DNA of 64,000 bases. Origin: an uncultured Gammaproteobacteria bacterium. GTDB lineage: Bacteria > Pseudomonadota > Gammaproteobacteria > Magnimaribacterales > D2472. Positions 1-64,000 of the stretch are shown one piece after another. The stretch spans positions 87,482-151,481 of the forward strand of contig CAYQIT010000002.1 in the NCBI GenBank assembly GCA_964417685.1, given 5' to 3'. A program made the translations under genes and the position numbers. Below the pieces are notes generated by a model. It worked only from the letters and a program-made list of their open reading frames with translations. It did not search any database and was not told the DNA's origin. The stretch's first letter is position 1; every line of letters begins with the position of its first letter.

Positions 1-1
1 A

Positions 2-610
2 GAGGGAACATGGCCTAAATATTCTGAGACTGATAAAAATTTAAATATTGTTGCTTATGATTTTGGGATTAAGAAAAATATCCTTAGACTTTTAACAGAG
101 TCAGTTGGAAGGGTTGACGTTGTTAATGCCAAGACCTCTTTTGAGGATGTTATGAAGAAATCACCAAATGGCATTTTTTTATCAAATGGTCCTGGAGATC
201 CTGAGCCTTGTGAATACGCTATTGAGAATATAAAGCTATTTCTCAAAGCAGGCATTCCTATTTTTGGTATATGTCTTGGGCACCAACTCTTATCTATAGC
301 CGCAGGCGCTAAAACATACAAAATGAAATTTGGCCATCATGGAGCCAATCACCCTGTTCAAGATATTGACTCAGGTGAAGTATATATCACTAGCCAAAAT
401 CATGGTTTTGCAGTAGATATAGACTCATTACCAAAAAATATAAAAACAACGCATTTATCACTATTTGATAATTCGCTTCAAGGTATAGAGCTTACTGATG
501 CCCCGGCCTTTAGTTTCCAGGGTCACCCAGAAGCAAGTCCAGGACCGCAAGAAATTCAAATGCTTTTTAATAAATTCAAAATGATGGTAGAAACATATGC
601 CAAGACGTAA
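2..610 (+). CDS. carA: Carbamoyl-phosphate synthase small (glutaminase) subunit, 5'-truncated by the window edge
   Basis: Frame 2 is open from the window edge ([29 protein letters not shown]...) and runs into the tracked ORF. It carries the class-I amidotransferase motifs GICLGHQ and QGHPE. It overlaps the carB start by 14 nt, the classic carAB pairing. Confidence 0.9.
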
Positions 611-3600
611 GGATATTTCATCAATATTAATTATTGGTGCTGGACCAATAATTATTGGTCAAGCATGTGAGTTTGATTATTCTGGAGCCCAGGCGTGTAA
701 AGCTCTTAAAGAAGAGGGCTTTAGGGTGATATTGGTCAATTCAAACCCAGCAACCATAATGACTGATCCTTTAATGGCTGATGCAACTTATATTGAACCA
801 ATTCATTGGGAATCAGTAGAAAAAATAATAGAGAAAGAAAAACCGGATGCAATTCTTCCAACAATGGGAGGTCAAACAGCTTTAAATACAGCTTTATCCC
901 TTGCAAGAGAGGGTATTCTTGAGAAACATGGCGTGATTTTAATAGGGGCTAATAAAGAAGCTATAGATAAAGCTGAGGATAGAGAGTTATTTGATAAAAC
1001 TATGAAAGGCATTGGCATAGAAACACCAAATTCTGGTATTGCTCATTCAATGGAAGATGCCTTAAATGTTCAGGCTAAAATTGGTTTTCCATGCATTATT
1101 AGGCCTTCTTTTACTATGGGCGGGACTGGTGGTGGAATTGCATACAATATTGAAGAGTTTGAAAAGATTTGCGAGAAAGGTCTTGAGCTCTCGCCAACTA
1201 CTGAGCTTTTAATAGATGAGTCTCTAATTGGTTGGAAAGAGTATGAGATGGAGGTTGTTAGAGATTGTAATGACAATTGTATAATCATTTGTTCAATAGA
1301 AAACCTTGACCCTATGGGGGTTCATACAGGCGATTCAATAACTATCGCACCCGCTCAAACTCTTACTGATAAAGAGTATCAAATCATGAGAAATGCCTCT
1401 TTTAAAATCTTAAGAGAAATTGGTGTTGAAACAGGCGGCTCCAATGTGCAATTTGCCGTAAATCCAAAAAATGGAAAAATGGTTGTGATTGAAATGAACC
1501 CTAGAGTTAGCAGATCCTCAGCATTAGCATCGAAGGCAACTGGGTTCCCGATTGCAAAAGTTGCAGCGCTCTTGTCTGTTGGATACACCTTAGATGAACT
1601 TAAAAATGATATTACAGGAGGCTTAACACCTGCATCATTCGAGCCAAGCATTGATTACATTGTCACAAAAATTCCTAAATTTGCATTTGAAAAATTCCCT
1701 CAAGCTGATTCAAGGTTAACCACTCAAATGAAATCTGTTGGAGAAGTAATGGCAATGGGTGGGAACTTTCAAGAGTCTATGCAAAAAGCTATTTGCAGTA
1801 TGGAAGAAGATTTAGATGGATTTAATTCTATTATGGATATTGAGAGCCCAAATGTTGAAGATGAATTAAAATATCAATTATCATTTCCTGGGCCTGGAAG
1901 AATATTTTATGTTACAGATGCACTTAGAAAAGGTTGGAGTAAAGAAAAGATTTATGAGCTTACTAAAATTGATTACTGGTTCCTTGATCAGATTGATGAA
2001 ATAGTAAACATAGAAAAATCTTTGATTGATAGTGATATTTCATTAATCTCAAAAGAAGAATTTTTAAACTTAAAATCTAAAGGCTTTTCTGATTCAAGAT
2101 TAGGTTATTTAACTAATAATTCAGAAAATAAAGTAAGAGAAATAAGAAAATCTTTGGATATTTATCCTGCTTTTAAAAGGGTGGACACGTGCGCTGCTGA
2201 GTTTGCCACCTCTACATGTTATATGTATTCTTCATACGGAGAGGTATGTGAAAGCAAACCGACTAAAAAGAAAAAAATTATGGTTCTAGGAAGCGGTCCA
2301 AATAGAATTGGCCAAGGAATCGAATTTGATTATTGCTGTGTTCATGCTTCATTAGCAATGCAAGAAGAAGGCTATGAATCGATAATGGTTAATTGTAATC
2401 CTGAGACAGTTTCTACTGATTTTGATGTATCAAATAGGCTTTATTTTGAGCCTATAACATCTGAAAAAATATTAGATATAATCGACATAGAATCTCCAGA
2501 TGGAGTCATTATTCAATTTGGAGGACAAACTCCTTTAAAGCTTGCAGACACTCTTGCTGAAAGAGGTATTAAAATATTAGGGACTGATGTTGATGCAATT
2601 GACAGATCTGAGGATAGAGAAAGATTCCAGGCATTAATTGAGAAACTCAAGCTCACTCAACCAAAAAATGCTACTGTCAAAAATAAACCAGAAGCATTAG
2701 AAGCATCTGAGGCAATTGGTTTCCCGTTAGTTGTTAGACCTTCATATGTGCTTGGAGGAAGAGCAATGCAGCTTGTTCATAACGTCAAAGAATTAGATTC
2801 ATATTTAAGTGATGCTGTTGAAGTCTCAAATAGCAAGCCTGTCCTTTTAGACCGATATCTTACTGACGCAATAGAGGTTGATGTTGATGTTGTTTCTGAT
2901 GGAACTTCTATAGAAGTTGGTGGAATTCTTCAACATATAGAACAAGCTGGAATACATTCAGGTGACTCGGGTTGCTCCCTGCCTCCTTATAGTCTTAGCG
3001 GAGAAATCCAAGAGGGTATTAGCAACCAAGCAAAAAATATAGCAAAAGAATTAAATGTTGTAGGGCTAATGAACATTCAGTTTGCTATTAAAGATAATGA
3101 TATATTTATAATCGAAGTAAATCCTAGAGCATCCAGAACGGTTCCCTTTATCTCAAAAGCAATTGGCCATTCACTTGTAAAGGCCGCATCAAAAGCAATG
3201 ATTGGAAAATCTTTAAAAGAGCAAAAATTTTCTGCTGACCTTCCAGAAGGCTTATTTTTTGTAAAGGAAGCAGTCCTGCCTTTTGATAAATTTCCATTAG
3301 TTGATCCTATTCTTGGTCCTGAAATGAAATCAACTGGAGAAGTTATGGGGATAGGTAGAAATTTTGGTGAAGCCTATGCAAAAGCTCAAAGGGGAGCTAA
3401 TAAGACTATTCCAATTGGGGGTCAAGTTTTTATTAGTGTTAAAGACTCAGATAAAAAATATCTTAATGATCTCGTCCCGCTTGTTATTGATAATAACTTT
3501 AAAATAGTGGCGACTGGAGGAACTGCTGACTATATAAAAAAACTAGGCCATGAGGTTAAGAGGATTAATAAAGTTAATGAAGGAAGGCCTCATACTGTTG

Positions 3601-3806
3601 ACTATCTTTTAAATAATGAAATTGATTTAGTTATCAATACCACAGAAGGTAAACAATCAATAGAAGACTCATCATCAATAAGACAATCTGCTCTTCGTAG
3701 TAAAACTTTTTGTACTACAACTATGTTCGGAGCTTTTGCTGTAATGGAAGCTTTAAAAACTAATCAAGAAGACTGGATGTATAGACCTCTCCAAGAAATT
3801 AATTAG
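597..3806 (+). CDS. carB: Carbamoyl-phosphate synthase large subunit
   Basis: 1069 aa with duplicated ATP-grasp halves ([17 protein letters not shown] and [17 protein letters not shown]). Typical length and position after carA. Confidence 0.97.
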
Positions 3807-3835
3807 TTTTTTATTATCTTGCTATAATACTTTTT

Positions 3836-4312
3836 ATGAGTACTACTCCTATAACAAAAGAAGGCGAAATAGCTATTAAAGAAAGACTTGCTGACTTGAA
3901 GTTTGTTCAAAGACCAAAGATTTCAGAGGCTATTGCTGAGGCAAGGGCTCATGGAGATCTCAAAGAAAATGCTGAATATCATGCTGCAAAAGAACTTCAA
4001 GGGCTTATTGAATCAAAAATTAATGAGATTGAAAGCGCATTAGCCAGTGCTCAGGTAATTGATGTCTTAAGCATTCCTGAAACAGGAAGAGTTGTTTTTG
4101 GTTCTACAGTAACGCTTTATGATGTAGATAAGGATGAGGAGATTACATATAAAATTGTTGGTAATCTTGAATCTGATCCAGACGAAGGAAAAATTTCTAT
4201 CGATACTCCAATAGCCAAAGGTTTAATAGGTAAAAACGTAGATGATGAGATTACAATTACTACACCATCTAAGATTTTAAACTATGAAGTCATTTCTGTT
4301 CAGCATTTGTAA
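3836..4312 (+). CDS. greA: Transcription elongation factor GreA
   Basis: 158 aa. GreA-type N-terminal coiled coil with [19 protein letters not shown] and a C-terminal globular domain. Confidence 0.93.
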
Positions 4313-4884
4313 TGCATGCAGATAAATGGGCTTTAAAAGCTAAACAGGAAGGTTACAAAACAAGAGCAGTATATAAATTAGAAGAGATTCTCTCAAAAAC
4401 AAATTCTTTTAACTCTGCTCATAAAATCCTTGATATTGGTTCTGCTCCAGGCGGTTGGTCTCATTACCTAAAATCCAAACTTCCAAATTCTAAAATTTTT
4501 GCTATAGATATATTACAAATGGATGATATAGAAGGAGTTTCGTTCTTTCAAAATAACATCGAATCAATTGATGACATACCTGAAATAAATTCATTAAAAG
4601 AAAAATTTAATCTTGTAATTTCAGATATAGCCCCAAACATTACAGGTATAAATGCAGTTGATATTGAAAATATCTATGAGTTAAATCTTCTTACTCTTAA
4701 AGCAGCTCATAAATATACAGATAATAACAATGGTAAATTTATTATAAAAACCTTTCAAAACAATAATTTAAAGGGTTTTAGGAAGGAAATGGAAAAGCTC
4801 TTTAGTATTGTCCAAACCTTCAAGCCTGCCGCATCTAAGAAACAATCGGCAGAAATTTATTTGTATGGAGCAAAGAAAAAATGA
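4312..4884 (+). CDS. rlmE: 23S rRNA U2552 2'-O-methyltransferase (FtsJ/RrmJ)
   Basis: 190 aa with SAM-binding motif [15 protein letters not shown] junction with greA and ATGA junction with ftsH. The rlmE-ftsH pairing is conserved. Confidence 0.9.
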
Positions 4885-6791
4885 TGAATAGCGTATTTAG
4901 AAATTTATTTGTTTGGGTAATATTGGGATCTTTTTTAATATTTGTTTTTAATAATATTGAAAATTCTAATGTAAGAGAGCAAATTAGCTATAGCCAATTT
5001 AAAGAAGAAATTCTTTCAGATAGAATTGCTAAAGTTGTCTATAAGGGTGATCAAATGACCATTATTGGTGACAGGTTAGACGGATCAAAATTTGAAACAA
5101 CTCACCCTATATTTAAAAAAGATGAGGCAGTTGATAGAGCTATTGAAGATAATGGAGTAATTGCTGTATTTGAAAAAATAGAACAACCGTCTATTTGGTC
5201 TCAGCTTCTTGTAGGAGCTTTTCCAATTATCTTATTGTTAGCTATATTTTTCTTTTTCATGAGACAGATGCAAGGTGGCATGTCTGGTAAAGGTGGGCCA
5301 ATGTCATTTGGAAAAAGTAAAGCTAAGCTCATGGAGGGCGGCAAAGTAAAAACTAATTTCAAAGATGTTGCTGGATGCGAAGAGGCAAAACAAGATGTCC
5401 AAGAACTTGTAGATTTTTTAAGAGACCCAACTAAATTTCAAAAATTAGGTGGAAAAATCCCAAGAGGTGTACTTATGGTAGGGCCTCCAGGTACTGGTAA
5501 AACTTTGCTAGCTAGAGCTGTGGCAGGAGAAGCTAAAGTCCCTTTCTTTACCATTTCAGGATCTGATTTTGTTGAGATGTTTGTTGGCGTTGGCGCTTCA
5601 AGAGTAAGAGATATGTTTGAACAAGCAAAAAAACAATCTCCATGTATAGTTTTTATTGATGAAATTGACGCAGTTGGAAGACATCGTGGAGCAGGTTTAG
5701 GTGGAGGACATGATGAAAGAGAGCAAACTCTTAATCAGTTGTTAGTTGAGATGGACGGATTTGAAGGTAATGATGGCGTAATTGTCATAGCTGCTACTAA
5801 TAGACCAGATGTTCTCGATCCAGCCTTATTAAGGCCTGGCAGATTTGATAGACAGGTTGTAGTTGATCTCCCTGATATCAGAGGAAGAGAAGCAATCTTA
5901 AAAGTTCATATGCGCAAGGTTCCAATTAGTGGTGATGTTGATCCATTGGTAATTGCTAGGGGAACACCAGGTTTTTCTGGTGCTGATTTAGCAAATTTGA
6001 TTAATGAAGCTGCACTTTTTGCTGCTAGATATTCAGATAAAAAGATTGATCAAAGTCATCTTGATCTTGCAAAAGATAAAATTATGATGGGTGCCGAAAG
6101 AAAGTCCATGATCTTGAGTGAAGAGCAAAAGAGAATTACAGCATATCATGAAGCAGGTCACGCAATTGTTGGCAGGCTATCTCCCAAGCATGATCCAGTA
6201 TACAAAGTGACAATTATTCCAAGAGGAAGAGCTTTAGGGGTAACGATGTTTCTTCCAGAAGAAGACACATATATGCAAAGTAAAGAATACTTATTAAGTA
6301 GAATATCTGCACTATTTGGTGGAAGAATTGCTGAAAATATTATCAATGGAGATAAAGGTATAACAACTGGGGCTTCAAATGATATAGAAGTTGCTACTAA
6401 CATAGCTACCAATATGGTCACAAAGTGGGGCTTATCTGAAAAGCTTGGTCCTCTGAAGTATGGTGAGGATGAAGGAAGTCCATTTCTTGGTAGATCTGCT
6501 TCTTCACCATCTCAGGTTATTAGTGACGATACATCTAAGCTTATAGATATGGAAATCAAATATATAATCGATTCATGTTATGAAAAAGCTGATGAAATAT
6601 TAAAAAGCAATTTAGATAAACTTAATAGGATGGCAGACGCTCTTTTAAAATATGAAACCATAGATGCCGATCAAATTGATGATATTATGGCTGGAGCCGA
6701 ACCAAGGGAGCCAAAGGGCTGGTCTGATGATGAGCCTAAAAATAAAGAAAAAAAAGAATCTACAATAAAAGGTCCAGCTAAAGAGTTATAA
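4881..6791 (+). CDS. ftsH: ATP-dependent zinc metalloprotease FtsH
   Basis: 636 aa with N-terminal TM segments, Walker A GPPGTGKT, Walker B IVFIDEID and zinc site HEAGH. Confidence 0.97.
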
Positions 6792-6798
6792 TCAAGCT

Positions 6799-8121
6799 AT
6801 GAACCTAAAATTTGGTACGGATGGCATCAGAGGGCCAGTCGAAACCCTTATAACACCAGAAGCATGTCTTAAAATAGGTTATGCCACTGGGACGGTTGCA
6901 AGAGAGCTGGGGTGGAAGACTGTAATGATCGGAAAAGACACAAGAGTGTCTGGGTATATGCTTGAATCTGCACTTCAAGCTGGCTTCATTTCAGCTGGAA
7001 TTGATGTAAAACTTTTGGGCCCAATCCCTACTCCAGGGGTTGCATATCTTACTAGGTCACTAAGAGATGCATTTGGTTTGGTTATTAGCGCATCACATAA
7101 TGACTTTCTTGATAATGGCATAAAGATTTTTATGCCAAACGGCGAAAAGCTTTCCAAAGATATTGAGAAAAAGATTGAAAAAATACTATCTAGTGATATG
7201 CAAATGGTAGAGACTTCATCTATCGGTAAAGCAGCGAGATTTGACGAATCTGGAGCTAGATATATAGAATTTTGTAAATCAACTGTCCCAACAAATATAA
7301 ACTTTTCAAAATTACGGATTGTATTAGATTGTGCACATGGCGCTTGTTATAAAGTCAGCCCCTCTATTTTTAGAGAACTAGGAGCTGAAGTTATAACTAT
7401 TGGGGTCCAACCAAATGGATTTAATATCAATGAAGGCTGTGGTTCAACACATCCAGAGCTACTTCAAAATGAAGTTATAAAACATAGAGCAGATTACGGA
7501 GTTGCATTAGATGGAGATGGAGATAGGGTTGTTCTTGTCGATAGTGAAGGGGAGTTGCTTGATGGTGATGATTTGCTTTATATAATGGCTTTCGCAAACC
7601 CCAACAGAACAGGACCTTGGGCAGGAGTAGTAGGAACAAAAATGAGTAATTTTGGTTTGGAAGATGGGCTTAAAAAGCTTGGATATAAATTCTTAAGAGC
7701 TGATGTTGGTGATAAGTATGTTAGTCAAAAATTAAGTGAAAAAGGCTGGTTGCTTGGTGGTGAAACTTCTGGGCATATCATCAGCAAAGATCTAGTCAGC
7801 ACCGGTGATGGTACCGTTGCAGCACTTAAAGTAATATCTTCATTATTAATATTAGAAAAATCTCCTAAAGAAGTATTATTAAATTACAGCAAAAGACCCC
7901 AAGCAAACATTGCGGTGTCTGTTAATAACAAAGATATTATAAACGATGCTTCTATCCAATCAGCAATAAATGAAGCTCAATCAGATATCACTGTAGATAG
8001 AGTCCTTGTTAGGCCTTCCGGAACAGAGAATAAGATAAGAGTTATGGTTGAGGCTCCTGATGAAAAAACAGCAACAAAATACGCCAAAGATATCTCAAAA
8101 TTGATTCAATCAAAAACATAA
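6799..8121 (+). CDS. glmM: Phosphoglucosamine mutase
   Basis: 440 aa with N-terminal FGTDGIRG, phosphoserine loop SASHNDFLDNGIK and metal site DGDGDR. Confidence 0.95.
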   Translation: MNLKFGTDGIRGPVETLITPEACLKIGYATGTVARELGWKTVMIGKDTRVSGYMLESALQAGFISAGIDVKLLGPIPTPGVAYLTRSLRDAFGLVISASHNDFLDNGIKIFMPNGEKLSKDIEKKIEKILSSDMQMVETSSIGKAARFDESGARYIEFCKSTVPTNINFSKLRIVLDCAHGACYKVSPSIFRELGAEVITIGVQPNGFNINEGCGSTHPELLQNEVIKHRADYGVALDGDGDRVVLVDSEGELLDGDDLLYIMAFANPNRTGPWAGVVGTKMSNFGLEDGLKKLGYKFLRADVGDKYVSQKLSEKGWLLGGETSGHIISKDLVSTGDGTVAALKVISSLLILEKSPKEVLLNYSKRPQANIAVSVNNKDIINDASIQSAINEAQSDITVDRVLVRPSGTENKIRVMVEAPDEKTATKYAKDISKLIQSKT

Positions 8122-8128
8122 TTTCAAA

Positions 8129-8869
8129 GTGATAATTGCAAATTTTAAATCCAATGGATCTAGCAAAATGTTTAAAGTCTGGATTAAAGACTTTAAAACA
8201 AATATCAAAACTATAGATTCAAACATTGGCATATCTCCTCCGTATTTGTATATAGATCAGCTGAAGAATATTTTATTTTCAAATGATATAGATTCCATTC
8301 TTATAGGGTCTCAGGATGTTGATCATAGTACTGGAGCTAGAACTGGTGCAATATCTGCTTCTATGCTTTTAGATCTTAAGTGTAAATATGCAATTATTGG
8401 ACACTCTGAAAGAAGATCTTTGTTCAATGAGGATAATAAAACAATAGAAGAAAAATTTAGATGCTTAGAGTCCAATAATATTATGCAAGTTCTTTGTATA
8501 GGTGAGACGCTTGAAGAGATGGAGTATGGAAAAACATTAAATGTTCTGAATGAACAGATCACCAGTGTTTTAAAAAATAAGATATTAAATAATACTCTAA
8601 TTGCATACGAGCCAATTTGGGCAATTGGTACCGGTAAAACTCCAACTTCAATTCAAGTCAATGAAACTAACCAATATATAAAAGATGTTGTACAATCCAC
8701 AACTGCAAATAATTACCTTCCTAAAGTATTATATGGAGGTAGTGTTAATTCTGAGAATGCAGCAGCCTTTTTCAGTTGTGAAAATATTGATGGGGCACTT
8801 GTTGGTGGAGCGTCTTTGGATGGAAAGCACTTTGCAGAAATTGTAAATGAATTTAACAGGATAAAATAA
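8129..8869 (+). CDS. tpiA: Triose-phosphate isomerase
   Basis: 246 aa with a GTG start. Carries GHSERR and the catalytic-Glu context AYEPIWAIGTG. Conserved glmM-tpiA-secG order. Confidence 0.9.
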   Translation: MIIANFKSNGSSKMFKVWIKDFKTNIKTIDSNIGISPPYLYIDQLKNILFSNDIDSILIGSQDVDHSTGARTGAISASMLLDLKCKYAIIGHSERRSLFNEDNKTIEEKFRCLESNNIMQVLCIGETLEEMEYGKTLNVLNEQITSVLKNKILNNTLIAYEPIWAIGTGKTPTSIQVNETNQYIKDVVQSTTANNYLPKVLYGGSVNSENAAAFFSCENIDGALVGGASLDGKHFAEIVNEFNRIK

Positions 8870-8871
8870 AA

Positions 8872-9183
8872 ATGATAACCATTGTACAAATTTTATGTGT
8901 GGTATTGGCTATAGCTATAGTTGCACTAGTTCTGCTTCAACAGGGCAAGGGCTCTGACTTAGGTTCAGCTTTCGGTGGAGGTTCTTCTAATTCAATGTTC
9001 GGTGCTTTAGGCCCAGCAAATTTTCTTGGCAAACTTACATCTGTTTTAGCTGCTATATGGTTAATTCTTACTTTATTTTTAGCTTACTTATATAAAACTG
9101 ACAACACCTCAGAAGTTTTTGATTCAACATTAATTGAAGAAGCAATTGAAGAGGGAGTACCTGAATCTATTCCTGAAGAGTAG
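8872..9183 (+). CDS. secG: Preprotein translocase subunit SecG
   Basis: 103 aa with two hydrophobic helices flanking the glycine-rich loop GKGSDLGSAFGGGSSNSMFG. Confidence 0.88.
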   Translation: MITIVQILCVVLAIAIVALVLLQQGKGSDLGSAFGGGSSNSMFGALGPANFLGKLTSVLAAIWLILTLFLAYLYKTDNTSEVFDSTLIEEAIEEGVPESIPEE

Positions 9184-9219
9184 ATTAAAAGCATTTAAAC
9201 TGTTTAATTTAAAGAAAGT

Positions 9220-9306
9220 TGGTGCCGAAAGCGGGACTTGAACCCGCACGAGTTTTCACTCACTAACCCCTCAAGCTAGCGTGTCTACCAATTCCACCAC
9301 TTCGGC
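9220..9306 (-). tRNA. leuU: tRNA-Leu (anticodon GAG), class II with long variable arm
   Basis: The reverse complement reads GCCGAAGTGGTGGAATTGGTAGACACGCTAGCTTGAGGGGTTAGTG...GCGGGTTCAAGTCCCGCTTTCGGCACCA. The anticodon loop TTGAGGG gives GAG. It is near-identical in D and anticodon arms to E. coli leuU as I recall it. CCA is encoded. Confidence 0.88.
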
Positions 9307-9400
9307 TGAGCGCAAATTATAACAATATATCTTTTAATATTAATAGATATATAACTTGACCAATGGTGGTACCTTTATTTAAACTTCACCTTCGGTGCGA

Positions 9401-9477
<77 letters not shown>

Positions 9478-9498
9478 CATATATATTATTTTTTTTGT

Positions 9499-9518
9499 GG
9501 GGCATATGCCCTTTTTTT
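9499..9518 (+). terminator. Weak intrinsic terminator or attenuator after tRNA-fMet
   Basis: A short GGGC-ATAT-GCCC hairpin is followed by T7, directly between the tRNA and the rimP start. This resembles the leaky metY terminator of E. coli. The stem is only 4-5 bp. Confidence 0.4.
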
Positions 9519-9527
9519 ATTTATAAG

Positions 9528-10010
9528 ATGAATAAAGACGACATAGAAAACATTGTTAAGCCTGTAATTAATAGACATGAGTGCTATCTATGGGGCATTG
9601 AAATCTTAAGAGGTAGAAAAAGACCAACTTTGAGAGTTTATATTGAATCAGATGCTGGTGCTGGAATTGATGATTGTGAATTAGTTTCAAAGGATTTAAA
9701 TTATGAAGCTGAGCTTGAATCAATATTAGGAGATGATTTTATTTTAGAAGTTTCAACTCCGGGAATTGATAGAAGATTTTTCTATTATGAGCAACTTAAG
9801 GAATATGTTGGTGAAGAATTTAAAATAAAGTTAAGAGAACCACTTGATGGAATTAAAAATATAAATGGGCATCTTGCGGAGTGTAAAGATGACTTTTTAA
9901 GAATTGAAACATCTAATCTTGAGTACAAATTAGAGTTTAATGAAATAGAGTTTTGTAAATTAGAACCAAATTTTGAAAAAATTATGAAGGAAAGTGAACA
10001 TGCAAAGTAA
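9528..10010 (+). CDS. rimP: Ribosome maturation factor RimP
   Basis: I moved the start to the ATG at 9528 (MNKDDIENIVKPV...), because the tracked 9363 start would read through tRNA-fMet. 160 aa. Position is between metY and nusA. Contains EVSTPGIDR, resembling the conserved RimP EVSSPG motif. Confidence 0.85.
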   Translation: MNKDDIENIVKPVINRHECYLWGIEILRGRKRPTLRVYIESDAGAGIDDCELVSKDLNYEAELESILGDDFILEVSTPGIDRRFFYYEQLKEYVGEEFKIKLREPLDGIKNINGHLAECKDDFLRIETSNLEYKLEFNEIEFCKLEPNFEKIMKESEHAK

Positions 10011-11460
10011 TGAAATTTTAATGGTAGTTGACTCAGTTTCTAATGAGAAGGGCCTTACTAAAGAAGTTATTTTTAATGCAGTTGAGGTTGCATTAGCATC
10101 AGCTTCTCAGAGGCATTTTCATGAAGATGCCGAGCTTAGTGTTAGTATTGATAGAGATACTGGTGAATACACCACTCACAGAAGCTGGATTGTTGCTGAT
10201 CCAGAGGATATTTATTTTCACAAAGAAACTCATGTGACTTCAGAGGAGGCAGGGTTAGAAATTGGAGAAATATTTTCTAAACCTGTTGAGAGTATAAAAT
10301 TCGGAAGAATAGAAACACAAGCTGCACGCCAAGTAATGCTTCAAAAAGTTAGAGAAGCTGAAAGAGAGAAGGTAGTTGCTCAGTTTAAATCAAAGGATAA
10401 TGCTCTAGTAAGCGGCTCTGTAAAAAGAGTAACAAGAGACAATATTATTGTGGATATATCTAATGAAGCTGAGGCTATTTTGCCAAGAGATAGGCTGATG
10501 CCTGGTGAAATTTATAAAATAAATGATCGCATTAGAGCAATTCTAAAAATTCAAGAAGTTGAAGGCAGAGGGCCTCAGCTTATGCTTGATAGAGTTTGCA
10601 AAGAGATGGTTACTGAACTCTTTAGTATTGAGGTTCCTGAAATTAACGAGGATATTATAGAAATAAGAGGCGTATCAAGAGAACCTGGATCAAGATCAAA
10701 GATAGCTGTTAAAACAAATGATGGAAGGATTGATCCTGTTGGGGCCTGTGTTGGAATGAGAGGCTCTAGAGTTCAAGCTGTATCATCAGAGTTAGGAAAT
10801 GAGAGAATTGATATTGTTATTTATGATGATAATCCTGCTCAACTTGTAATAAATGCATTAGTTCCTGCAAAGGTTGATTCAATTGTTGTTGATGAAGACT
10901 CAAGGTCAATGGAGATAGCTGTAAATCAAGATAATCTAGCATTAGCTATTGGTTCTAGAGGACAGAATATTCGTTTAGCATCTCAGTTGGTTGGCTGGGA
11001 GCTAAATATTATTAGTAGCGAGGAGGCAGAAGCTAAAGTCAAAGTTGATGAAACTGAATTTATGGTTAAATTAATCGATAGCCTTTCAATTGATGAAAGT
11101 ATTGCAGAAAAAATTATTGCAGTTGGTTTAGCTTCATTTGATGATGTTGCTTACGTTGATAATAGTGTTCTAGAAGCTTTTGTTGATAATCCTGATGAAA
11201 TTGAAAGAATTAAAAGCTCTGCTGAGGATGCTGCGCTTATGGAAGCAATGGGTGCCATAACAGAAGAAGAAGAAAATTTGGATTCATTTGGTGATCTTGG
11301 TCTTAGTGAAGAGAATATCCAGATGCTTACAAACAAAGGTATTAAAAATAAAGATGATTTTGCTGAATTATCAGTTGATGAACTCCAAGACATCATTGAA
11401 ATTAGTGATGATCTAGGTTCAGCAGCCATTATGAAAGCAAGAGAAGATTGGTTTAAATAA
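9994..11460 (+). CDS. nusA: Transcription termination/antitermination factor NusA
   Basis: 488 aa. S1 and KH domains (GACVGMRGSRVQAVSSELGNERIDIV) plus an acidic C-terminal repeat region. Confidence 0.96.
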   Translation: MNMQSNEILMVVDSVSNEKGLTKEVIFNAVEVALASASQRHFHEDAELSVSIDRDTGEYTTHRSWIVADPEDIYFHKETHVTSEEAGLEIGEIFSKPVESIKFGRIETQAARQVMLQKVREAEREKVVAQFKSKDNALVSGSVKRVTRDNIIVDISNEAEAILPRDRLMPGEIYKINDRIRAILKIQEVEGRGPQLMLDRVCKEMVTELFSIEVPEINEDIIEIRGVSREPGSRSKIAVKTNDGRIDPVGACVGMRGSRVQAVSSELGNERIDIVIYDDNPAQLVINALVPAKVDSIVVDEDSRSMEIAVNQDNLALAIGSRGQNIRLASQLVGWELNIISSEEAEAKVKVDETEFMVKLIDSLSIDESIAEKIIAVGLASFDDVAYVDNSVLEAFVDNPDEIERIKSSAEDAALMEAMGAITEEEENLDSFGDLGLSEENIQMLTNKGIKNKDDFAELSVDELQDIIEISDDLGSAAIMKAREDWFK

Positions 11461-11473
11461 AAAAGGATTTATT

Positions 11474-13753
11474 TTGGCTTTAACAGTAAAACAATTTGCA
11501 AAAGTATTAAAAATTTCTGATTCTGCTCTTTTAGAAAGAATGCAGAATGCTGGATTAAAACATTCAAGCAGCTCTGATGAAATCACTCCTGCTGATAAGC
11601 AGGCGCTGCTCAAATCTCTAAAAGGTAGCAAAGCTGCAGCAGCAAAATCAGTTACTCCTTCTGGAAATATAACTGTTACCTCAAAAAACAAGACTACCTC
11701 TGAAACTCAACCAATTAAGAGTTACTCTGACAATATTGAAGCAAAAAGAGCTGCAGCCTCTGAGCAATTAAAAGAGCAACAAAAGAAAAGAGAAGAGCAA
11801 CTTAAAGAAGCAGCTAGATTAAAACAAGATGAACAAAAGAAAAAAGAAAAATTCAGAGCAGCAACCAAAACCGCTGAAAGGCCTGCAAAAAAAGTAAATG
11901 TTAAAGACCAACTTTCATCCGCTGTAAATGCTTACAAGAGAAGAGAAGGCAAGTTTCAATCCGAAGGTGACCATCAATTTGAAGCACCTGCAGAATTTAT
12001 TCAAAAAGAGATTCAAATTCCATCTTCAATACAGGTAGGCGAGTTAGGTAAGCTAATGGCAGTCAAAGGTGGTATTGTAGTCAAAAATCTCATGTCTCTT
12101 GGAGTACCTGCAACAATTAATGACATTATTGATCAGGAAACAGCAATTCTTGTGGTTGAAGAAATAGGCCATATTGGTGTTGCTATTGAAGAGGAAGATG
12201 TTGAAGAGAATTTTGCTAATTTAATAGAGTATAAAGATGAGCCATCATCAAGATCACCAGTTGTTACTGTAATGGGGCATGTTGATCATGGTAAGACAAC
12301 ATTATTAGATTACATAAGAAAAACAAAAGTGGTTGACGGTGAGGCTGGAGGTATTACTCAGCATATAGGTGCATATCAGGTTGAGACTTCAAAAGGAAAT
12401 ATTACATTTATAGATACACCAGGGCATGCTGCTTTTTCATCAATGAGAGCAAGAGGTGCAAATACGACTGACATAGTTATATTAGTTGTTGCAGCTAATG
12501 ATGGTATTAAGCCGCAAACTGAAGAGGCAATAAATCATGCGAAAGCTGCAGGAGTCTCAATTGTGGTGGCTATTAATAAAATGGATTTAACTGGTGCAGA
12601 TGCTGAAAAAGTAAAAGGTGATTTGGCTGCTAAAGAATTAGTGCCTGAAGATTGGGGTGGAAACATTCAGATGATACCTGTTTCTGCGCTTAAAGGTGAC
12701 GGTGTTGATAAGTTATTAGAATCCCTTCTATTAGAGGCTGAACTTTTAGAATTAAAGGCTTCTTATGATGGCCCGGCTCAAGGTGTTGTTATTGAATCAG
12801 AGCTTGATAAGTTCAAGGGCTCTGTGGCTACTCTTCTTGTTCAGAATGGAACTATGAAAGTAGGGGATCTAATTGCTGCAGGAAATGCAATTGGTAAAAT
12901 TAAGAGCATCACTTCAGGCGAAGGATCAAAAGAAAAAAGTGTAGGCCCATCTGCAGCTGTTGAGGTTTTGGGTTTAAATAGCGTTCCTAATGCTGGTGAT
13001 GTTTTTCAAGTAGTTAAAAATGAAAAACAAGCAAGAGAAATTGTTGAGTTTAGGATAGATAAAGAAAAGGAAAGAAAATTACTAAAGCAAAAAGATGAAT
13101 CGGTAGGAAATTTATTTGAATCTTTTGGGCAGGATGCCAAAAAGGTTCTTAACATAATTATTAAGACTGATGTTGGCGGAACATGTGAGGCAATTATTGC
13201 AGCACTTAATGATTTAGCTAATGACTTAGCCAAAGTTAAGATTGTTGCTAGCGGTGTTGGGGGAATTTCAGAGTCAGATGTAAATCTTGCACTTGCAACA
13301 GACGCAATTATATTAGGTTTTAATGTAAGAGCAGATAACACTGCTAAGAAAATTGCAGAAGAGGAGTCTATACCTCTAAATTATCACAGTATTATTTATG
13401 AGCTTCTTGATGATGTTAAGGCAAGGATGAGCGGATTGCTTGATCCAATAATCAAAGAAGAAATTATTGGAACTGCCGAGGTATTGGAAGTCTTCAATTC
13501 TCCAAAATTTGGTCAAGTTGCTGGATGTATGGTTGTTGAAGGTTCTGTGAACCGTAATAAACCAGTTAGAGTTTTAAGAGATGATATAGTTATTTTTGAA
13601 GGTGAGCTTAATTCACTTAGAAGATTTAAAGATGATGTATCTGAAGTTAAAAACGGTAGTGAATGTGGCATGGGTATAAAAAACTACAAAGATATTAGAC
13701 CAAAAGATAAAATTGAAGTCTTTGATAGAAAAGAGGAAGCTCAGACTATCTAA
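11474..13753 (+). CDS. infB: Translation initiation factor IF-2
   Basis: 759 aa with a TTG start. Charged K/E/A-rich N-terminal region, and GTPase motifs [17 protein letters not shown] and NKMD. Confidence 0.96.
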
Positions 13754-13759
13754 TTTTAT

Positions 13760-14104
13760 ATGAGTTCTTTAAGAGCAGAGAAAATTGCAGACGAGCTAAA
13801 AAAAGAGATCTCTCTAATTATCAATCGAGAAACCAAGGACCCAAGACTAAAAAATTTAAATATTAATGCCGTGAAGGTATCTGATGATATTGGTATAGCA
13901 ACTGTATATTATTCAATAATAGGACAGTCTATTTTAAAAGCTGAGAGCAGCTTAGATAAAAGTATTTTAAAAAAATTTTCTGGAATGGTTAGATCTAGAC
14001 TTGCTAAAACAATGAAAATTAGAAGGGTTCCCATTATAAATTTTAGATTTGATGAAAGTATTGAGTATTCTGAAAATATTGAAAGGCTTCTTCAAGATTT
14101 ATAA
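13760..14104 (+). CDS. rbfA: Ribosome-binding factor A
   Basis: 114 aa with an RbfA-like sequence (RAEKIADELKKEISLII...DPRL). Conserved infB-rbfA-truB order. Confidence 0.88.
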   Translation: MSSLRAEKIADELKKEISLIINRETKDPRLKNLNINAVKVSDDIGIATVYYSIIGQSILKAESSLDKSILKKFSGMVRSRLAKTMKIRRVPIINFRFDESIEYSENIERLLQDL

Positions 14105-14111
14105 TTTATAA

Positions 14112-14951
14112 ATGAATGGCTTTATAAATTTAATTAAAAAGAAGGGTATTAGTTCTAATACCGCTCTTCAAGAAGCAAAAAGAAAACTTAAGATAAGGAA
14201 GGCAGGTCATCTTGGTACATTAGACCCAATGGCACATGGTGTTCTTGTGTTAGGGATTAATAGAGGGACTAAGTTTTCATCTTACTTTCTTGAAAGTGAT
14301 AAAACCTATAAGGCAGAAATTACTCTTGGCGCATCTACTGATACAGATGACGCAACGGGTGAAATAATTGCAGAATCTTCAAAAAAAGTTTGCGCTAAAG
14401 AGGTTGAAATAGCACTCGAGACATTTATCGGAAAGTTTATGCAGGTCCCACCCAGCTACTCTGCGTTGAAGTATAAAGGAAAACCACTATACAAGTATGC
14501 TAGAGAAGGTAAGCCAATATCTAAACCACCAAGAGAAATCAACATTTATACTATTAAAAATTTCGCATTTAAAAATAATATTTGTATTTGTGAAATTTAT
14601 TGCTCAAAAGGAACATATATAAGATCAATTGCTAGAGATCTTGGAAAAATACTTGGAGTAGGGGGTCATCTTTCTGGTTTAGAAAGAATTGAGCAAGGAA
14701 TTTTTAATATCAAAGATGCTTTTACAATTGAACAGCTCAATGAAGATTCAATTCTGTCAATTGAAAGCGCATTTCCAAATTTTTTAGATATTAGTCTAAG
14801 TTCTGATGAAACAAGATTTTTTTTAAATGGAGTAAAAATCAAAAATCAGAAGCATTCAGATGCTATTTATAAAATATATAGTGATGAGAGTATTTTCTTA
14901 GGACTTGGCGAAGTTCACGACTCTATTCTAAAGCTTAAACAGCTTGTTTAA
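14112..14951 (+). CDS. truB: tRNA pseudouridine-55 synthase
   Basis: 279 aa with catalytic Asp motif KAGHLGTLDPMAHGVL and YSALKYKGKPLY. Confidence 0.9.
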   Translation: MNGFINLIKKKGISSNTALQEAKRKLKIRKAGHLGTLDPMAHGVLVLGINRGTKFSSYFLESDKTYKAEITLGASTDTDDATGEIIAESSKKVCAKEVEIALETFIGKFMQVPPSYSALKYKGKPLYKYAREGKPISKPPREINIYTIKNFAFKNNICICEIYCSKGTYIRSIARDLGKILGVGGHLSGLERIEQGIFNIKDAFTIEQLNEDSILSIESAFPNFLDISLSSDETRFFLNGVKIKNQKHSDAIYKIYSDESIFLGLGEVHDSILKLKQLV

Positions 14952-15037
14952 TGATCGAATAAGGTTTAAAGTACACCGGCTTGCTTTAGTTGCACAAGGC
15001 AGCATTCTTTTTAACATGTGCATCGAGGAATTTAATA

Positions 15038-15307
15038 ATGGCATTAATAGCTAAAGAAAAAGAACAAATAGTTGAAAAATTCAAAAAAAGCGATAACGAC
15101 ACTGGATCCCCAGAAGTTCAAATTGCTCTATTAACTGAAAACATAAATAAATTACAAAGTCACTTTAAAGAACACAAGAAAGATCATCATTCCAGAACTG
15201 GATTAATTAGGATGGTTAATCTGAGAAGAAAATTGCTGGCTTATTTAAAAAGAAAAAACCCAGAAAGTTACGCAAATATTATTAAAGAGCTTAAACTTAG
15301 AGGGTAA
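15038..15307 (+). CDS. rpsO: 30S ribosomal protein S15
   Basis: Start set at the ATG at 15038 ([17 protein letters not shown]...), giving the canonical 89 aa. Contains [14 protein letters not shown] and [15 protein letters not shown]-type motifs. Confidence 0.95.
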
Positions 15308-15324
15308 TAAGAAAAAGGAAAAAC

Positions 15325-17454
15325 GTGGAAAATAATAAATTAGAGTCTACAACGGTAGAATTCAAGTACGGAAATAAATTAGTAAAATTAGAAACAAATA
15401 AAGTAGCAAGGCAAGCAACAGCAGCAGTAGTAGTAACAATAGATGATTTAGTTGTTCTCACAACAGTTGTAGCTAAAAAAGATGCAGATCCAGCTAAGGA
15501 TTTCTTCCCTCTAGCGGTTTTTTATCAAGAAAAGTTTTACGCAACAGGCGCTATACCTGGAGGCTTTTTTAAAAGAGAGGCTAGGCCTACTGAAAGAGAA
15601 ACACTTACATCAAGGCTTATAGATAGACCTATTAGGCCTTTATTCGCTGAGAGTTTTAAAAATGAAGTACAGGTTTTTTGTACAGTTTTATCATCAGGTA
15701 AGGATCAAAATCCAGATATAGCTGCAATGATTGGCGCTTCAGCGGCCTTATGTGTAGCTGGTGTTCCATTTGACGGTCCAATGGGCGCAGCTAGAGTTGG
15801 TTTTATTGATGGCAATTACGTGCTTAATCCATCTTTTGCTGAATTGGAAGAATCATTCCTTGATATGGTCGTAGCTGGAACTGAAGAAGCAGTTCTCATG
15901 GTTGAATCAGAAGCAAAAGAACTTAATGAAGACCTTATGCTTGGAGCCGTATTATTTGGTCATCAAGAAATGCAGGCTGTTGTAGATGCATGCAAAGAAT
16001 TGAAAGAAAAAGCAGGTAAGGAAGATTGGGTTCTGCAAGAAGATGAAGAAAGCCCAGTATATGCAGCTGAATTAGCAGAAAAATTTACTGATAAAATTTC
16101 TAATGCTTTTACTATTAAAGACAAAAAAGAAAGAACATCTGCCATAGGGGAAATTAAGAACAGTATTGTTGAATCTTATCCTGACGCTGATGACATTCAG
16201 ATTGGTAAAGTGCTTGGAGCTTTTAAAAATCTTGAGAAAGATATCGTTAGAAAAAATATCCTAAGCAACCAGCCTAGAATAGATGGTCGAGATAGAGATA
16301 CAGTAAGGCCTATATACGTAGAAACAGATATTCTTCCTAGCACTCATGGATCATCTTTATTTACTAGGGGTGAAACACAAGCTATGGTTGTTGCAACACT
16401 TGGCTCATCAAGAGATGCGCAAAGAATTGAATCTATTGAAGGCCAAAGCACAGATAATTTTATGCTTCATTACAATTTCCCAGCTTATAGTGTTGGAGAA
16501 ATTGGTATGCCTATGGGTCCAAAGAGAAGAGAAATTGGACATGGAAATTTAGCAAAAAGAGCAATAAAGGCTGTATTGCCTGATGTTGAAGAATTTGGAT
16601 ACACAATGAGGGTTGTATCAGAAATAACTGAATCAAATGGGTCAAGCTCAATGGCTTCTGTTTGTGGTACTTCTCTTTCTCTTATGGATGCTGGAGTTCC
16701 TATTTCTAATCCTGTTGCGGGCATTGCGATGGGCTTAATTAAAGAGGGAGACGATTTTGCTGTTCTTACTGACATACTAGGTGATGAAGATCATTTAGGA
16801 GATATGGATTTCAAAGTTGCTGGAACTAAGAATGGTATTACAGCATTGCAAATGGACATCAAGATCCAAGGTATTAATGAAGCAATAATGGATACTGCCT
16901 TAACAAAAGCTAAAGTTGCCATTGATCATATCTTAGGAATTATGAATGAAACAATTTCATCTCCTAAAGAGCTTTCAGAAAATGCTCCTGCAATGAAAAC
17001 TTTTATGGTTGATAAAGATAAAATTAAGGAAATCATCGGAAAAGGCGGAGCAGTTATCAAAGGTATGCAAGAAGAAACTGGTGCTACAGTTGATGTAAGT
17101 GATGATGGTACCGTTTCTGTCTTTGGCCAGGATCAAACCTCAATGAAGGAATGCTTAGCTATTATTGAGGGCATTCTTGAAGAACCAGAGCTCAACAAAG
17201 TTTACAACGGAAAGGTTGTAAAGATTGTTGATTTTGGTGCCTTTGTTAATATTCTTCCTGGTAAAGATGGTTTATTGCATATATCTGAAATTTCTCACGA
17301 GAGAACAGAAAGTGTTTCAGCTGTATACTCAGAAGGTGATGAAGTAAAAGTTAAACTTATAGGTTTTGATAGAGGAAAAATGAAGCTTTCAGTTAAAGCT
17401 CTCGAAGAAAAAAAACCTAAAGAATCCGCTGATCCTGAAGAAAAATCAGAATAA
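15325..17454 (+). CDS. pnp: Polynucleotide phosphorylase
   Basis: 709 aa with a GTG start preceded by AAGGA. Two RNase PH domains followed by KH and S1 domains. Confidence 0.97.
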
Positions 17455-17472
17455 ATAATCTCGTTAAAATAT

Positions 17473-17505
17473 AAATTCTCAAAAGTCAAATTTTGAGAAT
17501 TTTTT
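17473..17505 (+). terminator. Rho-independent terminator of the rpsO-pnp unit
   Basis: A perfect 12-bp stem AAATTCTCAAAA / TTTTGAGAATTT with a 6-nt loop runs into a T-tract, 19 nt after the pnp stop. Confidence 0.65.
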
Positions 17506-17588
17506 ATTTAATAATATTTGCCAGTAATCCCTATTTGTGGTTTTATATAATCTGCAAAACATAAAAAAACCTATAGGGGGGAAATATT

Positions 17589-17804
17589 ATGGATAATGCA
17601 TGGAGAATGATAGGCGACTTAGTTAGTAATCTAACTACTGTTATAACTGGTATTTTAGGTCTAGGAATTGTTGGAAGCTTAGCTTTTGGTGATATGTTAG
17701 GTCTTGATGTTATTGGAAATATAACTTCATTAGTTAGCGATCTTGCTAATGGTGGAGTTGTAGGACTTCTAGTACTAGCAGTTCTAATGAGCCTACTTAA
17801 GTAA
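17589..17804 (+). CDS. Small predicted 2-TM membrane protein (71 aa), unknown function, paralog of the next ORF
   Basis: Strong SD (GGGGGG, 7 nt before the ATG). There are two hydrophobic segments, VITGILGLGIVGSLAF and VVGLLVLAVLMSLL. The loop motif GNITSLVSDLAN matches the neighbouring ORF at the same residue numbers. A possible promoter TTGCCA-N17-TTTTAT (with TGn) lies at 17518-17546. Confidence 0.55.
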   Translation: MDNAWRMIGDLVSNLTTVITGILGLGIVGSLAFGDMLGLDVIGNITSLVSDLANGGVVGLLVLAVLMSLLK

Positions 17805-17820
17805 TTACTTAAGAATCCAA

Positions 17821-17846
17821 TTAGGAAGGGCGTAAGCCCTTCCTAA
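17821..17846 (+). other. GC-rich perfect hairpin with GNRA tetraloop between the two small ORFs
   Basis: TTAGGAAGGGC-GTAA-GCCCTTCCTAA forms an 11-bp perfect stem. No U-tract follows on either strand, so it is not a canonical terminator. It is conspicuous in an AT-rich background. Confidence 0.6.
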
Positions 17847-17865
17847 ACTTGAAGGATATAAAAAA

Positions 17866-18099
17866 ATGAACTTTAAAGTAACAATAGCAAGCCTCACAAC
17901 ATTTCTAAACAAGATCACCAAGTTATTGATACCACTTGTTGTAGTATCTCTTCTTCTTGGAATAATCTTTGGTGTAGATACTCCATTTGTAGGCGATGTT
18001 TATAATAACGTTTCAAATATATTAAATATGCTAGGAGAAGATGCTCTTCTTGCTTTAGTATCTTTAATAATAATTCTTAGCTACTTTAAAAAAGACTAA
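17866..18099 (+). CDS. Small predicted 2-TM membrane protein (77 aa), unknown function, paralog of the previous ORF
   Basis: SD GAAGGA upstream. There are two hydrophobic segments, LLIPLVVVSLLLGIIF and ALLALVSLIIILSYF. Loop motif GDVYNNVSNILN. Lys-rich C-terminus. Confidence 0.55.
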   Translation: MNFKVTIASLTTFLNKITKLLIPLVVVSLLLGIIFGVDTPFVGDVYNNVSNILNMLGEDALLALVSLIIILSYFKKD

Positions 18100-18165
18100 T
18101 CTCTATAAATTAATAAGTTTTATCGACCAAGATAAAATTCTTAATCCTGTTTTCTAATAATAAAA

Positions 18166-18242
18166 TGGTGGCTATGGGTGGAATTGAACCACCGACCCCA
18201 GCGTTATGAGTGCTGTGCTCTAACCATCTGAGCTACATAGCC
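18166..18242 (-). tRNA. tRNA-Met (anticodon CAT), elongator type
   Basis: The reverse complement reads GGCTATGTAGCTCAGATGGTTAGAGCACAGCACTCATAACGCTGGGGTCGGTGGTTCAATTCCACCCATAGCCACCA. It closely resembles E. coli elongator tRNA-Met as I recall it. A lysidine-modified tRNA-Ile2 cannot be excluded from sequence alone. There is an A31-C39 mismatch. Confidence 0.8.
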
Positions 18243-18255
18243 AAGTGTAGATTGA

Positions 18256-18283
18256 ATCATAATTATATCTAATCTATAGTCAA
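18256..18283 (-). promoter_or_regulatory. Candidate sigma-70 promoter for tRNA-Met
   Basis: On the minus strand: TTGACT, a 16-nt spacer, then TATGAT. The -10 ends 13 nt upstream of the mature tRNA 5' end. Confidence 0.35.
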
Positions 18284-18295
18284 TATAATTTAAAT

Positions 18296-19384
18296 CTAAA
18301 CATTAAATTTAAAGTGGATAATATCTCCATCTTTAACAATGTAATCTTTACCCTCTAATCTTAATTTACCCTTTTCCCTTGAACCTTGCTCGCCCTTACA
18401 TTCAATATAATCAGAATAAGATATAACCTCAGCCTTAATAAAACCTTTCTCAAAGTCAGTGTGTATAACACCAGCTGCCTTTGGTGCTAAAGAATCCTTT
18501 TGTATAGTCCATGCCCTCAACTCACTAGGGCCTGCTGTGAAATATGTTTCTAATCCTAGAATTTGATAACCTTTAAAAATAATTTTATTTAATACAGGTT
18601 CATCCATGCCCATAAGTTCTAAGTACTCAATTCTTTCCTCATTTTCAAGAGATGCTATTTCTTGTTCAATTTTAATTGATGCCGGGATTACAGTTGTGTT
18701 TGATTCAGTGGCAAACTTTTGTAGTATTGATAATTGCTCATCTGAAGTTCCATCCTCAGATATGTTTGCAATGTAAAATATAGGTTTGGTGCTTAATAGT
18801 TGAAATTGATTAACAATTTTTTTATCTTCATTAGAAAATTTATTTATATCTATTAAGTTACCAGATTCAAGATCTTTTTTAATTTCAATAAGCAATTCAT
18901 ATTGTTCTTTATTTTTTTTGTCATTAGTCTTAAGAAGCTTTTCGCATTTTAATATTCTTTTAGAAACTGATTCTAAATCAGCCAATATTAATTCAAGGTT
19001 AATAATCTCTGCATCTTTAACGGGATTAATTTCACCATCTACATGAGTAATATTTTTGTCTTCGAAGCACCTCACCACATGAGCCAGAGCATTCATTTCT
19101 CTTATATTGGATAGAAATGCATTGCCAAGACCCTCTCCCTTAGATGCTCCTTTAACTAATCCAGCAATATCAACTAAATCTAATGTTGCAGGGACAATTT
19201 TTTCAGATGAAACAATTTTTTGTATTTCCGCCAATCGATTATCAGGAAGTTGAACCTTACCAACATTTGGCTCGATAGTACAAAATGGGAAATTTTCAGC
19301 AGGAATTGACGAATTAGTCAGTGCATTAAATAGGGTAGACTTTCCAACATTTGGTAGCCCAATAATTCCACACTTAAATCCCAT
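18296..19384 (-). CDS. ychF: Ribosome-binding ATPase YchF
   Basis: Start moved to [23 protein letters not shown] (the ATG at 19384, one nt after the pth stop), giving 362 aa. It has an OBG-type P-loop and a TGS-like C-terminus. Confidence 0.93.
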
Positions 19385-19385
19385 G

Positions 19386-19952
19386 TTAGTCTGTATGAAG
19401 GTATTTCTGAGCTTCTGCAAATTCTTTATTACAGATTTTAGTAAAAGTGCCTAGTAGCTTGCTATAACTTCTTTTTAAGCATTCTTTATCAGCTGGGTTA
19501 AATTTACTCAGAACCCATTTATTAACTTCAGATTTCATTCCAGGATGGCCAATGCCGATTCTTATTCTTATAAATTCTTTTGATCCTGTTTTTTGAAAAA
19601 TATCTTTAAGGCCGTTATGGCCTCCATGACCACCATCAATTTTAAGGCGAACATCACCAGGGTTAAGATCCAAATCATCATGAAGAACTATAATGTTTTT
19701 CATATCAAGATTATTATTTTTAATTATCTTCTTAACAGTTGATCCTGAATTATTAACATAATTATCTGGCACAACCCAGAGAACTCTTCCTTCATGAGAT
19801 GAGGCTATTGATGATTCAAATTTTTTCTTAGGCTCAAAGGTAAGATTAAGTTCTTGAGAAAGGGCAACTAACCAGTCTTTTCCAATGTTATGTTTAGTTT
19901 GATCATACTTTGTACCTGGATTTCCAAGCCCTATAAAGCATAGATCGAACAT
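19386..19952 (-). CDS. pth: Peptidyl-tRNA hydrolase
   Basis: 188 aa with GLGNPGTKYDQTKHNIG and GHGGHNGLKDI motifs. Confidence 0.93.
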   Translation of the reverse strand: MFDLCFIGLGNPGTKYDQTKHNIGKDWLVALSQELNLTFEPKKKFESSIASSHEGRVLWVVPDNYVNNSGSTVKKIIKNNNLDMKNIIVLHDDLDLNPGDVRLKIDGGHGGHNGLKDIFQKTGSKEFIRIRIGIGHPGMKSEVNKWVLSKFNPADKECLKRSYSKLLGTFTKICNKEFAEAQKYLHTD

Positions 19953-19963
19953 TTTATTTTACT

Positions 19964-20665
19964 TTATGCTTCTTCAGAGCCTTCGTCTGCATCTTCGCTT
20001 GATGAATCTTCGCCATCATCTTCAGAAGCAGCTTCTTCAGCTTCACCTTCGGCTTGATCATCAATAATAGGCTCTTCTTCGACTACTGCTTTAGGAGTAT
20101 TAATAGAAACAATCATCTGATCTGTAGTTTCATCAAGGCCAGGAATCTCACTTCCTTCTGGAAGATTTAGCTCTGTTAGTCTAATAGATCCACCTAGAGG
20201 AAGATCAATTACATCTACATCAATTGATTCTGGAATATTTCCTGCTGAGCATAAAATTTCAATTTCTCTAATTGATTTAGAAATTACACCACCTTCATTT
20301 TTGATACCTTCACAATCTTCCTCATTGACAAAGTTAACAGGTATAACTACTTTAAGTTTTGTTTTTCTTGAAACTCTCTGAAAGTCAGCATGAAGGAATT
20401 TACCTTTGGCAGGATCTCTTTGTAATTCTTTTAGAACAACTTTTTCTTCTTCTTCACCCGATTTGATAATAAGAACCTGAGTATAAAAAAGTTCGTTTTG
20501 AGAGGCTTTCGTTAATTCATTTAACCTAAGTTTGATATTTAATGAATCCTTTTCATCACCATAGATAATTGCAGGCACCATGCCATCAATATTTCTAATA
20601 ACGCGTGCTTTGTTAGACCCAGTTCTCTCTCTAGGATCAGCATTTAAAATTATTTGCTCACTCAT
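19964..20665 (-). CDS. rplY: 50S ribosomal protein L25, long Ctc form
   Basis: 233 aa. The N-terminal L25 domain is RERTGSNKARVIRNIDGMVPAIIYG. Ctc-type second domain plus an acidic C-terminal tail. Conserved prs-rplY-pth order. Confidence 0.88.
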   Translation of the reverse strand: MSEQIILNADPRERTGSNKARVIRNIDGMVPAIIYGDEKDSLNIKLRLNELTKASQNELFYTQVLIIKSGEEEEKVVLKELQRDPAKGKFLHADFQRVSRKTKLKVVIPVNFVNEEDCEGIKNEGGVISKSIREIEILCSAGNIPESIDVDVIDLPLGGSIRLTELNLPEGSEIPGLDETTDQMIVSINTPKAVVEEEPIIDDQAEGEAEEAASEDDGEDSSSEDADEGSEEA

Positions 20666-20674
20666 AATATCCTC

Positions 20675-21628
20675 TTATATAAAAATTTCACTTAATGATT
20701 CATCACGACTCAATCTCTTAATGCTTTCTGCAATAGTAGATGCTAGCGAAATGACGCGTATTTTACTGCATTTTTGTGCTTCGTGGGACAATGGGATCGA
20801 ATTTGTTACAACTAACTCATCAATTGATGAGTTTTCTAGTCTTTCAATTGCAGGTCCAGATAAAACAGGATGTGTGATATAAGCTTTAACAGCTTTAGCT
20901 CCTTTTTCTTTTAATGCATTTGCTGCATTGCAAAGTGTTCCGGCTGTATCAATAATATCGTCTGGAACAATACAGACTTTACCTTCAATATCACCAATAA
21001 TATTCATTACTTCAGACTGATTAGCAGCAGCTCTTCTTTTATCAATGATAGCCAAGTCAGTATCATCTAGTAGTTTTGCCAAAGCTCTTGAACGAACAAC
21101 ACCCCCAACATCTGGGGAGACAACAACAATTTCATTTCTTTCATTATTGTCTTTAATATCATCAACCATTAATTTTGTTGCATAAATATTATCTGCAGGC
21201 ATATCGAAGAAACCCTGTATGGTTTCAGAGTGAAGATCGATGGTTAAAACTCTATCGATGCCAACACTATAAAACATATCAGCAACAACTTTAGCGCTTA
21301 TTGGAACCCTAGCAGACCTAACCCTTCTATCTTGTCTAGCATATCCATAATATGGAACTATAGCTGTAATTTTTGATGCAGATGACCTCTTTAATGCATC
21401 AGCAAGTAACATAAGCTCCATTAAGTTTTTGTTACTTGGCGCACATGTTGACTGAATAATAAAAGTATCATGGCCACGAACATTGTCTTCAATTTGAACT
21501 TTAATCTCACCATCAGAGAAGTAGCCGACATCAGCAGGCGCTATAATTGTGCCTAGTATTGATGCAACTTCATTAGCTAATTCTGGATTTGCTGTTCCAG
21601 TAAATAGGTCAAGTTTTTTTACATTCAT
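20675..21628 (-). CDS. prs: Ribose-phosphate pyrophosphokinase
   Basis: 317 aa with motifs [10 protein letters not shown], the DLHS context and DDIIDTAGT. Confidence 0.96.
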
Positions 21629-21642
21629 AAGCTTACCCTAAA

Positions 21643-21717
21643 TGGCTGGGGTGGTAGGATTCGAACCTACGCATGACGGGATCAAAACCCGTTGCCTTAC
21701 CGCTTGGCTACACCCCA
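21643..21717 (-). tRNA. tRNA-Gln (anticodon TTG)
   Basis: The reverse complement reads TGGGGTGTAGCCAAGCGGTAAGGCAACGGGTTTTGATCCCGTCATGCGTAGGTTCGAATCCTACCACCCCAGCCA. The anticodon loop TTTTGAT gives TTG. It resembles E. coli tRNA-Gln. It lies between ispE and prs, as in Pseudomonas. Confidence 0.9.
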
Positions 21718-22523
21718 AAACTATTAAATTCCTTTGAAATGGGCGTATATTGTAATGGTTTAGTCAAAAAGAATCTCCATCTTGGAGGAATTATTTTTAA
21801 AATTTTTTCTAATTCCTCAACGTTCTTATACTTAATAAACATACAAGAGCCACTTCCTGAAAGGCAAATTTCAACATCATTAATATTATTGATGTAAAAA
21901 TCATTAATCTCAGGAAATATGTCTCTGTAAACACCCCAAAATGAATTCTGAGAATTATCTTCAAGTTCGTTATTGGTAGAATCATCAAATTTTTTGTACA
22001 TATAAGCTGATGAACAATGAATTTTTGGATAAATAAGAATTACTTTTTCATCAATTGACTCTTTTTCTTCTATCTTTTCACCAATACCGCCGACATACGC
22101 ATTTTTACCATTAATAAAAAATGGTACATCTGAGCCTAATTTTTGGCCTAATTTCAATAACTCACTTTTTTTTAAATTCAAATCCCAAATTTTATTAAGA
22201 GCAATCAATGTTGAGGCTGCATTAGAACTTCCTCCTCCAAGGCCTGCTCCCAAAGGAATTTTTTTATCAAGTTCTATTTGTATTGAATTATTTTGATTAG
22301 TAAATAAGTTTAAAGAATGTGCTGCTTTAAAAATAATATTTTCTTCAAGCTTTATATCTTCATTTGAATTTAAGCATATTCCATTTGAGTTTGGATAGAA
22401 TCTAATAACATCACAAAGATCAATAATTTGAAATGCTGATTCAATTTCATGATATCCATTATCAAGTTTAGAAATAATATTTAAATATAGATTAATCTTG
22501 GCTGGCGATTTAACTTCAATCAT
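21708..22523 (-). CDS. ispE: 4-diphosphocytidyl-2-C-methyl-D-erythritol kinase
   Basis: 271 aa with N-terminal PAKINLYL, GHMP-kinase loop GAGLGGGSSNAAS and C-terminal SGSGSCMF. The last 3 codons, including the stop, overlap the 5' end of tRNA-Gln. Confidence 0.9.
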   Translation of the reverse strand: MIEVKSPAKINLYLNIISKLDNGYHEIESAFQIIDLCDVIRFYPNSNGICLNSNEDIKLEENIIFKAAHSLNLFTNQNNSIQIELDKKIPLGAGLGGGSSNAASTLIALNKIWDLNLKKSELLKLGQKLGSDVPFFINGKNAYVGGIGEKIEEKESIDEKVILIYPKIHCSSAYMYKKFDDSTNNELEDNSQNSFWGVYRDIFPEINDFYINNINDVEICLSGSGSCMFIKYKNVEELEKILKIIPPRWRFFLTKPLQYTPISKEFNSFGV

Positions 22524-22525
22524 TT

Positions 22526-23014
22526 TTAATAAACAAAACCTGATAATTCAAAATTACTACTTTTAAGTTCAAAATAAATTTTTGACTTTGTATTACTGCA
22601 TACTAATCTATAACTATTTTCTTTTAAGAATAAATATTTACCATTTTTATCTATTTTTTCTCTTTGTAAACAACCCTTAAACCAGGAATAAAGTTTTCTA
22701 CTTTCCAGAGCGGATAGCTCAAGATCAATCGTTAGCTGCTTTGAAGACTCTATTCTTCCATTTTGATAAATACTTAAATTGGCTACATTGCCAAAAAATG
22801 GCCTACTAACCTGTATAATTAACTTTTTATGTTTTTCAGTTATTTGGGCATTAAATGCAGAACTTGTTTCTGTTGTAGTAAAAGAGAATTTACCTTTATA
22901 AGTAAGATCTTCTTTGACAATAGGCTGGTTAGCAATACATGAACTCAGCATAAATAAAACAAGCAATATATTAAAAACTTTAATTTTATAAATGGAATTA
23001 CAACTATTTGGCAT
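22526..23014 (-). CDS. lolB: Probable outer-membrane lipoprotein LolB (assigned by position and lipobox)
   Basis: 162 aa with a lipoprotein signal ending in lipobox LSSC. It occupies the lolB slot between ispE and divergent hemA. Family membership has not been verified by sequence search. Confidence 0.5.
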   Translation of the reverse strand: MPNSCNSIYKIKVFNILLVLFMLSSCIANQPIVKEDLTYKGKFSFTTTETSSAFNAQITEKHKKLIIQVSRPFFGNVANLSIYQNGRIESSKQLTIDLELSALESRKLYSWFKGCLQREKIDKNGKYLFLKENSYRLVCSNTKSKIYFELKSSNFELSGFVY

Positions 23015-24224
23015 AAATCACAGAACCTCTAATGTTTCTGAAAGAGAAAGATTTATTATAAATGAGTCTAACCAACATTTATTAAATAGCTTAATAAAAG
23101 AGAGATTTGAAGGCCAAATTACCTCAATTTTTGGCTTATCAACCTGCAACAGGAGTGAGCTATATCTTTTTGGAGATATGGATATAGTAAATAGCTTTTT
23201 TGAGGAATCTAGTAAATTGCTGGATTTAGATAATATAAGCAAGAGCCAGTTTTACTTTCTTCAAGGTGAGGATGCTTTTGTGCATATGTGTAAAGTAGCT
23301 TCAGGTCTTGATTCACAAGTTCTTGGTGAGCAAGAAATATTTGGTCAGTATAAAAATGCCATACAAATTTCAAAGAAAATTGGTGTCATGGGATTTGAAC
23401 TAATTAAATATACAGATAAAGCCGTAGAAATAGTAAGGAAAGTTAGAACTTATACCAAAATAGGAGTCAATCCTTTATCTATAAGTGGTCTTTCACTCAA
23501 GCTTATTAAAAATATATTTGAAAATCCGTCAGAACAAAAAATTCTTGTCCTTGGTGCTGGGTCCCTTGCGCAAGACGTTATCAAAAATCTTTATAACAAA
23601 GGCATAAAAAATATTAAATCAGTTAATAGAAGTGTTAAAGAGATAAATATTTCTGATTCCTATAAAATTCTTTCTTCTCCATTATCAAATCTTCATTCAT
23701 CACTTGAAGATGTCGATATAGTAATTGCTTCTTCTGCAACTGAACTTCCAATAATAGGAAAGGGTGCAATCGAGAACTCTCTATCAAAAAGAGGCGCCAA
23801 ACCGCTGCTATTAATTGACCTGGCAGTACCTAGAAATATTGAAGAAGAGGTTAAAGATATTGAAAGAGTTTACTTATATAGTATTGATGATATTGAAAAA
23901 ATTACTCAAGATAATCTTGGTCAAAGAAAAATAGAAGCTGAAAAAGCTCTAAATATGATTGTTCGAGAGACTCAAGCTGTTATGCTCGAATTAAAAGATG
24001 TAAGCTTTAAATCCTCTCTAAATAGAGAAATTATTAACTTACTAGATAGTTTGTCTGATGAGGAATTGGCATCTTTCCAAATAGAAAATAATCACAAAGA
24101 TCTAATAATAAATATTCTAAAAAATAATGCTTTCTACAATGATTCACTTGAATCAATTAAGAAAATTAATCTTGTTGATAGGCATATTGTTAATTCCATG
24201 GTGAAGAGGTATTTCGATGCATGA
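22992..24224 (+). CDS. hemA: Glutamyl-tRNA reductase
   Basis: 410 aa. N-terminus is LFGINHRTSNVSERERF, with catalytic Cys context LSTCNRSELY and NADPH site VLGAGSLAQ. Conserved hemA-prfA-prmC order. Confidence 0.9.
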   Translation: MELQLFGINHRTSNVSERERFIINESNQHLLNSLIKERFEGQITSIFGLSTCNRSELYLFGDMDIVNSFFEESSKLLDLDNISKSQFYFLQGEDAFVHMCKVASGLDSQVLGEQEIFGQYKNAIQISKKIGVMGFELIKYTDKAVEIVRKVRTYTKIGVNPLSISGLSLKLIKNIFENPSEQKILVLGAGSLAQDVIKNLYNKGIKNIKSVNRSVKEINISDSYKILSSPLSNLHSSLEDVDIVIASSATELPIIGKGAIENSLSKRGAKPLLLIDLAVPRNIEEEVKDIERVYLYSIDDIEKITQDNLGQRKIEAEKALNMIVRETQAVMLELKDVSFKSSLNREIINLLDSLSDEELASFQIENNHKDLIINILKNNAFYNDSLESIKKINLVDRHIVNSMVKRYFDA

Positions 24225-25302
24225 ATCTATGATTGTCAAATTAGACAAACTTCAGGATAGATTAATTGAGATTCAAGAAATGCTTGCTACACCTGAGGTG
24301 GTTAATGATATTGAAAACTATACTGCATTAAATAAAGAGTTTTCTGAAATCAGCCCCATTGTCACTAAGTATGAAGAATACATTCAATTAGATGAAACGT
24401 TAAAAGAGGCTAGAGAGCTACTAAGCTCAGATGATAAAGATATGGTCGAGCTTGCTGAAGAAGAAATCGCAGCCGCTGCAAATAAACCAGAGCTTATTGA
24501 GCAAGATTTAAAATTGATGTTATTGCCAAAAGATACCGCAGATGACGGATCTGCATTCTTAGAAATTAGAGCTGGAGCTGGTGGTGACGAAGCTGCTATT
24601 TTTGCAGGTGATCTTTATAGAATGTATTCTCGTTTATCAGAAAGAGAGGGTTGGGCTCTTGAAGAAATTAATATTAGGGTGGCAGAGCAAGGAGGACTAA
24701 AAGAAGTTATTGCAAAGCTCGAGGGGAAAGGAGTCTTTAAAGTATTAAAATTTGAATCAGGAGTGCATAGAGTTCAAAGAGTGCCTGAGACAGAATCACA
24801 AGGAAGAGTTCATACTTCAACATGCACAGTTGCTATATTGCCTGAGGTAGAAGAGGTGCAAGATATTCACATTGATAAAAATGACTTACGGGTTGATACC
24901 TTCAGAGCATCTGGAGCTGGAGGGCAACATGTAAATAAAACAGACTCTGCTGTGAGATTAACACATATTCCAACTGGGCTGGTTGTTGAATGTCAGGATG
25001 GAAGATCTCAACATAAAAACAAGGAAAAGGCACTATCATTGCTTGCTGCAAAATTAAAACAACAAGAAATTGATTCACAGCAAGAAAGCATAGCCAGTGA
25101 GAGAAAAATACTTGTTGGGACAGGAGATCGTAGTGAAAAAATCAGGACATACAATTTCCCTCAAGGTCGCATGACCGATCATAGAATAAAATTAACACAG
25201 CACAATCTAGATCAGATTATGGATGGTGACATAAAGTCCATTTGCGATGCTTTGTTAGCAGAAAATCAGCTTGCTATGCTTTCTAAACTTGAAGAAGAAT
25301 AA
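24217..25302 (+). CDS. prfA: Peptide chain release factor 1
   Basis: 361 aa with GGQ motif SGAGGQHVNKTDSAVR and codon-recognition tripeptide PET (the PxT class). Confidence 0.96.
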   Translation: MHESMIVKLDKLQDRLIEIQEMLATPEVVNDIENYTALNKEFSEISPIVTKYEEYIQLDETLKEARELLSSDDKDMVELAEEEIAAAANKPELIEQDLKLMLLPKDTADDGSAFLEIRAGAGGDEAAIFAGDLYRMYSRLSEREGWALEEINIRVAEQGGLKEVIAKLEGKGVFKVLKFESGVHRVQRVPETESQGRVHTSTCTVAILPEVEEVQDIHIDKNDLRVDTFRASGAGGQHVNKTDSAVRLTHIPTGLVVECQDGRSQHKNKEKALSLLAAKLKQQEIDSQQESIASERKILVGTGDRSEKIRTYNFPQGRMTDHRIKLTQHNLDQIMDGDIKSICDALLAENQLAMLSKLEEE

Positions 25303-26130
25303 TTGTATATAAACCTTAAGAGCTTAAAAGAAGATGTATCTAAGAGACTGCGTGGGTCTGATGATGCTTTTAATGGATTAATGCATTTCCTTAAATATAA
25401 ACTTAATCTTGATACAAGAAAGTTATATATGAATGAGAGCGTTCCAGTAGATAATTTTGTACTCAATCAAATAGAAAGCTTTTTTAAATTAAAAAAAGAT
25501 AATATTCCAAATGACTATATTATTGGATCCTCTTCATTTTATGGTAGAGAGTTCTTTGTAGATAATAGAGTTCTAATACCAAGGCCTGAGACTGAGCTCA
25601 TGGTAAATTATTTTATTGAAGAAAATATTTTTGGTAACAAAGTGATTCTTGATGCGGGAACTGGCTCAGGTTGTATTGGTATTTCTTTGGCTTACATAGA
25701 TAATAATTTTGATATTTTCATATCAGATAAATTCATGGACCCTTTATCTGTAGCAGTTAGCAATATCAAAAAGCATAAGTGTCACAATATCACTCCAATT
25801 CAGATGAGTTGGGGATCAGCAATAAAAGAAAACTCCGTTGATTACATTGTTTGTAATCCGCCATATATTAAAAAGCATGATCCTCATCTAAATGATTTAA
25901 AACACGAGCCAATTACCGCACTCATTGCAGAAAAAAATGGACTCAATGACATAGACTTAATCTGCAAAGATGCTTATCTTATTTTAAAAGATGGGGGCAA
26001 GATAGTTATGGAGCATGGATATGATCAAGCCGATGAAGTAAACAACATATTCTGCAATAACTTACTTAAACCTGAAAATACTATAACTGACTACCATGGT
26101 CACGTAAGAATAAGTATTGCTTCAAAATAA
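25303..26130 (+). CDS. prmC: Release-factor glutamine N5-methyltransferase (HemK)
   Basis: 275 aa with a TTG start directly after the prfA stop. SAM motif DAGTGSGCIG and catalytic NPPY (VCNPPYI). Confidence 0.88.
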   Translation: MYINLKSLKEDVSKRLRGSDDAFNGLMHFLKYKLNLDTRKLYMNESVPVDNFVLNQIESFFKLKKDNIPNDYIIGSSSFYGREFFVDNRVLIPRPETELMVNYFIEENIFGNKVILDAGTGSGCIGISLAYIDNNFDIFISDKFMDPLSVAVSNIKKHKCHNITPIQMSWGSAIKENSVDYIVCNPPYIKKHDPHLNDLKHEPITALIAEKNGLNDIDLICKDAYLILKDGGKIVMEHGYDQADEVNNIFCNNLLKPENTITDYHGHVRISIASK

Positions 26131-26205
26131 TTGCTCTTTATCTTTTTCCTTATCTATCTATACTATATGAATATATATATTTCATAATTTCATAGAGGGG
26201 GAAAC

Positions 26206-27819
26206 ATGAAAGGTAATATGCAATCCTGGGGACCAAATGTAGCTCAAATCATTGAGCATGCTAAAGTAAATTCACCAAAAGTTGAGGTTGTTTCAAGACT
26301 TATATCTGGAGAAGTTCACAAAACAAACTATGCTGAGGTATGTATTAGATCAAGAAAGCTTGGCTCATCTTTGCTAAAAAAGGGTTATAAAGAAGGAGAT
26401 GTTCTTGCAACACTGGCCCTAAATTCATATAGACACCTTGAAGCATACTTTGGTGTATCAGGTATTGGTGCAGTAATGCATACATTAAATTTTAGACTTC
26501 ATCCTGAGCAGCTTGTATACGTAATCAATCATGCAGAGGATAAGATTATATTTGTGGAGTCACCTTTTATTCCTTTATTGGAAGCTATAAAGGATCAAAT
26601 ATCTAATGTTAAAGAATTTGTAGTTTTATGTGATAAAGATGAAGTTCCAAGTAGCTCACTTGAGAATGTAATCTCTTATGAGGAATTTATCGAAGATGGT
26701 GATGAAAATTTTATATGGCCGCAGATTGATGAAGATGCTGCTTGTGGATTATGTTATACCTCTGGCACAACTGGAAATCCAAAAGGCGTCTTATATTCTC
26801 ATAAATCTAATACACTGCATGCGCTTACTGCAATATCATCTTTAGATGTAAATTCTAGCGATGTAATCTTGATGGTTGTTCCAATGTTTCACGTAAATGC
26901 ATGGAGCATACCTTTCTATGCACCACTTGTAGGATTAAAGATTGTAATGCCTGGAATGCAAATGGAAGGAAAGCCATTATATGATTTAATCGATTCAGAA
27001 AATGTAACATTTGCTTTTGGAGTTCCTACAGTTTGGATGGGTTTACTGGGTTACTGTAAGTCTGAAAATTTATTACTCAAATCAATCAAAAAGACTGTTA
27101 TAGGTGGTTCAGCTTTATCATTATCTTTGCTTAAAGACCTTCATGAAACTCATGATATTGATGTAATTCAAGGCTGGGGTATGACAGAGACTAGCCCATT
27201 AGGCACCACAAACCTAGTAACACCTGAAATGAAATCAATGCCAAAAGAAGAAATGTATAACCTGCAATTAAAGCAGGGAAGAGCATGTTATGGCGTAGAG
27301 TTGAAAATTGTTGATGATTCAGGAAATGACCTTCCTCATGATGGGGAGTCTCAAGGGCATCTATTAATACGTGGACCATGGGTTGTTAAAAGGTATTTTA
27401 AAGCTGAAAAAGATGCCATAGATGCAAACGGATGGTTTGATACCGGAGATATTTCAACTATTGATGAAGATGGTTATATGACAATAGTTGATAGAGCAAA
27501 AGATGTTATTAAAACTGGTGGCGAATGGATTAGCTCCATTGACCTAGAAAATGCTGCTGTTAGCCATCCAGATGTTGCAGAGGCTTGTGTGGTCGGATTG
27601 CCTCATCCTAAGTGGGATGAAAGACCTCTTATGGTAATAGTTACAAATGGAAATTCTTTAACTAAAGATGATGTTATTGATTTCCTAACAGACAAAGTTG
27701 CTAAATGGTGGTTGCCTGATGAGGTTGTATTTGTAGATGAGCTTCCGCATGGAGCTACCGGAAAGCTATTAAAATATGAATTAAGAGATAAGTACGAAAA
27801 TCTATATATGGAGAATTAA
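26206..27819 (+). CDS. AMP-dependent acyl-CoA synthetase (fatty-acid--CoA ligase family)
   Basis: 537 aa with AMP-binding signature [18 protein letters not shown] and the C-terminal GKLLK lysine. Strong SD GAGGGGGA. Substrate chain length cannot be read from the sequence. Confidence 0.85.
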
Positions 27820-27820
27820 T

Positions 27821-28282
27821 ATGTTAAAAGTAGTCAAACCTTCAGAAATTGAATCTGTAATTGGAACTGAAACGGGTTTATCAGATTGGATCAAAATTGA
27901 TCAAGAGCAAATTAATAAATTTGCTGAAGCTACTCTCGATAATCAGTTTATTCACGTCGATCCTGAACAAGCAAACCCAATATTTGGGTCTACTATTGCA
28001 CATGGCTTTTTATCACTTTCATTATGTGCTGGAATTCCATTTTCTCAAGGAATGGGTTTAGTAATTGAAGGAATGAAGATGGGTTTAAACTATGGTTTAG
28101 ATAAAGTTAGATTCTTAAGCCCAGTTCCTGTTGATTCTGAGGTAAGAATAAGAATGGAATGTTTGGATATTACTGAAAAAAACCCAGGACAGTTTTTAGC
28201 AAAAACAAAAGTTACTATGGAAATTAAAGGAGTTGAAAAGCCAGCCTATATTGCAGAAACCCTTTCTATGTACGTGCTCTAA
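27821..28282 (+). CDS. MaoC-like (R)-specific enoyl-CoA hydratase/dehydratase (hot-dog fold)
   Basis: 153 aa with hydratase-2-like motif DNQFIHVDPEQA...IAHGFL. Starts 1 nt after the acyl-CoA ligase stop. Confidence 0.8.
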   Translation: MLKVVKPSEIESVIGTETGLSDWIKIDQEQINKFAEATLDNQFIHVDPEQANPIFGSTIAHGFLSLSLCAGIPFSQGMGLVIEGMKMGLNYGLDKVRFLSPVPVDSEVRIRMECLDITEKNPGQFLAKTKVTMEIKGVEKPAYIAETLSMYVL

Positions 28283-28289
28283 AAAGGTT

Positions 28290-29717
28290 TCAGCTTAATA
28301 GCTTCTTAAGAATTTCATTGACACTCTTAGGGTTAGCTTTGCCTTGGGTTTCTTTCATAACCTGCCCAACAAAGAAACCAAATAACTTGTCCTTACCGCC
28401 TTTATAGGCCGCAACCTGATTTGGGTTATTATCAATAATACTTTGAGCAATTTTTACAAGAACTGTTTCATCTTGAATTTGAACGAGGCCCTTGCTCTTA
28501 ATAATAGTATCAACATCATCACCTGAGCCCCAAATTTCTTCTAATACAGATTTAGCAATTTTTCCTGATATCGTATTATCTGTGATCCTTTCTATTAATT
28601 TTGCAAAGTTGGAGGAAGAGAGATTTGATTCATCAATATCAATATTATCTTTATTAAGCAATGCACTTACATCACCAACCAGCCATTTAGCAACTAATTT
28701 AGAATCGTTAGTTTTTTCACAAGCCTCTTCAAATATATTAGCCATTGTTTTTGATGCAGCAATAATTCTTGCCTCAGACTCATCTAGATTGATTTGAGAT
28801 ATATACCTTTTAATTTTTTGTTCAGGAAGCTCCGACAAGTTGCTTTTTATTTCATTAAGCTCATCATCTGATATAACAACTGGCAAAAGGTCTGGACATG
28901 GGAAATATCTATAGTCATTTGCTTCTTCTTTAGATCTCATAGATCTAGTTTCATTTTTTACACTGTCATATAACCTTGTTTCTTGAACAACAGAATTTCC
29001 AGCTTCTATTAGTTTAATTTGTCTTGCAATCTCGTGGTTTATAGCTTTTTCAATAAACTTAAATGAATTGATGTTTTTTATTTCAGCCCTGGTACCAAGT
29101 TCTGTGTCACCTTCTTTTCTTACAGAGACATTTACATCACATCTCATGGATCCCTGTGCCATATTTCCATCGCATATATCAAGGAAAGTTACGATTTGTC
29201 TTATTGCTTTGAAATATGCTACTGCTTCTTTAGCATTAGATATTTCAGGTTCTGAAACTATTTCAAGAAGGGGTGTGCCCGCTCTATTAAGATCAACCCC
29301 AGTTTCTCCTTCAAAAAGATCATGAATCGATTTGCCTGCATCTTCTTCAAGGTGAGCCCTTGTAATGTTGATAATTTTTTCACCATCTTCAGTTTCTATT
29401 TTTATTGTACCTTTACCAACAATAGGCATTGCCATCTGGGTAATCTGATATCCTTTAGGTAAATCAGGATAAAAATAATTTTTTCTATCAAATGATGAGG
29501 TTTGATTAATTTCTGCATTTGTAGCGAGACCAAATCTAATAGCTTTATGGAATGCATCTCTGTTAGCAACAGGCAATACACCAGGCAAACCCATATCAAT
29601 TAAATCTACGTGCGTATTTGGTTCGGCACCAAAGCCAGTTGAGCCTCCAGAAAAAAGCTTAGACTTTGTAGATAGCTGTACATGTATTTCAAGACCAATC
29701 ACAGTTTCCCAAGTCAT
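28290..29717 (-). CDS. gatB: Asp/Glu-tRNA amidotransferase subunit B
   Basis: 475 aa. N-terminus is [13 protein letters not shown], followed by [16 protein letters not shown]. Part of the gatCAB operon. Confidence 0.96.
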
Positions 29718-31162
29718 GATATGTCCCCAGTTGGTGTTTTTAAATGCCAGTTAGATGACTTTTGGAAGTTATGCGCAACTTGAAGAATTTTTTGCTCATC
29801 CAAATAATTACCTATTAGTTGCAAGCCAATAGGTTTTGATTCAATCATTCCATTGGGTATAGATAGGGCTGGCAAGCCTGCTAAATTTGCAGGAATTGTA
29901 AACAAATCCTCAAGGTACATTTGAATTGGATCACTGCCTTTTGACCCAGCCTCAAATGCAGCGCCTCTAGTTGTTGGTGACATAATCACATCAACTTGTT
30001 TAAAGGCACTATCAAAGTCATTTTTGATAAGTCTTCGCACTTGTTGGGCTTTTTTATAATAGGCGTCATAAAAACCAGCTGATAAAACATATGAACCAAT
30101 CAGGATTCTTCGTTTGACCTCATCTCCAAAACCTTCAGATCTTGTATGAATATACAACTCTTCTAAGTTTGATGCTAACTGTGATCTTTTCCCAAACTTA
30201 ACTCCATCAAATCTTGATAAATTTGATGAGCATTCTGCTGGAGCAACAACATAATATGTTGGAACAGATAAAGATATATTAGGTAAAGATACCTCAACAA
30301 ATTCAGCCCCCATGGATTCGTATTGCTTAATAGATTCTTCAAAAACCTTAACAACATCTTTATCTAATTTTGATAAATCAAATTCTTTTACAATTCCGAT
30401 TTTGGTCCCTTTTATAGAATCGTTAATAGTGGAGGTAAAGTCAGGGATATTTTCATCTAATGAAGTTGTATCCTTTGGGTCATGTGAACACATGTGATTA
30501 AGCATTATTGCGCAATCTTCAGCAGTTCTTGCCATTGGTCCAGCTTGATCAAGGCTTGAAGCAAAAGCAATCATCCCCCATCTTGATATTCTTCCATAGG
30601 TTGGCTTTAAACCAGAAATACCGCATAAAGAAGCCGGTTGCCTGATAGAGCCACCAGTATCAGTACCTGTCGCTGCAGGAACAATACCAGCAGCAACTGC
30701 AGCAGCAGATCCTCCTGAACTTCCTCCCGGAACTAAGTTATGGCCCCATGGATTTAGTACATTACCAAAGTAACTAGTTTCATTTGAAGATCCCATAGCA
30801 AATTCGTCCATATTCGTTTTACCAACAGAAATACAGCCTGCTTTTTCAAGGTTTTCTATTACTGTTGCAGAATAAGGAGGGATAAAATTTGATAACATAT
30901 TTGACCCGCAAGTTGTTCTTAAATCTTTAGTGCAAAATAGATCTTTTTGAGCAATTGGGATTCCATTTAATAAAGAATGAGATTCTTTGTTTATGTTTTC
31001 TGCTTTTAAAATTGCATTTTCTTTATTTAAAGTAACAAAGGAATTTAAATTTTTATTTTCTTCAATCAAAGAAAATGTTTCTTGAATTATCTCAGGATGA
31101 GAAATATCGTTATTTTTAAGCATTTCGCTTAATTCTTTGATAGTTTTATAACGAATACTCAT
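29714..31162 (-). CDS. gatA: Asp/Glu-tRNA amidotransferase subunit A
   Basis: 482 aa with the amidase signature [14 protein letters not shown]. Confidence 0.96.
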
Positions 31163-31440
31163 TCTACAACTCTTGGCACTAGGAAATAGTCTTCATTTGA
31201 TTTTGGTGCTCTTTCTAAAAATTCTTCTTTTCTGTTTTCAGCCGTAACAGCATCAGCCCTAGTTTTGGCTACTTTTTCAAGGGGGCTGGTTAATGGTTCT
31301 ATATCATTAACATTAGCATCATTAAGTTGATCAACAAATTTGATTATATTTTCAAGATCTGAGGTGATTTTATCTTGATTATCTTCGTCTAATTTTAATC
31401 TTGATAGGTAAGATATAGTTGAAACTGTTTTCTTGTCCAT
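31159..31440 (-). CDS. gatC: Asp/Glu-tRNA amidotransferase subunit C
   Basis: 93 aa with a GatC-like sequence (ISYLSRLKLDEDNQDKITSDLENIIKFVDQL). Overlaps the gatA start. Confidence 0.88.
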   Translation of the reverse strand: MDKKTVSTISYLSRLKLDEDNQDKITSDLENIIKFVDQLNDANVNDIEPLTSPLEKVAKTRADAVTAENRKEEFLERAPKSNEDYFLVPRVVE

Positions 31441-31519
31441 ATATAGGATATTATATTATTTAGATGCTGAATATTAACTCAACTAGAGTATTATTAACAT
31501 TATTTTTTTAAGGAAAAAC

Positions 31520-32569
31520 GTGGATTTCAATATTTTTAAAACTATAAGAGGGTACTTCTCTAACGATCTTTCTATAGATCTTGGAACTGCTAACACATTA
31601 ATATACACAAAAGATGTTGGAATAGTTTTAAATGAACCTTCTGTAGTTGCGATTAGAGAGTCAAGAGGTCAAAAAACTGTTGTTGCCGTTGGGACAGAAG
31701 CAAAAAAAATGCTTGGAAGAACTCCAGGAAATATAAAAGCTATTCGACCTTTATCTGAGGGTGTTATTGCTGACTTTCAGGTTACTGAGAAAATGTTACA
31801 ACATTTTATTGCAAAGGTTCATGAACAAAGATTTATCAAGCCAAGCCCAAGAGTTTTGGTATGTGTTCCGTGCAGATCAACTCAAGTTGAAAGACGTGCT
31901 ATCAGGGAGTCAGTCTTGGGAGCAGGTGCCAGGGACGTCAAGCTTATTGAAGAGCCAATGGCTGCTGCAATAGGTGCTGGGTTGCCTGTAGAAGAGGCAA
32001 GTGGAAACATGGTTGTAGATATTGGTGGGGGAACATCTGAAATTGCAATCTTATCTTTGAATGGTGTTGTTTATGCTGAATCCGTAAAAATAGGCGGAGA
32101 TAAAATGGACGAGTCTATCACCTCATGGATTAGAAGAAATTACGGGTGTGTTATTGGTGAATCTACATCTGAAAAAATTAAATATACTATTGGTTGCGCA
32201 ACTCCTGAATCCGAAAAAAAAGAAATGTCTATTACAGGAAGAAATTTAGCAGAGGGCATTCCTGAAACATTTACAGTCAATAGCGAGCAAGCCTTTGATG
32301 CAATGAAAGATCCTTTATATGGAATTGTTAGAGCTATAAGAAATGCACTTGAATTATCACCTCCGGAACTTGCAGCTGATATTGCTGAAAGAGGAATTGT
32401 TTTGACAGGTGGCGGCGCTTTAATGAGAGATTTAGATAAGCTTATCTCAAATTCAACTGGGATACCTGTGATAGTTGCTGAAGATCCGCTAACCTGTGTT
32501 GCCAGGGGGGGAGGTCAGGCTCTAGAAATAATGGATAAATATAATATAGATCTTCTTTCATCAGAATAA
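31520..32569 (+). CDS. mreB: Rod-shape-determining actin homolog MreB
   Basis: 349 aa with a GTG start after AAGGA. Contains [17 protein letters not shown] and [13 protein letters not shown]. Confidence 0.96.
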
Positions 32570-32573
32570 TTAG

Positions 32574-33407
32574 ATGGCGATGAATACGCCTAATACTTCA
32601 ATTTTTTCATACGCTATTTATATTTTTATAGCTTCATTTTTCATTTATCTTGATTTTAAATTTAATACATTCTCAAAGCCAAAAAATTTTTATAATTCAA
32701 CCATATTAACTTCAAAATTTATTGTTACTGATTACTTTTTAGATCCCTTAACATCCATACCAAGTAATCTAAAATCAAAATCAATTTTAAAAAAAGAAAA
32801 TAATGAACTAAGAGATCAACTTAATAAAGAATACATTTCAAAATTTATTATTTCTAATAACGAAGGGTTTTTTCTAGAGGAAGACCAACTAGAGAACTTT
32901 ATCGAAAAAGAAGATAGCTTAAACAAAGCAATATTCTCGAAGTTAGTAAGTTTTGATTCTCAAAATTATTTCTGTTGCGATGATCATAAAATGTCAATCA
33001 GAACTATTTCAAAACCAGAAGATAATCTTATTCAGCGTCCCGTAATAAGTGAAAGCGGCATACTTGGCCAAGTCATAAGCGACTTAAATAACATACAAGA
33101 GGTAATGCTTCTATCCAATTCGAGACATTATATTCCAATAGTCTCAAAAGACTTTTATTGTAATGCTAAGGGATCTGGAAAACCTTTAATTGTAACTTGC
33201 TTATATAGCAAACTTATTTGGGAAGATCCTCTTGAGGTGGGACAAGACTTTTACTCATCCGGCTTAGGAGGTATTTTTCCAGTAGGAATTCATTTAGGCA
33301 AAGTTATAGAGATTAGAGAGCTCAATGAAATTCAAAGGGAAGTGAGATTTAAACTCCATGCAAACCCTCTTGAGCATAACTTTTTTGCAATCATGGTGAG
33401 TCAGTGA
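32574..33407 (+). CDS. mreC: Rod-shape-determining protein MreC
   Basis: 277 aa with an N-terminal TM, a coiled-coil segment (KKENNELRDQLNKE) and a C-terminal beta-rich domain. Position after mreB. Confidence 0.75.
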   Translation: MAMNTPNTSIFSYAIYIFIASFFIYLDFKFNTFSKPKNFYNSTILTSKFIVTDYFLDPLTSIPSNLKSKSILKKENNELRDQLNKEYISKFIISNNEGFFLEEDQLENFIEKEDSLNKAIFSKLVSFDSQNYFCCDDHKMSIRTISKPEDNLIQRPVISESGILGQVISDLNNIQEVMLLSNSRHYIPIVSKDFYCNAKGSGKPLIVTCLYSKLIWEDPLEVGQDFYSSGLGGIFPVGIHLGKVIEIRELNEIQREVRFKLHANPLEHNFFAIMVSQ

Positions 33408-33886
33408 ACCAAGAGAGCCTAACAAAAATTTTATTTTATATAGTCATTGGAATAAACCTAGAGGCATACATAAACAACTTTCTTGTTAATTTCTTAATTA
33501 TTGTTCCCTTATCATTCTTAATATACTCATACTTTGTATACAAAAGTAATATTGCATTCTCAGCAACAGCCTCCTTTTTTATTGGTATTTTTGTTGACTT
33601 GATCAGTGGAAGCTATATTGGTCTAAATGCTTTAGTTTATTTAATTACTACTTACATCATAAATAGTTATAAATATGTATTCAGGTTGTTTTCATATCTA
33701 CAGATTTCAATATTTTTTGGAATAATAGCAACGGTTTATATCGGACTTACTCATTTATTTATTAATATAAGTAATTATTCTTATCTGATACTTTTTGTTT
33801 CATTCGTAACTAACTCGATTTTAAGCTTTATACTTTCAGTAATAAGGGTTTATAGACCTATTTTTTTTAGAAATAGGAGGCTTTAG
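33404..33886 (+). CDS. mreD: Rod-shape-determining protein MreD
   Basis: 160 aa, polytopic and hydrophobic. ATGA-type overlap with mreC. Assigned mainly by position. Confidence 0.65.
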   Translation: MNQESLTKILFYIVIGINLEAYINNFLVNFLIIVPLSFLIYSYFVYKSNIAFSATASFFIGIFVDLISGSYIGLNALVYLITTYIINSYKYVFRLFSYLQISIFFGIIATVYIGLTHLFINISNYSYLILFVSFVTNSILSFILSVIRVYRPIFFRNRRL

Positions 33887-33889
33887 AAA

Positions 33890-36280
33890 ATGAGCATTAT
33901 AAAAAGGATATCTTTAAAAATATTCTTAACAATTTCTATTCTTTTATCATTTATAGCAATATTGTTAATAACTATTTCGGTTCTTTTAACATCAAAGCCA
34001 CAAACAGGATTATTAATTATAGATAAGCTTTTTATTGATTCTTATGAGATTTCATCTGAATTTATTCAAATTGATAATTTATTTACTACCCCAAGCATTT
34101 TTGCAAAAGATATTTCTATTTCAAGTGATGCTCAGCAGATAAAAATAGAAGAAATCGCAGTTAAGTTTGATTTATTCAATCTTATATTAAATAAAAACTT
34201 ATTTTTTAAGAGATTTCATCTCGTTGGCTATAAAGCTATTAATTTAAGAGATAGTGATGACCTAAAATCAAATGACTATGAATACTCATTAATAAATGGC
34301 CATGATCTTAAAATAAAAACAAATCAACTTAATTTAATCTCCTCTAAATTTTCAATAGAGTCTCTTGGTGGCAATAATTCAATTCAATTAAACAATGGAA
34401 ATATTAATGATATTAACTTCTCCAAACTTGATGTCTTGATCAACAAAAATAATAAAATTTTTTATAAAGGAACGCATAATTTATTTGCTGAAGACTTGGA
34501 TAAACTTGGAATAATAAAGAGCTCAGATTTTAAGTATGCTGACATAAAAACGAGCATTTTAAGCAGAGGTTCAATTGATCCATCTGACCCAGTTAAAAAT
34601 AAGACATTTTATAAAATTGATATTTTTAATTCTAACTTAACATTTAATTCTGGGTATTTAGTTAGTGCTATAAATTCAAGTCTATACTCGGATCTTAATG
34701 GTGGCTTATACGGTTCTTTTTCATCCAGCTTACCATTACAGGATGCAATTCAAGATATTAATGGCTCTGTCTTATATATAAGAAATAAAGGTCTTGAGTT
34801 AATTTCTTCTTTTAACATTGATATGGAAAAGTTAATCAATCCTAATCCATATTTTAGCCTCTCTGGAAAAGAGTCATTTGAAACAAGCTTTAAAATTACA
34901 CCTGAGCAGAAATTAACATTAACTTTAAATACTGATCTTCAAGAAACTTATATATTTTCAACAATAGATGAAATCTCCAAGCCTTTAGGAAAGCCTTTAT
35001 TTACATCAATCAAGATTCCAAGTCTTGTAGACCCGACTTATGAGATTTCTAATGAATTATTCAAAGCATACATAGGCCATGCTGGAGAAGAGGGGTATTT
35101 TATCTTTGGTGATTATGGAGGGAATATTAAAGAAAAAGATGGGTTTCACATATATCTTGATCTTGATCTTTTTGATTTTTCATCTGTCAGGTTTGATGCA
35201 ACTGCAGAAGGCGAATCTTTTGTTAAGACCATTTCATTGCGAGCAAAAGAATTTAAAATGCTTAATAACTCTTTTGTTGATCAATTTATTAACTTAAATT
35301 TTAAAAAAAGTGGATTATTTGGCAATTTTAAAGGCAGTGATTTAAATGGTGAGCTAATAGTTGATAATACTGGTTTCTCAAAGGTTGTCCTTAATAAAAC
35401 AACCATAGAAAATTTAAATTTTATTTCACGAACTAGTCAAGTTACATCTAACATTAATGACTCATCACTTATAAATATGCGAATACAAGGAAGCGAAATA
35501 TCAATTGCTGGAGAAAACTTTGAAAGTATAGATTTCTACGTTTTAAGAAACAAAAGCTTGATAACCATAGAAGATATAAATATCACAAGCGATTACATTA
35601 ATATTTATCCACTTGATTCAGGAGAAAATGCATTTGTTAGTTATTCTACTTCAGATGACCTATATAAAATTAAAGGTTCTTTTGAAATAGATGGCAGCTC
35701 AAAATTTATAAAAGATTCGCTTAATTATGATTTTGACTTCTTAAACACAGAGCTTAGTATTCAATGGAATAGTATCGAAGATCTTATCAATCTCGAAGGC
35801 AAAGTTAAATTCTTAACAAAAGATTTCACCGTAGAAAATGATATTTCTAGCTCTGCTTTTTTGAATGCTTTAAAAATTCTTAATTTAGATGCAATTATAA
35901 AAAATATAGACTCAAATAGGCCATCATCTAGAGACTCCTTATTTTTAACTAGAGCTTCTGGGGACATTATTTTTAGTACTAAAAGAGGTTTAATATCAAA
36001 TCCAATCTCTATAGAAACTGATGAAGCTAAGATGCTTTGGGTGGGGGAAATAGTAAAAAATAATGATGGATACCTCAGTGATTTGAATCTAGATATGTCT
36101 ATGCGAATTAAAGTTTCTGAAAATCTTCCTTGGTATGCTGCAATACTTGGAGGAATACCTGCAGTAGCTGGAACCCTTGTATTTCAAGATTTGTTTGAGG
36201 AGAACATTGATGCAGCTTCATCAATAACTTTTAAGATAGATGGTACTATCGAAGACCCTGTCTTAAATAGATTAAATTAA
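33890..36280 (+). CDS. Large N-terminally anchored envelope protein, probably a shortened YhdP/AsmA-like protein
   Basis: 796 aa with a single N-terminal TM (ISLKIFLTISILLSFIAILLITISVLL), then a long N/S/I/K/D-rich, beta-looking region. The C-terminus is hydrophobic and then ends in ITFKIDGTIEDPVLNRL. It occupies the slot downstream of mreBCD where Pseudomonas and E. coli have yhdP. The family call is not verified. Confidence 0.4.
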   Translation: MSIIKRISLKIFLTISILLSFIAILLITISVLLTSKPQTGLLIIDKLFIDSYEISSEFIQIDNLFTTPSIFAKDISISSDAQQIKIEEIAVKFDLFNLILNKNLFFKRFHLVGYKAINLRDSDDLKSNDYEYSLINGHDLKIKTNQLNLISSKFSIESLGGNNSIQLNNGNINDINFSKLDVLINKNNKIFYKGTHNLFAEDLDKLGIIKSSDFKYADIKTSILSRGSIDPSDPVKNKTFYKIDIFNSNLTFNSGYLVSAINSSLYSDLNGGLYGSFSSSLPLQDAIQDINGSVLYIRNKGLELISSFNIDMEKLINPNPYFSLSGKESFETSFKITPEQKLTLTLNTDLQETYIFSTIDEISKPLGKPLFTSIKIPSLVDPTYEISNELFKAYIGHAGEEGYFIFGDYGGNIKEKDGFHIYLDLDLFDFSSVRFDATAEGESFVKTISLRAKEFKMLNNSFVDQFINLNFKKSGLFGNFKGSDLNGELIVDNTGFSKVVLNKTTIENLNFISRTSQVTSNINDSSLINMRIQGSEISIAGENFESIDFYVLRNKSLITIEDINITSDYINIYPLDSGENAFVSYSTSDDLYKIKGSFEIDGSSKFIKDSLNYDFDFLNTELSIQWNSIEDLINLEGKVKFLTKDFTVENDISSSAFLNALKILNLDAIIKNIDSNRPSSRDSLFLTRASGDIIFSTKRGLISNPISIETDEAKMLWVGEIVKNNDGYLSDLNLDMSMRIKVSENLPWYAAILGGIPAVAGTLVFQDLFEENIDAASSITFKIDGTIEDPVLNRLN

Positions 36281-37612
36281 GAAAATTGTTGCCAAACCTA
36301 AGAAAGATAGAAACCCAATAACATCAGTTACAGTTGTAACAACAACAGACCCAGCAATTGCTGGGTCTTGATTGAGCTTTCTTAATACTAGTGGAACAAT
36401 TACACCTGCAAAAACAGAGCTTATTAAATTTATTATCAAGGCACAGGATATTAAGATAGAAATGAGAGAGTTTTGAAACCAAATATATGTTACAAAACCA
36501 ACTAATATTGAAAGAACTATTCCATTTAAAATAGATACAGCAAGTTCTCTTTTAAAGAGCCATTTTATATTTGTATCATTTATTTGCTCAAGAGTTAGTC
36601 CTCTTAAGACTATTGTTAGAGTTTGAGTGGCTGCAACCCCACCCATGCTTGCAACTATGGGCATCAATACGGCTAGATATACAACCTTATCCAAGGTATC
36701 TTGAAATATATTTATAGACATGGATGCAATAAAAGCTGTTAAAAGGTTCATACTTAGCCAAAATACCCTACTTTTTGCGGCTCTTCCTGGAGGTGCAAAA
36801 GTATCTTCTGCAACACCAGCCATGCCTAAAAAGTTTTGATCTGCATCCTCCAAAATTACATCAACAACATCATCAATAGTTATTCTTCCAAGAAGTTCTC
36901 CATTGTTATTAACAACTGCGGCTGATATGAGATTATTTCTTTCAAAGATGGTTGCAACATCTCTGTCTGATTCTGTTACAAGTATTGGATCTACTTTAGG
37001 TGAAATTAAATTTTCAACCCTTTCAGATACCTCGGATGTAATTATTTTATTTATTAAAATCTCCCCAAGATATTTATCATCTTTGGATACAACAAAAATT
37101 TTATCAGTATTTTCAGGTAATTCTTTTTGCTCTCTAAGATATCTGGTAACAACCTCAACAGTATGATCGGGCCTAACACTTAAGACATCGGTATTTAATA
37201 ATCCCCCAGCGGTATCATCAGGGTAAACTAATCCTTCTTCGATTCTATTTCTGTCTCTCAAAGACATTTTTGAAAGTATGGATTGCATCCTCTCTTCTGG
37301 GAGGTTCTGAAGAATATCTACAACTTCGTCTAACTCAAGCTCTTTGACAGCCTCTGATAATTCTTCATTTGAAATGCCTGAGATTAAGTCCTGCTGAATT
37401 TCTTCTCCAACATCAGCCAAAACATCGCCTTCTTCACTTGTTTCAAGCAGAGAAAATAATAACTTTCTTTGATCTGGGGGAGAAGATTCTAATACATGCG
37501 CTATTTCAGAATGAGGCATGTCCTTTAAGATTGTTTTTATTTGATTAAGTGAAAGCTCTTTATCTTTTACATCTAGTATTTTTTGAAGATTATTAAGATC
37601 AATTGAACTCAT
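36272..37612 (-). CDS. mgtE: Magnesium transporter MgtE
   Basis: 446 aa with an MgtE N-domain (PHSEIAHVLESSPPDQRKLLFSLL), tandem CBS region and a 5-TM C-terminal channel domain. Confidence 0.9.
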   Translation of the reverse strand: MSSIDLNNLQKILDVKDKELSLNQIKTILKDMPHSEIAHVLESSPPDQRKLLFSLLETSEEGDVLADVGEEIQQDLISGISNEELSEAVKELELDEVVDILQNLPEERMQSILSKMSLRDRNRIEEGLVYPDDTAGGLLNTDVLSVRPDHTVEVVTRYLREQKELPENTDKIFVVSKDDKYLGEILINKIITSEVSERVENLISPKVDPILVTESDRDVATIFERNNLISAAVVNNNGELLGRITIDDVVDVILEDADQNFLGMAGVAEDTFAPPGRAAKSRVFWLSMNLLTAFIASMSINIFQDTLDKVVYLAVLMPIVASMGGVAATQTLTIVLRGLTLEQINDTNIKWLFKRELAVSILNGIVLSILVGFVTYIWFQNSLISILISCALIINLISSVFAGVIVPLVLRKLNQDPAIAGSVVVTTVTDVIGFLSFLGLATIFLI

Positions 37613-37642
37613 ATATCAAGTTTAACCTATTAAGTTTGAAGT

Positions 37643-38917
37643 TTATCTATTTCTTGAGGAGGGTATGTTTAATTGTTTTCTGTATTTAGTAATTGTTCTT
37701 CTTGCCAATCCAAATCCTCGCAAATTTAACATTTGAACAATTTTTTGATCGCTAAGGGGATTTTTTTCTTCATCAATAATTTTTTTTATTTGGTCCATGA
37801 GCTGGAGAGGAGTGACCATCCTGGTTTTAGAAACTGAAGATGCAAGAAATGACTTAAGGGGTATTATTCCCTTTGGAGTATCAATATATTTTGATTTGAT
37901 AATTCGAGATATGGTGGATGGGTGAACGCCAAGTTCATCTGATATATCTTTGTTTGTTAGTGGAGAAACTTTGAGTGGATTATTCCCTAAAAAATCAATC
38001 TGCCTCTTACAAATCATCTCACCAACCCTTAACACAGTTTCATTTCTTCTTCTGATTGATGATACCAACCATTTTGCTTCTTCAATATTTTTTGAAAGGC
38101 CTTCATTAGGATCTTTCTTAAGAGCTTTTTGAGTTTCTTTTACAAAATTTTCATCTAAAACTATTGATGGAAAGTTATCAGTCACAAATTGAGTTGAAAT
38201 TTTATCATTTGACTCAAGTGTAATTTTTAAGTCTGGGTATATGTAATTAGTTTCTTCGTAATTTAAGCCAGGACTTAAATCACAGTTTCTTATAACTTGG
38301 ATTGTTTTTTTGACATCTCTATCATCATAACCAGAATAAACTAGAGTGTTGAAACATTCATCCAAATCATCAGAAGAAATCTCATAGAGAATCTTATTAG
38401 CAATTTCTAATTCAATATCGCTTATGTTGCTTTTTTTTATTTGAAGAAATATACACTCCTTAAAATCTCTAAATCCAACCCCAGACGGGGAAAGCTCATG
38501 AATAATATTAATCAAATTATTCTCAATAGTTTTATATGTATACTTATAATCTAGGAATTCCTCAATTTCTGACAATCCATCAGCCAATCTTCCGGTTTCA
38601 TCAATAGAATTCACAATTGATTCTGAAATCTCATAATCGCTTGTAGATAAATTTAAATCATTAATTTGATTCAACAAAGATGACTTAAGACTTTCAGATG
38701 CTGCAAAATCAAAATCAAAATCATCAATAGATGTTTGATTTGAAATATCTAGTTCATAGTCATTCTTCTCTAAAAAAGGGTTTGATTCAATCTCTCTCTC
38801 AATTTTTTGAACTAATTCGAATCTAGATAGATGCAACAATTCAATTGATTTACGTAATTGTGGGGTGATTGATATTTTTTGAGACTGTTTCTGTTCTTTG
38901 CTAAGAGAAATCGCCAT
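37643..38917 (-). CDS. rpoN: RNA polymerase sigma-54 factor
   Basis: 424 aa. Region I is ITPQLRKSIELLHLSRFEL. HTH is present, and the C-terminal RpoN box is ARRTITKYR. Confidence 0.92.
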   Translation of the reverse strand: MAISLSKEQKQSQKISITPQLRKSIELLHLSRFELVQKIEREIESNPFLEKNDYELDISNQTSIDDFDFDFAASESLKSSLLNQINDLNLSTSDYEISESIVNSIDETGRLADGLSEIEEFLDYKYTYKTIENNLINIIHELSPSGVGFRDFKECIFLQIKKSNISDIELEIANKILYEISSDDLDECFNTLVYSGYDDRDVKKTIQVIRNCDLSPGLNYEETNYIYPDLKITLESNDKISTQFVTDNFPSIVLDENFVKETQKALKKDPNEGLSKNIEEAKWLVSSIRRRNETVLRVGEMICKRQIDFLGNNPLKVSPLTNKDISDELGVHPSTISRIIKSKYIDTPKGIIPLKSFLASSVSKTRMVTPLQLMDQIKKIIDEEKNPLSDQKIVQMLNLRGFGLARRTITKYRKQLNIPSSRNR

Positions 38918-38922
38918 AAGAA

Positions 38923-39642
38923 TTAACTATACATCTTTCCGATATAAACTTTTTTTACAAGCTCATTTGTAATTAAATCTTCTTTTGTGCCATTTGCTAT
39001 TACTTTGCCTTGATTTATTACAATTGATTCAAAGCATATATCTAAAGCTTCCCTCACATTGTGATCAGTTATTAGAATACCCACATCGCTTTGAGCAACT
39101 AGTTTTAATATCTTCTGAATTTCTTCAATTGCTATTGGATCAATGCCTGCAAATGGTTCATCTAAGAGAATAATTTTTGGATCAGCTGCAAGTGTTCTTG
39201 CTATCTCGACTTTCCTTCTCTGACCTCCAGATAATTGTCTTCCTTTAGATTCAAGAATATCTTGAAGACCAAAATCTTCAATTGATTTATCCAAAAAGTT
39301 TTTAATTTCTTGCTCTGAATTATAGGAAAGTTCTGCAAGACCAAGGAGATTCTCTTTCACAGTTAGATCAAGAAAAATAGATGGCTCTTGAGGTAAATAT
39401 TTTATGCCTAATTTTGACCTCTCATGCATTGGAAGCTTTGTTAGATCATCATTACCAAGAAAAATCTTACCTTTATCAGATTTAATCAAACCAGCTATAG
39501 TATAAAACGTCGTGGTTTTTCCAGCCCCATTTGGGCCAAGCAATCCGTATATATTTCCAGCGCTAATTGAAAAACTAATATCATTTATGATTTTTTTATT
39601 ATTTATGCTTTTAGAAATATTCTTAACTTTTAACATAATCAA
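38923..39642 (-). CDS. lptB: LPS export ABC transporter ATPase LptB
   Basis: 239 aa with Walker A GPNGAGKTT, signature LSGGQRR and Walker B ILLDEP. Position is between lptA and rpoN. Confidence 0.9.
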   Translation of the reverse strand: MIMLKVKNISKSINNKKIINDISFSISAGNIYGLLGPNGAGKTTTFYTIAGLIKSDKGKIFLGNDDLTKLPMHERSKLGIKYLPQEPSIFLDLTVKENLLGLAELSYNSEQEIKNFLDKSIEDFGLQDILESKGRQLSGGQRRKVEIARTLAADPKIILLDEPFAGIDPIAIEEIQKILKLVAQSDVGILITDHNVREALDICFESIVINQGKVIANGTKEDLITNELVKKVYIGKMYS

Positions 39643-40037
39643 TTTGATTCTATAAAACCTGAGCTGGGACTAAATATTATTTTCTCAGATGAGATTGTCA
39701 TATTATCGTATTTCATTTTTGCATTTCCAATAAGGTGAACCTTTTCATTATTATAGAAAACAATTTTTGACGCGCTGCCATAGAAATCTTTTTTATTATC
39801 AAGTGATTTTAATGAAGAAGGATTTCCAGTTATTTCAATAATTTTTGTATCATTGTCATATATAGCCTTGTTTGCGTTTATCAAGACCATCCCTGAATCA
39901 ATAGATATGTTTTCGCTGAAGATTACTTTATTTTCATTATTAGCAATATTTACCTTGTCTGAATTTATAACCAGATCATCTGGTTCACCTGCATAAAGAG
40001 AACAAGCCAGAAATAATGATAAAATTTTTTTTATCAT
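39639..40037 (-). CDS. lptA: Periplasmic LPS transport protein LptA (short, OstA-like)
   Basis: 132 aa with a signal peptide (MIKKILSLFLACSLYAG). The OstA-fold pattern INSDK...FSENISI...INANKA...GNP...GSASKI...LIGNAKM aligns to E. coli LptA. Overlaps the lptB start. Confidence 0.7.
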   Translation of the reverse strand: MIKKILSLFLACSLYAGEPDDLVINSDKVNIANNENKVIFSENISIDSGMVLINANKAIYDNDTKIIEITGNPSSLKSLDNKKDFYGSASKIVFYNNEKVHLIGNAKMKYDNMTISSEKIIFSPSSGFIESN

Positions 40038-40041
40038 ATAG

Positions 40042-41007
40042 TTATATTATCCTTGCCTGTATCAAATCATGCATTGATAGTATCCCAATAATTTCATCAT
40101 CATTGCTCTCAACAGCAAGTACGAAAATTTTATTTTCTTCCATTAATTTTGCTGCATCTATTGCTAACACATCACTATTTATTTTGATAAAGTTTTTTGT
40201 CATCACCTCTTCAATATATGTTGTATCTATATTGGTAGAATTATTAATACACCTTCTTAAATCACCGTCTGAGAATATACCTATTATATTATTGCCATTA
40301 TTAACCAAAGTTACACCAAGCTTTTTTTCAGTCATTTCTAACAAAGCATTAGTCAAAAGAGTGCCTTTGGAAACTTTTGGCAAGTCATCTCCCTTATGCA
40401 TCAGATCAGAAACTCGAGTTATAAGCTTTTTACCCAATTTTCCAGCTGGGTGCGAACTAGCAAAATCATCTTTGGTAAAACCCTTTGCTTCAAGCAAAGC
40501 AATTGCGAGAGCATCTCCAAATGCCAAGGCAGCTGTTGTGGATGATGTTGGGGCAAGATCTAGTGGACAGGCTTCCTCTGACTTTACGACTATAGGTATA
40601 TCAGAACCTTTTGCCATTGTAGACATTTGATTGCTTGATATAGAAACAATTAATTTAGATAGTCTTTTAATCGAAGGCATAATATTGATTATTTCATCAG
40701 TCTCTCCAGAATTTGAGATCAATATAACTATATCTTCCTTATCAATAAGACCCATATCCCCATGGGCTGCCTCTGTTGGGTGGATGAATACTGATTTTGT
40801 TCCTGTGCTTGATAAGGTTGCTGCTATTTTTTGTCCAATATGGCCAGATTTTCCAATACCCATAATGACTAACTTACCTTTACTTTCAAGCGCACTTAAA
40901 CAAAGTTTCTCAAAATTTGAATCAAGTTGATTTGACAAATCAGAGACAGCTTTCGCTTCTATTTGAAATGTATTTTTTGCTGATTGCAGAAAGTTATATT
41001 TTTTCAT
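40042..41007 (-). CDS. kdsD: Arabinose-5-phosphate isomerase KdsD (SIS + tandem CBS)
   Basis: Contains GIGKSGHIGQKIAATLSSTGT and HPTEAAHGDMG, plus C-terminal CBS pairs. I prefer the ATG at 41007 (MKKYNFLQ...). The tracked TTG start at 41031 is the alternative. Confidence 0.9.
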   Translation of the reverse strand: MKKYNFLQSAKNTFQIEAKAVSDLSNQLDSNFEKLCLSALESKGKLVIMGIGKSGHIGQKIAATLSSTGTKSVFIHPTEAAHGDMGLIDKEDIVILISNSGETDEIINIMPSIKRLSKLIVSISSNQMSTMAKGSDIPIVVKSEEACPLDLAPTSSTTAALAFGDALAIALLEAKGFTKDDFASSHPAGKLGKKLITRVSDLMHKGDDLPKVSKGTLLTNALLEMTEKKLGVTLVNNGNNIIGIFSDGDLRRCINNSTNIDTTYIEEVMTKNFIKINSDVLAIDAAKLMEENKIFVLAVESNDDEIIGILSMHDLIQARII

Positions 41008-41047
41008 AAGGCCGCATTTTAATTTTATCAACTGTTATAATAAATCA

Positions 41048-41677
41048 ATGTTGTCCAATCATAAAAATTATTTCTTCTCAATTTTTTTTGTACTTTGTTC
41101 TTTCGAAACAAATGCAGAGGAAAATCCATATATCTATATTGATACAAATGCCCAATTAATGGTTGAAACTCTTAAAAAAAATAAGCAATTGTTTGCTAAT
41201 GATAGAGATTTATTTGAAGATAAAATTAAAGAAATCTTTGAACCAATGATTGATTTTAGGCTTATAGCAGCATCTGTGATGGGTAAGAAATATTATTTTA
41301 AAGCAACAAAAGATGAAAGAGTTGAGTTTATTGAAATCTTTAAAGACTCTCTTCTTGATACCTATGCTGAAACATTAGCTCAATGGGAAGACCAAGTTAT
41401 TGAAACTATTTTTGTAGAATACGATAGTGAAAAAGCTCCTAAAAGTATTGAAGTTAAACAAGAGTTAAATACAGGTGATAGCATTTATCCTATACTTTAC
41501 AAACTCAGAAAAACAGAAAATGGCTGGGCTATTATAAATATAATAATTAATGGGGTTAATCTAGGTCTTACGTTTAGAAATCAATTCAGGGCTCTTGCTG
41601 ATGAACATGATGAAAATGTGACACTGACTATTAAGAATTGGGTTTCTGATGCGGGGAATGCTGGAATAGATGGATAA
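41048..41677 (+). CDS. mlaC: Periplasmic phospholipid-binding protein MlaC (Ttg2D family)
   Basis: 209 aa with a signal peptide. It aligns to E. coli MlaC across NPY..., the GKKYYFKATKDERVEF (GQYYKSATPAQREAYF) block and the W...I..GV......R.QF block. Confidence 0.8.
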   Translation: MLSNHKNYFFSIFFVLCSFETNAEENPYIYIDTNAQLMVETLKKNKQLFANDRDLFEDKIKEIFEPMIDFRLIAASVMGKKYYFKATKDERVEFIEIFKDSLLDTYAETLAQWEDQVIETIFVEYDSEKAPKSIEVKQELNTGDSIYPILYKLRKTENGWAIINIIINGVNLGLTFRNQFRALADEHDENVTLTIKNWVSDAGNAGIDG

Positions 41678-41891
41678 AGATATTTTAAAAAAAATAATTA
41701 TTGATGAAATTAAAGATGCAGATATTGCTTTTGTAGGAGATGATTGCAATTTAAAGCTATCAGTTACTTCAAATCAATTTTCAGGAGTGCCAATCATTCA
41801 ACAGCATCGTATGATCTTAAATCTATTAAGAGATAATTTTGAATCTGGCGAGCTTCATGCTCTCAGTTTAGAGACACATTCAAAAGAATAA
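41670..41891 (+). CDS. ibaG: BolA-family protein IbaG (YrbA)
   Basis: 73 aa. The pattern VGDD...F.G......QHRMI...L......LHALSL aligns to E. coli IbaG. Conserved position just upstream of murA. Confidence 0.7.
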
Positions 41892-43147
41892 TGGAAAAAT
41901 TACTAATTAGGGGAGGCAACAAGCTCTCAGGAAAAATAAATTGTAGCGGTGCAAAGAATGCGGCATTACCAATGATTGCCGCAACAATTCTATCTGATAA
42001 AGATATTACTTTAAAAAATTTACCTTACCTTCAAGATATAACAACTATGTTTGAGTTATTGGGTTCAATGGGAGCAAACATAACTTTAGATGAAAGCATG
42101 AACTTTATTATCTCATCTTCAGATATGCATGATACCGAAGCTAGGTATGAATTAGTAAAAACTATGCGAGCTTCCATTTTGGTATTAGGTCCTTTGGTTG
42201 CAAAATTTGGAAAAGCCAAAATCGCTTTACCAGGAGGTTGTGCTATTGGTTCAAGGCCAGTTAATTATCATCTAGACGCATTAGAGCAATTAGGGGCATC
42301 AATAAATTTAGAAAATGGATATATAGAAGCAACTGCCGGAAGATTAAAGGGTGCAAATATTAAATTTGAAGGAGTTACTGTTACTGGCACTGAAAATATA
42401 ATGATGGCAGCTACATTAGCTGAGGGCCAAACAAGACTTACTAATGTTGCAATGGAGCCTGAGATCGAAGATTTAGCAGATTTATTAAATGCTATGGGAG
42501 CAGATATAACCGGGGCTGGTTCAAATGAGATTGTTATCAATGGCGTTGAGCGCTTGAATGGAACATCATATGACATACCCGCTGATAGAATTGAAGCAGG
42601 CACATACCTTGTAGCAGCTGCTGTTACTCAGGGTGATGTTGAGATAACTGGGATCGCAGCAAATAGACTAACAAATGTTATAAATAGGTTGCGTGATACA
42701 GGTGCAAAAATTAAAACATCTGAAGATTCAATATTTCTTAAAATGGATGATAGGCCTATGCCAGTTGATATTACAACCGCGCCATTTCCAGGTTTTCCAA
42801 CTGATATGCAAGCACAATTTTCTGTATTAAATGCTATAGCAGAAGGTAGGTCTATTATAAATGAAACTGTATTTGAGAATAGGTTTATGCATGTCCAGGA
42901 GCTAAATAGGATGGGTTGCGACATCCTTGTATCCGGAAATACTGCTAATATTACAGGTGTCAATAAACTTTCAGGAGCACCTGTAATGGCAACAGACTTA
43001 AGAGCTTCAGCAAGCCTTATATTGGCTGGATTATGTGCTATGGGCGAAACTGTTGTTGATAGAATTTATCATATTGACAGAGGGTATGAGAGGATAGAAG
43101 AGAAATTGAATTATTTAGGCGCTAACATCACAAGATTACCAAATTAA
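41891..43147 (+). CDS. murA: UDP-N-acetylglucosamine 1-carboxyvinyltransferase
   Basis: 418 aa. N-terminus is [23 protein letters not shown], with active-site Cys context [12 protein letters not shown]. Confidence 0.96.
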
Positions 43148-43148
43148 T

Positions 43149-44108
43149 TTATCTAGCTTTTACTTCAATATCGACTGCGACTAATTTTTTTCCATCAAAA
43201 TATTTTATATTTATAAAGTCTCCTGGAGATGCCATTTTTATAGATTGGGTTAAGTTTTTCCAGGATGCTTGCAAGCCATTCACCTCAACAATGTGATGAT
43301 CAGATCGAAGACCCTTCTCATAAATACCCTTGTTTTCTTCTATCTCTAAAATCTTTAGAGACTTATATATGCTATTGTCTATCAATAATTGAGATGATGT
43401 TACACGAAAATTGCCAATCCACGCTTTTCTGACTTTGCCAAATTTTATTATTTCAGATGCAATTTGAACAATTTTTTCTGAGGGTATTGCAAAACCAAGC
43501 CCCTGATATGCTCCAGTCTTAGAATAAATTTTAGTATTAATTCCAATCAAGTTTCCTTCTGTATTTATCAGAGCTCCTCCTGAATTACCTGGATTTATGG
43601 CAGCATCGGTTTGTATGAGGTTGAGATAGGGATTTCCATATTCTCTGCCTGTTGCACTTATTATTCCACTTGTAACTGAAATTCCTATTCCGTAAGGATT
43701 TCCAATTGCAAGAACCTCATCACCTACACGAAGATTATCACTGCTTCCAATTGAGATTGGCTCCAAATCTAATTGAGTGTCAATTTTTAAAATAGCTATA
43801 TCAGAATTTTTATCAAAACCTATAACATTTGCATTAACTTCATAATCATTAATCTTAATAATTATATTCCTAGCCTTATTGATTACATGATAATTCGTTA
43901 CTATATAGCCATCTTTCGAGAATATTACACCAGAGCCCAAAGTATTTGGTGAGGATCTTAATTGTGAGTTATTGTAACCCCACAAACTCACCACTGATGG
44001 CGTAGCTTTTTTTGATGCATTTACAAATTTACCGTTTCCATTGATTGTAAATACAAACAAACCTATTATTAAGATCGCTAAAAGAAATAAAGATAGATAA
44101 TTTTTCAT
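43149..44108 (-). CDS. Membrane-anchored DegS/AlgW-like periplasmic serine endoprotease (trypsin fold + one PDZ)
   Basis: 319 aa with an N-terminal TM. The catalytic triad contexts are TNYHV, SDIAILK and GNSGGALIN. There is a single C-terminal PDZ-like region. Confidence 0.85.
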   Translation of the reverse strand: MKNYLSLFLLAILIIGLFVFTINGNGKFVNASKKATPSVVSLWGYNNSQLRSSPNTLGSGVIFSKDGYIVTNYHVINKARNIIIKINDYEVNANVIGFDKNSDIAILKIDTQLDLEPISIGSSDNLRVGDEVLAIGNPYGIGISVTSGIISATGREYGNPYLNLIQTDAAINPGNSGGALINTEGNLIGINTKIYSKTGAYQGLGFAIPSEKIVQIASEIIKFGKVRKAWIGNFRVTSSQLLIDNSIYKSLKILEIEENKGIYEKGLRSDHHIVEVNGLQASWKNLTQSIKMASPGDFINIKYFDGKKLVAVDIEVKAR

Positions 44109-44116
44109 AATTTATA

Positions 44117-45175
44117 ATGCTAGTTGACAAAAATATCATTGATGACCTTAAAAACCAAGGCATTGAACCAGATATTCCACAGCTTGATTTTATTCATAGA
44201 GCTATAAAAATTCAGCCAAGCAAAAAAAATTTGCTTTCACGTCTAGTTTTGCCAAAAAGGGCTTCTTCAACAAGCGGCATATATTTGTGGGGTAAAGTTG
44301 GAAGAGGAAAGACAGTTATCTTAAGAAGTCTATATAAGCAATTAAATTTAAGGAAAGCTGAGTTTCATTATCTTGATCTCATGCGATTAATTCATTCAAA
44401 ACTAAAAGATTATAGGGGCTCAAAGAATCCACTAGATAAGGTTAATAATTATTTTTACTCAAAATATGATGTTTTATTAATTGATGAGTTTCAGGTTGAA
44501 GATGTTGCCGATGCCATGATCCTTTCAAATATCATCAAAGCATTTATAGATAAAGGTGTTTATTTATTTTTATCATCAAATGCTCATCCTAATGATTTGT
44601 ATAAGAATGGACTTCAAAGAGAAAAATTCATAGAAGTTATGCAATTCATGCAAGAAAGGGTTGAAGTTTTTGAGCTTAAGGGTGAGCATGATTATAGGTT
44701 AAAAAATATCTATGAAATAACTAAAGAGGGCCATGGCTCTGACTCTGATAAACAAATAAGATCAATAATAAAACTTAATTTTAATATAGAAGAAAATCTT
44801 AATACTTTTTTTGAAGTAAATGAGAGAAGTTTTAAATGTATTGCAGAAAATCATGATTTTTTATGGGTCTCATTTAAAAACTATTTTAGTCAACCAACTG
44901 GAGCGAATGATTTTGAAGAAATATGCAATAAATACAAGTGGATATTTATAAATGACTTTTCAATTCTTGATGACTCTAATTCTGATCTGATTAGACGTTT
45001 TATAGCGTTTATAGATATTGCTTATATTAATAAAGTCAATATCAGTTTTTTTTATGAGGGGATTAGGCCTGAAGATATATATAAAGGTGAGACGATGTCG
45101 CTGCTATGGGAGAGGTGTGAAAGCAGATTAATAGAAATGGGAACTGATGAGTATTTATCAAATAAAAAAAATTAA
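44117..45175 (+). CDS. zapE: Cell-division-associated AFG1-family ATPase ZapE
   Basis: 352 aa with Walker A GKVGRGKT, Walker B LLIDEF and an AFG1-like layout. Position is upstream of rplM-rpsI, as in E. coli. Confidence 0.8.
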   Translation: MLVDKNIIDDLKNQGIEPDIPQLDFIHRAIKIQPSKKNLLSRLVLPKRASSTSGIYLWGKVGRGKTVILRSLYKQLNLRKAEFHYLDLMRLIHSKLKDYRGSKNPLDKVNNYFYSKYDVLLIDEFQVEDVADAMILSNIIKAFIDKGVYLFLSSNAHPNDLYKNGLQREKFIEVMQFMQERVEVFELKGEHDYRLKNIYEITKEGHGSDSDKQIRSIIKLNFNIEENLNTFFEVNERSFKCIAENHDFLWVSFKNYFSQPTGANDFEEICNKYKWIFINDFSILDDSNSDLIRRFIAFIDIAYINKVNISFFYEGIRPEDIYKGETMSLLWERCESRLIEMGTDEYLSNKKN

Positions 45176-45245
45176 TTTAAATGCATTAAATTATTGCTAA
45201 TTTTGCCCTTAAACATTAATATTCGCATCTTATTATTATTTGTAT

Positions 45246-45680
45246 ATGAAAACATTCGCACTAAAAAAAGAAGAAGTCCAAAGACAATGGTATGTCATAG
45301 ATGCATCAGACAAAGTTTTGGGCAGATTAGCAACCAAAGTAGCTGATAGAATTAGAGGAAAAGATAAACCTACTTTTACTCCTCACACTGATGGTGGTGA
45401 CTATGTTATCGTCATTAACGCAGAAAATATAAAAGTAACTGGTAATAAATTTAACGATAAAAAATATTACAAACATTCTTTATATCCAGGCGGATTAAAA
45501 ACCAAAACTTTTAGAGAAGTTATGGAAAAAAATCCTGAAAGAATTATTGAGGATGCAGTCAAAGGAATGCTCCCAAAAAACAAACTAGGTAAATCTATGA
45601 TCAAAAAATTAAAAGTTTTCTCAGGATCAGAGCATAGCCATGAATCACAACAACCTATAGAGTGGAATCCAACAATATGA
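45246..45680 (+). CDS. rplM: 50S ribosomal protein L13
   Basis: Start set at the ATG at 45246 ([20 protein letters not shown]...), giving 144 aa. The tracked TTG at 45240 adds 2 residues not seen in homologs. Confidence 0.95.
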
Positions 45681-46069
45681 CATCTGAAGTTCATTACGCA
45701 ACAGGAAGAAGAAAAACATCATCAGCAAGAGTTTATTTAACCAAAGGCAATGGTGAAATAAGTGTTAACGATAGAGCGCTTGATGTATATTTTGGAAGAA
45801 AGGTCGCACAGATGTTAGTTTTACAACCACTTGAACTTACTAATTTATCTGAAAAGGTTAATTTAAACATTAAAGTTCAGGGTGGTGGAAACTTTGGGCA
45901 AGCTGGTGCTATTAGGCATGGTATTTCAAGAGCTTTAATATCATTTGATGAAGAGCTAAGAGGGCAGCTTAAAAAAGCTGGCCTTCTTACTAGAGACTCA
46001 AGAAGAGTCGAAAGGAAGAAGCCTGGTCTTGTAAAGGCAAGAAAGAGCAAACAGTTTTCAAAACGATAA
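45677..46069 (+). CDS. rpsI: 30S ribosomal protein S9
   Basis: Start set at the ATG at 45677 ([19 protein letters not shown]...), an ATGA overlap with the rplM stop, giving 130 aa. The C-terminus is [11 protein letters not shown]. Confidence 0.95.
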
Positions 46070-46151
46070 TTTTTTATTAAGTTTACCAAGATTATTAATG
46101 TTATAATCTCGGCGTTTTTAATATTTAAATCACATAGCTACCCACAAGCTT

Positions 46152-46736
46152 ATGCAAGAAAAAGACAAGACAAGAAGAAAAGTTTTAATAGGGCTTACTA
46201 GTGCTGTAGGTCTATCAGGAATCCCATTTGCTGCAACACCATTTATTGCTGCATGGAATCCAAGTGCAAAAGCAAAAGCATCAGGTGCCTCAGTAAAAAT
46301 AGACGTATCTAAAATGAGGTATGGCCAGCAAATACAAGTTGCATGGAGAAAACAACCTGTGTTTGTTTTAAGGCACACTAAAGAAAGTTTAGGCAACCTT
46401 GGGCTATCAGTTCCAAAATTGGCTGATCCAAATTCTGATGCAATTGAAGAACCTTACAAAAATTTATCACCAACTAGAAGCCAAAGCAATGAATACTCTG
46501 TTCTCACAGGCGTTTGTACGCACCTTGGCTGCTCACCGAAATACTACCCTGAAGTAGAGCCAAAGGCTTGGGATGCGTCATGGTCTGGAGGTTTCTTTTG
46601 CCCCTGCCATGGATCAATGTTTGATATGGTTGGAAGAGTCTATAAAGGCGTCCCAGCCCCAACTAATTTAATCGTACCTCCTCATTTCTTTGATGGAGAT
46701 ATTTTGACAATAGGTGAAGACAAAGGAGTTGCATAA
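46152..46736 (+). CDS. petA: Ubiquinol-cytochrome c reductase Rieske iron-sulfur subunit
   Basis: 194 aa with a Tat-type signal anchor (TRRKVL) and Rieske boxes CTHLGC and CPCHGS. A TGnTATAAT extended -10 lies about 45 nt upstream. Confidence 0.93.
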   Translation: MQEKDKTRRKVLIGLTSAVGLSGIPFAATPFIAAWNPSAKAKASGASVKIDVSKMRYGQQIQVAWRKQPVFVLRHTKESLGNLGLSVPKLADPNSDAIEEPYKNLSPTRSQSNEYSVLTGVCTHLGCSPKYYPEVEPKAWDASWSGGFFCPCHGSMFDMVGRVYKGVPAPTNLIVPPHFFDGDILTIGEDKGVA

Positions 46737-47954
46737 ATGAATCAAATCTTTTCAAATATTTTTAACTGGGTAAATCATAGATTACCAATCGTTAATACTT
46801 TTGAAAGACATTTATCAAAACATCCTGTTCCTAAAAAAGTTAATTTCTGGTACCTGTTTGGTGCTCTTGCCTCAGTTGCATTAATTATTCAAATTGTTTC
46901 AGGTATATGGTTGATTATGCCTTACGAGAATACAGAAGAAGGCGCATTTGCTTCGATTGAATACATAATGCGAGATGTTGATTATGGTTGGGTCATAAGA
47001 TACATGCATACCACAGGCGCCTCTTTATTTTTTGCTGTAGTTTATCTGCACATGTTTAGAGGTTTACTATATGGCTCCTATCAAAAACCAAGAGAGTTGG
47101 TGTGGATATTTGGTTGTACTATTTACTTAGCTATGATGGCTGAAGGCTTTTTGGGATATGTTTTACCTTATGGTCAAATGTCTTATTGGGGAGCCCAAGT
47201 TATCATTTCCCTATTTGGTGCTATACCTTACGTTGGAGAATCATTAGAACTATGGGTCAGAGGTGATTACTATATATCTGGTATAACGGTCTCAAGATTT
47301 TTTGCTCTTCATGTTGTTGCACTACCTTTGGTTCTAATAGCTCTTGTTTTTCTTCATCTAGTTGCGCTACATGAGGTCGGTGCTGGTAATCCAGAAGGAG
47401 TTGATATCGAAGAGCATTTAGATGACGATGGAATACCTTTAGATAGCGTCCCATTTTTCCCTTATAAAGTTTTAAATGCGCTTGTTGGCATTGGGGTCTT
47501 TATGACAGTATTTGCAATAATTATGTTCTTTTTCCCAGAGGGCGGAGGCTACTTTATTGAAATGGCCAATTTTGAAGAAGCTAATCCTCTTGTAACCCCT
47601 GAACATATTGCGCCTGTTTGGTATTATGCTCCATACTACACAATGCTTAGAGCTGTTCCAGATCCTTTAGGTGGGCTCTTAGTAATGGGCTCTGCTGTTG
47701 CAATATTTTTTGTTGTTCCATGGTTAGATAGAAGCAAAGTTGCCTCAATAAGATATAAAGGTATTTATAGCAAGATTGCATTAGCGATGTTTGCAATTAG
47801 CTTTATAACACTTGGTTATCTTGGAACTGTCGGCGTTACTGAGGTAAGAAAGATAGTAAGTTTAATCTGTACCGTTTTATATTTTGCATATTTTCTTTTG
47901 ATGCCAATTTACACAAAATTTGAAACTACAAAAGAGGTACCTAACCGTCTATGA
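46737..47954 (+). CDS. petB: Cytochrome b of the bc1 complex
   Basis: 405 aa, polytopic, with conserved heme-ligand His contexts (RYMHTTGASLFF, FFALHVVALP). Starts at the base after the petA stop. Confidence 0.95.
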   Translation: MNQIFSNIFNWVNHRLPIVNTFERHLSKHPVPKKVNFWYLFGALASVALIIQIVSGIWLIMPYENTEEGAFASIEYIMRDVDYGWVIRYMHTTGASLFFAVVYLHMFRGLLYGSYQKPRELVWIFGCTIYLAMMAEGFLGYVLPYGQMSYWGAQVIISLFGAIPYVGESLELWVRGDYYISGITVSRFFALHVVALPLVLIALVFLHLVALHEVGAGNPEGVDIEEHLDDDGIPLDSVPFFPYKVLNALVGIGVFMTVFAIIMFFFPEGGGYFIEMANFEEANPLVTPEHIAPVWYYAPYYTMLRAVPDPLGGLLVMGSAVAIFFVVPWLDRSKVASIRYKGIYSKIALAMFAISFITLGYLGTVGVTEVRKIVSLICTVLYFAYFLLMPIYTKFETTKEVPNRL

Positions 47955-48760
47955 ATATGAAACTCAAGTGTTTTTCATGCATTGTATTTTTAACAATATT
48001 TACTATGAATATAGATGCTGCTGAAGGCGGTCCTTGCAAGGATTATGGAGACTGTGACGAGTTTAATTATTCATTAAATGATATTGAATCTCTTCAGAGA
48101 GGTGCATCCACCTACTTAAATTATTGCTATGGCTGTCATTCACTTCAGTACTCAAGATGGGGAAGGGTAGCAACTGATCTAAAAATTCCTGAAGAACTTT
48201 TCTTTGATAACTTAGTTTTTGATAATACCATTAAAGCTGGAGACCTTATGAAAGGAGCCATGTCAAAAGATGATTCTGCAGACTGGTTCGGAGTAGCACC
48301 ACCAGATCTTACACTTGTCACAAGATCTAAAGGCGATAATTGGGTATATACATACCTTAGAGCATATTATGAAGATTCATCTAAGCAATATGGAGTAAAC
48401 AATTTAGTTTATCCTGGGACAGCGATGCCAAATGTCTTGGTTGACCTTCAGGGTAGTCAAAAGTTAGTTTGTAAGGATGTTCCCGTTATTGGAAAAAATG
48501 GCGGTGAGAAAAGAGATGAAGCTGGAAATACAATCACAAAAGAAAATTGCGGTTATTTAAAAGTAGCTGAAGGTGAAGGGTCTTTATCAAAGGATGAGTT
48601 TGATATTCTTATCTATGATTTAACCAATTTTTTAGTTTATGTTGGTGAGCCAGCGAAAGCTGAACGAGAAAGAATTGGATGGTATGTTATATTTTTCTTT
48701 GTGATTTTTACAGCACTATCATCTCTTTTATATAGAGAGTATCAAAAGGACTATCACTAG
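47951..48760 (+). CDS. petC: Cytochrome c1
   Basis: 269 aa with a signal peptide, heme c site CYGCH and a C-terminal TM anchor. ATGA overlap with petB. Confidence 0.88.
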   Translation: MNMKLKCFSCIVFLTIFTMNIDAAEGGPCKDYGDCDEFNYSLNDIESLQRGASTYLNYCYGCHSLQYSRWGRVATDLKIPEELFFDNLVFDNTIKAGDLMKGAMSKDDSADWFGVAPPDLTLVTRSKGDNWVYTYLRAYYEDSSKQYGVNNLVYPGTAMPNVLVDLQGSQKLVCKDVPVIGKNGGEKRDEAGNTITKENCGYLKVAEGEGSLSKDEFDILIYDLTNFLVYVGEPAKAERERIGWYVIFFFVIFTALSSLLYREYQKDYH

Positions 48761-48780
48761 AAGTTAATTAGGGGAAAATT

Positions 48781-49395
48781 ATGATTTTATATTCAGACAG
48801 AGATGATCACTATAGTCAAAGAGTAAGAATAGTTCTTGCTGAAAAAGATATTACAGCAGAAATTAGAGAATCTTCTTTAGAAGACACTCCTGATGAAATT
48901 TTGTCAATAAACCCTTATCACAAACTACCAATTCTTGTAGATAGAGATCTAGCCTTACATGACCCATCCGTTATGATGGAATATCTTGACGAAAGGTTTC
49001 CACACCCTCCATTACTCCCGGTCTACCCAGTTACAAGAGCTAATAGCAGAACTCTAATGTTAAGAATTGATAAAGAATGGTGTCCTATCCTTGATACTTT
49101 AATAGAGGCCAAGCTTTCCGAAAAGGAATCAATGAAGTTAAGAGAGGAACTTCTTCACGAAATCTCTTCCATTGCCCCGACTTTTAAAGAATTTAAATTT
49201 TTCATGAGCGATGAATTTACTCTAGTAGATTGCTGTCTCGCACCAATTCTTTGGAGACTTCCATCCATAGGTATTAAGCTTCCAGTCAATAGACATCTAA
49301 AACCTTTGCTTGATTATCAGAAAAAAGTATTTGAAAGACCTGGATTCTTAGATAGTCTTTCGTCACTTGAGAGGGATTTAAAAGAAGAAGAGTAA
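48781..49395 (+). CDS. sspA: Stringent starvation protein A (GST-like)
   Basis: 204 aa. It aligns closely with E. coli SspA (YSQRVRIVLAEK, MMEYLDERFPHPPLLPVYPV). Confidence 0.92.
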   Translation: MILYSDRDDHYSQRVRIVLAEKDITAEIRESSLEDTPDEILSINPYHKLPILVDRDLALHDPSVMMEYLDERFPHPPLLPVYPVTRANSRTLMLRIDKEWCPILDTLIEAKLSEKESMKLREELLHEISSIAPTFKEFKFFMSDEFTLVDCCLAPILWRLPSIGIKLPVNRHLKPLLDYQKKVFERPGFLDSLSSLERDLKEEE

Positions 49396-49397
49396 GG

Positions 49398-50522
49398 CTA
49401 GTTACTTGCAACTTTACCTAAGATAAATTCTCTTTCATTGCATTCGTATTGATCATAATTAATAATTGATAGGTCTGAACTGACTTCAGCCCTTGAGATT
49501 CCAGATGCATATAATCTTTCCTGCATAAGAAGTTCGCCTAAGATATATTTATCAAAAATCTCTTCTACATTAATATTTTTGAAATCTTTTAACATTAGAT
49601 TATTAATTGTCACATTTGAAAGCGGTAAATATACACCTTCGTAGTCAATAATTTTCTTTGGATCACCAATCTTATAAAGCATATCTGTGCTTGCGAAAAT
49701 AGGAAAATCTAAAACATAATTTTTTAATATTGGTATCAATGTTTTAGCATCCTCATATTCAAGAATTACGTATATTTTTTTGATGTCTTGTTTTTTTCTT
49801 GGAGTAAATTTTATTTCTGAATTCAAATCTAATCTTTGCAACTTAGATTTTCTATTTTTGCTTTCATAAATTCCAAGTGATTTTGAAATTAGGTCATCAT
49901 ACATTTTGTTATTTACTCTAGAGTATGAAGCTTCAGGATAGAATTTTTTTAAACCATTTACATAATTTTCATATTCATCTCCAAAGATAACAAGGACTTC
50001 ATCCTCAGAGCCGGTTTGGCTTTGAAAAATAATCTTTTCTAAATATTGGCGTTGATCATTTGAATATGAGTTACAGAAATTACCTACAGGTTTATTTAGC
50101 AGATCTTGATCGACATAAACACCATTTTCATTAAAGATAAGATCTGATCTTTGCGTGCGTTCTAATGATAATTTAATTAATAAGTCTTTATTCTTATCAT
50201 TAGTATTAAAAAAATACCTGATAGAGTCTTTGCTATAAATTTTTTTAGAATTATTTATAGAGGCTAGAACTTTTTTCTTTAAATTTCCATCCAAAGTGTG
50301 TAGATAATTAATTAATAATGATTTTTCCTCATTTGTGAGAGATTTATACGACAAAGATTTTTGTATTACTTTTGATAGGTCAGTTCGAATGCTATCATCA
50401 AGCTCCACATCAATATCAATTGGATCGAGCTTATCGCCATTTATATATAAGGATGAAGCATTGTTATTAACGCAACTTGAAAGAAAAAGTATAATCCAAA
50501 GAAATGTTAAGCTACGTTTCAT
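49398..50522 (-). CDS. lpoA: LpoA-like outer-membrane lipoprotein (penicillin-binding protein activator), shortened
   Basis: 374 aa with lipobox LSSC. The C-terminal block PRKKQDIKKIYVILEYEDAKTLIPILKNYVLDFPIFASTDMLY matches the LpoA pattern RRQDID.I......EA..I.P.L.......P.YA.S as I recall it. It is divergent from rsmI, as lpoA is in E. coli. Confidence 0.55.
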   Translation of the reverse strand: MKRSLTFLWIILFLSSCVNNNASSLYINGDKLDPIDIDVELDDSIRTDLSKVIQKSLSYKSLTNEEKSLLINYLHTLDGNLKKKVLASINNSKKIYSKDSIRYFFNTNDKNKDLLIKLSLERTQRSDLIFNENGVYVDQDLLNKPVGNFCNSYSNDQRQYLEKIIFQSQTGSEDEVLVIFGDEYENYVNGLKKFYPEASYSRVNNKMYDDLISKSLGIYESKNRKSKLQRLDLNSEIKFTPRKKQDIKKIYVILEYEDAKTLIPILKNYVLDFPIFASTDMLYKIGDPKKIIDYEGVYLPLSNVTINNLMLKDFKNINVEEIFDKYILGELLMQERLYASGISRAEVSSDLSIINYDQYECNEREFILGKVASN

Positions 50523-50534
50523 AATTTATTAATA

Positions 50535-51347
50535 ATGTTATATTTTATCGCAACGCCAATTGGTAACCTAAATGATATATCACTTAGATCAATTGATCTT
50601 CTAAAAAATACAAATTATATATTTGCTGAAGATACTAGAAATACCAAGAAGCTTTTAGATTTTTTGGATATTAAAAAGAAAGTTCAATCTTTTCATGAGC
50701 ACAATGAAAAAGATATTACGCCTAAGATTCTTTCAATATTAAAAGATAAAAGCGATGTAGTTATAGTTTCAGATGCAGGAACTCCTGCAATCTCTGATCC
50801 CGGCTATTATTTGCTAACTCAATGTATAAAAAACGAAATTAGCTACACGGCATTACCAGGACCATCAAGCGTAACTAATGCTTTGCTATTGTCAGGCATG
50901 CCTCCATCTAGCTTCCTGTTTTTAGGATTTATTCCAAAAAAAGGTAAGCCTAAGCACAATTTTCTAGAATCAATCGGTAAAACCCAACATACAACAATAT
51001 TATTTGAAACTGCTAAAAGGATAGAAAATACAATATCTATTCTGAATAATTTATATCCTCAGGGTATTGATATGGCTATTTGTAGAGAAATGACAAAAAT
51101 ACATGAAGAAGTCATTAGAGGCAGCTCAACAGAGCTTGCGGAACTTATAAAATTAAATAAATTAACTCTCAAAGGTGAGATGGTTTTGGTATTAAGATTT
51201 TCAGATCCTAGCAGGGGTTTTGAAATAGACGAATCAATAATGAAAGCTTTTTTAGATAAGCTGCCCCCTAAAGATGCTGCAAAGTTATTATCGTTAGTCT
51301 CAAGAGAATCTAAAAGAGAAATTTATAAACAATTATTAGATTTATAA
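50535..51347 (+). CDS. rsmI: 16S rRNA C1402 2'-O-methyltransferase RsmI
   Basis: 270 aa, tetrapyrrole-methylase fold. N-terminus is LYFIATPIGNLNDISLRSIDLL...AEDTRNTKKLL. Confidence 0.9.
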   Translation: MLYFIATPIGNLNDISLRSIDLLKNTNYIFAEDTRNTKKLLDFLDIKKKVQSFHEHNEKDITPKILSILKDKSDVVIVSDAGTPAISDPGYYLLTQCIKNEISYTALPGPSSVTNALLLSGMPPSSFLFLGFIPKKGKPKHNFLESIGKTQHTTILFETAKRIENTISILNNLYPQGIDMAICREMTKIHEEVIRGSSTELAELIKLNKLTLKGEMVLVLRFSDPSRGFEIDESIMKAFLDKLPPKDAAKLLSLVSRESKREIYKQLLDL

Positions 51348-51369
51348 ATAATTTTATTGATATTATAAT
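51341..51369 (+). promoter_or_regulatory. Candidate promoter of rnpB
   Basis: TTTATA, a 17-nt spacer, TATAAT, then 6 nt to the G at 51376 that begins the P1 stem. It overlaps the rsmI stop. Confidence 0.35.
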
Positions 51370-51375
51370 TATCTT

Positions 51376-51704
51376 GAGTTGGTCGAACGATCGCTGTATT
51401 TGCAGAGGAAAGTCCGGACTTCACAGAGCAAGGTGCCAGGTAACTCCTGGGAAGCGCAAGCTTACGGAAAGTGCAACAGAAAATATACCGCCAATTTTTA
51501 TTGGTAAGGGTGAAATGGTGGGGTAAGAGCTCACCGCTTAAATGGAGACATTTGAGGCTTTGTAAACCCCAACCTGAAGCAAAACCAAATAGAAATCCTA
51601 TCAGGTTGCTCGCCTGGGATTTGGGTAGGTTGCTAGAGCGTTATGGCAACATAACGTCAAGATAGATGATCGTTGATTACAGAATCCGGCTTATAGACCA
51701 ACTC
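51376..51704 (+). ncRNA. rnpB: RNase P RNA, bacterial type A
   Basis: The P1 pairing is GAGTTGGTC...GACCAACTC. The universal blocks are present: GAGGAAAGTCCGGAC, ACAGAAAATATACCGCC, GGTAAGGGTGAAATGGTGGGGTAAGAGCTCACC and ACAGAATCCGGCTTA. About 329 nt. It lies between rsmI and mraZ, as in Pseudomonas. Confidence 0.94.
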
Positions 51705-51714
51705 TTTCTTTTAT

Positions 51715-51756
51715 AAGTGTGTAAAAGTGTGAAAAAAAATGTTTAAAGTGTGTAAA
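51715..51756 (+). promoter_or_regulatory. Three phased AAGTGTG direct repeats, candidate MraZ operator in the Pmra region
   Basis: AAGTGTG starts at 51715, 51725 and 51746, a spacing of 10 and 21 bp. The 11-mer AAGTGTGTAAA is exactly repeated at 51715 and 51746. The repeats lie 26-63 nt upstream of the mraZ ATG. Confidence 0.5.
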
Positions 51757-51777
51757 TTATGCTATATACTTTTTAAC

Positions 51778-52245
51778 ATGTACGGATTTAACACAGTTTC
51801 AATAGATGCAAAGGGAAGAATAGCGATACCTGCTAAATATAGAAACTACTTAGAAAAAACAAACGAAAAGATAATCTCTATAACAAGAGATCCACAGTAT
51901 CCATCTTTAAAAGTTTATTTTGGTTCTCAATGGCAACAAATTTCTCACCATTTAGAGTCCCTGCAAAGCCTTGATCCGGTAGTGAGAAAAATACAATGGA
52001 CCATATTAGGAAATGCTAGTGTAAATGAATTTGATCCATCTGGGAGGATGTTGGTAAATATCCCAACTGAGCTCAGAGAGTATGCAGAGATTAATGAGAA
52101 AAATAAATTGTGTCTTGTTGGCATGGGAAATAAATTTGAAATTTGGGAGCATGAGAATTGGTCTTCACGACAAAATGGTGGACCACTTTCTACTGAAATC
52201 TTAGATATTGTTTTACCAGAAACAATTAAATCTATGTCATTTTAA
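51778..52245 (+). CDS. mraZ: Transcriptional regulator MraZ
   Basis: Start set at the ATG at 51778 (MYGFNTVSIDAKGRIAIPAKYR...), matching homolog N-termini. 155 aa. It has two SpoVT/AbrB-like repeats, each with a DxxGR motif (DAKGR, DPSGR). Confidence 0.9.
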   Translation: MYGFNTVSIDAKGRIAIPAKYRNYLEKTNEKIISITRDPQYPSLKVYFGSQWQQISHHLESLQSLDPVVRKIQWTILGNASVNEFDPSGRMLVNIPTELREYAEINEKNKLCLVGMGNKFEIWEHENWSSRQNGGPLSTEILDIVLPETIKSMSF

Positions 52246-52257
52246 AAGGGGATTATT

Positions 52258-53370
52258 ATGAATTGGGAAGTAATTGGTCAAGAAATAGAAAACGCTAAAA
52301 TAAAAGTTGTTGGTGTCGGAGGAGCAGGCGGGAATGCTGTAATCCATATGATTAATCATAATATTGAAGGTGTTGATTTTATTTGTGCCAACACAGATAC
52401 CCAAGCACTTTCAGAAGCCAATGGAGCAATTTCTCTTAAACTTGGCAACGGTTTAACAAAAGGTTTAGGCGCAGGTGCAGATCCAGATATAGGAAGAAAA
52501 GCAGCTGAGAGCGATAGAGGTGCTATAGAAGAGCTTCTTAGTGGCGCAGATATGATATTTATAACTGCAGGAATGGGCGGAGGTACAGGAACAGGAGCTG
52601 CTCCAGTTATTGCGTCAATCGCAAAAGAAATGGGAGCTTTAACAGTTGCTGTTGTAACGAAACCATTCAAATTTGAAGGTAAAAGGAGAATGTCTGCTGC
52701 AGAAAAAGGCCTGGCATCTCTTGTTGAAGAAGTAGATAGCCTCATAACAATACCAAATCAAAAACTATATGAAATTCTGGGCGGAAATACTCCTATGCAA
52801 GAAGCTTTTGCAAAAGCTGATGATGTCTTAAAAGGAGCTGTGCAGGGAATATCTGACATTATCATGAAAAAAGGTCATATTAATGTTGACTTTGCTGATG
52901 TTAAAACCGTAATGTCTGAAAAAGGAATTGCAATGATGGGTACTGGAAGATCTAGCGGAAAAGATAGAGCGATTGAAGCTGCAACTCAAGCAGTAAAAAG
53001 CGAACTCTTAGAAGATATTAATCTTAAAAATGCTAGAGGCGTCTTAGTAAATATTACTGCAAAAGAGCCAACACTTAATGATCAAACAGATGTTGCAGAT
53101 ATTGTTGATGAAATTTGTAGTGAAGAAGCTAATATCATTTACGGTTTAGTTTATGACGAGACAGTAGAAGAAGACCTCTTGGTCACAATTGTAGCTACAG
53201 GAGTTGATCAAAGAGGGCCTTCATTAGCAATTGATAATCAGCCTTCTATTAAATTAAATCCTGTTGGTCTAAATAGAGAAAAACAACCCAGTCAAAAAGT
53301 TGGCACATCGTCTGCAGAGGAAATTAACTTCCTCGATGTGCCTACTTTTATGAGAAAGCAAGTAGATTAA
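52258..53370 (+). CDS. ftsZ: Cell division protein FtsZ
   Basis: 370 aa with GVGGAGGNAV, tubulin signature GGGTGTGAAPV, NVDFADVKTVM and the C-terminal anchor peptide LDVPTFMRKQVD. The core aligns with E. coli FtsZ throughout. SD AAGGGGA. Confidence 0.96.
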   Translation: MNWEVIGQEIENAKIKVVGVGGAGGNAVIHMINHNIEGVDFICANTDTQALSEANGAISLKLGNGLTKGLGAGADPDIGRKAAESDRGAIEELLSGADMIFITAGMGGGTGTGAAPVIASIAKEMGALTVAVVTKPFKFEGKRRMSAAEKGLASLVEEVDSLITIPNQKLYEILGGNTPMQEAFAKADDVLKGAVQGISDIIMKKGHINVDFADVKTVMSEKGIAMMGTGRSSGKDRAIEAATQAVKSELLEDINLKNARGVLVNITAKEPTLNDQTDVADIVDEICSEEANIIYGLVYDETVEEDLLVTIVATGVDQRGPSLAIDNQPSIKLNPVGLNREKQPSQKVGTSSAEEINFLDVPTFMRKQVD

Positions 53371-53371
53371 A

Positions 53372-54265
53372 ATGCTTCACTTTCCAGTCCTTCTGGAAGA
53401 ATCGCTAAGATATTTAATTTCTAACAAAGATGGCAATTACATTGACTGTACATATGGTAGAGGCGGCCATTCTCAAAAAATATTAGACGAAATAACCGCT
53501 AGCGGAACTCTTACTGCATTTGATAAAGACCCAGAAGCAATAGCAGATGCAAAACAGATTAATAGCAGTCAATTCACAGCAATTAACTCTTCATTTAACA
53601 AACTTGAAAGTTATTTCAAAGAGAATTCAGTAGATGGTATTTTGTATGATCTAGGTACTTGTTCAACGCATTTTGATGATGGTGATAGAGGCTTTAGTTT
53701 TATAAATAATGGCCCTTTAGATATGCGTTTCAACAATACAAAAGGTAAGCCACTTTATGATTGGATTAATAATGCATCCCATGATGAGATACTTAAAGTT
53801 CTATACGAATATGGTGACGAGAAGCATGGAAAGTTAATTACAAGGAAAATTTTAGAATATAGAGAAAAACAAAAAATATTAACAACATTTGATTTAGCAG
53901 ATTTAATAAAAGATTGTTATCCAGATAAGAATAAAAAAATTCATCCTGCAACTAAGTCATTCCAAGCTTTTAGAATTTTTATAAATGATGAGTTAAATGA
54001 AATTAATCAGTCTCTCAATCAGGCAATGAAAATCTTAAAAAAAGATGGCCGAATAGTCGTCATATCCTTTCATTCACTTGAAGATAATCTTGTAAAAAAT
54101 TTTTTTAAGCCAAATAAATTAGAGTTTCCAAAAGATATACCAATAAATACTATCGAAGATGAGAAATTTAAATGTATTGCAAAAAAAATAAGGCCTAGCA
54201 CAGATGAGATTAATATAAATTCAAGATCCAGAAGTGCGATTATGAGGGTATTTAAGAAATTATGA
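53372..54265 (+). CDS. rsmH: 16S rRNA m4C1402 methyltransferase RsmH (MraW)
   Basis: 297 aa. N-terminus is HFPVLLEESL, followed by DCTYGRGGHS, DLGTCS and ISFHSLED. Confidence 0.93.
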   Translation: MLHFPVLLEESLRYLISNKDGNYIDCTYGRGGHSQKILDEITASGTLTAFDKDPEAIADAKQINSSQFTAINSSFNKLESYFKENSVDGILYDLGTCSTHFDDGDRGFSFINNGPLDMRFNNTKGKPLYDWINNASHDEILKVLYEYGDEKHGKLITRKILEYREKQKILTTFDLADLIKDCYPDKNKKIHPATKSFQAFRIFINDELNEINQSLNQAMKILKKDGRIVVISFHSLEDNLVKNFFKPNKLEFPKDIPINTIEDEKFKCIAKKIRPSTDEININSRSRSAIMRVFKKL

Positions 54266-54543
54266 GTTTAAATTCAAAAACTTTTGTTATTTTCCTACTC
54301 ATTTTTTTCATAACTTTTTTATCTTTTGAAAATATTAAACTTTCATGGGAGGTTGCCAAACTTCATCAAAATAATGAAAACCTCCAAGTTGAATATAATA
54401 AATTCAAAGATCATAATTTGAAGTTGGTCACCCAATACCACTCAGAAAATTCGATTGCAATTATTGAAAAACAATCTAAAGAAGTTCTTGGTATGTTAAA
54501 AAAGAAACCAATAACAATTACGAATAATGAAGAAGGCAAATAA
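54262..54543 (+). CDS. ftsL: Cell division protein FtsL
   Basis: 93 aa, bitopic, with a TM followed by a coiled-coil-like segment. Position is between rsmH and ftsI, overlapping both. Confidence 0.7.
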   Translation: MSLNSKTFVIFLLIFFITFLSFENIKLSWEVAKLHQNNENLQVEYNKFKDHNLKLVTQYHSENSIAIIEKQSKEVLGMLKKKPITITNNEEGK

Positions 54544-56134
54544 ATACATAAATATAAGACTTTTGCTGGTATGCGCTGCATTGTCACTAGCCATCATAAG
54601 TGTAGTAACTAAACTGGTTTTATTGAGCATTTCAGATGGGGTTTTTTTACAAAATGAAGGTAAAAAACGTTATATAAAATACAGAGAGATTAAATCAGTT
54701 AGAGGTGGTATTTATGATAGAAATAATTTTCCTCTAGCAATCTCTATAGTTAATTATGATTTATATGCATTGAGTGGATTAACAAAAAATGAGCTCAAAA
54801 AAGTAAATGTTGTTTTGGATAATGAACTTAATTTTGATAAAAATTTTCTTTTTAAGAAAAAGACTTTGCTTAAAAAGAATATTACTCCAACAGAACATAT
54901 TGCTTTAAAGGAATTAAATTTAAATAGGCTCGAAGTAGAAGTTAGACATAGTAGGCATTATCCTCTTGGAGACCAGATAGCTCCATTGGTTGGTTTTTAT
55001 GGAAAAGATGGCGCTCAAGAAGGCTTAGAGATGAGTTACAACTTTTTATTAGATGGGATCAATGGTAGAGAGAAATTATATAAAAATGCTAAACAAGAAA
55101 TTATTTCAAAACCCATCGAGGTAATTAATAGAGTTCCAGGTAAAGATATCATTTTAACTATTGATTCAACTATTCAATTTTATGCATACAAATATCTGGC
55201 TGAAGCTGTAAAAAATAATAATGCAAAGTCAGGAAGCGTTATAGTTCTGGATAATAAAGAGGGTGAAATATTAGCAATTGCAAGCTACCCATCATATAAC
55301 CCGAATGACCCAATGAGATCTATACAAAAGAATAGAGCATTAGTTGATGCGTATGAATTTGGTTCTGCAATAAAACCAATTCTTCTATCTTTTGCAATTG
55401 ATGAAGAAGTTATAGATTTGGACGAAGAAATTTATACTCCCCAACGATTCGAGATTGAAAATAAAATTATCTCAGATCCTAAAAACCACCAATCATTGAA
55501 ACCTATGGATATTATTGCCTATTCTAGTCAAGTTGGAGCAACAAAAGTTGCTCTAAAAACAGGATATGACAGCATTAAAAAAAATTATATTAATTTTGGA
55601 TTTTCAAAGCCTATTTCAATTAATTTTCCATCATCATCATTGGGGTATTTCAATTTTAAAGATAGCGTGAGTGATAGGGAGCTTGCAGCGTTGGGATATG
55701 GCTATGGCTTCGAAGTTAGCCCATATCAATTAGCAAGCGCATATTCTGTTTTTGCAAATGGCGGAATATTAAAAGATTTTGTAATCATAAAAGATGAGCC
55801 AGTTATATCCCAGCAAGTTATTTCAAAAGAGTCAGCAGATTATATTTTGCAATCTTTAGAGGCAGTTGTTGAATATGGAACTGGAAAATTAGCTGGCTTA
55901 AAAAATTTTGATACTGGAGGAAAAACTTCAACCGTGCATAAGGTTTCAGTGACCGGATATAAAGATGATTCTTATAGAGCATCATTTGTGGGCATAGCTC
56001 CAGCTAATGAAAAATCTTTAACAATAATGGTTTCTATAGACAACCCGAGTCTAAATTCATATTCAGGTGGAGCTGTTGCAGCTCCTATATTTGCAAAAAT
56101 TGCTGATAGTACTCTTAATTATTTGGGTTATTGA
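54527..56134 (+). CDS. ftsI: Peptidoglycan D,D-transpeptidase FtsI (PBP3)
   Basis: 535 aa with an N-terminal TM and a class B PBP layout. S280-A-I-K is present. The positions aligned to SxN and KTG read S333-S-Q and K466-T-S (see findings). Confidence 0.9.
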   Translation: MKKANKYINIRLLLVCAALSLAIISVVTKLVLLSISDGVFLQNEGKKRYIKYREIKSVRGGIYDRNNFPLAISIVNYDLYALSGLTKNELKKVNVVLDNELNFDKNFLFKKKTLLKKNITPTEHIALKELNLNRLEVEVRHSRHYPLGDQIAPLVGFYGKDGAQEGLEMSYNFLLDGINGREKLYKNAKQEIISKPIEVINRVPGKDIILTIDSTIQFYAYKYLAEAVKNNNAKSGSVIVLDNKEGEILAIASYPSYNPNDPMRSIQKNRALVDAYEFGSAIKPILLSFAIDEEVIDLDEEIYTPQRFEIENKIISDPKNHQSLKPMDIIAYSSQVGATKVALKTGYDSIKKNYINFGFSKPISINFPSSSLGYFNFKDSVSDRELAALGYGYGFEVSPYQLASAYSVFANGGILKDFVIIKDEPVISQQVISKESADYILQSLEAVVEYGTGKLAGLKNFDTGGKTSTVHKVSVTGYKDDSYRASFVGIAPANEKSLTIMVSIDNPSLNSYSGGAVAAPIFAKIADSTLNYLGY

Positions 56135-56135
56135 T

Positions 56136-57569
56136 ATGATAAAAAAATTAATGTCTATTTTGAATATAGATTTTATCCCGACTAGAAAAATTTCAGCAAT
56201 TACAAATTTTTCTAAAGATGTTAAAAAAGACTCTATATTTTTTGCTCTAGATGGCGTTAACAGACATGGTACATCCTATATAGATGAAGTTATATCTAAA
56301 GACCCAATGCTTATTATTCATAACAACAAGGATTATGCATGTGGTCACAATAATGTTTTTTTTGTTGAGGATTTGACTGAAAAGCTACTACCATTTTTAT
56401 GCGAATACTATCAAATTGATTTAGATAAATTTAAGTTTATTGGATTTACAGGAACAAATGGAAAGACCTCAGCTGCTTATTTCTGTCACCAAATTCTTAT
56501 TTCTATGAATTTATCATCATCATACATAGGAACTTTAGGGTTTCTAAATAACAGCATAAATAATTTTATAGAGTCTAAAAATACAACCCCAGGTGTATTT
56601 GAGATTTTTAATTTTTTATCGACTTTAGATCAGAGCAGAACTAATCATATATGTTTAGAGGTTTCCTCTCATGCTCTCGATCAAAATAGATTAAAAGGAA
56701 TCCAATTAGATGTCTCATCAATTATGAATATAACTAAGGATCATCTCGACTATCATCTAACAGAAGAGAGCTATATAAAGTCGAAGTTAAAAATCATTGA
56801 TATAACAAAATCTGGATCAACTTTCGTTAACAATTTATTAAAAAAAGTCATTATAAATCATACCAATCATAATCTAGACTCACTAAAATTTCTTGATAGC
56901 TATGGCTCTAATGATGATTGTTTTTTACATATTGAAGAATGTAATATGAAGCAGTCTAAATTTTCTTTAAGAATAAATTCAGACTTATTTAATTTTTCGC
57001 AAAAATTATTTCCAGAATTTAATATTCAAAACTTTATTTATGCTTTTTTATCAATTCATAGACTTTATCAAGATAAAGATTTATCAAAGCTGAGCTTAGA
57101 TTCTATTAAATTACCGAAAGGCAGATTACAGATTGTTGAGGATATTAAAGATAATATCATCATCGACTATGCACATAATCCTGATAGTTTTAAAAATATC
57201 CTAAAGCCGATAAATGAACAATTTAAAGGCATTATTACCTTATTTGGTTGTGGTGGTGACAGGGATAAAGAAAAAAGGCCATTAATGTTAAAGACAGCAT
57301 TAAAATATTCTGAAACTGTTATATTCACATCTGACAATAATAGAAGTGAATGCTTTGAATCTATTGTGGATGATGCTATGAATGGACATAGTTCCACAAA
57401 TATTAAAATTATCAAAGATAGAAAGAAAGCAATTATTCAAGGCTGCAAGTTATTAACAAAAGACAAATGCCTTCTAATTTTAGGTAAGGGTCATGAAGAG
57501 ACGCAAGAAGAGAATGGAGAAAGGTTCTATTTTAGCGATGAAGAGGTTGTGAATGAAATTTATAAGTAA
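56136..57569 (+). CDS. murE: UDP-MurNAc-tripeptide synthetase MurE (meso-DAP-adding type)
   Basis: Start set at the ATG at 56136 (MIKKLMSILN...), 2 nt after the ftsI stop. The tracked 56067 start would overlap ftsI by 68 nt. Contains GTNGKTS and a DNNR variant of the DNPR DAP-specificity motif. Confidence 0.9.
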   Translation: MIKKLMSILNIDFIPTRKISAITNFSKDVKKDSIFFALDGVNRHGTSYIDEVISKDPMLIIHNNKDYACGHNNVFFVEDLTEKLLPFLCEYYQIDLDKFKFIGFTGTNGKTSAAYFCHQILISMNLSSSYIGTLGFLNNSINNFIESKNTTPGVFEIFNFLSTLDQSRTNHICLEVSSHALDQNRLKGIQLDVSSIMNITKDHLDYHLTEESYIKSKLKIIDITKSGSTFVNNLLKKVIINHTNHNLDSLKFLDSYGSNDDCFLHIEECNMKQSKFSLRINSDLFNFSQKLFPEFNIQNFIYAFLSIHRLYQDKDLSKLSLDSIKLPKGRLQIVEDIKDNIIIDYAHNPDSFKNILKPINEQFKGIITLFGCGGDRDKEKRPLMLKTALKYSETVIFTSDNNRSECFESIVDDAMNGHSSTNIKIIKDRKKAIIQGCKLLTKDKCLLILGKGHEETQEENGERFYFSDEEVVNEIYK

Positions 57570-58893
57570 TACTAATGATATTAGGCATCATCTCGGTATA
57601 AAAAGCGAATCTTATCCAGATCCAATATCAAATATTACATTTGATTCTAGGAAGGTAAAAAAATCTTCATTTTTTATATGCTTAAAGGGTGAAAGTTCCG
57701 ATGGCAATGAATTCATTGATGAGGCTTTAAATAAAGGAGCAAGCTTAATCTTATCTAATAGAAAGAAGCTTGCTGAAAATAATAAAAAAATCATTTATAC
57801 ACCCGACACTATTAAAGCTTTGAGAAAAATCTCCAAAAGTATTATTAATTCATTTTCAAACAACAGGATTGGTATTACAGGAAGTAATGGAAAGACTACA
57901 ACTACTAAAATTATTACAAAAACACTTTTCAATTCATCAGGAACTATAAAAAATTTTAATAATGAAATTGGAATGCCGTTAAGCATTATGAATGCTAGGG
58001 CGCAGGCAAAGAACCTGGTTATTGAAATGGGTGCTGCTAAATTCAAAGATATCAATTATTTAAGTTCAATACTTAAACCTAGCATCGGAATAATTACTAA
58101 TATTGGCCATTCTCATCTAGAAAATCTACAAAATACTGAGGGTGTATTAAAAGTAAAGTCTGAATTGATACCAAACATTACAAAAGGGGGATATTTAATA
58201 GTACCTGCAAATAATGAAAAGCATCTTAGTTACTGGAAAAAAATTAGAAGTGATATAAAGGTTATAACATTTAGCGCACATAAGAATGCTGACTTTATTG
58301 CAAAAAATATAAAAGAATCTAGCGCCGGCATGATTTTTTCAATAGTATCAAAAAATTATGATGTAGATTTAGATATCAAAACTGATTTAATGGGGATGCA
58401 TAATATTGAAAATATCCTTGCAGCATACATAGTAAATTTTCTAACTCAAAAGAATAATAAATATTTTCAAAAGAAAATATCATTAGTTGATAGACATACT
58501 TCAAGACAGAGGAAGCTTGATTGGATAAATAATTCTATGCTTATTGATGATTCTTACAATGCAAATCCTGACTCGGTTAAGAAAAGCTTAGAGCTTTTAT
58601 CAAAATATAAAGAAAGAAAGTTATTTATTATGGGAGATATGCTAGAGCTTGGAAAGCAGAGCAGCAGTTATCACAAACAGATAGGGAAGTATGCCTCAGA
58701 TAAAGGCATAGACATTATTTTGGCTATTGGAGATCATACTAAGCATTCAGCAAATGAATTTGGGGAAAATGGCTTTTTCTTTGAATGTGAAAAAGAATTA
58801 AAAGATTTTATTAATAACAATGTAAAATCTAACGATATAGTTTTACTCAAAGGCTCAAGGGGCATGAAGATGGAAAGGTTTATAAATGTTTGA
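57553..58893 (+). CDS. murF: UDP-MurNAc-pentapeptide synthetase MurF
   Basis: 446 aa with P-loop GITGSNGKTTT and DDSYNANPDS. Confidence 0.9.
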   Translation: MKFISNTNDIRHHLGIKSESYPDPISNITFDSRKVKKSSFFICLKGESSDGNEFIDEALNKGASLILSNRKKLAENNKKIIYTPDTIKALRKISKSIINSFSNNRIGITGSNGKTTTTKIITKTLFNSSGTIKNFNNEIGMPLSIMNARAQAKNLVIEMGAAKFKDINYLSSILKPSIGIITNIGHSHLENLQNTEGVLKVKSELIPNITKGGYLIVPANNEKHLSYWKKIRSDIKVITFSAHKNADFIAKNIKESSAGMIFSIVSKNYDVDLDIKTDLMGMHNIENILAAYIVNFLTQKNNKYFQKKISLVDRHTSRQRKLDWINNSMLIDDSYNANPDSVKKSLELLSKYKERKLFIMGDMLELGKQSSSYHKQIGKYASDKGIDIILAIGDHTKHSANEFGENGFFFECEKELKDFINNNVKSNDIVLLKGSRGMKMERFINV

Positions 58894-59971
58894 ATATCTT
58901 GGATCTGTTCTTGTAAGCGTTGATCCTGGCTTTGATGTTTTAAGATATTTAACGGTTAGAACTCTTGGTGGAACCGTAACAGCGTTATTAATCACTATAG
59001 TATTTGGTCCTTTGTTTATAAATAAACTTAAATCGATGCAGTTTGAGCAATATGTTCGAAACGAAGGGCCTAAATCCCACTACAAAAAAACAGGCACTCC
59101 AACCATGGGAGGCATTTTAATAATTTCGTCTATGTTAATTTCAACCCTTCTTTGGGCAGACCTAAGCAACAGGTATATTTGGGTAGTCCTCGTCACTACA
59201 ATTTCTTTTGCTTTTATAGGTTTCTTAGATGATTTTCTCAAGATTAAAAATAAAAGTTCGGACGGGCTGACATCTAAACAAAAGATACTCATGCAACTTG
59301 TTGTGTCGATATCAATAATATCTTACCTATTTTTTTCGCATGACCAAGTCGCCGAGATTTCATTTATTGTTCCATTTTTTAAGAATTTTATAATCCCAAT
59401 GGGAACTTTATTATTTATATTTATTGGTACGTTTGTTTTAATCGGTTCTTCAAATGCTGTAAATCTTACAGACGGTTTAGATGGTTTAGCCATTTTGCCA
59501 TCTGTGCTTATTGCTGGTGCATTAGGGCTTATAGCTTATAGTATGGGTAATCAGATCATTGCAGATTACCTATATCTGCCTCATTTGCCTTTATCAGGAG
59601 AGTTAATTGTTTTTTGTGGTGCGTTAATTGGATCAGGTATTGGCTTTCTTTGGTATAACACATATCCAGCTCAAGTATTTATGGGAGACGTTGGCTCATT
59701 AACACTTGGTGCAATTTTAGGAATAATGGCAGTTATATTAAGGCATGAATTGGTATTTGCAATTATGGCAGGTGTATTTGTTATCGAGACTTTAAGTGTT
59801 GCGATACAGGTAATTTCATTCAAAACTAGAGGTAAAAGAGTTTTCTTGATGGCACCAATTCATCATCATTTTGAACTTAAGGGATGGCCTGAACCTAAAA
59901 TAATTGTGAGGTTCTGGATAATTACTCTTGTCTTGATTCTTGTAGCATTAGCTACTTTAAAATTAAGGTGA
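58886..59971 (+). CDS. mraY: Phospho-MurNAc-pentapeptide translocase MraY
   Basis: 361 aa, polytopic, with NAVNLTDGLDGLA and APIHHHFELKGW. Confidence 0.96.
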   Translation: MFEYLGSVLVSVDPGFDVLRYLTVRTLGGTVTALLITIVFGPLFINKLKSMQFEQYVRNEGPKSHYKKTGTPTMGGILIISSMLISTLLWADLSNRYIWVVLVTTISFAFIGFLDDFLKIKNKSSDGLTSKQKILMQLVVSISIISYLFFSHDQVAEISFIVPFFKNFIIPMGTLLFIFIGTFVLIGSSNAVNLTDGLDGLAILPSVLIAGALGLIAYSMGNQIIADYLYLPHLPLSGELIVFCGALIGSGIGFLWYNTYPAQVFMGDVGSLTLGAILGIMAVILRHELVFAIMAGVFVIETLSVAIQVISFKTRGKRVFLMAPIHHHFELKGWPEPKIIVRFWIITLVLILVALATLKLR

Positions 59972-59980
59972 TATCTGGAA

Positions 59981-61009
59981 ATGAAATCCTTAATTTATGG
60001 ATATGGAATTACAGGAAAGTCTTTTGAACGATACTTAAAAAAAAAGAAAGTAGCCTACGATATCTTCGATCAAAACATTCCAGAATATAGTATAAAACTT
60101 GATCTAAATAATTATAAAAATATTCTTTGTAGTCCAGGTATTAATGCAGATGAATTTGATCATTTGCAAGCATCAAACAAAGTTTTAACAGATATTGATA
60201 TTTTTTTTGAGGAAGATAATTCTATTAAAATTGGAATTACGGGTACCAATGGGAAAAGTACAACTTGCTTCCATTTAGCTCAATTACTTAAACAGGAGTT
60301 TGGAGTTAATTTAATTGGCAATTTTGGAAATCCGGTTCTGGATGACATCAATAACGGCAATGAATATTCAATAATTGAACTCTCTAGTTTCCAATTGCAT
60401 AAAATGAAAAAAAATAAATTAGATTTTGGAGTGTTGTTGAATATAGAACCTGATCACTTAGATTATCATAAGGATTTTTTATCATACAAAGCTGCAAAAG
60501 AAAGAATCCTCTCTGCCAATAAATCAAGTCAAGAAAATGACCCATATTTGTTATTTGAATGGATTACAAAAAGAAAATGTAAAAAAACAAAGTTAAAAAA
60601 TCTACCATATAGATATCAATTTATTTCTAAAAATATAATTAACGATTCCAAATCAACAAATACCTCATCCTTAAAATATGCAATTAGCAATGCCAATATG
60701 TTTTTTCAAGATGATTATATTTTGATATGTTGCGGTGATCCCAAGAAAGAAAATTTTCCAAAATTAGAAATATCTGGACCTGCAAAAATATTAATTTATG
60801 GCAATCATGCAAAGCAAATCGATGCTTGTATCTCACATCCAAATAAAAACTTATTTGATGATGCAAACCTCTTATTGGAATATTTACAAAACAAGTCTAT
60901 CTTTTCTAATATCTTATTTTCACCCGGTTTTCCAAGCGGACTAGATTACAAGAATTTTGAGGAAAGGGGCGATGATTTTAACAATCTGATATACAACTTA
61001 AAAAAATGA
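59981..61009 (+). CDS. murD: UDP-MurNAc-L-Ala--D-Glu ligase MurD (unusually compact)
   Basis: 342 aa with P-loop GITGTNGKST, ELSSFQL, DSKSTN and a C-terminal SPGFPSGLDYKNFEERGDDF. All three Mur-ligase domains are recognisable but shortened. Confidence 0.85.
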   Translation: MKSLIYGYGITGKSFERYLKKKKVAYDIFDQNIPEYSIKLDLNNYKNILCSPGINADEFDHLQASNKVLTDIDIFFEEDNSIKIGITGTNGKSTTCFHLAQLLKQEFGVNLIGNFGNPVLDDINNGNEYSIIELSSFQLHKMKKNKLDFGVLLNIEPDHLDYHKDFLSYKAAKERILSANKSSQENDPYLLFEWITKRKCKKTKLKNLPYRYQFISKNIINDSKSTNTSSLKYAISNANMFFQDDYILICCGDPKKENFPKLEISGPAKILIYGNHAKQIDACISHPNKNLFDDANLLLEYLQNKSIFSNILFSPGFPSGLDYKNFEERGDDFNNLIYNLKK

Positions 61010-62118
61010 ATGAAATTTTTCGAAATAATTTACTGATAGTTATTCCATTTTCAATTCTTATTTTAATTGGTTTGATAATGATTTCATCAGCGAGTGTTTT
61101 TATAGCGGAAGCAAATTACAATGATCCATTTTTTTATATCTCAAAACAATTAATATTTGTTTCTATGGGATTTCTTGCTATGGTTTTTTTTCTTATTATC
61201 CCATCTAACTTTTTACTTAAAATTGACTGGTTATTGATACTTATAAGTATATTGTTGCTTGTATTGCTTTTTGTTCCTGATATTGGCACATCTGTAAATG
61301 GAAGTATAAGATGGATAAGAGTTGGATCAATTGGCATACAGCCATCTGAGATATGTAAGTTTAGCCTCATTATCTATATCTCTGGTTATTGTTTGCGGCG
61401 AACTTCAGAACTTCATTCATTAAGAAATTTTTTAAAGCCTCTAGCCCTTCTTTCTATAATTTCACTTTTAATCCTATCTCAGCCTGATTTAGGATCTACA
61501 GCAATAATCTGTTTGGTTGTAGTTGCTATTCTGTTCTACGCTGGGATATCTTTTTTTCAATTTTCACTTTTGACTATTTTAATTGCTATGCTTGGTTTTG
61601 CAGCAATCACTTCTTCGCCAATGAGGATAGCTAGGATGATGGCATATATGGATCCATTTGATCCTGATGTTGTTTTAGGAAGTGGATACCAGTTAGCAAA
61701 TTCACTCATAAGTATTGGCCAAGGTGGTTTTCTTGGCCTTGGGCTTGGTAATAGTTTTCAAAAGAATTTTTTTCTTCCTGAGGCGCACACAGATTTTATT
61801 TTTGCAGTATTGGTAGAGGAGCTTGGGGTGATTGGGGGTATATTCTTGATTGCTGTTTATGTGGTTTTGTTTATAGGAATGCTCAATGTTGCTCTTTCTT
61901 GTATGAAATTAAATAAAGTTTTTCAAGGCTTGGTGTGCTTTGGCACAACGATACTTTTTGCCTCTCAAACGCTATTTAATATATCTGTAAATATTGGACT
62001 TTTACCAACAAAAGGACTGACATTGCCATTCATTAGTTATGGAGGAACAAGCATAATTATAATGATGTCATTAGTTGCTATAGTTCTTAGAATTAATAAC
62101 GAAAACAAACTATCATAG
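61006..62118 (+). CDS. ftsW: SEDS-family peptidoglycan glycosyltransferase FtsW
   Basis: 370 aa, polytopic, with the SEDS motifs QPSE, LPEAHTDFIF and LPFISYGGTS. Confidence 0.92.
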   Translation: MNEIFRNNLLIVIPFSILILIGLIMISSASVFIAEANYNDPFFYISKQLIFVSMGFLAMVFFLIIPSNFLLKIDWLLILISILLLVLLFVPDIGTSVNGSIRWIRVGSIGIQPSEICKFSLIIYISGYCLRRTSELHSLRNFLKPLALLSIISLLILSQPDLGSTAIICLVVVAILFYAGISFFQFSLLTILIAMLGFAAITSSPMRIARMMAYMDPFDPDVVLGSGYQLANSLISIGQGGFLGLGLGNSFQKNFFLPEAHTDFIFAVLVEELGVIGGIFLIAVYVVLFIGMLNVALSCMKLNKVFQGLVCFGTTILFASQTLFNISVNIGLLPTKGLTLPFISYGGTSIIIMMSLVAIVLRINNENKLS

Positions 62119-62124
62119 TAGTTT

Positions 62125-63177
62125 ATGAATATAATAATTTCAGCCGCAAAGACTGGAGGCCATGTGTTCCCAGCAATAGAAGTGGCAAAAGAATTTGCAT
62201 CAAAGGAATGTAATATCTTTTTTATTGGAACTGGTTCAAAAATTGAGAAAAACGCTTTAGAGGGTTTGTCATTTAACTATATACCGCTAAAAATAGATGG
62301 TTTCAGAGGCAAATCACCTTTAAATAAAATTTTGTCTTTGAAAGATACAGTATTTAATATTTTCAAAGTTTATTTCATAATAAAAAGAAACAACATTAAA
62401 TGTATTATAACTTTTGGTGGATTTATTACTGTGCCAGTAGGCTTAGCTGGTTGGCTTGCACGTACGAAGGTCTTCACGCACGAACAAAATTCGGTAATGG
62501 GTTCAGCTAATAAATTACTTTCTAAATTTGCAACAATTAATTTCCTTGCCTTCCCTATAACAGGCAATATTAAACGAAGTTTAATCTCAGGAAATCCAAT
62601 AAGAACATCTTTTAACATTAACAAGGCTCAAGAGAAAGACCGAGACACCAATAAAATTAGGATTTACATCACAGGCGGCAGTCAAGGGGCAAAATATTTC
62701 AATGAAACTTTTCCAAAAAGCTTTGAAGATGTTGAAGATTTAGTACAAATCAAACATCAGTGTGGAAACGGCAACTTCAATGAAGTACAAAATTTATACT
62801 CTAAAACTAATATTGATTTTAGCGTATCAGAATTTTATAAGGATCCAAGTCTTGAAATTGAATGGGCAGATTTTGTTATTTCAAGATCAGGTGCATTAAC
62901 AATATCGGAGGTCTCATCGCTTTCTAAAGGCATGCTTATGATTCCTTTGCCTATCTCCATTGATAACCATCAATATCTTAATGCAAAACATATTTTAGAT
63001 ATTAAAATGGGGGTCATACATGAGGAAGCCGATGGTATAGATAAACTTAATGAAAAATTAAAGAAGATTATTAGTCAAAAAACTTATCTAAATTGGCAAA
63101 AGCAAACCAATTCAAGTCACAAAAATGCAACAAAATTTATACTTAATAACATCTTAAAAGAATATGGAGCCATTTAA
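62125..63177 (+). CDS. murG: UDP-GlcNAc:lipid I GlcNAc transferase MurG
   Basis: 350 aa. N-terminus is AAKTGGHVFPA, followed by ITGGSQGA, with the GT28 C-terminal domain (ISRSGALTISE). Confidence 0.92.
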   Translation: MNIIISAAKTGGHVFPAIEVAKEFASKECNIFFIGTGSKIEKNALEGLSFNYIPLKIDGFRGKSPLNKILSLKDTVFNIFKVYFIIKRNNIKCIITFGGFITVPVGLAGWLARTKVFTHEQNSVMGSANKLLSKFATINFLAFPITGNIKRSLISGNPIRTSFNINKAQEKDRDTNKIRIYITGGSQGAKYFNETFPKSFEDVEDLVQIKHQCGNGNFNEVQNLYSKTNIDFSVSEFYKDPSLEIEWADFVISRSGALTISEVSSLSKGMLMIPLPISIDNHQYLNAKHILDIKMGVIHEEADGIDKLNEKLKKIISQKTYLNWQKQTNSSHKNATKFILNNILKEYGAI

Positions 63178-64000
63178 AAAGATTAGAAAAATTCATTTTG
63201 TTGGTATTGGTGGTGCTGGCATGATTGGCATAGCAAGGGTATTGCTTCAAAAAGGCTACAAAGTTTCAGGGTCTGATTTGTCTATTTCATCAGATTTATT
63301 AAAGTTAAAGAAGGAGGGCGCAACAGTCTTTAAAGGGCATGCTGGAGCAAATGTTATTAACAAAGATCTTATAGTACTCTCATCTGCAATTAATAAGAAT
63401 AACCCTGAGTTAATAAATGCTATTAAGCTTGGTATCACTGTGATTCCAAGAGCCGAAATGTTGGGAAGCATTATGAGAGGTTACGATAGTATTGCAATTG
63501 CTGGCAGTCATGGGAAAACAACTACAACAAGCATGCTTGCAAAAATCTTTAGTGAGGGCAATCTAAGCCCTACTTATGTTGTGGGCGGAAAAGTTCTTAG
63601 CTCTGATCTTAATTCTGATTTAGGAAGTGGAAAATATCTTATCGCAGAAGCAGATGAAAGTGACGGCTCATTTATTCATTTGCATCCCAATGCAGCTGTG
63701 GTTACAAATATTGATGATGATCATCTAGTCCATTATGAGAACAATTTTGAAAAACTATTAGATGCTTTTGTAACATTCTTAGATAATGTGCCATTTTTTG
63801 GATATATAGTTATCAATAATGATGATAAAAACATCAAGAAAATTTCAAAAAGAATTTCAAGAAAACAGATTAAATTTGGTTTCTCAAAATCTTCTGATTT
63901 TCAGATACAACAAGGTGACTATAGTAAAGGTTTTCAAAATTTCTCTATCTTTAATAATTATAAAAATAAAAAATATACCTTTAGCATTTCTTCACCGGGT
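63164..64000 (+). CDS. murC: UDP-MurNAc--L-alanine ligase MurC, 3'-truncated by the window edge
   Basis: Not in the ORF track because it runs off the window. The frame is open from the ATG at 63164 to base 64000 (279 codons). It reads MEPFKKIRKIHFVGIGGAGMIGIARVL...AGSHGKTTTTSML...EADESDGSF. Overlaps the murG end by 14 nt. Confidence 0.92.
   Translation, partial: MEPFKKIRKIHFVGIGGAGMIGIARVLLQKGYKVSGSDLSISSDLLKLKKEGATVFKGHAGANVINKDLIVLSSAINKNNPELINAIKLGITVIPRAEMLGSIMRGYDSIAIAGSHGKTTTTSMLAKIFSEGNLSPTYVVGGKVLSSDLNSDLGSGKYLIAEADESDGSFIHLHPNAAVVTNIDDDHLVHYENNFEKLLDAFVTFLDNVPFFGYIVINNDDKNIKKISKRISRKQIKFGFSKSSDFQIQQGDYSKGFQNFSIFNNYKNKKYTFSISSPG

Follow-up and report, generated by a model that had tools for sequence, protein, structure and literature searches.

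Gene organisation of the locus

The window (the whole stretch of DNA that was analysed, 64,000 nucleotides in length) comes from a member of SAR86 and carries on its forward strand a dcw cluster in which ftsZ is located between mraZ and rsmH (Table 1). The original prediction had described a spacer of 12 nt after mraZ, another of 1 nt before rsmH, and a standard order for the rest of the cluster, from rsmH through murC, and this is what is seen in the window. The genes of the block extending from murE to murG overlap or leave gaps of at most 9 nt. Past murC, the contigs of the source species (L001-L006) contain ddl, an ftsQ-like gene and ftsA, followed by rpsF-rpsR-rplI-dnaB-alr-pyrG. The run from mraZ to ftsA comprises 16 contiguous and co-oriented genes, whose junctions vary between an overlap of 17 nt and a gap of 12 nt. 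The ftsL-like product has no significant family match (the best being DivIC, at 0.098), and a weak match to DivIC is on record for its orthologue at locus L174.

On the 5' side, the cluster is preceded by petABC-sspA-lpoA-like-rsmI-rnpB, which matches the ordinary gammaproteobacterial layout, as in Pseudomonas. The gene rsmI is found upstream of mraZ in every SAR86 locus covering that stretch, and rnpB occupies the same position in L009, L011 and L016, as well as in two loci that lack mraZ (L172 and L173).

Table 1. Features of the ftsZ region, in window coordinates
Feature	Position	Strand	Evidence or remarks
rsmI (16S rRNA C1402 2'-O-methyltransferase)	50535..51347	+	TIGR00096, 226.8 bits
Promoter-like site for rnpB, TTTATA-17-TATAAT	51341..51369	+	consensus match only
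rnpB, RNase P RNA, bacterial class A	51375..51709	+	Rfam RF00010, 323 bits, full length
Four phased MraZ boxes (putative operator)	51715..51752	+	AAGTGTG at 51715, 51725 and 51746; degenerate fourth between
Pmra-like core promoter, TTTAAA-17-TATACT (predicted)	51742..51770	+	consensus scan
mraZ, 155 aa	51778..52245	+	TIGR00242, 1.2e-25; Pfam MraZ
mraZ-ftsZ spacer aaggggattatt, GGGG Shine-Dalgarno	52246..52257	+	12 nt
ftsZ, native copy, 5' end of cluster	52258..53370	+	profile, domain, structure and tree evidence
rsmH (mraW)	53372..54265	+	TIGR00006, 333 bits; start 1 nt past ftsZ stop
ftsL-like small membrane protein, 93 aa	54262..54543	+	named by position
ftsI (class B PBP)	54527..56134	+	NCBIfam PBP matches; Pfam PBP_dimer and Transpeptidase
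murE, murF, mraY, murD, ftsW, murG	56136..63177	+	ORFs; Pfam of identical L001-L006 genes; murG TIGR01133
murC (window end falls inside gene)	63164..64000	+	context from L001-L006

Identity of the ftsZ gene

The product of this gene, a protein of 370 aa, scores 399.4 bits against the FtsZ profile TIGR00065, whose curated cutoff is 295.2, and a Pfam search identifies both PF00091 (Tubulin, 5.4e-50) and PF12327 (FtsZ_C, 1.5e-24). Its translation includes the GTPase signature GGGTGTGAAPV. The closest solved structure is 2vaw, annotated only as FtsZ, with 392 bits over residues 4-330. The C-terminal peptide FLDVPTFMRKQVD pairs in this alignment with YLDIPAFLRRQAD of 2vaw, and corresponds to the conserved, putative FtsA/ZipA-binding tail; SAR86 genomes encode both ZipA and FtsA. 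Thus, the description of the gene as a full-length, canonical FtsZ is confirmed by its profile score, its two domains, its signature and its terminal peptide. According to a tblastn search, it is the only FtsZ-like sequence in the 64-kb window.

Promoter, operator and translation signals

The 68 nt between rnpB and mraZ contain the putative operator, whose degenerate box (at around 51738, with TGT at 51740-51742) is the third of the four. In alignment A1, which compares 16 SAR86 sequences, boxes 1, 2 and 4 never vary in their GTG cores, and the window contains a single instance of the pattern AGTGTN5AGTGT where 0.09 would be expected. MraZ operators elsewhere consist of GTG(G/T) boxes 6 nt apart, with four AAAGTGT boxes in M. 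genitalium (PMC12957436); the four boxes of the window agree with this definition, which calls for three or four GTG(G/T) boxes upstream of mraZ with a period of about 10 nt.

The Pmra-like promoter overlaps box 4 and abuts box 3. All 16 SAR86 sequences have a -35/-10-like pair accompanied by boxes in the stretch from rnpB to mraZ, the counterpart in L009, L010, L013, L090 and L091 being TTGCAA-17-TATATT. The -10-like hexamer of the window is separated from the mraZ ATG by 7 nt, and no Shine-Dalgarno sequence was found before mraZ; the GGGG preceding ftsZ is the only strong one among the 12 dcw starts. It had been suggested that ftsZ lies directly behind an MraZ-controlled promoter, and the conserved four-box operator overlapping a -35/-10-like pair supports such an arrangement, with both promoter and control being putative. 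From this layout, we infer the co-transcription of the cluster and the control of ftsZ by MraZ.

The true start of mraZ is most likely the ATG at 51778: an alternative ORF of 168 aa, beginning at 51739, would overlap the operator boxes, and NCBI annotations of MAGs give a protein of 155 aa. MraZ reaches 90.2 bits against TIGR00242, under the curated cutoff of 98.35, and Pfam MraZ matches two stretches of it. Both DXXXR motifs are present, as DAKGR (residues 10-14) and as DPSGR in the second half-domain. This pair of motifs has a DNA-binding role in MraZ (bioRxiv 10.1101/2022.02.09.479790).

The site assigned to rnpB is the top consensus match on the + strand in 51300-54600 (10/12), and ends 6 nt before the start of rnpB given by Rfam. 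No terminator-like site was detected on this strand from rnpB to ftsL (51300-54000), nor in L001 (12400-16400). Since there is no terminator between rnpB and mraZ, read-through from the rnpB promoter may contribute to transcription of the cluster. The promoters of E. coli ftsZ lie inside coding sequence (ddlB-ftsQ-ftsA), and internal promoters may likewise exist within SAR86 coding sequence. As a candidate of this kind, a promoter embedded in the 3' end of mraZ was considered and rejected, as this region has no excess of synonymous conservation and the sigma-70 scan found no + strand match inside mraZ. It has to be said that both the promoter scan and the terminator scan rely on consensus matching in AT-rich sequence, with 13 sites found and 13.3 expected from shuffles; because mraZ contains no match but the totals are not above those of the shuffles, these scans are weak evidence either way.

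Distribution of the gene order and copy number of ftsZ

The order mraZ-ftsZ-rsmH is present in six independent assemblies of the source species, all of them with an identical murG product, in the 12 of 12 SAR86 species representatives found, whose FtsZ proteins are 99-70% identical, and in five further SAR86 contigs, which makes 23 loci in all. The mraZ-ftsZ spacer measures 8-13 nt and keeps the GGGG in each of the 12 representatives, and in other SAR86 species rsmH starts 1-5 nt past the ftsZ stop. Both junctions persist even between lineages that share no more than about 47-50% identity in RsmH and FtsI. The location of ftsZ at the front of the cluster is therefore clade-wide, being fixed in every SAR86 lineage sampled, and the adjacency of mraZ and ftsZ for which a search among relatives had been recommended is present throughout. 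The matches listed for a metagenome scan with a deep-branch MraY were mostly non-SAR86 contigs, used here as controls; L092 and L125 also came to light in this way. Among the control loci listed, ftsA is followed by ftsZ in 73 of 78 loci and mraZ by rsmH in 23 of 29; ftsZ followed by rsmH was found in none, and mraZ followed by ftsZ in 0 of 29. One genome, GCA_002690945.1, is listed among the SAR86-affiliated genomes with no family given.

An assembly or binning artefact at either of the two joins is hardly credible, since the same joins recur in 23 loci from differing samples, assemblers and species, and the junction sequences have diverged in step with the species; the chimeric join envisaged as a possible source of error was rejected on these grounds. 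It would also be very improbable that the 5' gene is a duplicate or a foreign FtsZ, with a second, native ftsZ elsewhere in the genome. What leaves some room for this is the extent of the survey, copy number having been assessed from a marker table, from loci some 20 kb long and, in the source species, from about 74 kb around the locus. In contrast, ftsA lacks a following ftsZ in all 10 SAR86 loci that reach that far, rpsF-rpsR-rplI-dnaB being found about 80 nt after it in the 10 cases, and a published marker table gives a TIGR00065 count of one for 46 of 47 SAR86 genomes and of two for none, whereas other markers reach counts of 2-3 (PMC11582366, Table S1). The second ftsZ after ftsA that would have made the 5' gene a duplicate is thus missing from these loci. 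Moreover, the protein is of full length and has the predicted FtsA/ZipA-binding tail, the purifying selection acting on it is very strong, and SAR86 FtsZ branches with the gamma/beta proteins.

Origin of the 5' ftsZ

In the FtsZ tree, the SAR86 sequences form a single clade (100/100) whose sister group is gamma/beta FtsZ (95/100). All the trees are neighbour-joining trees of AT-rich lineages that evolve fast, and may thus be affected by long-branch attraction. A recent horizontal transfer or recombination of ftsZ was considered because identity to L007 and L008 is 98-99% for FtsZ but 64-81% for its neighbours. This candidate was rejected, since third codon positions are about equally diverged in ftsZ (identity of 0.56-0.59) and in the neighbouring genes (0.44-0.57); the overall ranges for this measure are 0.47-0.59 and 0.41-0.57, respectively. 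Phylogeny and saturated synonymous sites indicate that ftsZ is a native, long-resident gene, which agrees with the earlier proposal of a relocated native gene rather than a foreign paralog.

A sister lineage without mraZ provides further information about the history of the locus. In this lineage, ftsZ is the first dcw gene, with its ATG about 19 nt past the end of rnpB, and is still located before rsmH; rpsF follows ftsA in its three loci (3/3). A -10-like TATAAA lies 7 nt before the ftsZ ATG, and the corresponding -35 could fall in the 3' end of rnpB. The tree of FtsZ alone was set aside for placing this lineage because it is ambiguous, joining it to SAR86 in just 50/100 replicates; in the tree used instead, constructed with eight concatenated proteins, both form a clade in 100/100. 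It is proposed that ftsZ would have been relocated once, in an ancestor shared by SAR86 and the sister lineage, and that the latter would have lost mraZ afterwards. As the sister lineage keeps ftsZ before rsmH without mraZ, control by MraZ is therefore not what holds ftsZ there.

A model for the expression of the cluster and its alternatives

The explanation that best accounts for the whole, to which we assign a probability of about 0.72, is that a single ancestral relocation left ftsZ in a promoter-proximal place within a tight operon governed by Pmra and MraZ. According to this model, the 16 genes from mraZ to ftsA would form one operon, transcribed from the promoter in the gap between rnpB and mraZ, and MraZ would autorepress this promoter because its four phased boxes cover it. 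FtsZ, encoded by the second cistron, would be the first structural product, and its promoter-proximal place, together with the sole strong Shine-Dalgarno sequence, would allow far more of it to be made than of the other division proteins. Such a single-promoter scheme would replace the internal promoters of E. coli, and would fit an extremely streamlined genome. We infer an adaptive rationale in terms of expression level and streamlining, although a neutral rearrangement frozen by operon compaction would give the same picture.

This neutral explanation supposes that ftsZ landed by chance between mraZ and rsmH in a small-genome ancestor, that it keeps a promoter of its own inside mraZ, and that it became frozen in place since the operon leaves no intergenic room. 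Selection cannot be shown by gene order alone, promoter-like matches are as common here as in shuffled sequence, and the sister lineage has dispensed with mraZ, all of which would suit a neutral history. We consider it rather unlikely, given that both ftsZ junctions have been kept while RsmH and FtsI diverged, that the GGGG is conserved and there is no space for an intergenic promoter, and that the 3' end of mraZ lacks the synonymous conservation that would mark an embedded one. Another possibility, to be held only tentatively, is that ftsZ is transcribed largely from the rnpB promoter, as part of one precursor that is later processed apart, with the boxes acting at most as a roadblock. This would be consistent with rnpB being on the same strand just upstream of mraZ and with the absence of a terminator-like site between them, as well as with the end of rnpB in the mraZ-less loci, so near the ftsZ ATG that a separate intergenic promoter has no space. 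Nevertheless, the -35/-10-like pair and boxes common to the 16 SAR86 sequences have the layout of an autonomous, repressible promoter, and even the sister lineage has a -10-like hexamer of its own and a possible -35 inside rnpB.

Beyond the preferred model of a Pmra/MraZ operon, it is conceivable, if doubtful, that the relocation rewired the control of division throughout this globally abundant order, and that FtsZ synthesis is driven from a single start abutting rnpB, either a leaderless-type promoter or read-through from rnpB. In the mraZ-less lineage, this would take the form of one precursor for RNase P RNA and ftsZ-dcw, or of a promoter embedded in the ribozyme, and the supply of Z-rings would be coupled to the synthesis of stable RNA and not to promoters in ddlB-ftsQ-ftsA.

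Comparison with other dcw clusters

The canonical proteobacterial cluster, as in E. coli, Pseudomonas and Burkholderia, has the order mraZ-rsmH-ftsL-ftsI-murE-murF-mraY-murD-ftsW-murG-murC-ddl-ftsQ-ftsA-ftsZ-lpxC, and an order with ftsZ last is among the most conserved in bacteria. The SAR86 cluster coincides with it in gene set, in orientation and in the order of all genes but ftsZ; in both, mraZ comes first with an MraZ-box operator upstream, and rsmI is upstream as in other Gammaproteobacteria. The difference is that ftsZ, distal and directly after ftsA in the canonical cluster, is second instead of fifteenth in SAR86, where ftsA is last and abuts rpsF and where lpxC was not found linked to the cluster. 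In B. cenocepacia, which has the canonical order, a single MraZ-controlled transcript from Pmra covers the whole cluster, and ddl-ftsA lacks promoters (PMC7761207). A full dependence of ftsZ on Pmra and MraZ is thus already known, and what is new in SAR86 is the position and not the type of control.

Mycoplasma genitalium has a short operon, mraZ-mraW-ftsA*-ftsZ, with ftsZ behind a promoter carrying four AAAGTGT-type boxes of 10-nt period (PMC12957436), and the SAR86 operator resembles it in being a four-box array (AAGTGTG). In Mycoplasma, however, it is the deletion of the cell-wall genes in between that has brought ftsZ close to mraZ, with no change in the relative order mraW-ftsA-ftsZ, whereas SAR86 retains all 16 genes and the relative place of ftsZ has changed. 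In B. subtilis, mraZ-mraW-ftsL-pbpB is autoregulated, being repressed by MraZ, which by means of its pair of DXXXR motifs and of phased repeats keeps down a division protein encoded just downstream (bioRxiv 10.1101/2022.02.09.479790); the limiting product there is FtsL, with ftsZ transcribed separately far downstream, while in SAR86 ftsZ itself would give the first product. Cyanobacteria have an isolated ftsQ-ftsZ, and Chlamydiae and Planctomycetes lack ftsA and ftsZ, so the place of ftsZ in the bacterial cluster is not entirely invariable (PMC8871954). In these lineages the cluster is fragmented or has lost genes, whereas in SAR86 it is intact and compact, and ftsZ has moved within it.

The original prediction was not aware of any description of this order. 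No prior description of mraZ-ftsZ-rsmH in SAR86 was found in the searchable literature on SAR86 and dcw gene order, and in its main text the paper on the SAR86 isolate is silent on ftsZ, dcw, cell division and synteny, so in this respect the claim stands; it has to be amended in that the order is not private to one genome, being fixed in SAR86 and present in many public MAGs. It is a real, clade-wide variant of gene order, apparently undescribed, and not a new kind of system.

Implications

Few bacterial groups of the surface ocean are as abundant as SAR86, which now has a cultured member in strain HIMB1674. The conservation of the dcw order has long been argued to coordinate division with wall synthesis and to set the FtsZ:FtsA ratio. 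An order-wide variant offers a natural experiment on the purpose of this gene order, with an ftsZ that is promoter-proximal and 13 genes apart from ftsQ-ftsA, and that in one lineage does even without mraZ. The variant is also relevant to the way in which streamlined genomes may exchange multi-promoter regulation for position and translation signals. Finally, it calls for caution in the use of ftsZ transcripts as an index of the growth of marine taxa, since in SAR86 ftsZ probably shares the mraZ promoter and lies about 550 nt from rnpB.

Identity and genomic context of ftsZ

The ftsZ ORF, located between mraZ and rsmH, encodes FtsZ on all the tests applied: its product scores 399.4 bits against TIGR00065 (cutoff, 295.2), contains the Pfam Tubulin GTPase and FtsZ_C domains, and has as its closest solved structure 2vaw (annotated solely as FtsZ; 392 bits, residues 4-330), with whose YLDIPAFLRRQAD its C-terminal peptide FLDVPTFMRKQVD aligns. 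A 12-nt spacer, aaggggattatt, lies between the mraZ stop and the ftsZ ATG, a single base separates the ftsZ stop from the rsmH ATG, and rsmH is followed in the standard order by an ftsL-like gene, ftsI, murE, murF, mraY, murD, ftsW, murG and murC. The original prediction was correct in all that it states of the sequence (including FtsZ identity, spacers and gene order) when ORFs, profiles and junctions were re-checked. No second FtsZ-like sequence was found in the 64-kb window.

Features of the window
Feature	Window position	Strand	Details
tRNA genes (four)	9223-9306; 9401-9474; 18169-18242; 21646-21717		Rfam
Ribosomal S15 leader	14976-15094		Rfam
mreB-mreC and mreD-like gene	31520-33886		
zapE (AFG1 ATPase)	44117-45175		7 kb upstream of mraZ
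rnpB	51375-51709	+	68 nt before mraZ
MraZ boxes AAGTGTG	51715, 51725, 51746	+	degenerate box between second and third
mraZ, longest ORF	from ATG 51739	+	168 aa; used by several metagenome gene callers
-35/-10-like pair TTTAAA-17-TATACT	51742-51770	+	overlaps box array; box 4 in spacer
mraZ, preferred start	ATG 51778	+	155 aa
ftsZ	52258-53370	+	370 aa

The mre genes and zapE add to the morphogenesis and division genes of the window, the product of zapE being a Z-ring-associated factor; the S15 leader and the tRNA genes are ordinary features without bearing on ftsZ.

The window's murG product recurs on at least 23 contigs, of which the six with most flanking DNA (five from ENA metagenome assemblies, one from NCBI MAG GCA_045563895.1) were examined. 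All six carry mraZ-ftsZ-rsmH ... murC-ddl-(205-aa ftsQ-like)-ftsA and, 81 nt past ftsA, rpsF-rpsR-rplI-dnaB-alr-pyrG-kdsA-eno. Thus, no ftsZ follows ddl-ftsQ-ftsA, the canonical site is empty, and the recurrence on six contigs establishes the mraZ-ftsZ-rsmH arrangement as real. As for copy number, a published SAR86 marker table counts one TIGR00065 FtsZ in 46 of 47 genomes, none in the other and never two, other markers reaching 2-3 copies (Table S1, PMC11582366).

Conservation in SAR86

Both the anatomy of the locus and its conservation were directly observed. Species-representative genomes scanned with the window FtsZ returned 12 SAR86-cluster genomes (99-70% identity) and 68 other bacteria (at most 57%). 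The order rsmI-(rnpB)-mraZ-ftsZ-rsmH-ftsL-ftsI, whose mraZ-ftsZ adjacency the original prediction had proposed to look for in relatives, is present in 12/12 of the former; in the 68 others neither mraZ nor rsmH ever adjoins ftsZ, and ftsA lies directly upstream of it in 64. Both derived junctions, ftsZ|rsmH and ftsA|rpsF, occur in the whole clusters of three more SAR86 species (MraY 82-86% identical), and ftsA|rpsF also on contig L092, which comes from the deepest SAR86 branch sampled and covers the 3' end only. When loci are pooled, rsmH follows ftsZ in 16/16 SAR86 cases and rpsF follows ftsA in 10/10, with ftsA-ftsZ and mraZ-rsmH not seen; in other lineages, rsmH follows ftsZ in 0/29, ftsA-rpsF is not seen, ftsZ follows ftsA in 73/78, and rsmH follows mraZ in 23/29. 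The spacer before ftsZ (8-13 nt, with a GGGG Shine-Dalgarno) and the distance from ftsZ to rsmH (1-5 nt) are likewise conserved across SAR86.

Two loci show irregular ftsZ genes. In MAG FRAM18_bin311 (L012:10001-11110), a 26-aa ORF is followed by a frameshift, probably an assembly indel error rather than a pseudogene, and tblastn aligns all 370 residues. In a single JGI contig of a SAR86 relative (L174:3001-4578), ~63 nt, comprising the final 16 codons of mraZ, its stop and the spacer, are missing. This leaves an in-frame MraZ::FtsZ junction (...GGSLSTV|MNFEVIGQ...) and a predicted product of 525 aa in which MraZ, Tubulin and FtsZ_C domains are recognised; the deletion could be genuine or an error of assembly.

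Origin of SAR86 ftsZ

That ftsZ is the native gene rather than a foreign paralog, as originally proposed, is borne out by neighbour-joining trees, in which SAR86 FtsZ is monophyletic (100/100 bootstraps) and branches beside the gamma/beta-proteobacterial group (95/100). Between the window and two SAR86 relatives (L007, L008), FtsZ is 98-99% identical and the flanking proteins 64-81%, third-codon divergence of ftsZ being nearly equal to that of its neighbours, with synonymous sites near saturation. A recent transfer is rejected on account of these diverged third positions, and the identity reflects purifying selection on a resident gene, unusually strong in this clade. Over the last ~45 codons of ftsZ (window 53248-53370), synonymous-site conservation among 13 SAR86 species is 0.67-0.71 vs a gene mean of 0.51, perhaps because these codons are constrained by the initiation or coupling of rsmH translation, or because they hold an internal signal acting on downstream genes.

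The genes upstream of mraZ (rpoN-lptB-lptA-kdsD, mlaC-ibaG-murA, zapE, rplM-rpsI, petABC, sspA, an lpoA-like gene, rsmI and rnpB) are arranged as is usual in Gammaproteobacteria such as Pseudomonas; on that footing, the mraZ end would have kept its place and ftsZ would have been brought in. Directly after ftsZ, four gammaproteobacterial control loci (L020, L022, L026, L046) carry lpxC, which is absent from the window and every SAR86 locus examined.

A sister lineage bears on the history of this move. Its contig L125 (metagenome, 31% GC) has ftsA followed by rpsF and very divergent proteins; the relatives of its MraY, after its own lineage, are SAR86. Two longer contigs, L172 and L173 (the latter from GCA_002690945.1, listed as SAR86-affiliated without family assignment; PMC11582366), read petBC-sspA-lpoA-like-rsmI-rnpB-ftsZ-rsmH-ftsL-ftsI ... 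ddl-(ftsQ)-ftsA-rpsF-rpsR-rplI-dnaB. Neither carries mraZ, and the operator is likewise lost, ftsZ being the first dcw gene (L172:3307-4761, L173:3293-4749). The 3' end of rnpB (313-316 bits) lies ~19 nt before the ftsZ ATG, so either the ftsZ promoter overlaps the ribozyme gene or both are co-transcribed; in L173, TATAAA and 7 nt precede this ATG, the same pattern as at SAR86 mraZ starts. FtsZ is 43-47% identical to that of the window and has a degenerate peptide at its C-terminus (...RIDILEVIRSIEN and ...KIDIKETLKGLKD), and FtsA is 35-37% identical. L172 has a 187-aa ftsQ-like ORF (16570-17133); in L173 (15634-17738) ddl directly adjoins ftsA, any ftsQ-like ORF being absent from the junction, and ftsQ may have been lost from that genome.

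When eight dcw proteins are concatenated (2,778 columns), the tree unites SAR86 and the mraZ-less lineage in one clade (100/100), within which mraZ-bearing SAR86 is an exclusive subclade (100/100); FtsZ alone places the lineage ambiguously (50/100). Taking into account that both groups share two rare junctions, the simplest history is that ftsZ was relocated once, in the ancestor common to both, and that mraZ was lost later, with long-branch attraction as a caveat. The mraZ-less lineage might be the SAR86 family CHAB-I-7, for which a notably fast clock and a genome size of ~1.05 Mb are noted (PMC11582366).

Putative operator and promoter, and a proposed expression model

Across 16 aligned SAR86 sequences, MraZ boxes 1, 2 and 4 have invariant GTG cores, and the spaced box pair occurs once in the window (0.09 expected). 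This putative operator matches the published one, in which GTG(G/T) boxes are spaced by six nucleotides and of which M. genitalium has a four-box version, AAAGTGT (PMC12957436). Both DXXXR motifs on which DNA binding depends in B. subtilis (bioRxiv 10.1101/2022.02.09.479790) are retained in SAR86 MraZ. The promoter-like pair has a counterpart in other SAR86 species (TTGCAA-17-TATATT), and its overlap with the boxes, box 4 lying in its spacer, is how a repressor-occluded promoter is laid out.

The downstream ATG is favoured as the true mraZ start by MraZ homology (MYGFNTVSIDAKGR), by the 155-aa NCBI MAG calls and by where the operator lies; the additional stretch of the 168-aa reading (51739-51777) would cross both the promoter-like site and box 4. 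The -10-like TATA(C/T)T ends 5-7 nt before this ATG in 11/16 sequences (7 nt in the window, 51765-51780), and none of the 16 has a Shine-Dalgarno before mraZ. Such proximity without a Shine-Dalgarno is typical of leaderless mRNAs, and the mraZ message might, speculatively, be one.

All junctions of the mraZ-to-ftsA run fall between a 17-nt overlap and a 12-nt gap, and the cluster stretches that were scanned gave no + strand terminator-like site. Only ftsZ, among 12 dcw starts in the window, has a strong Shine-Dalgarno, and the 3' end of mraZ lacks the excess of synonymous conservation that would signal an embedded promoter. We infer co-transcription, MraZ binding and a rationale for expression: the run would form a single operon from an MraZ-controlled promoter, with ftsZ as its promoter-proximal and best-translated cistron, so that high FtsZ output would be reached without the promoters inside ddlB-ftsQ-ftsA on which E. 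coli relies (PMC7761207).

Apart from the position of ftsZ and the lost link of ftsZ with lpxC, the SAR86 cluster is a canonical proteobacterial one. That ftsZ can depend fully on Pmra and MraZ is documented in B. cenocepacia, although with canonical order (PMC7761207), and in Mycoplasma, where ftsZ lies near mraZ through loss of intervening genes, whereas the SAR86 cluster is otherwise intact. The expectation that this order was undescribed agrees with our literature search (Megrian et al. 2022 lying outside its reach), which gave no account, for SAR86 or any other group, of ftsZ having moved to the 5' end of a cluster that is otherwise intact. In sum, the position of ftsZ in SAR86 is clade-wide and moderately surprising, and carries a testable regulatory hypothesis.
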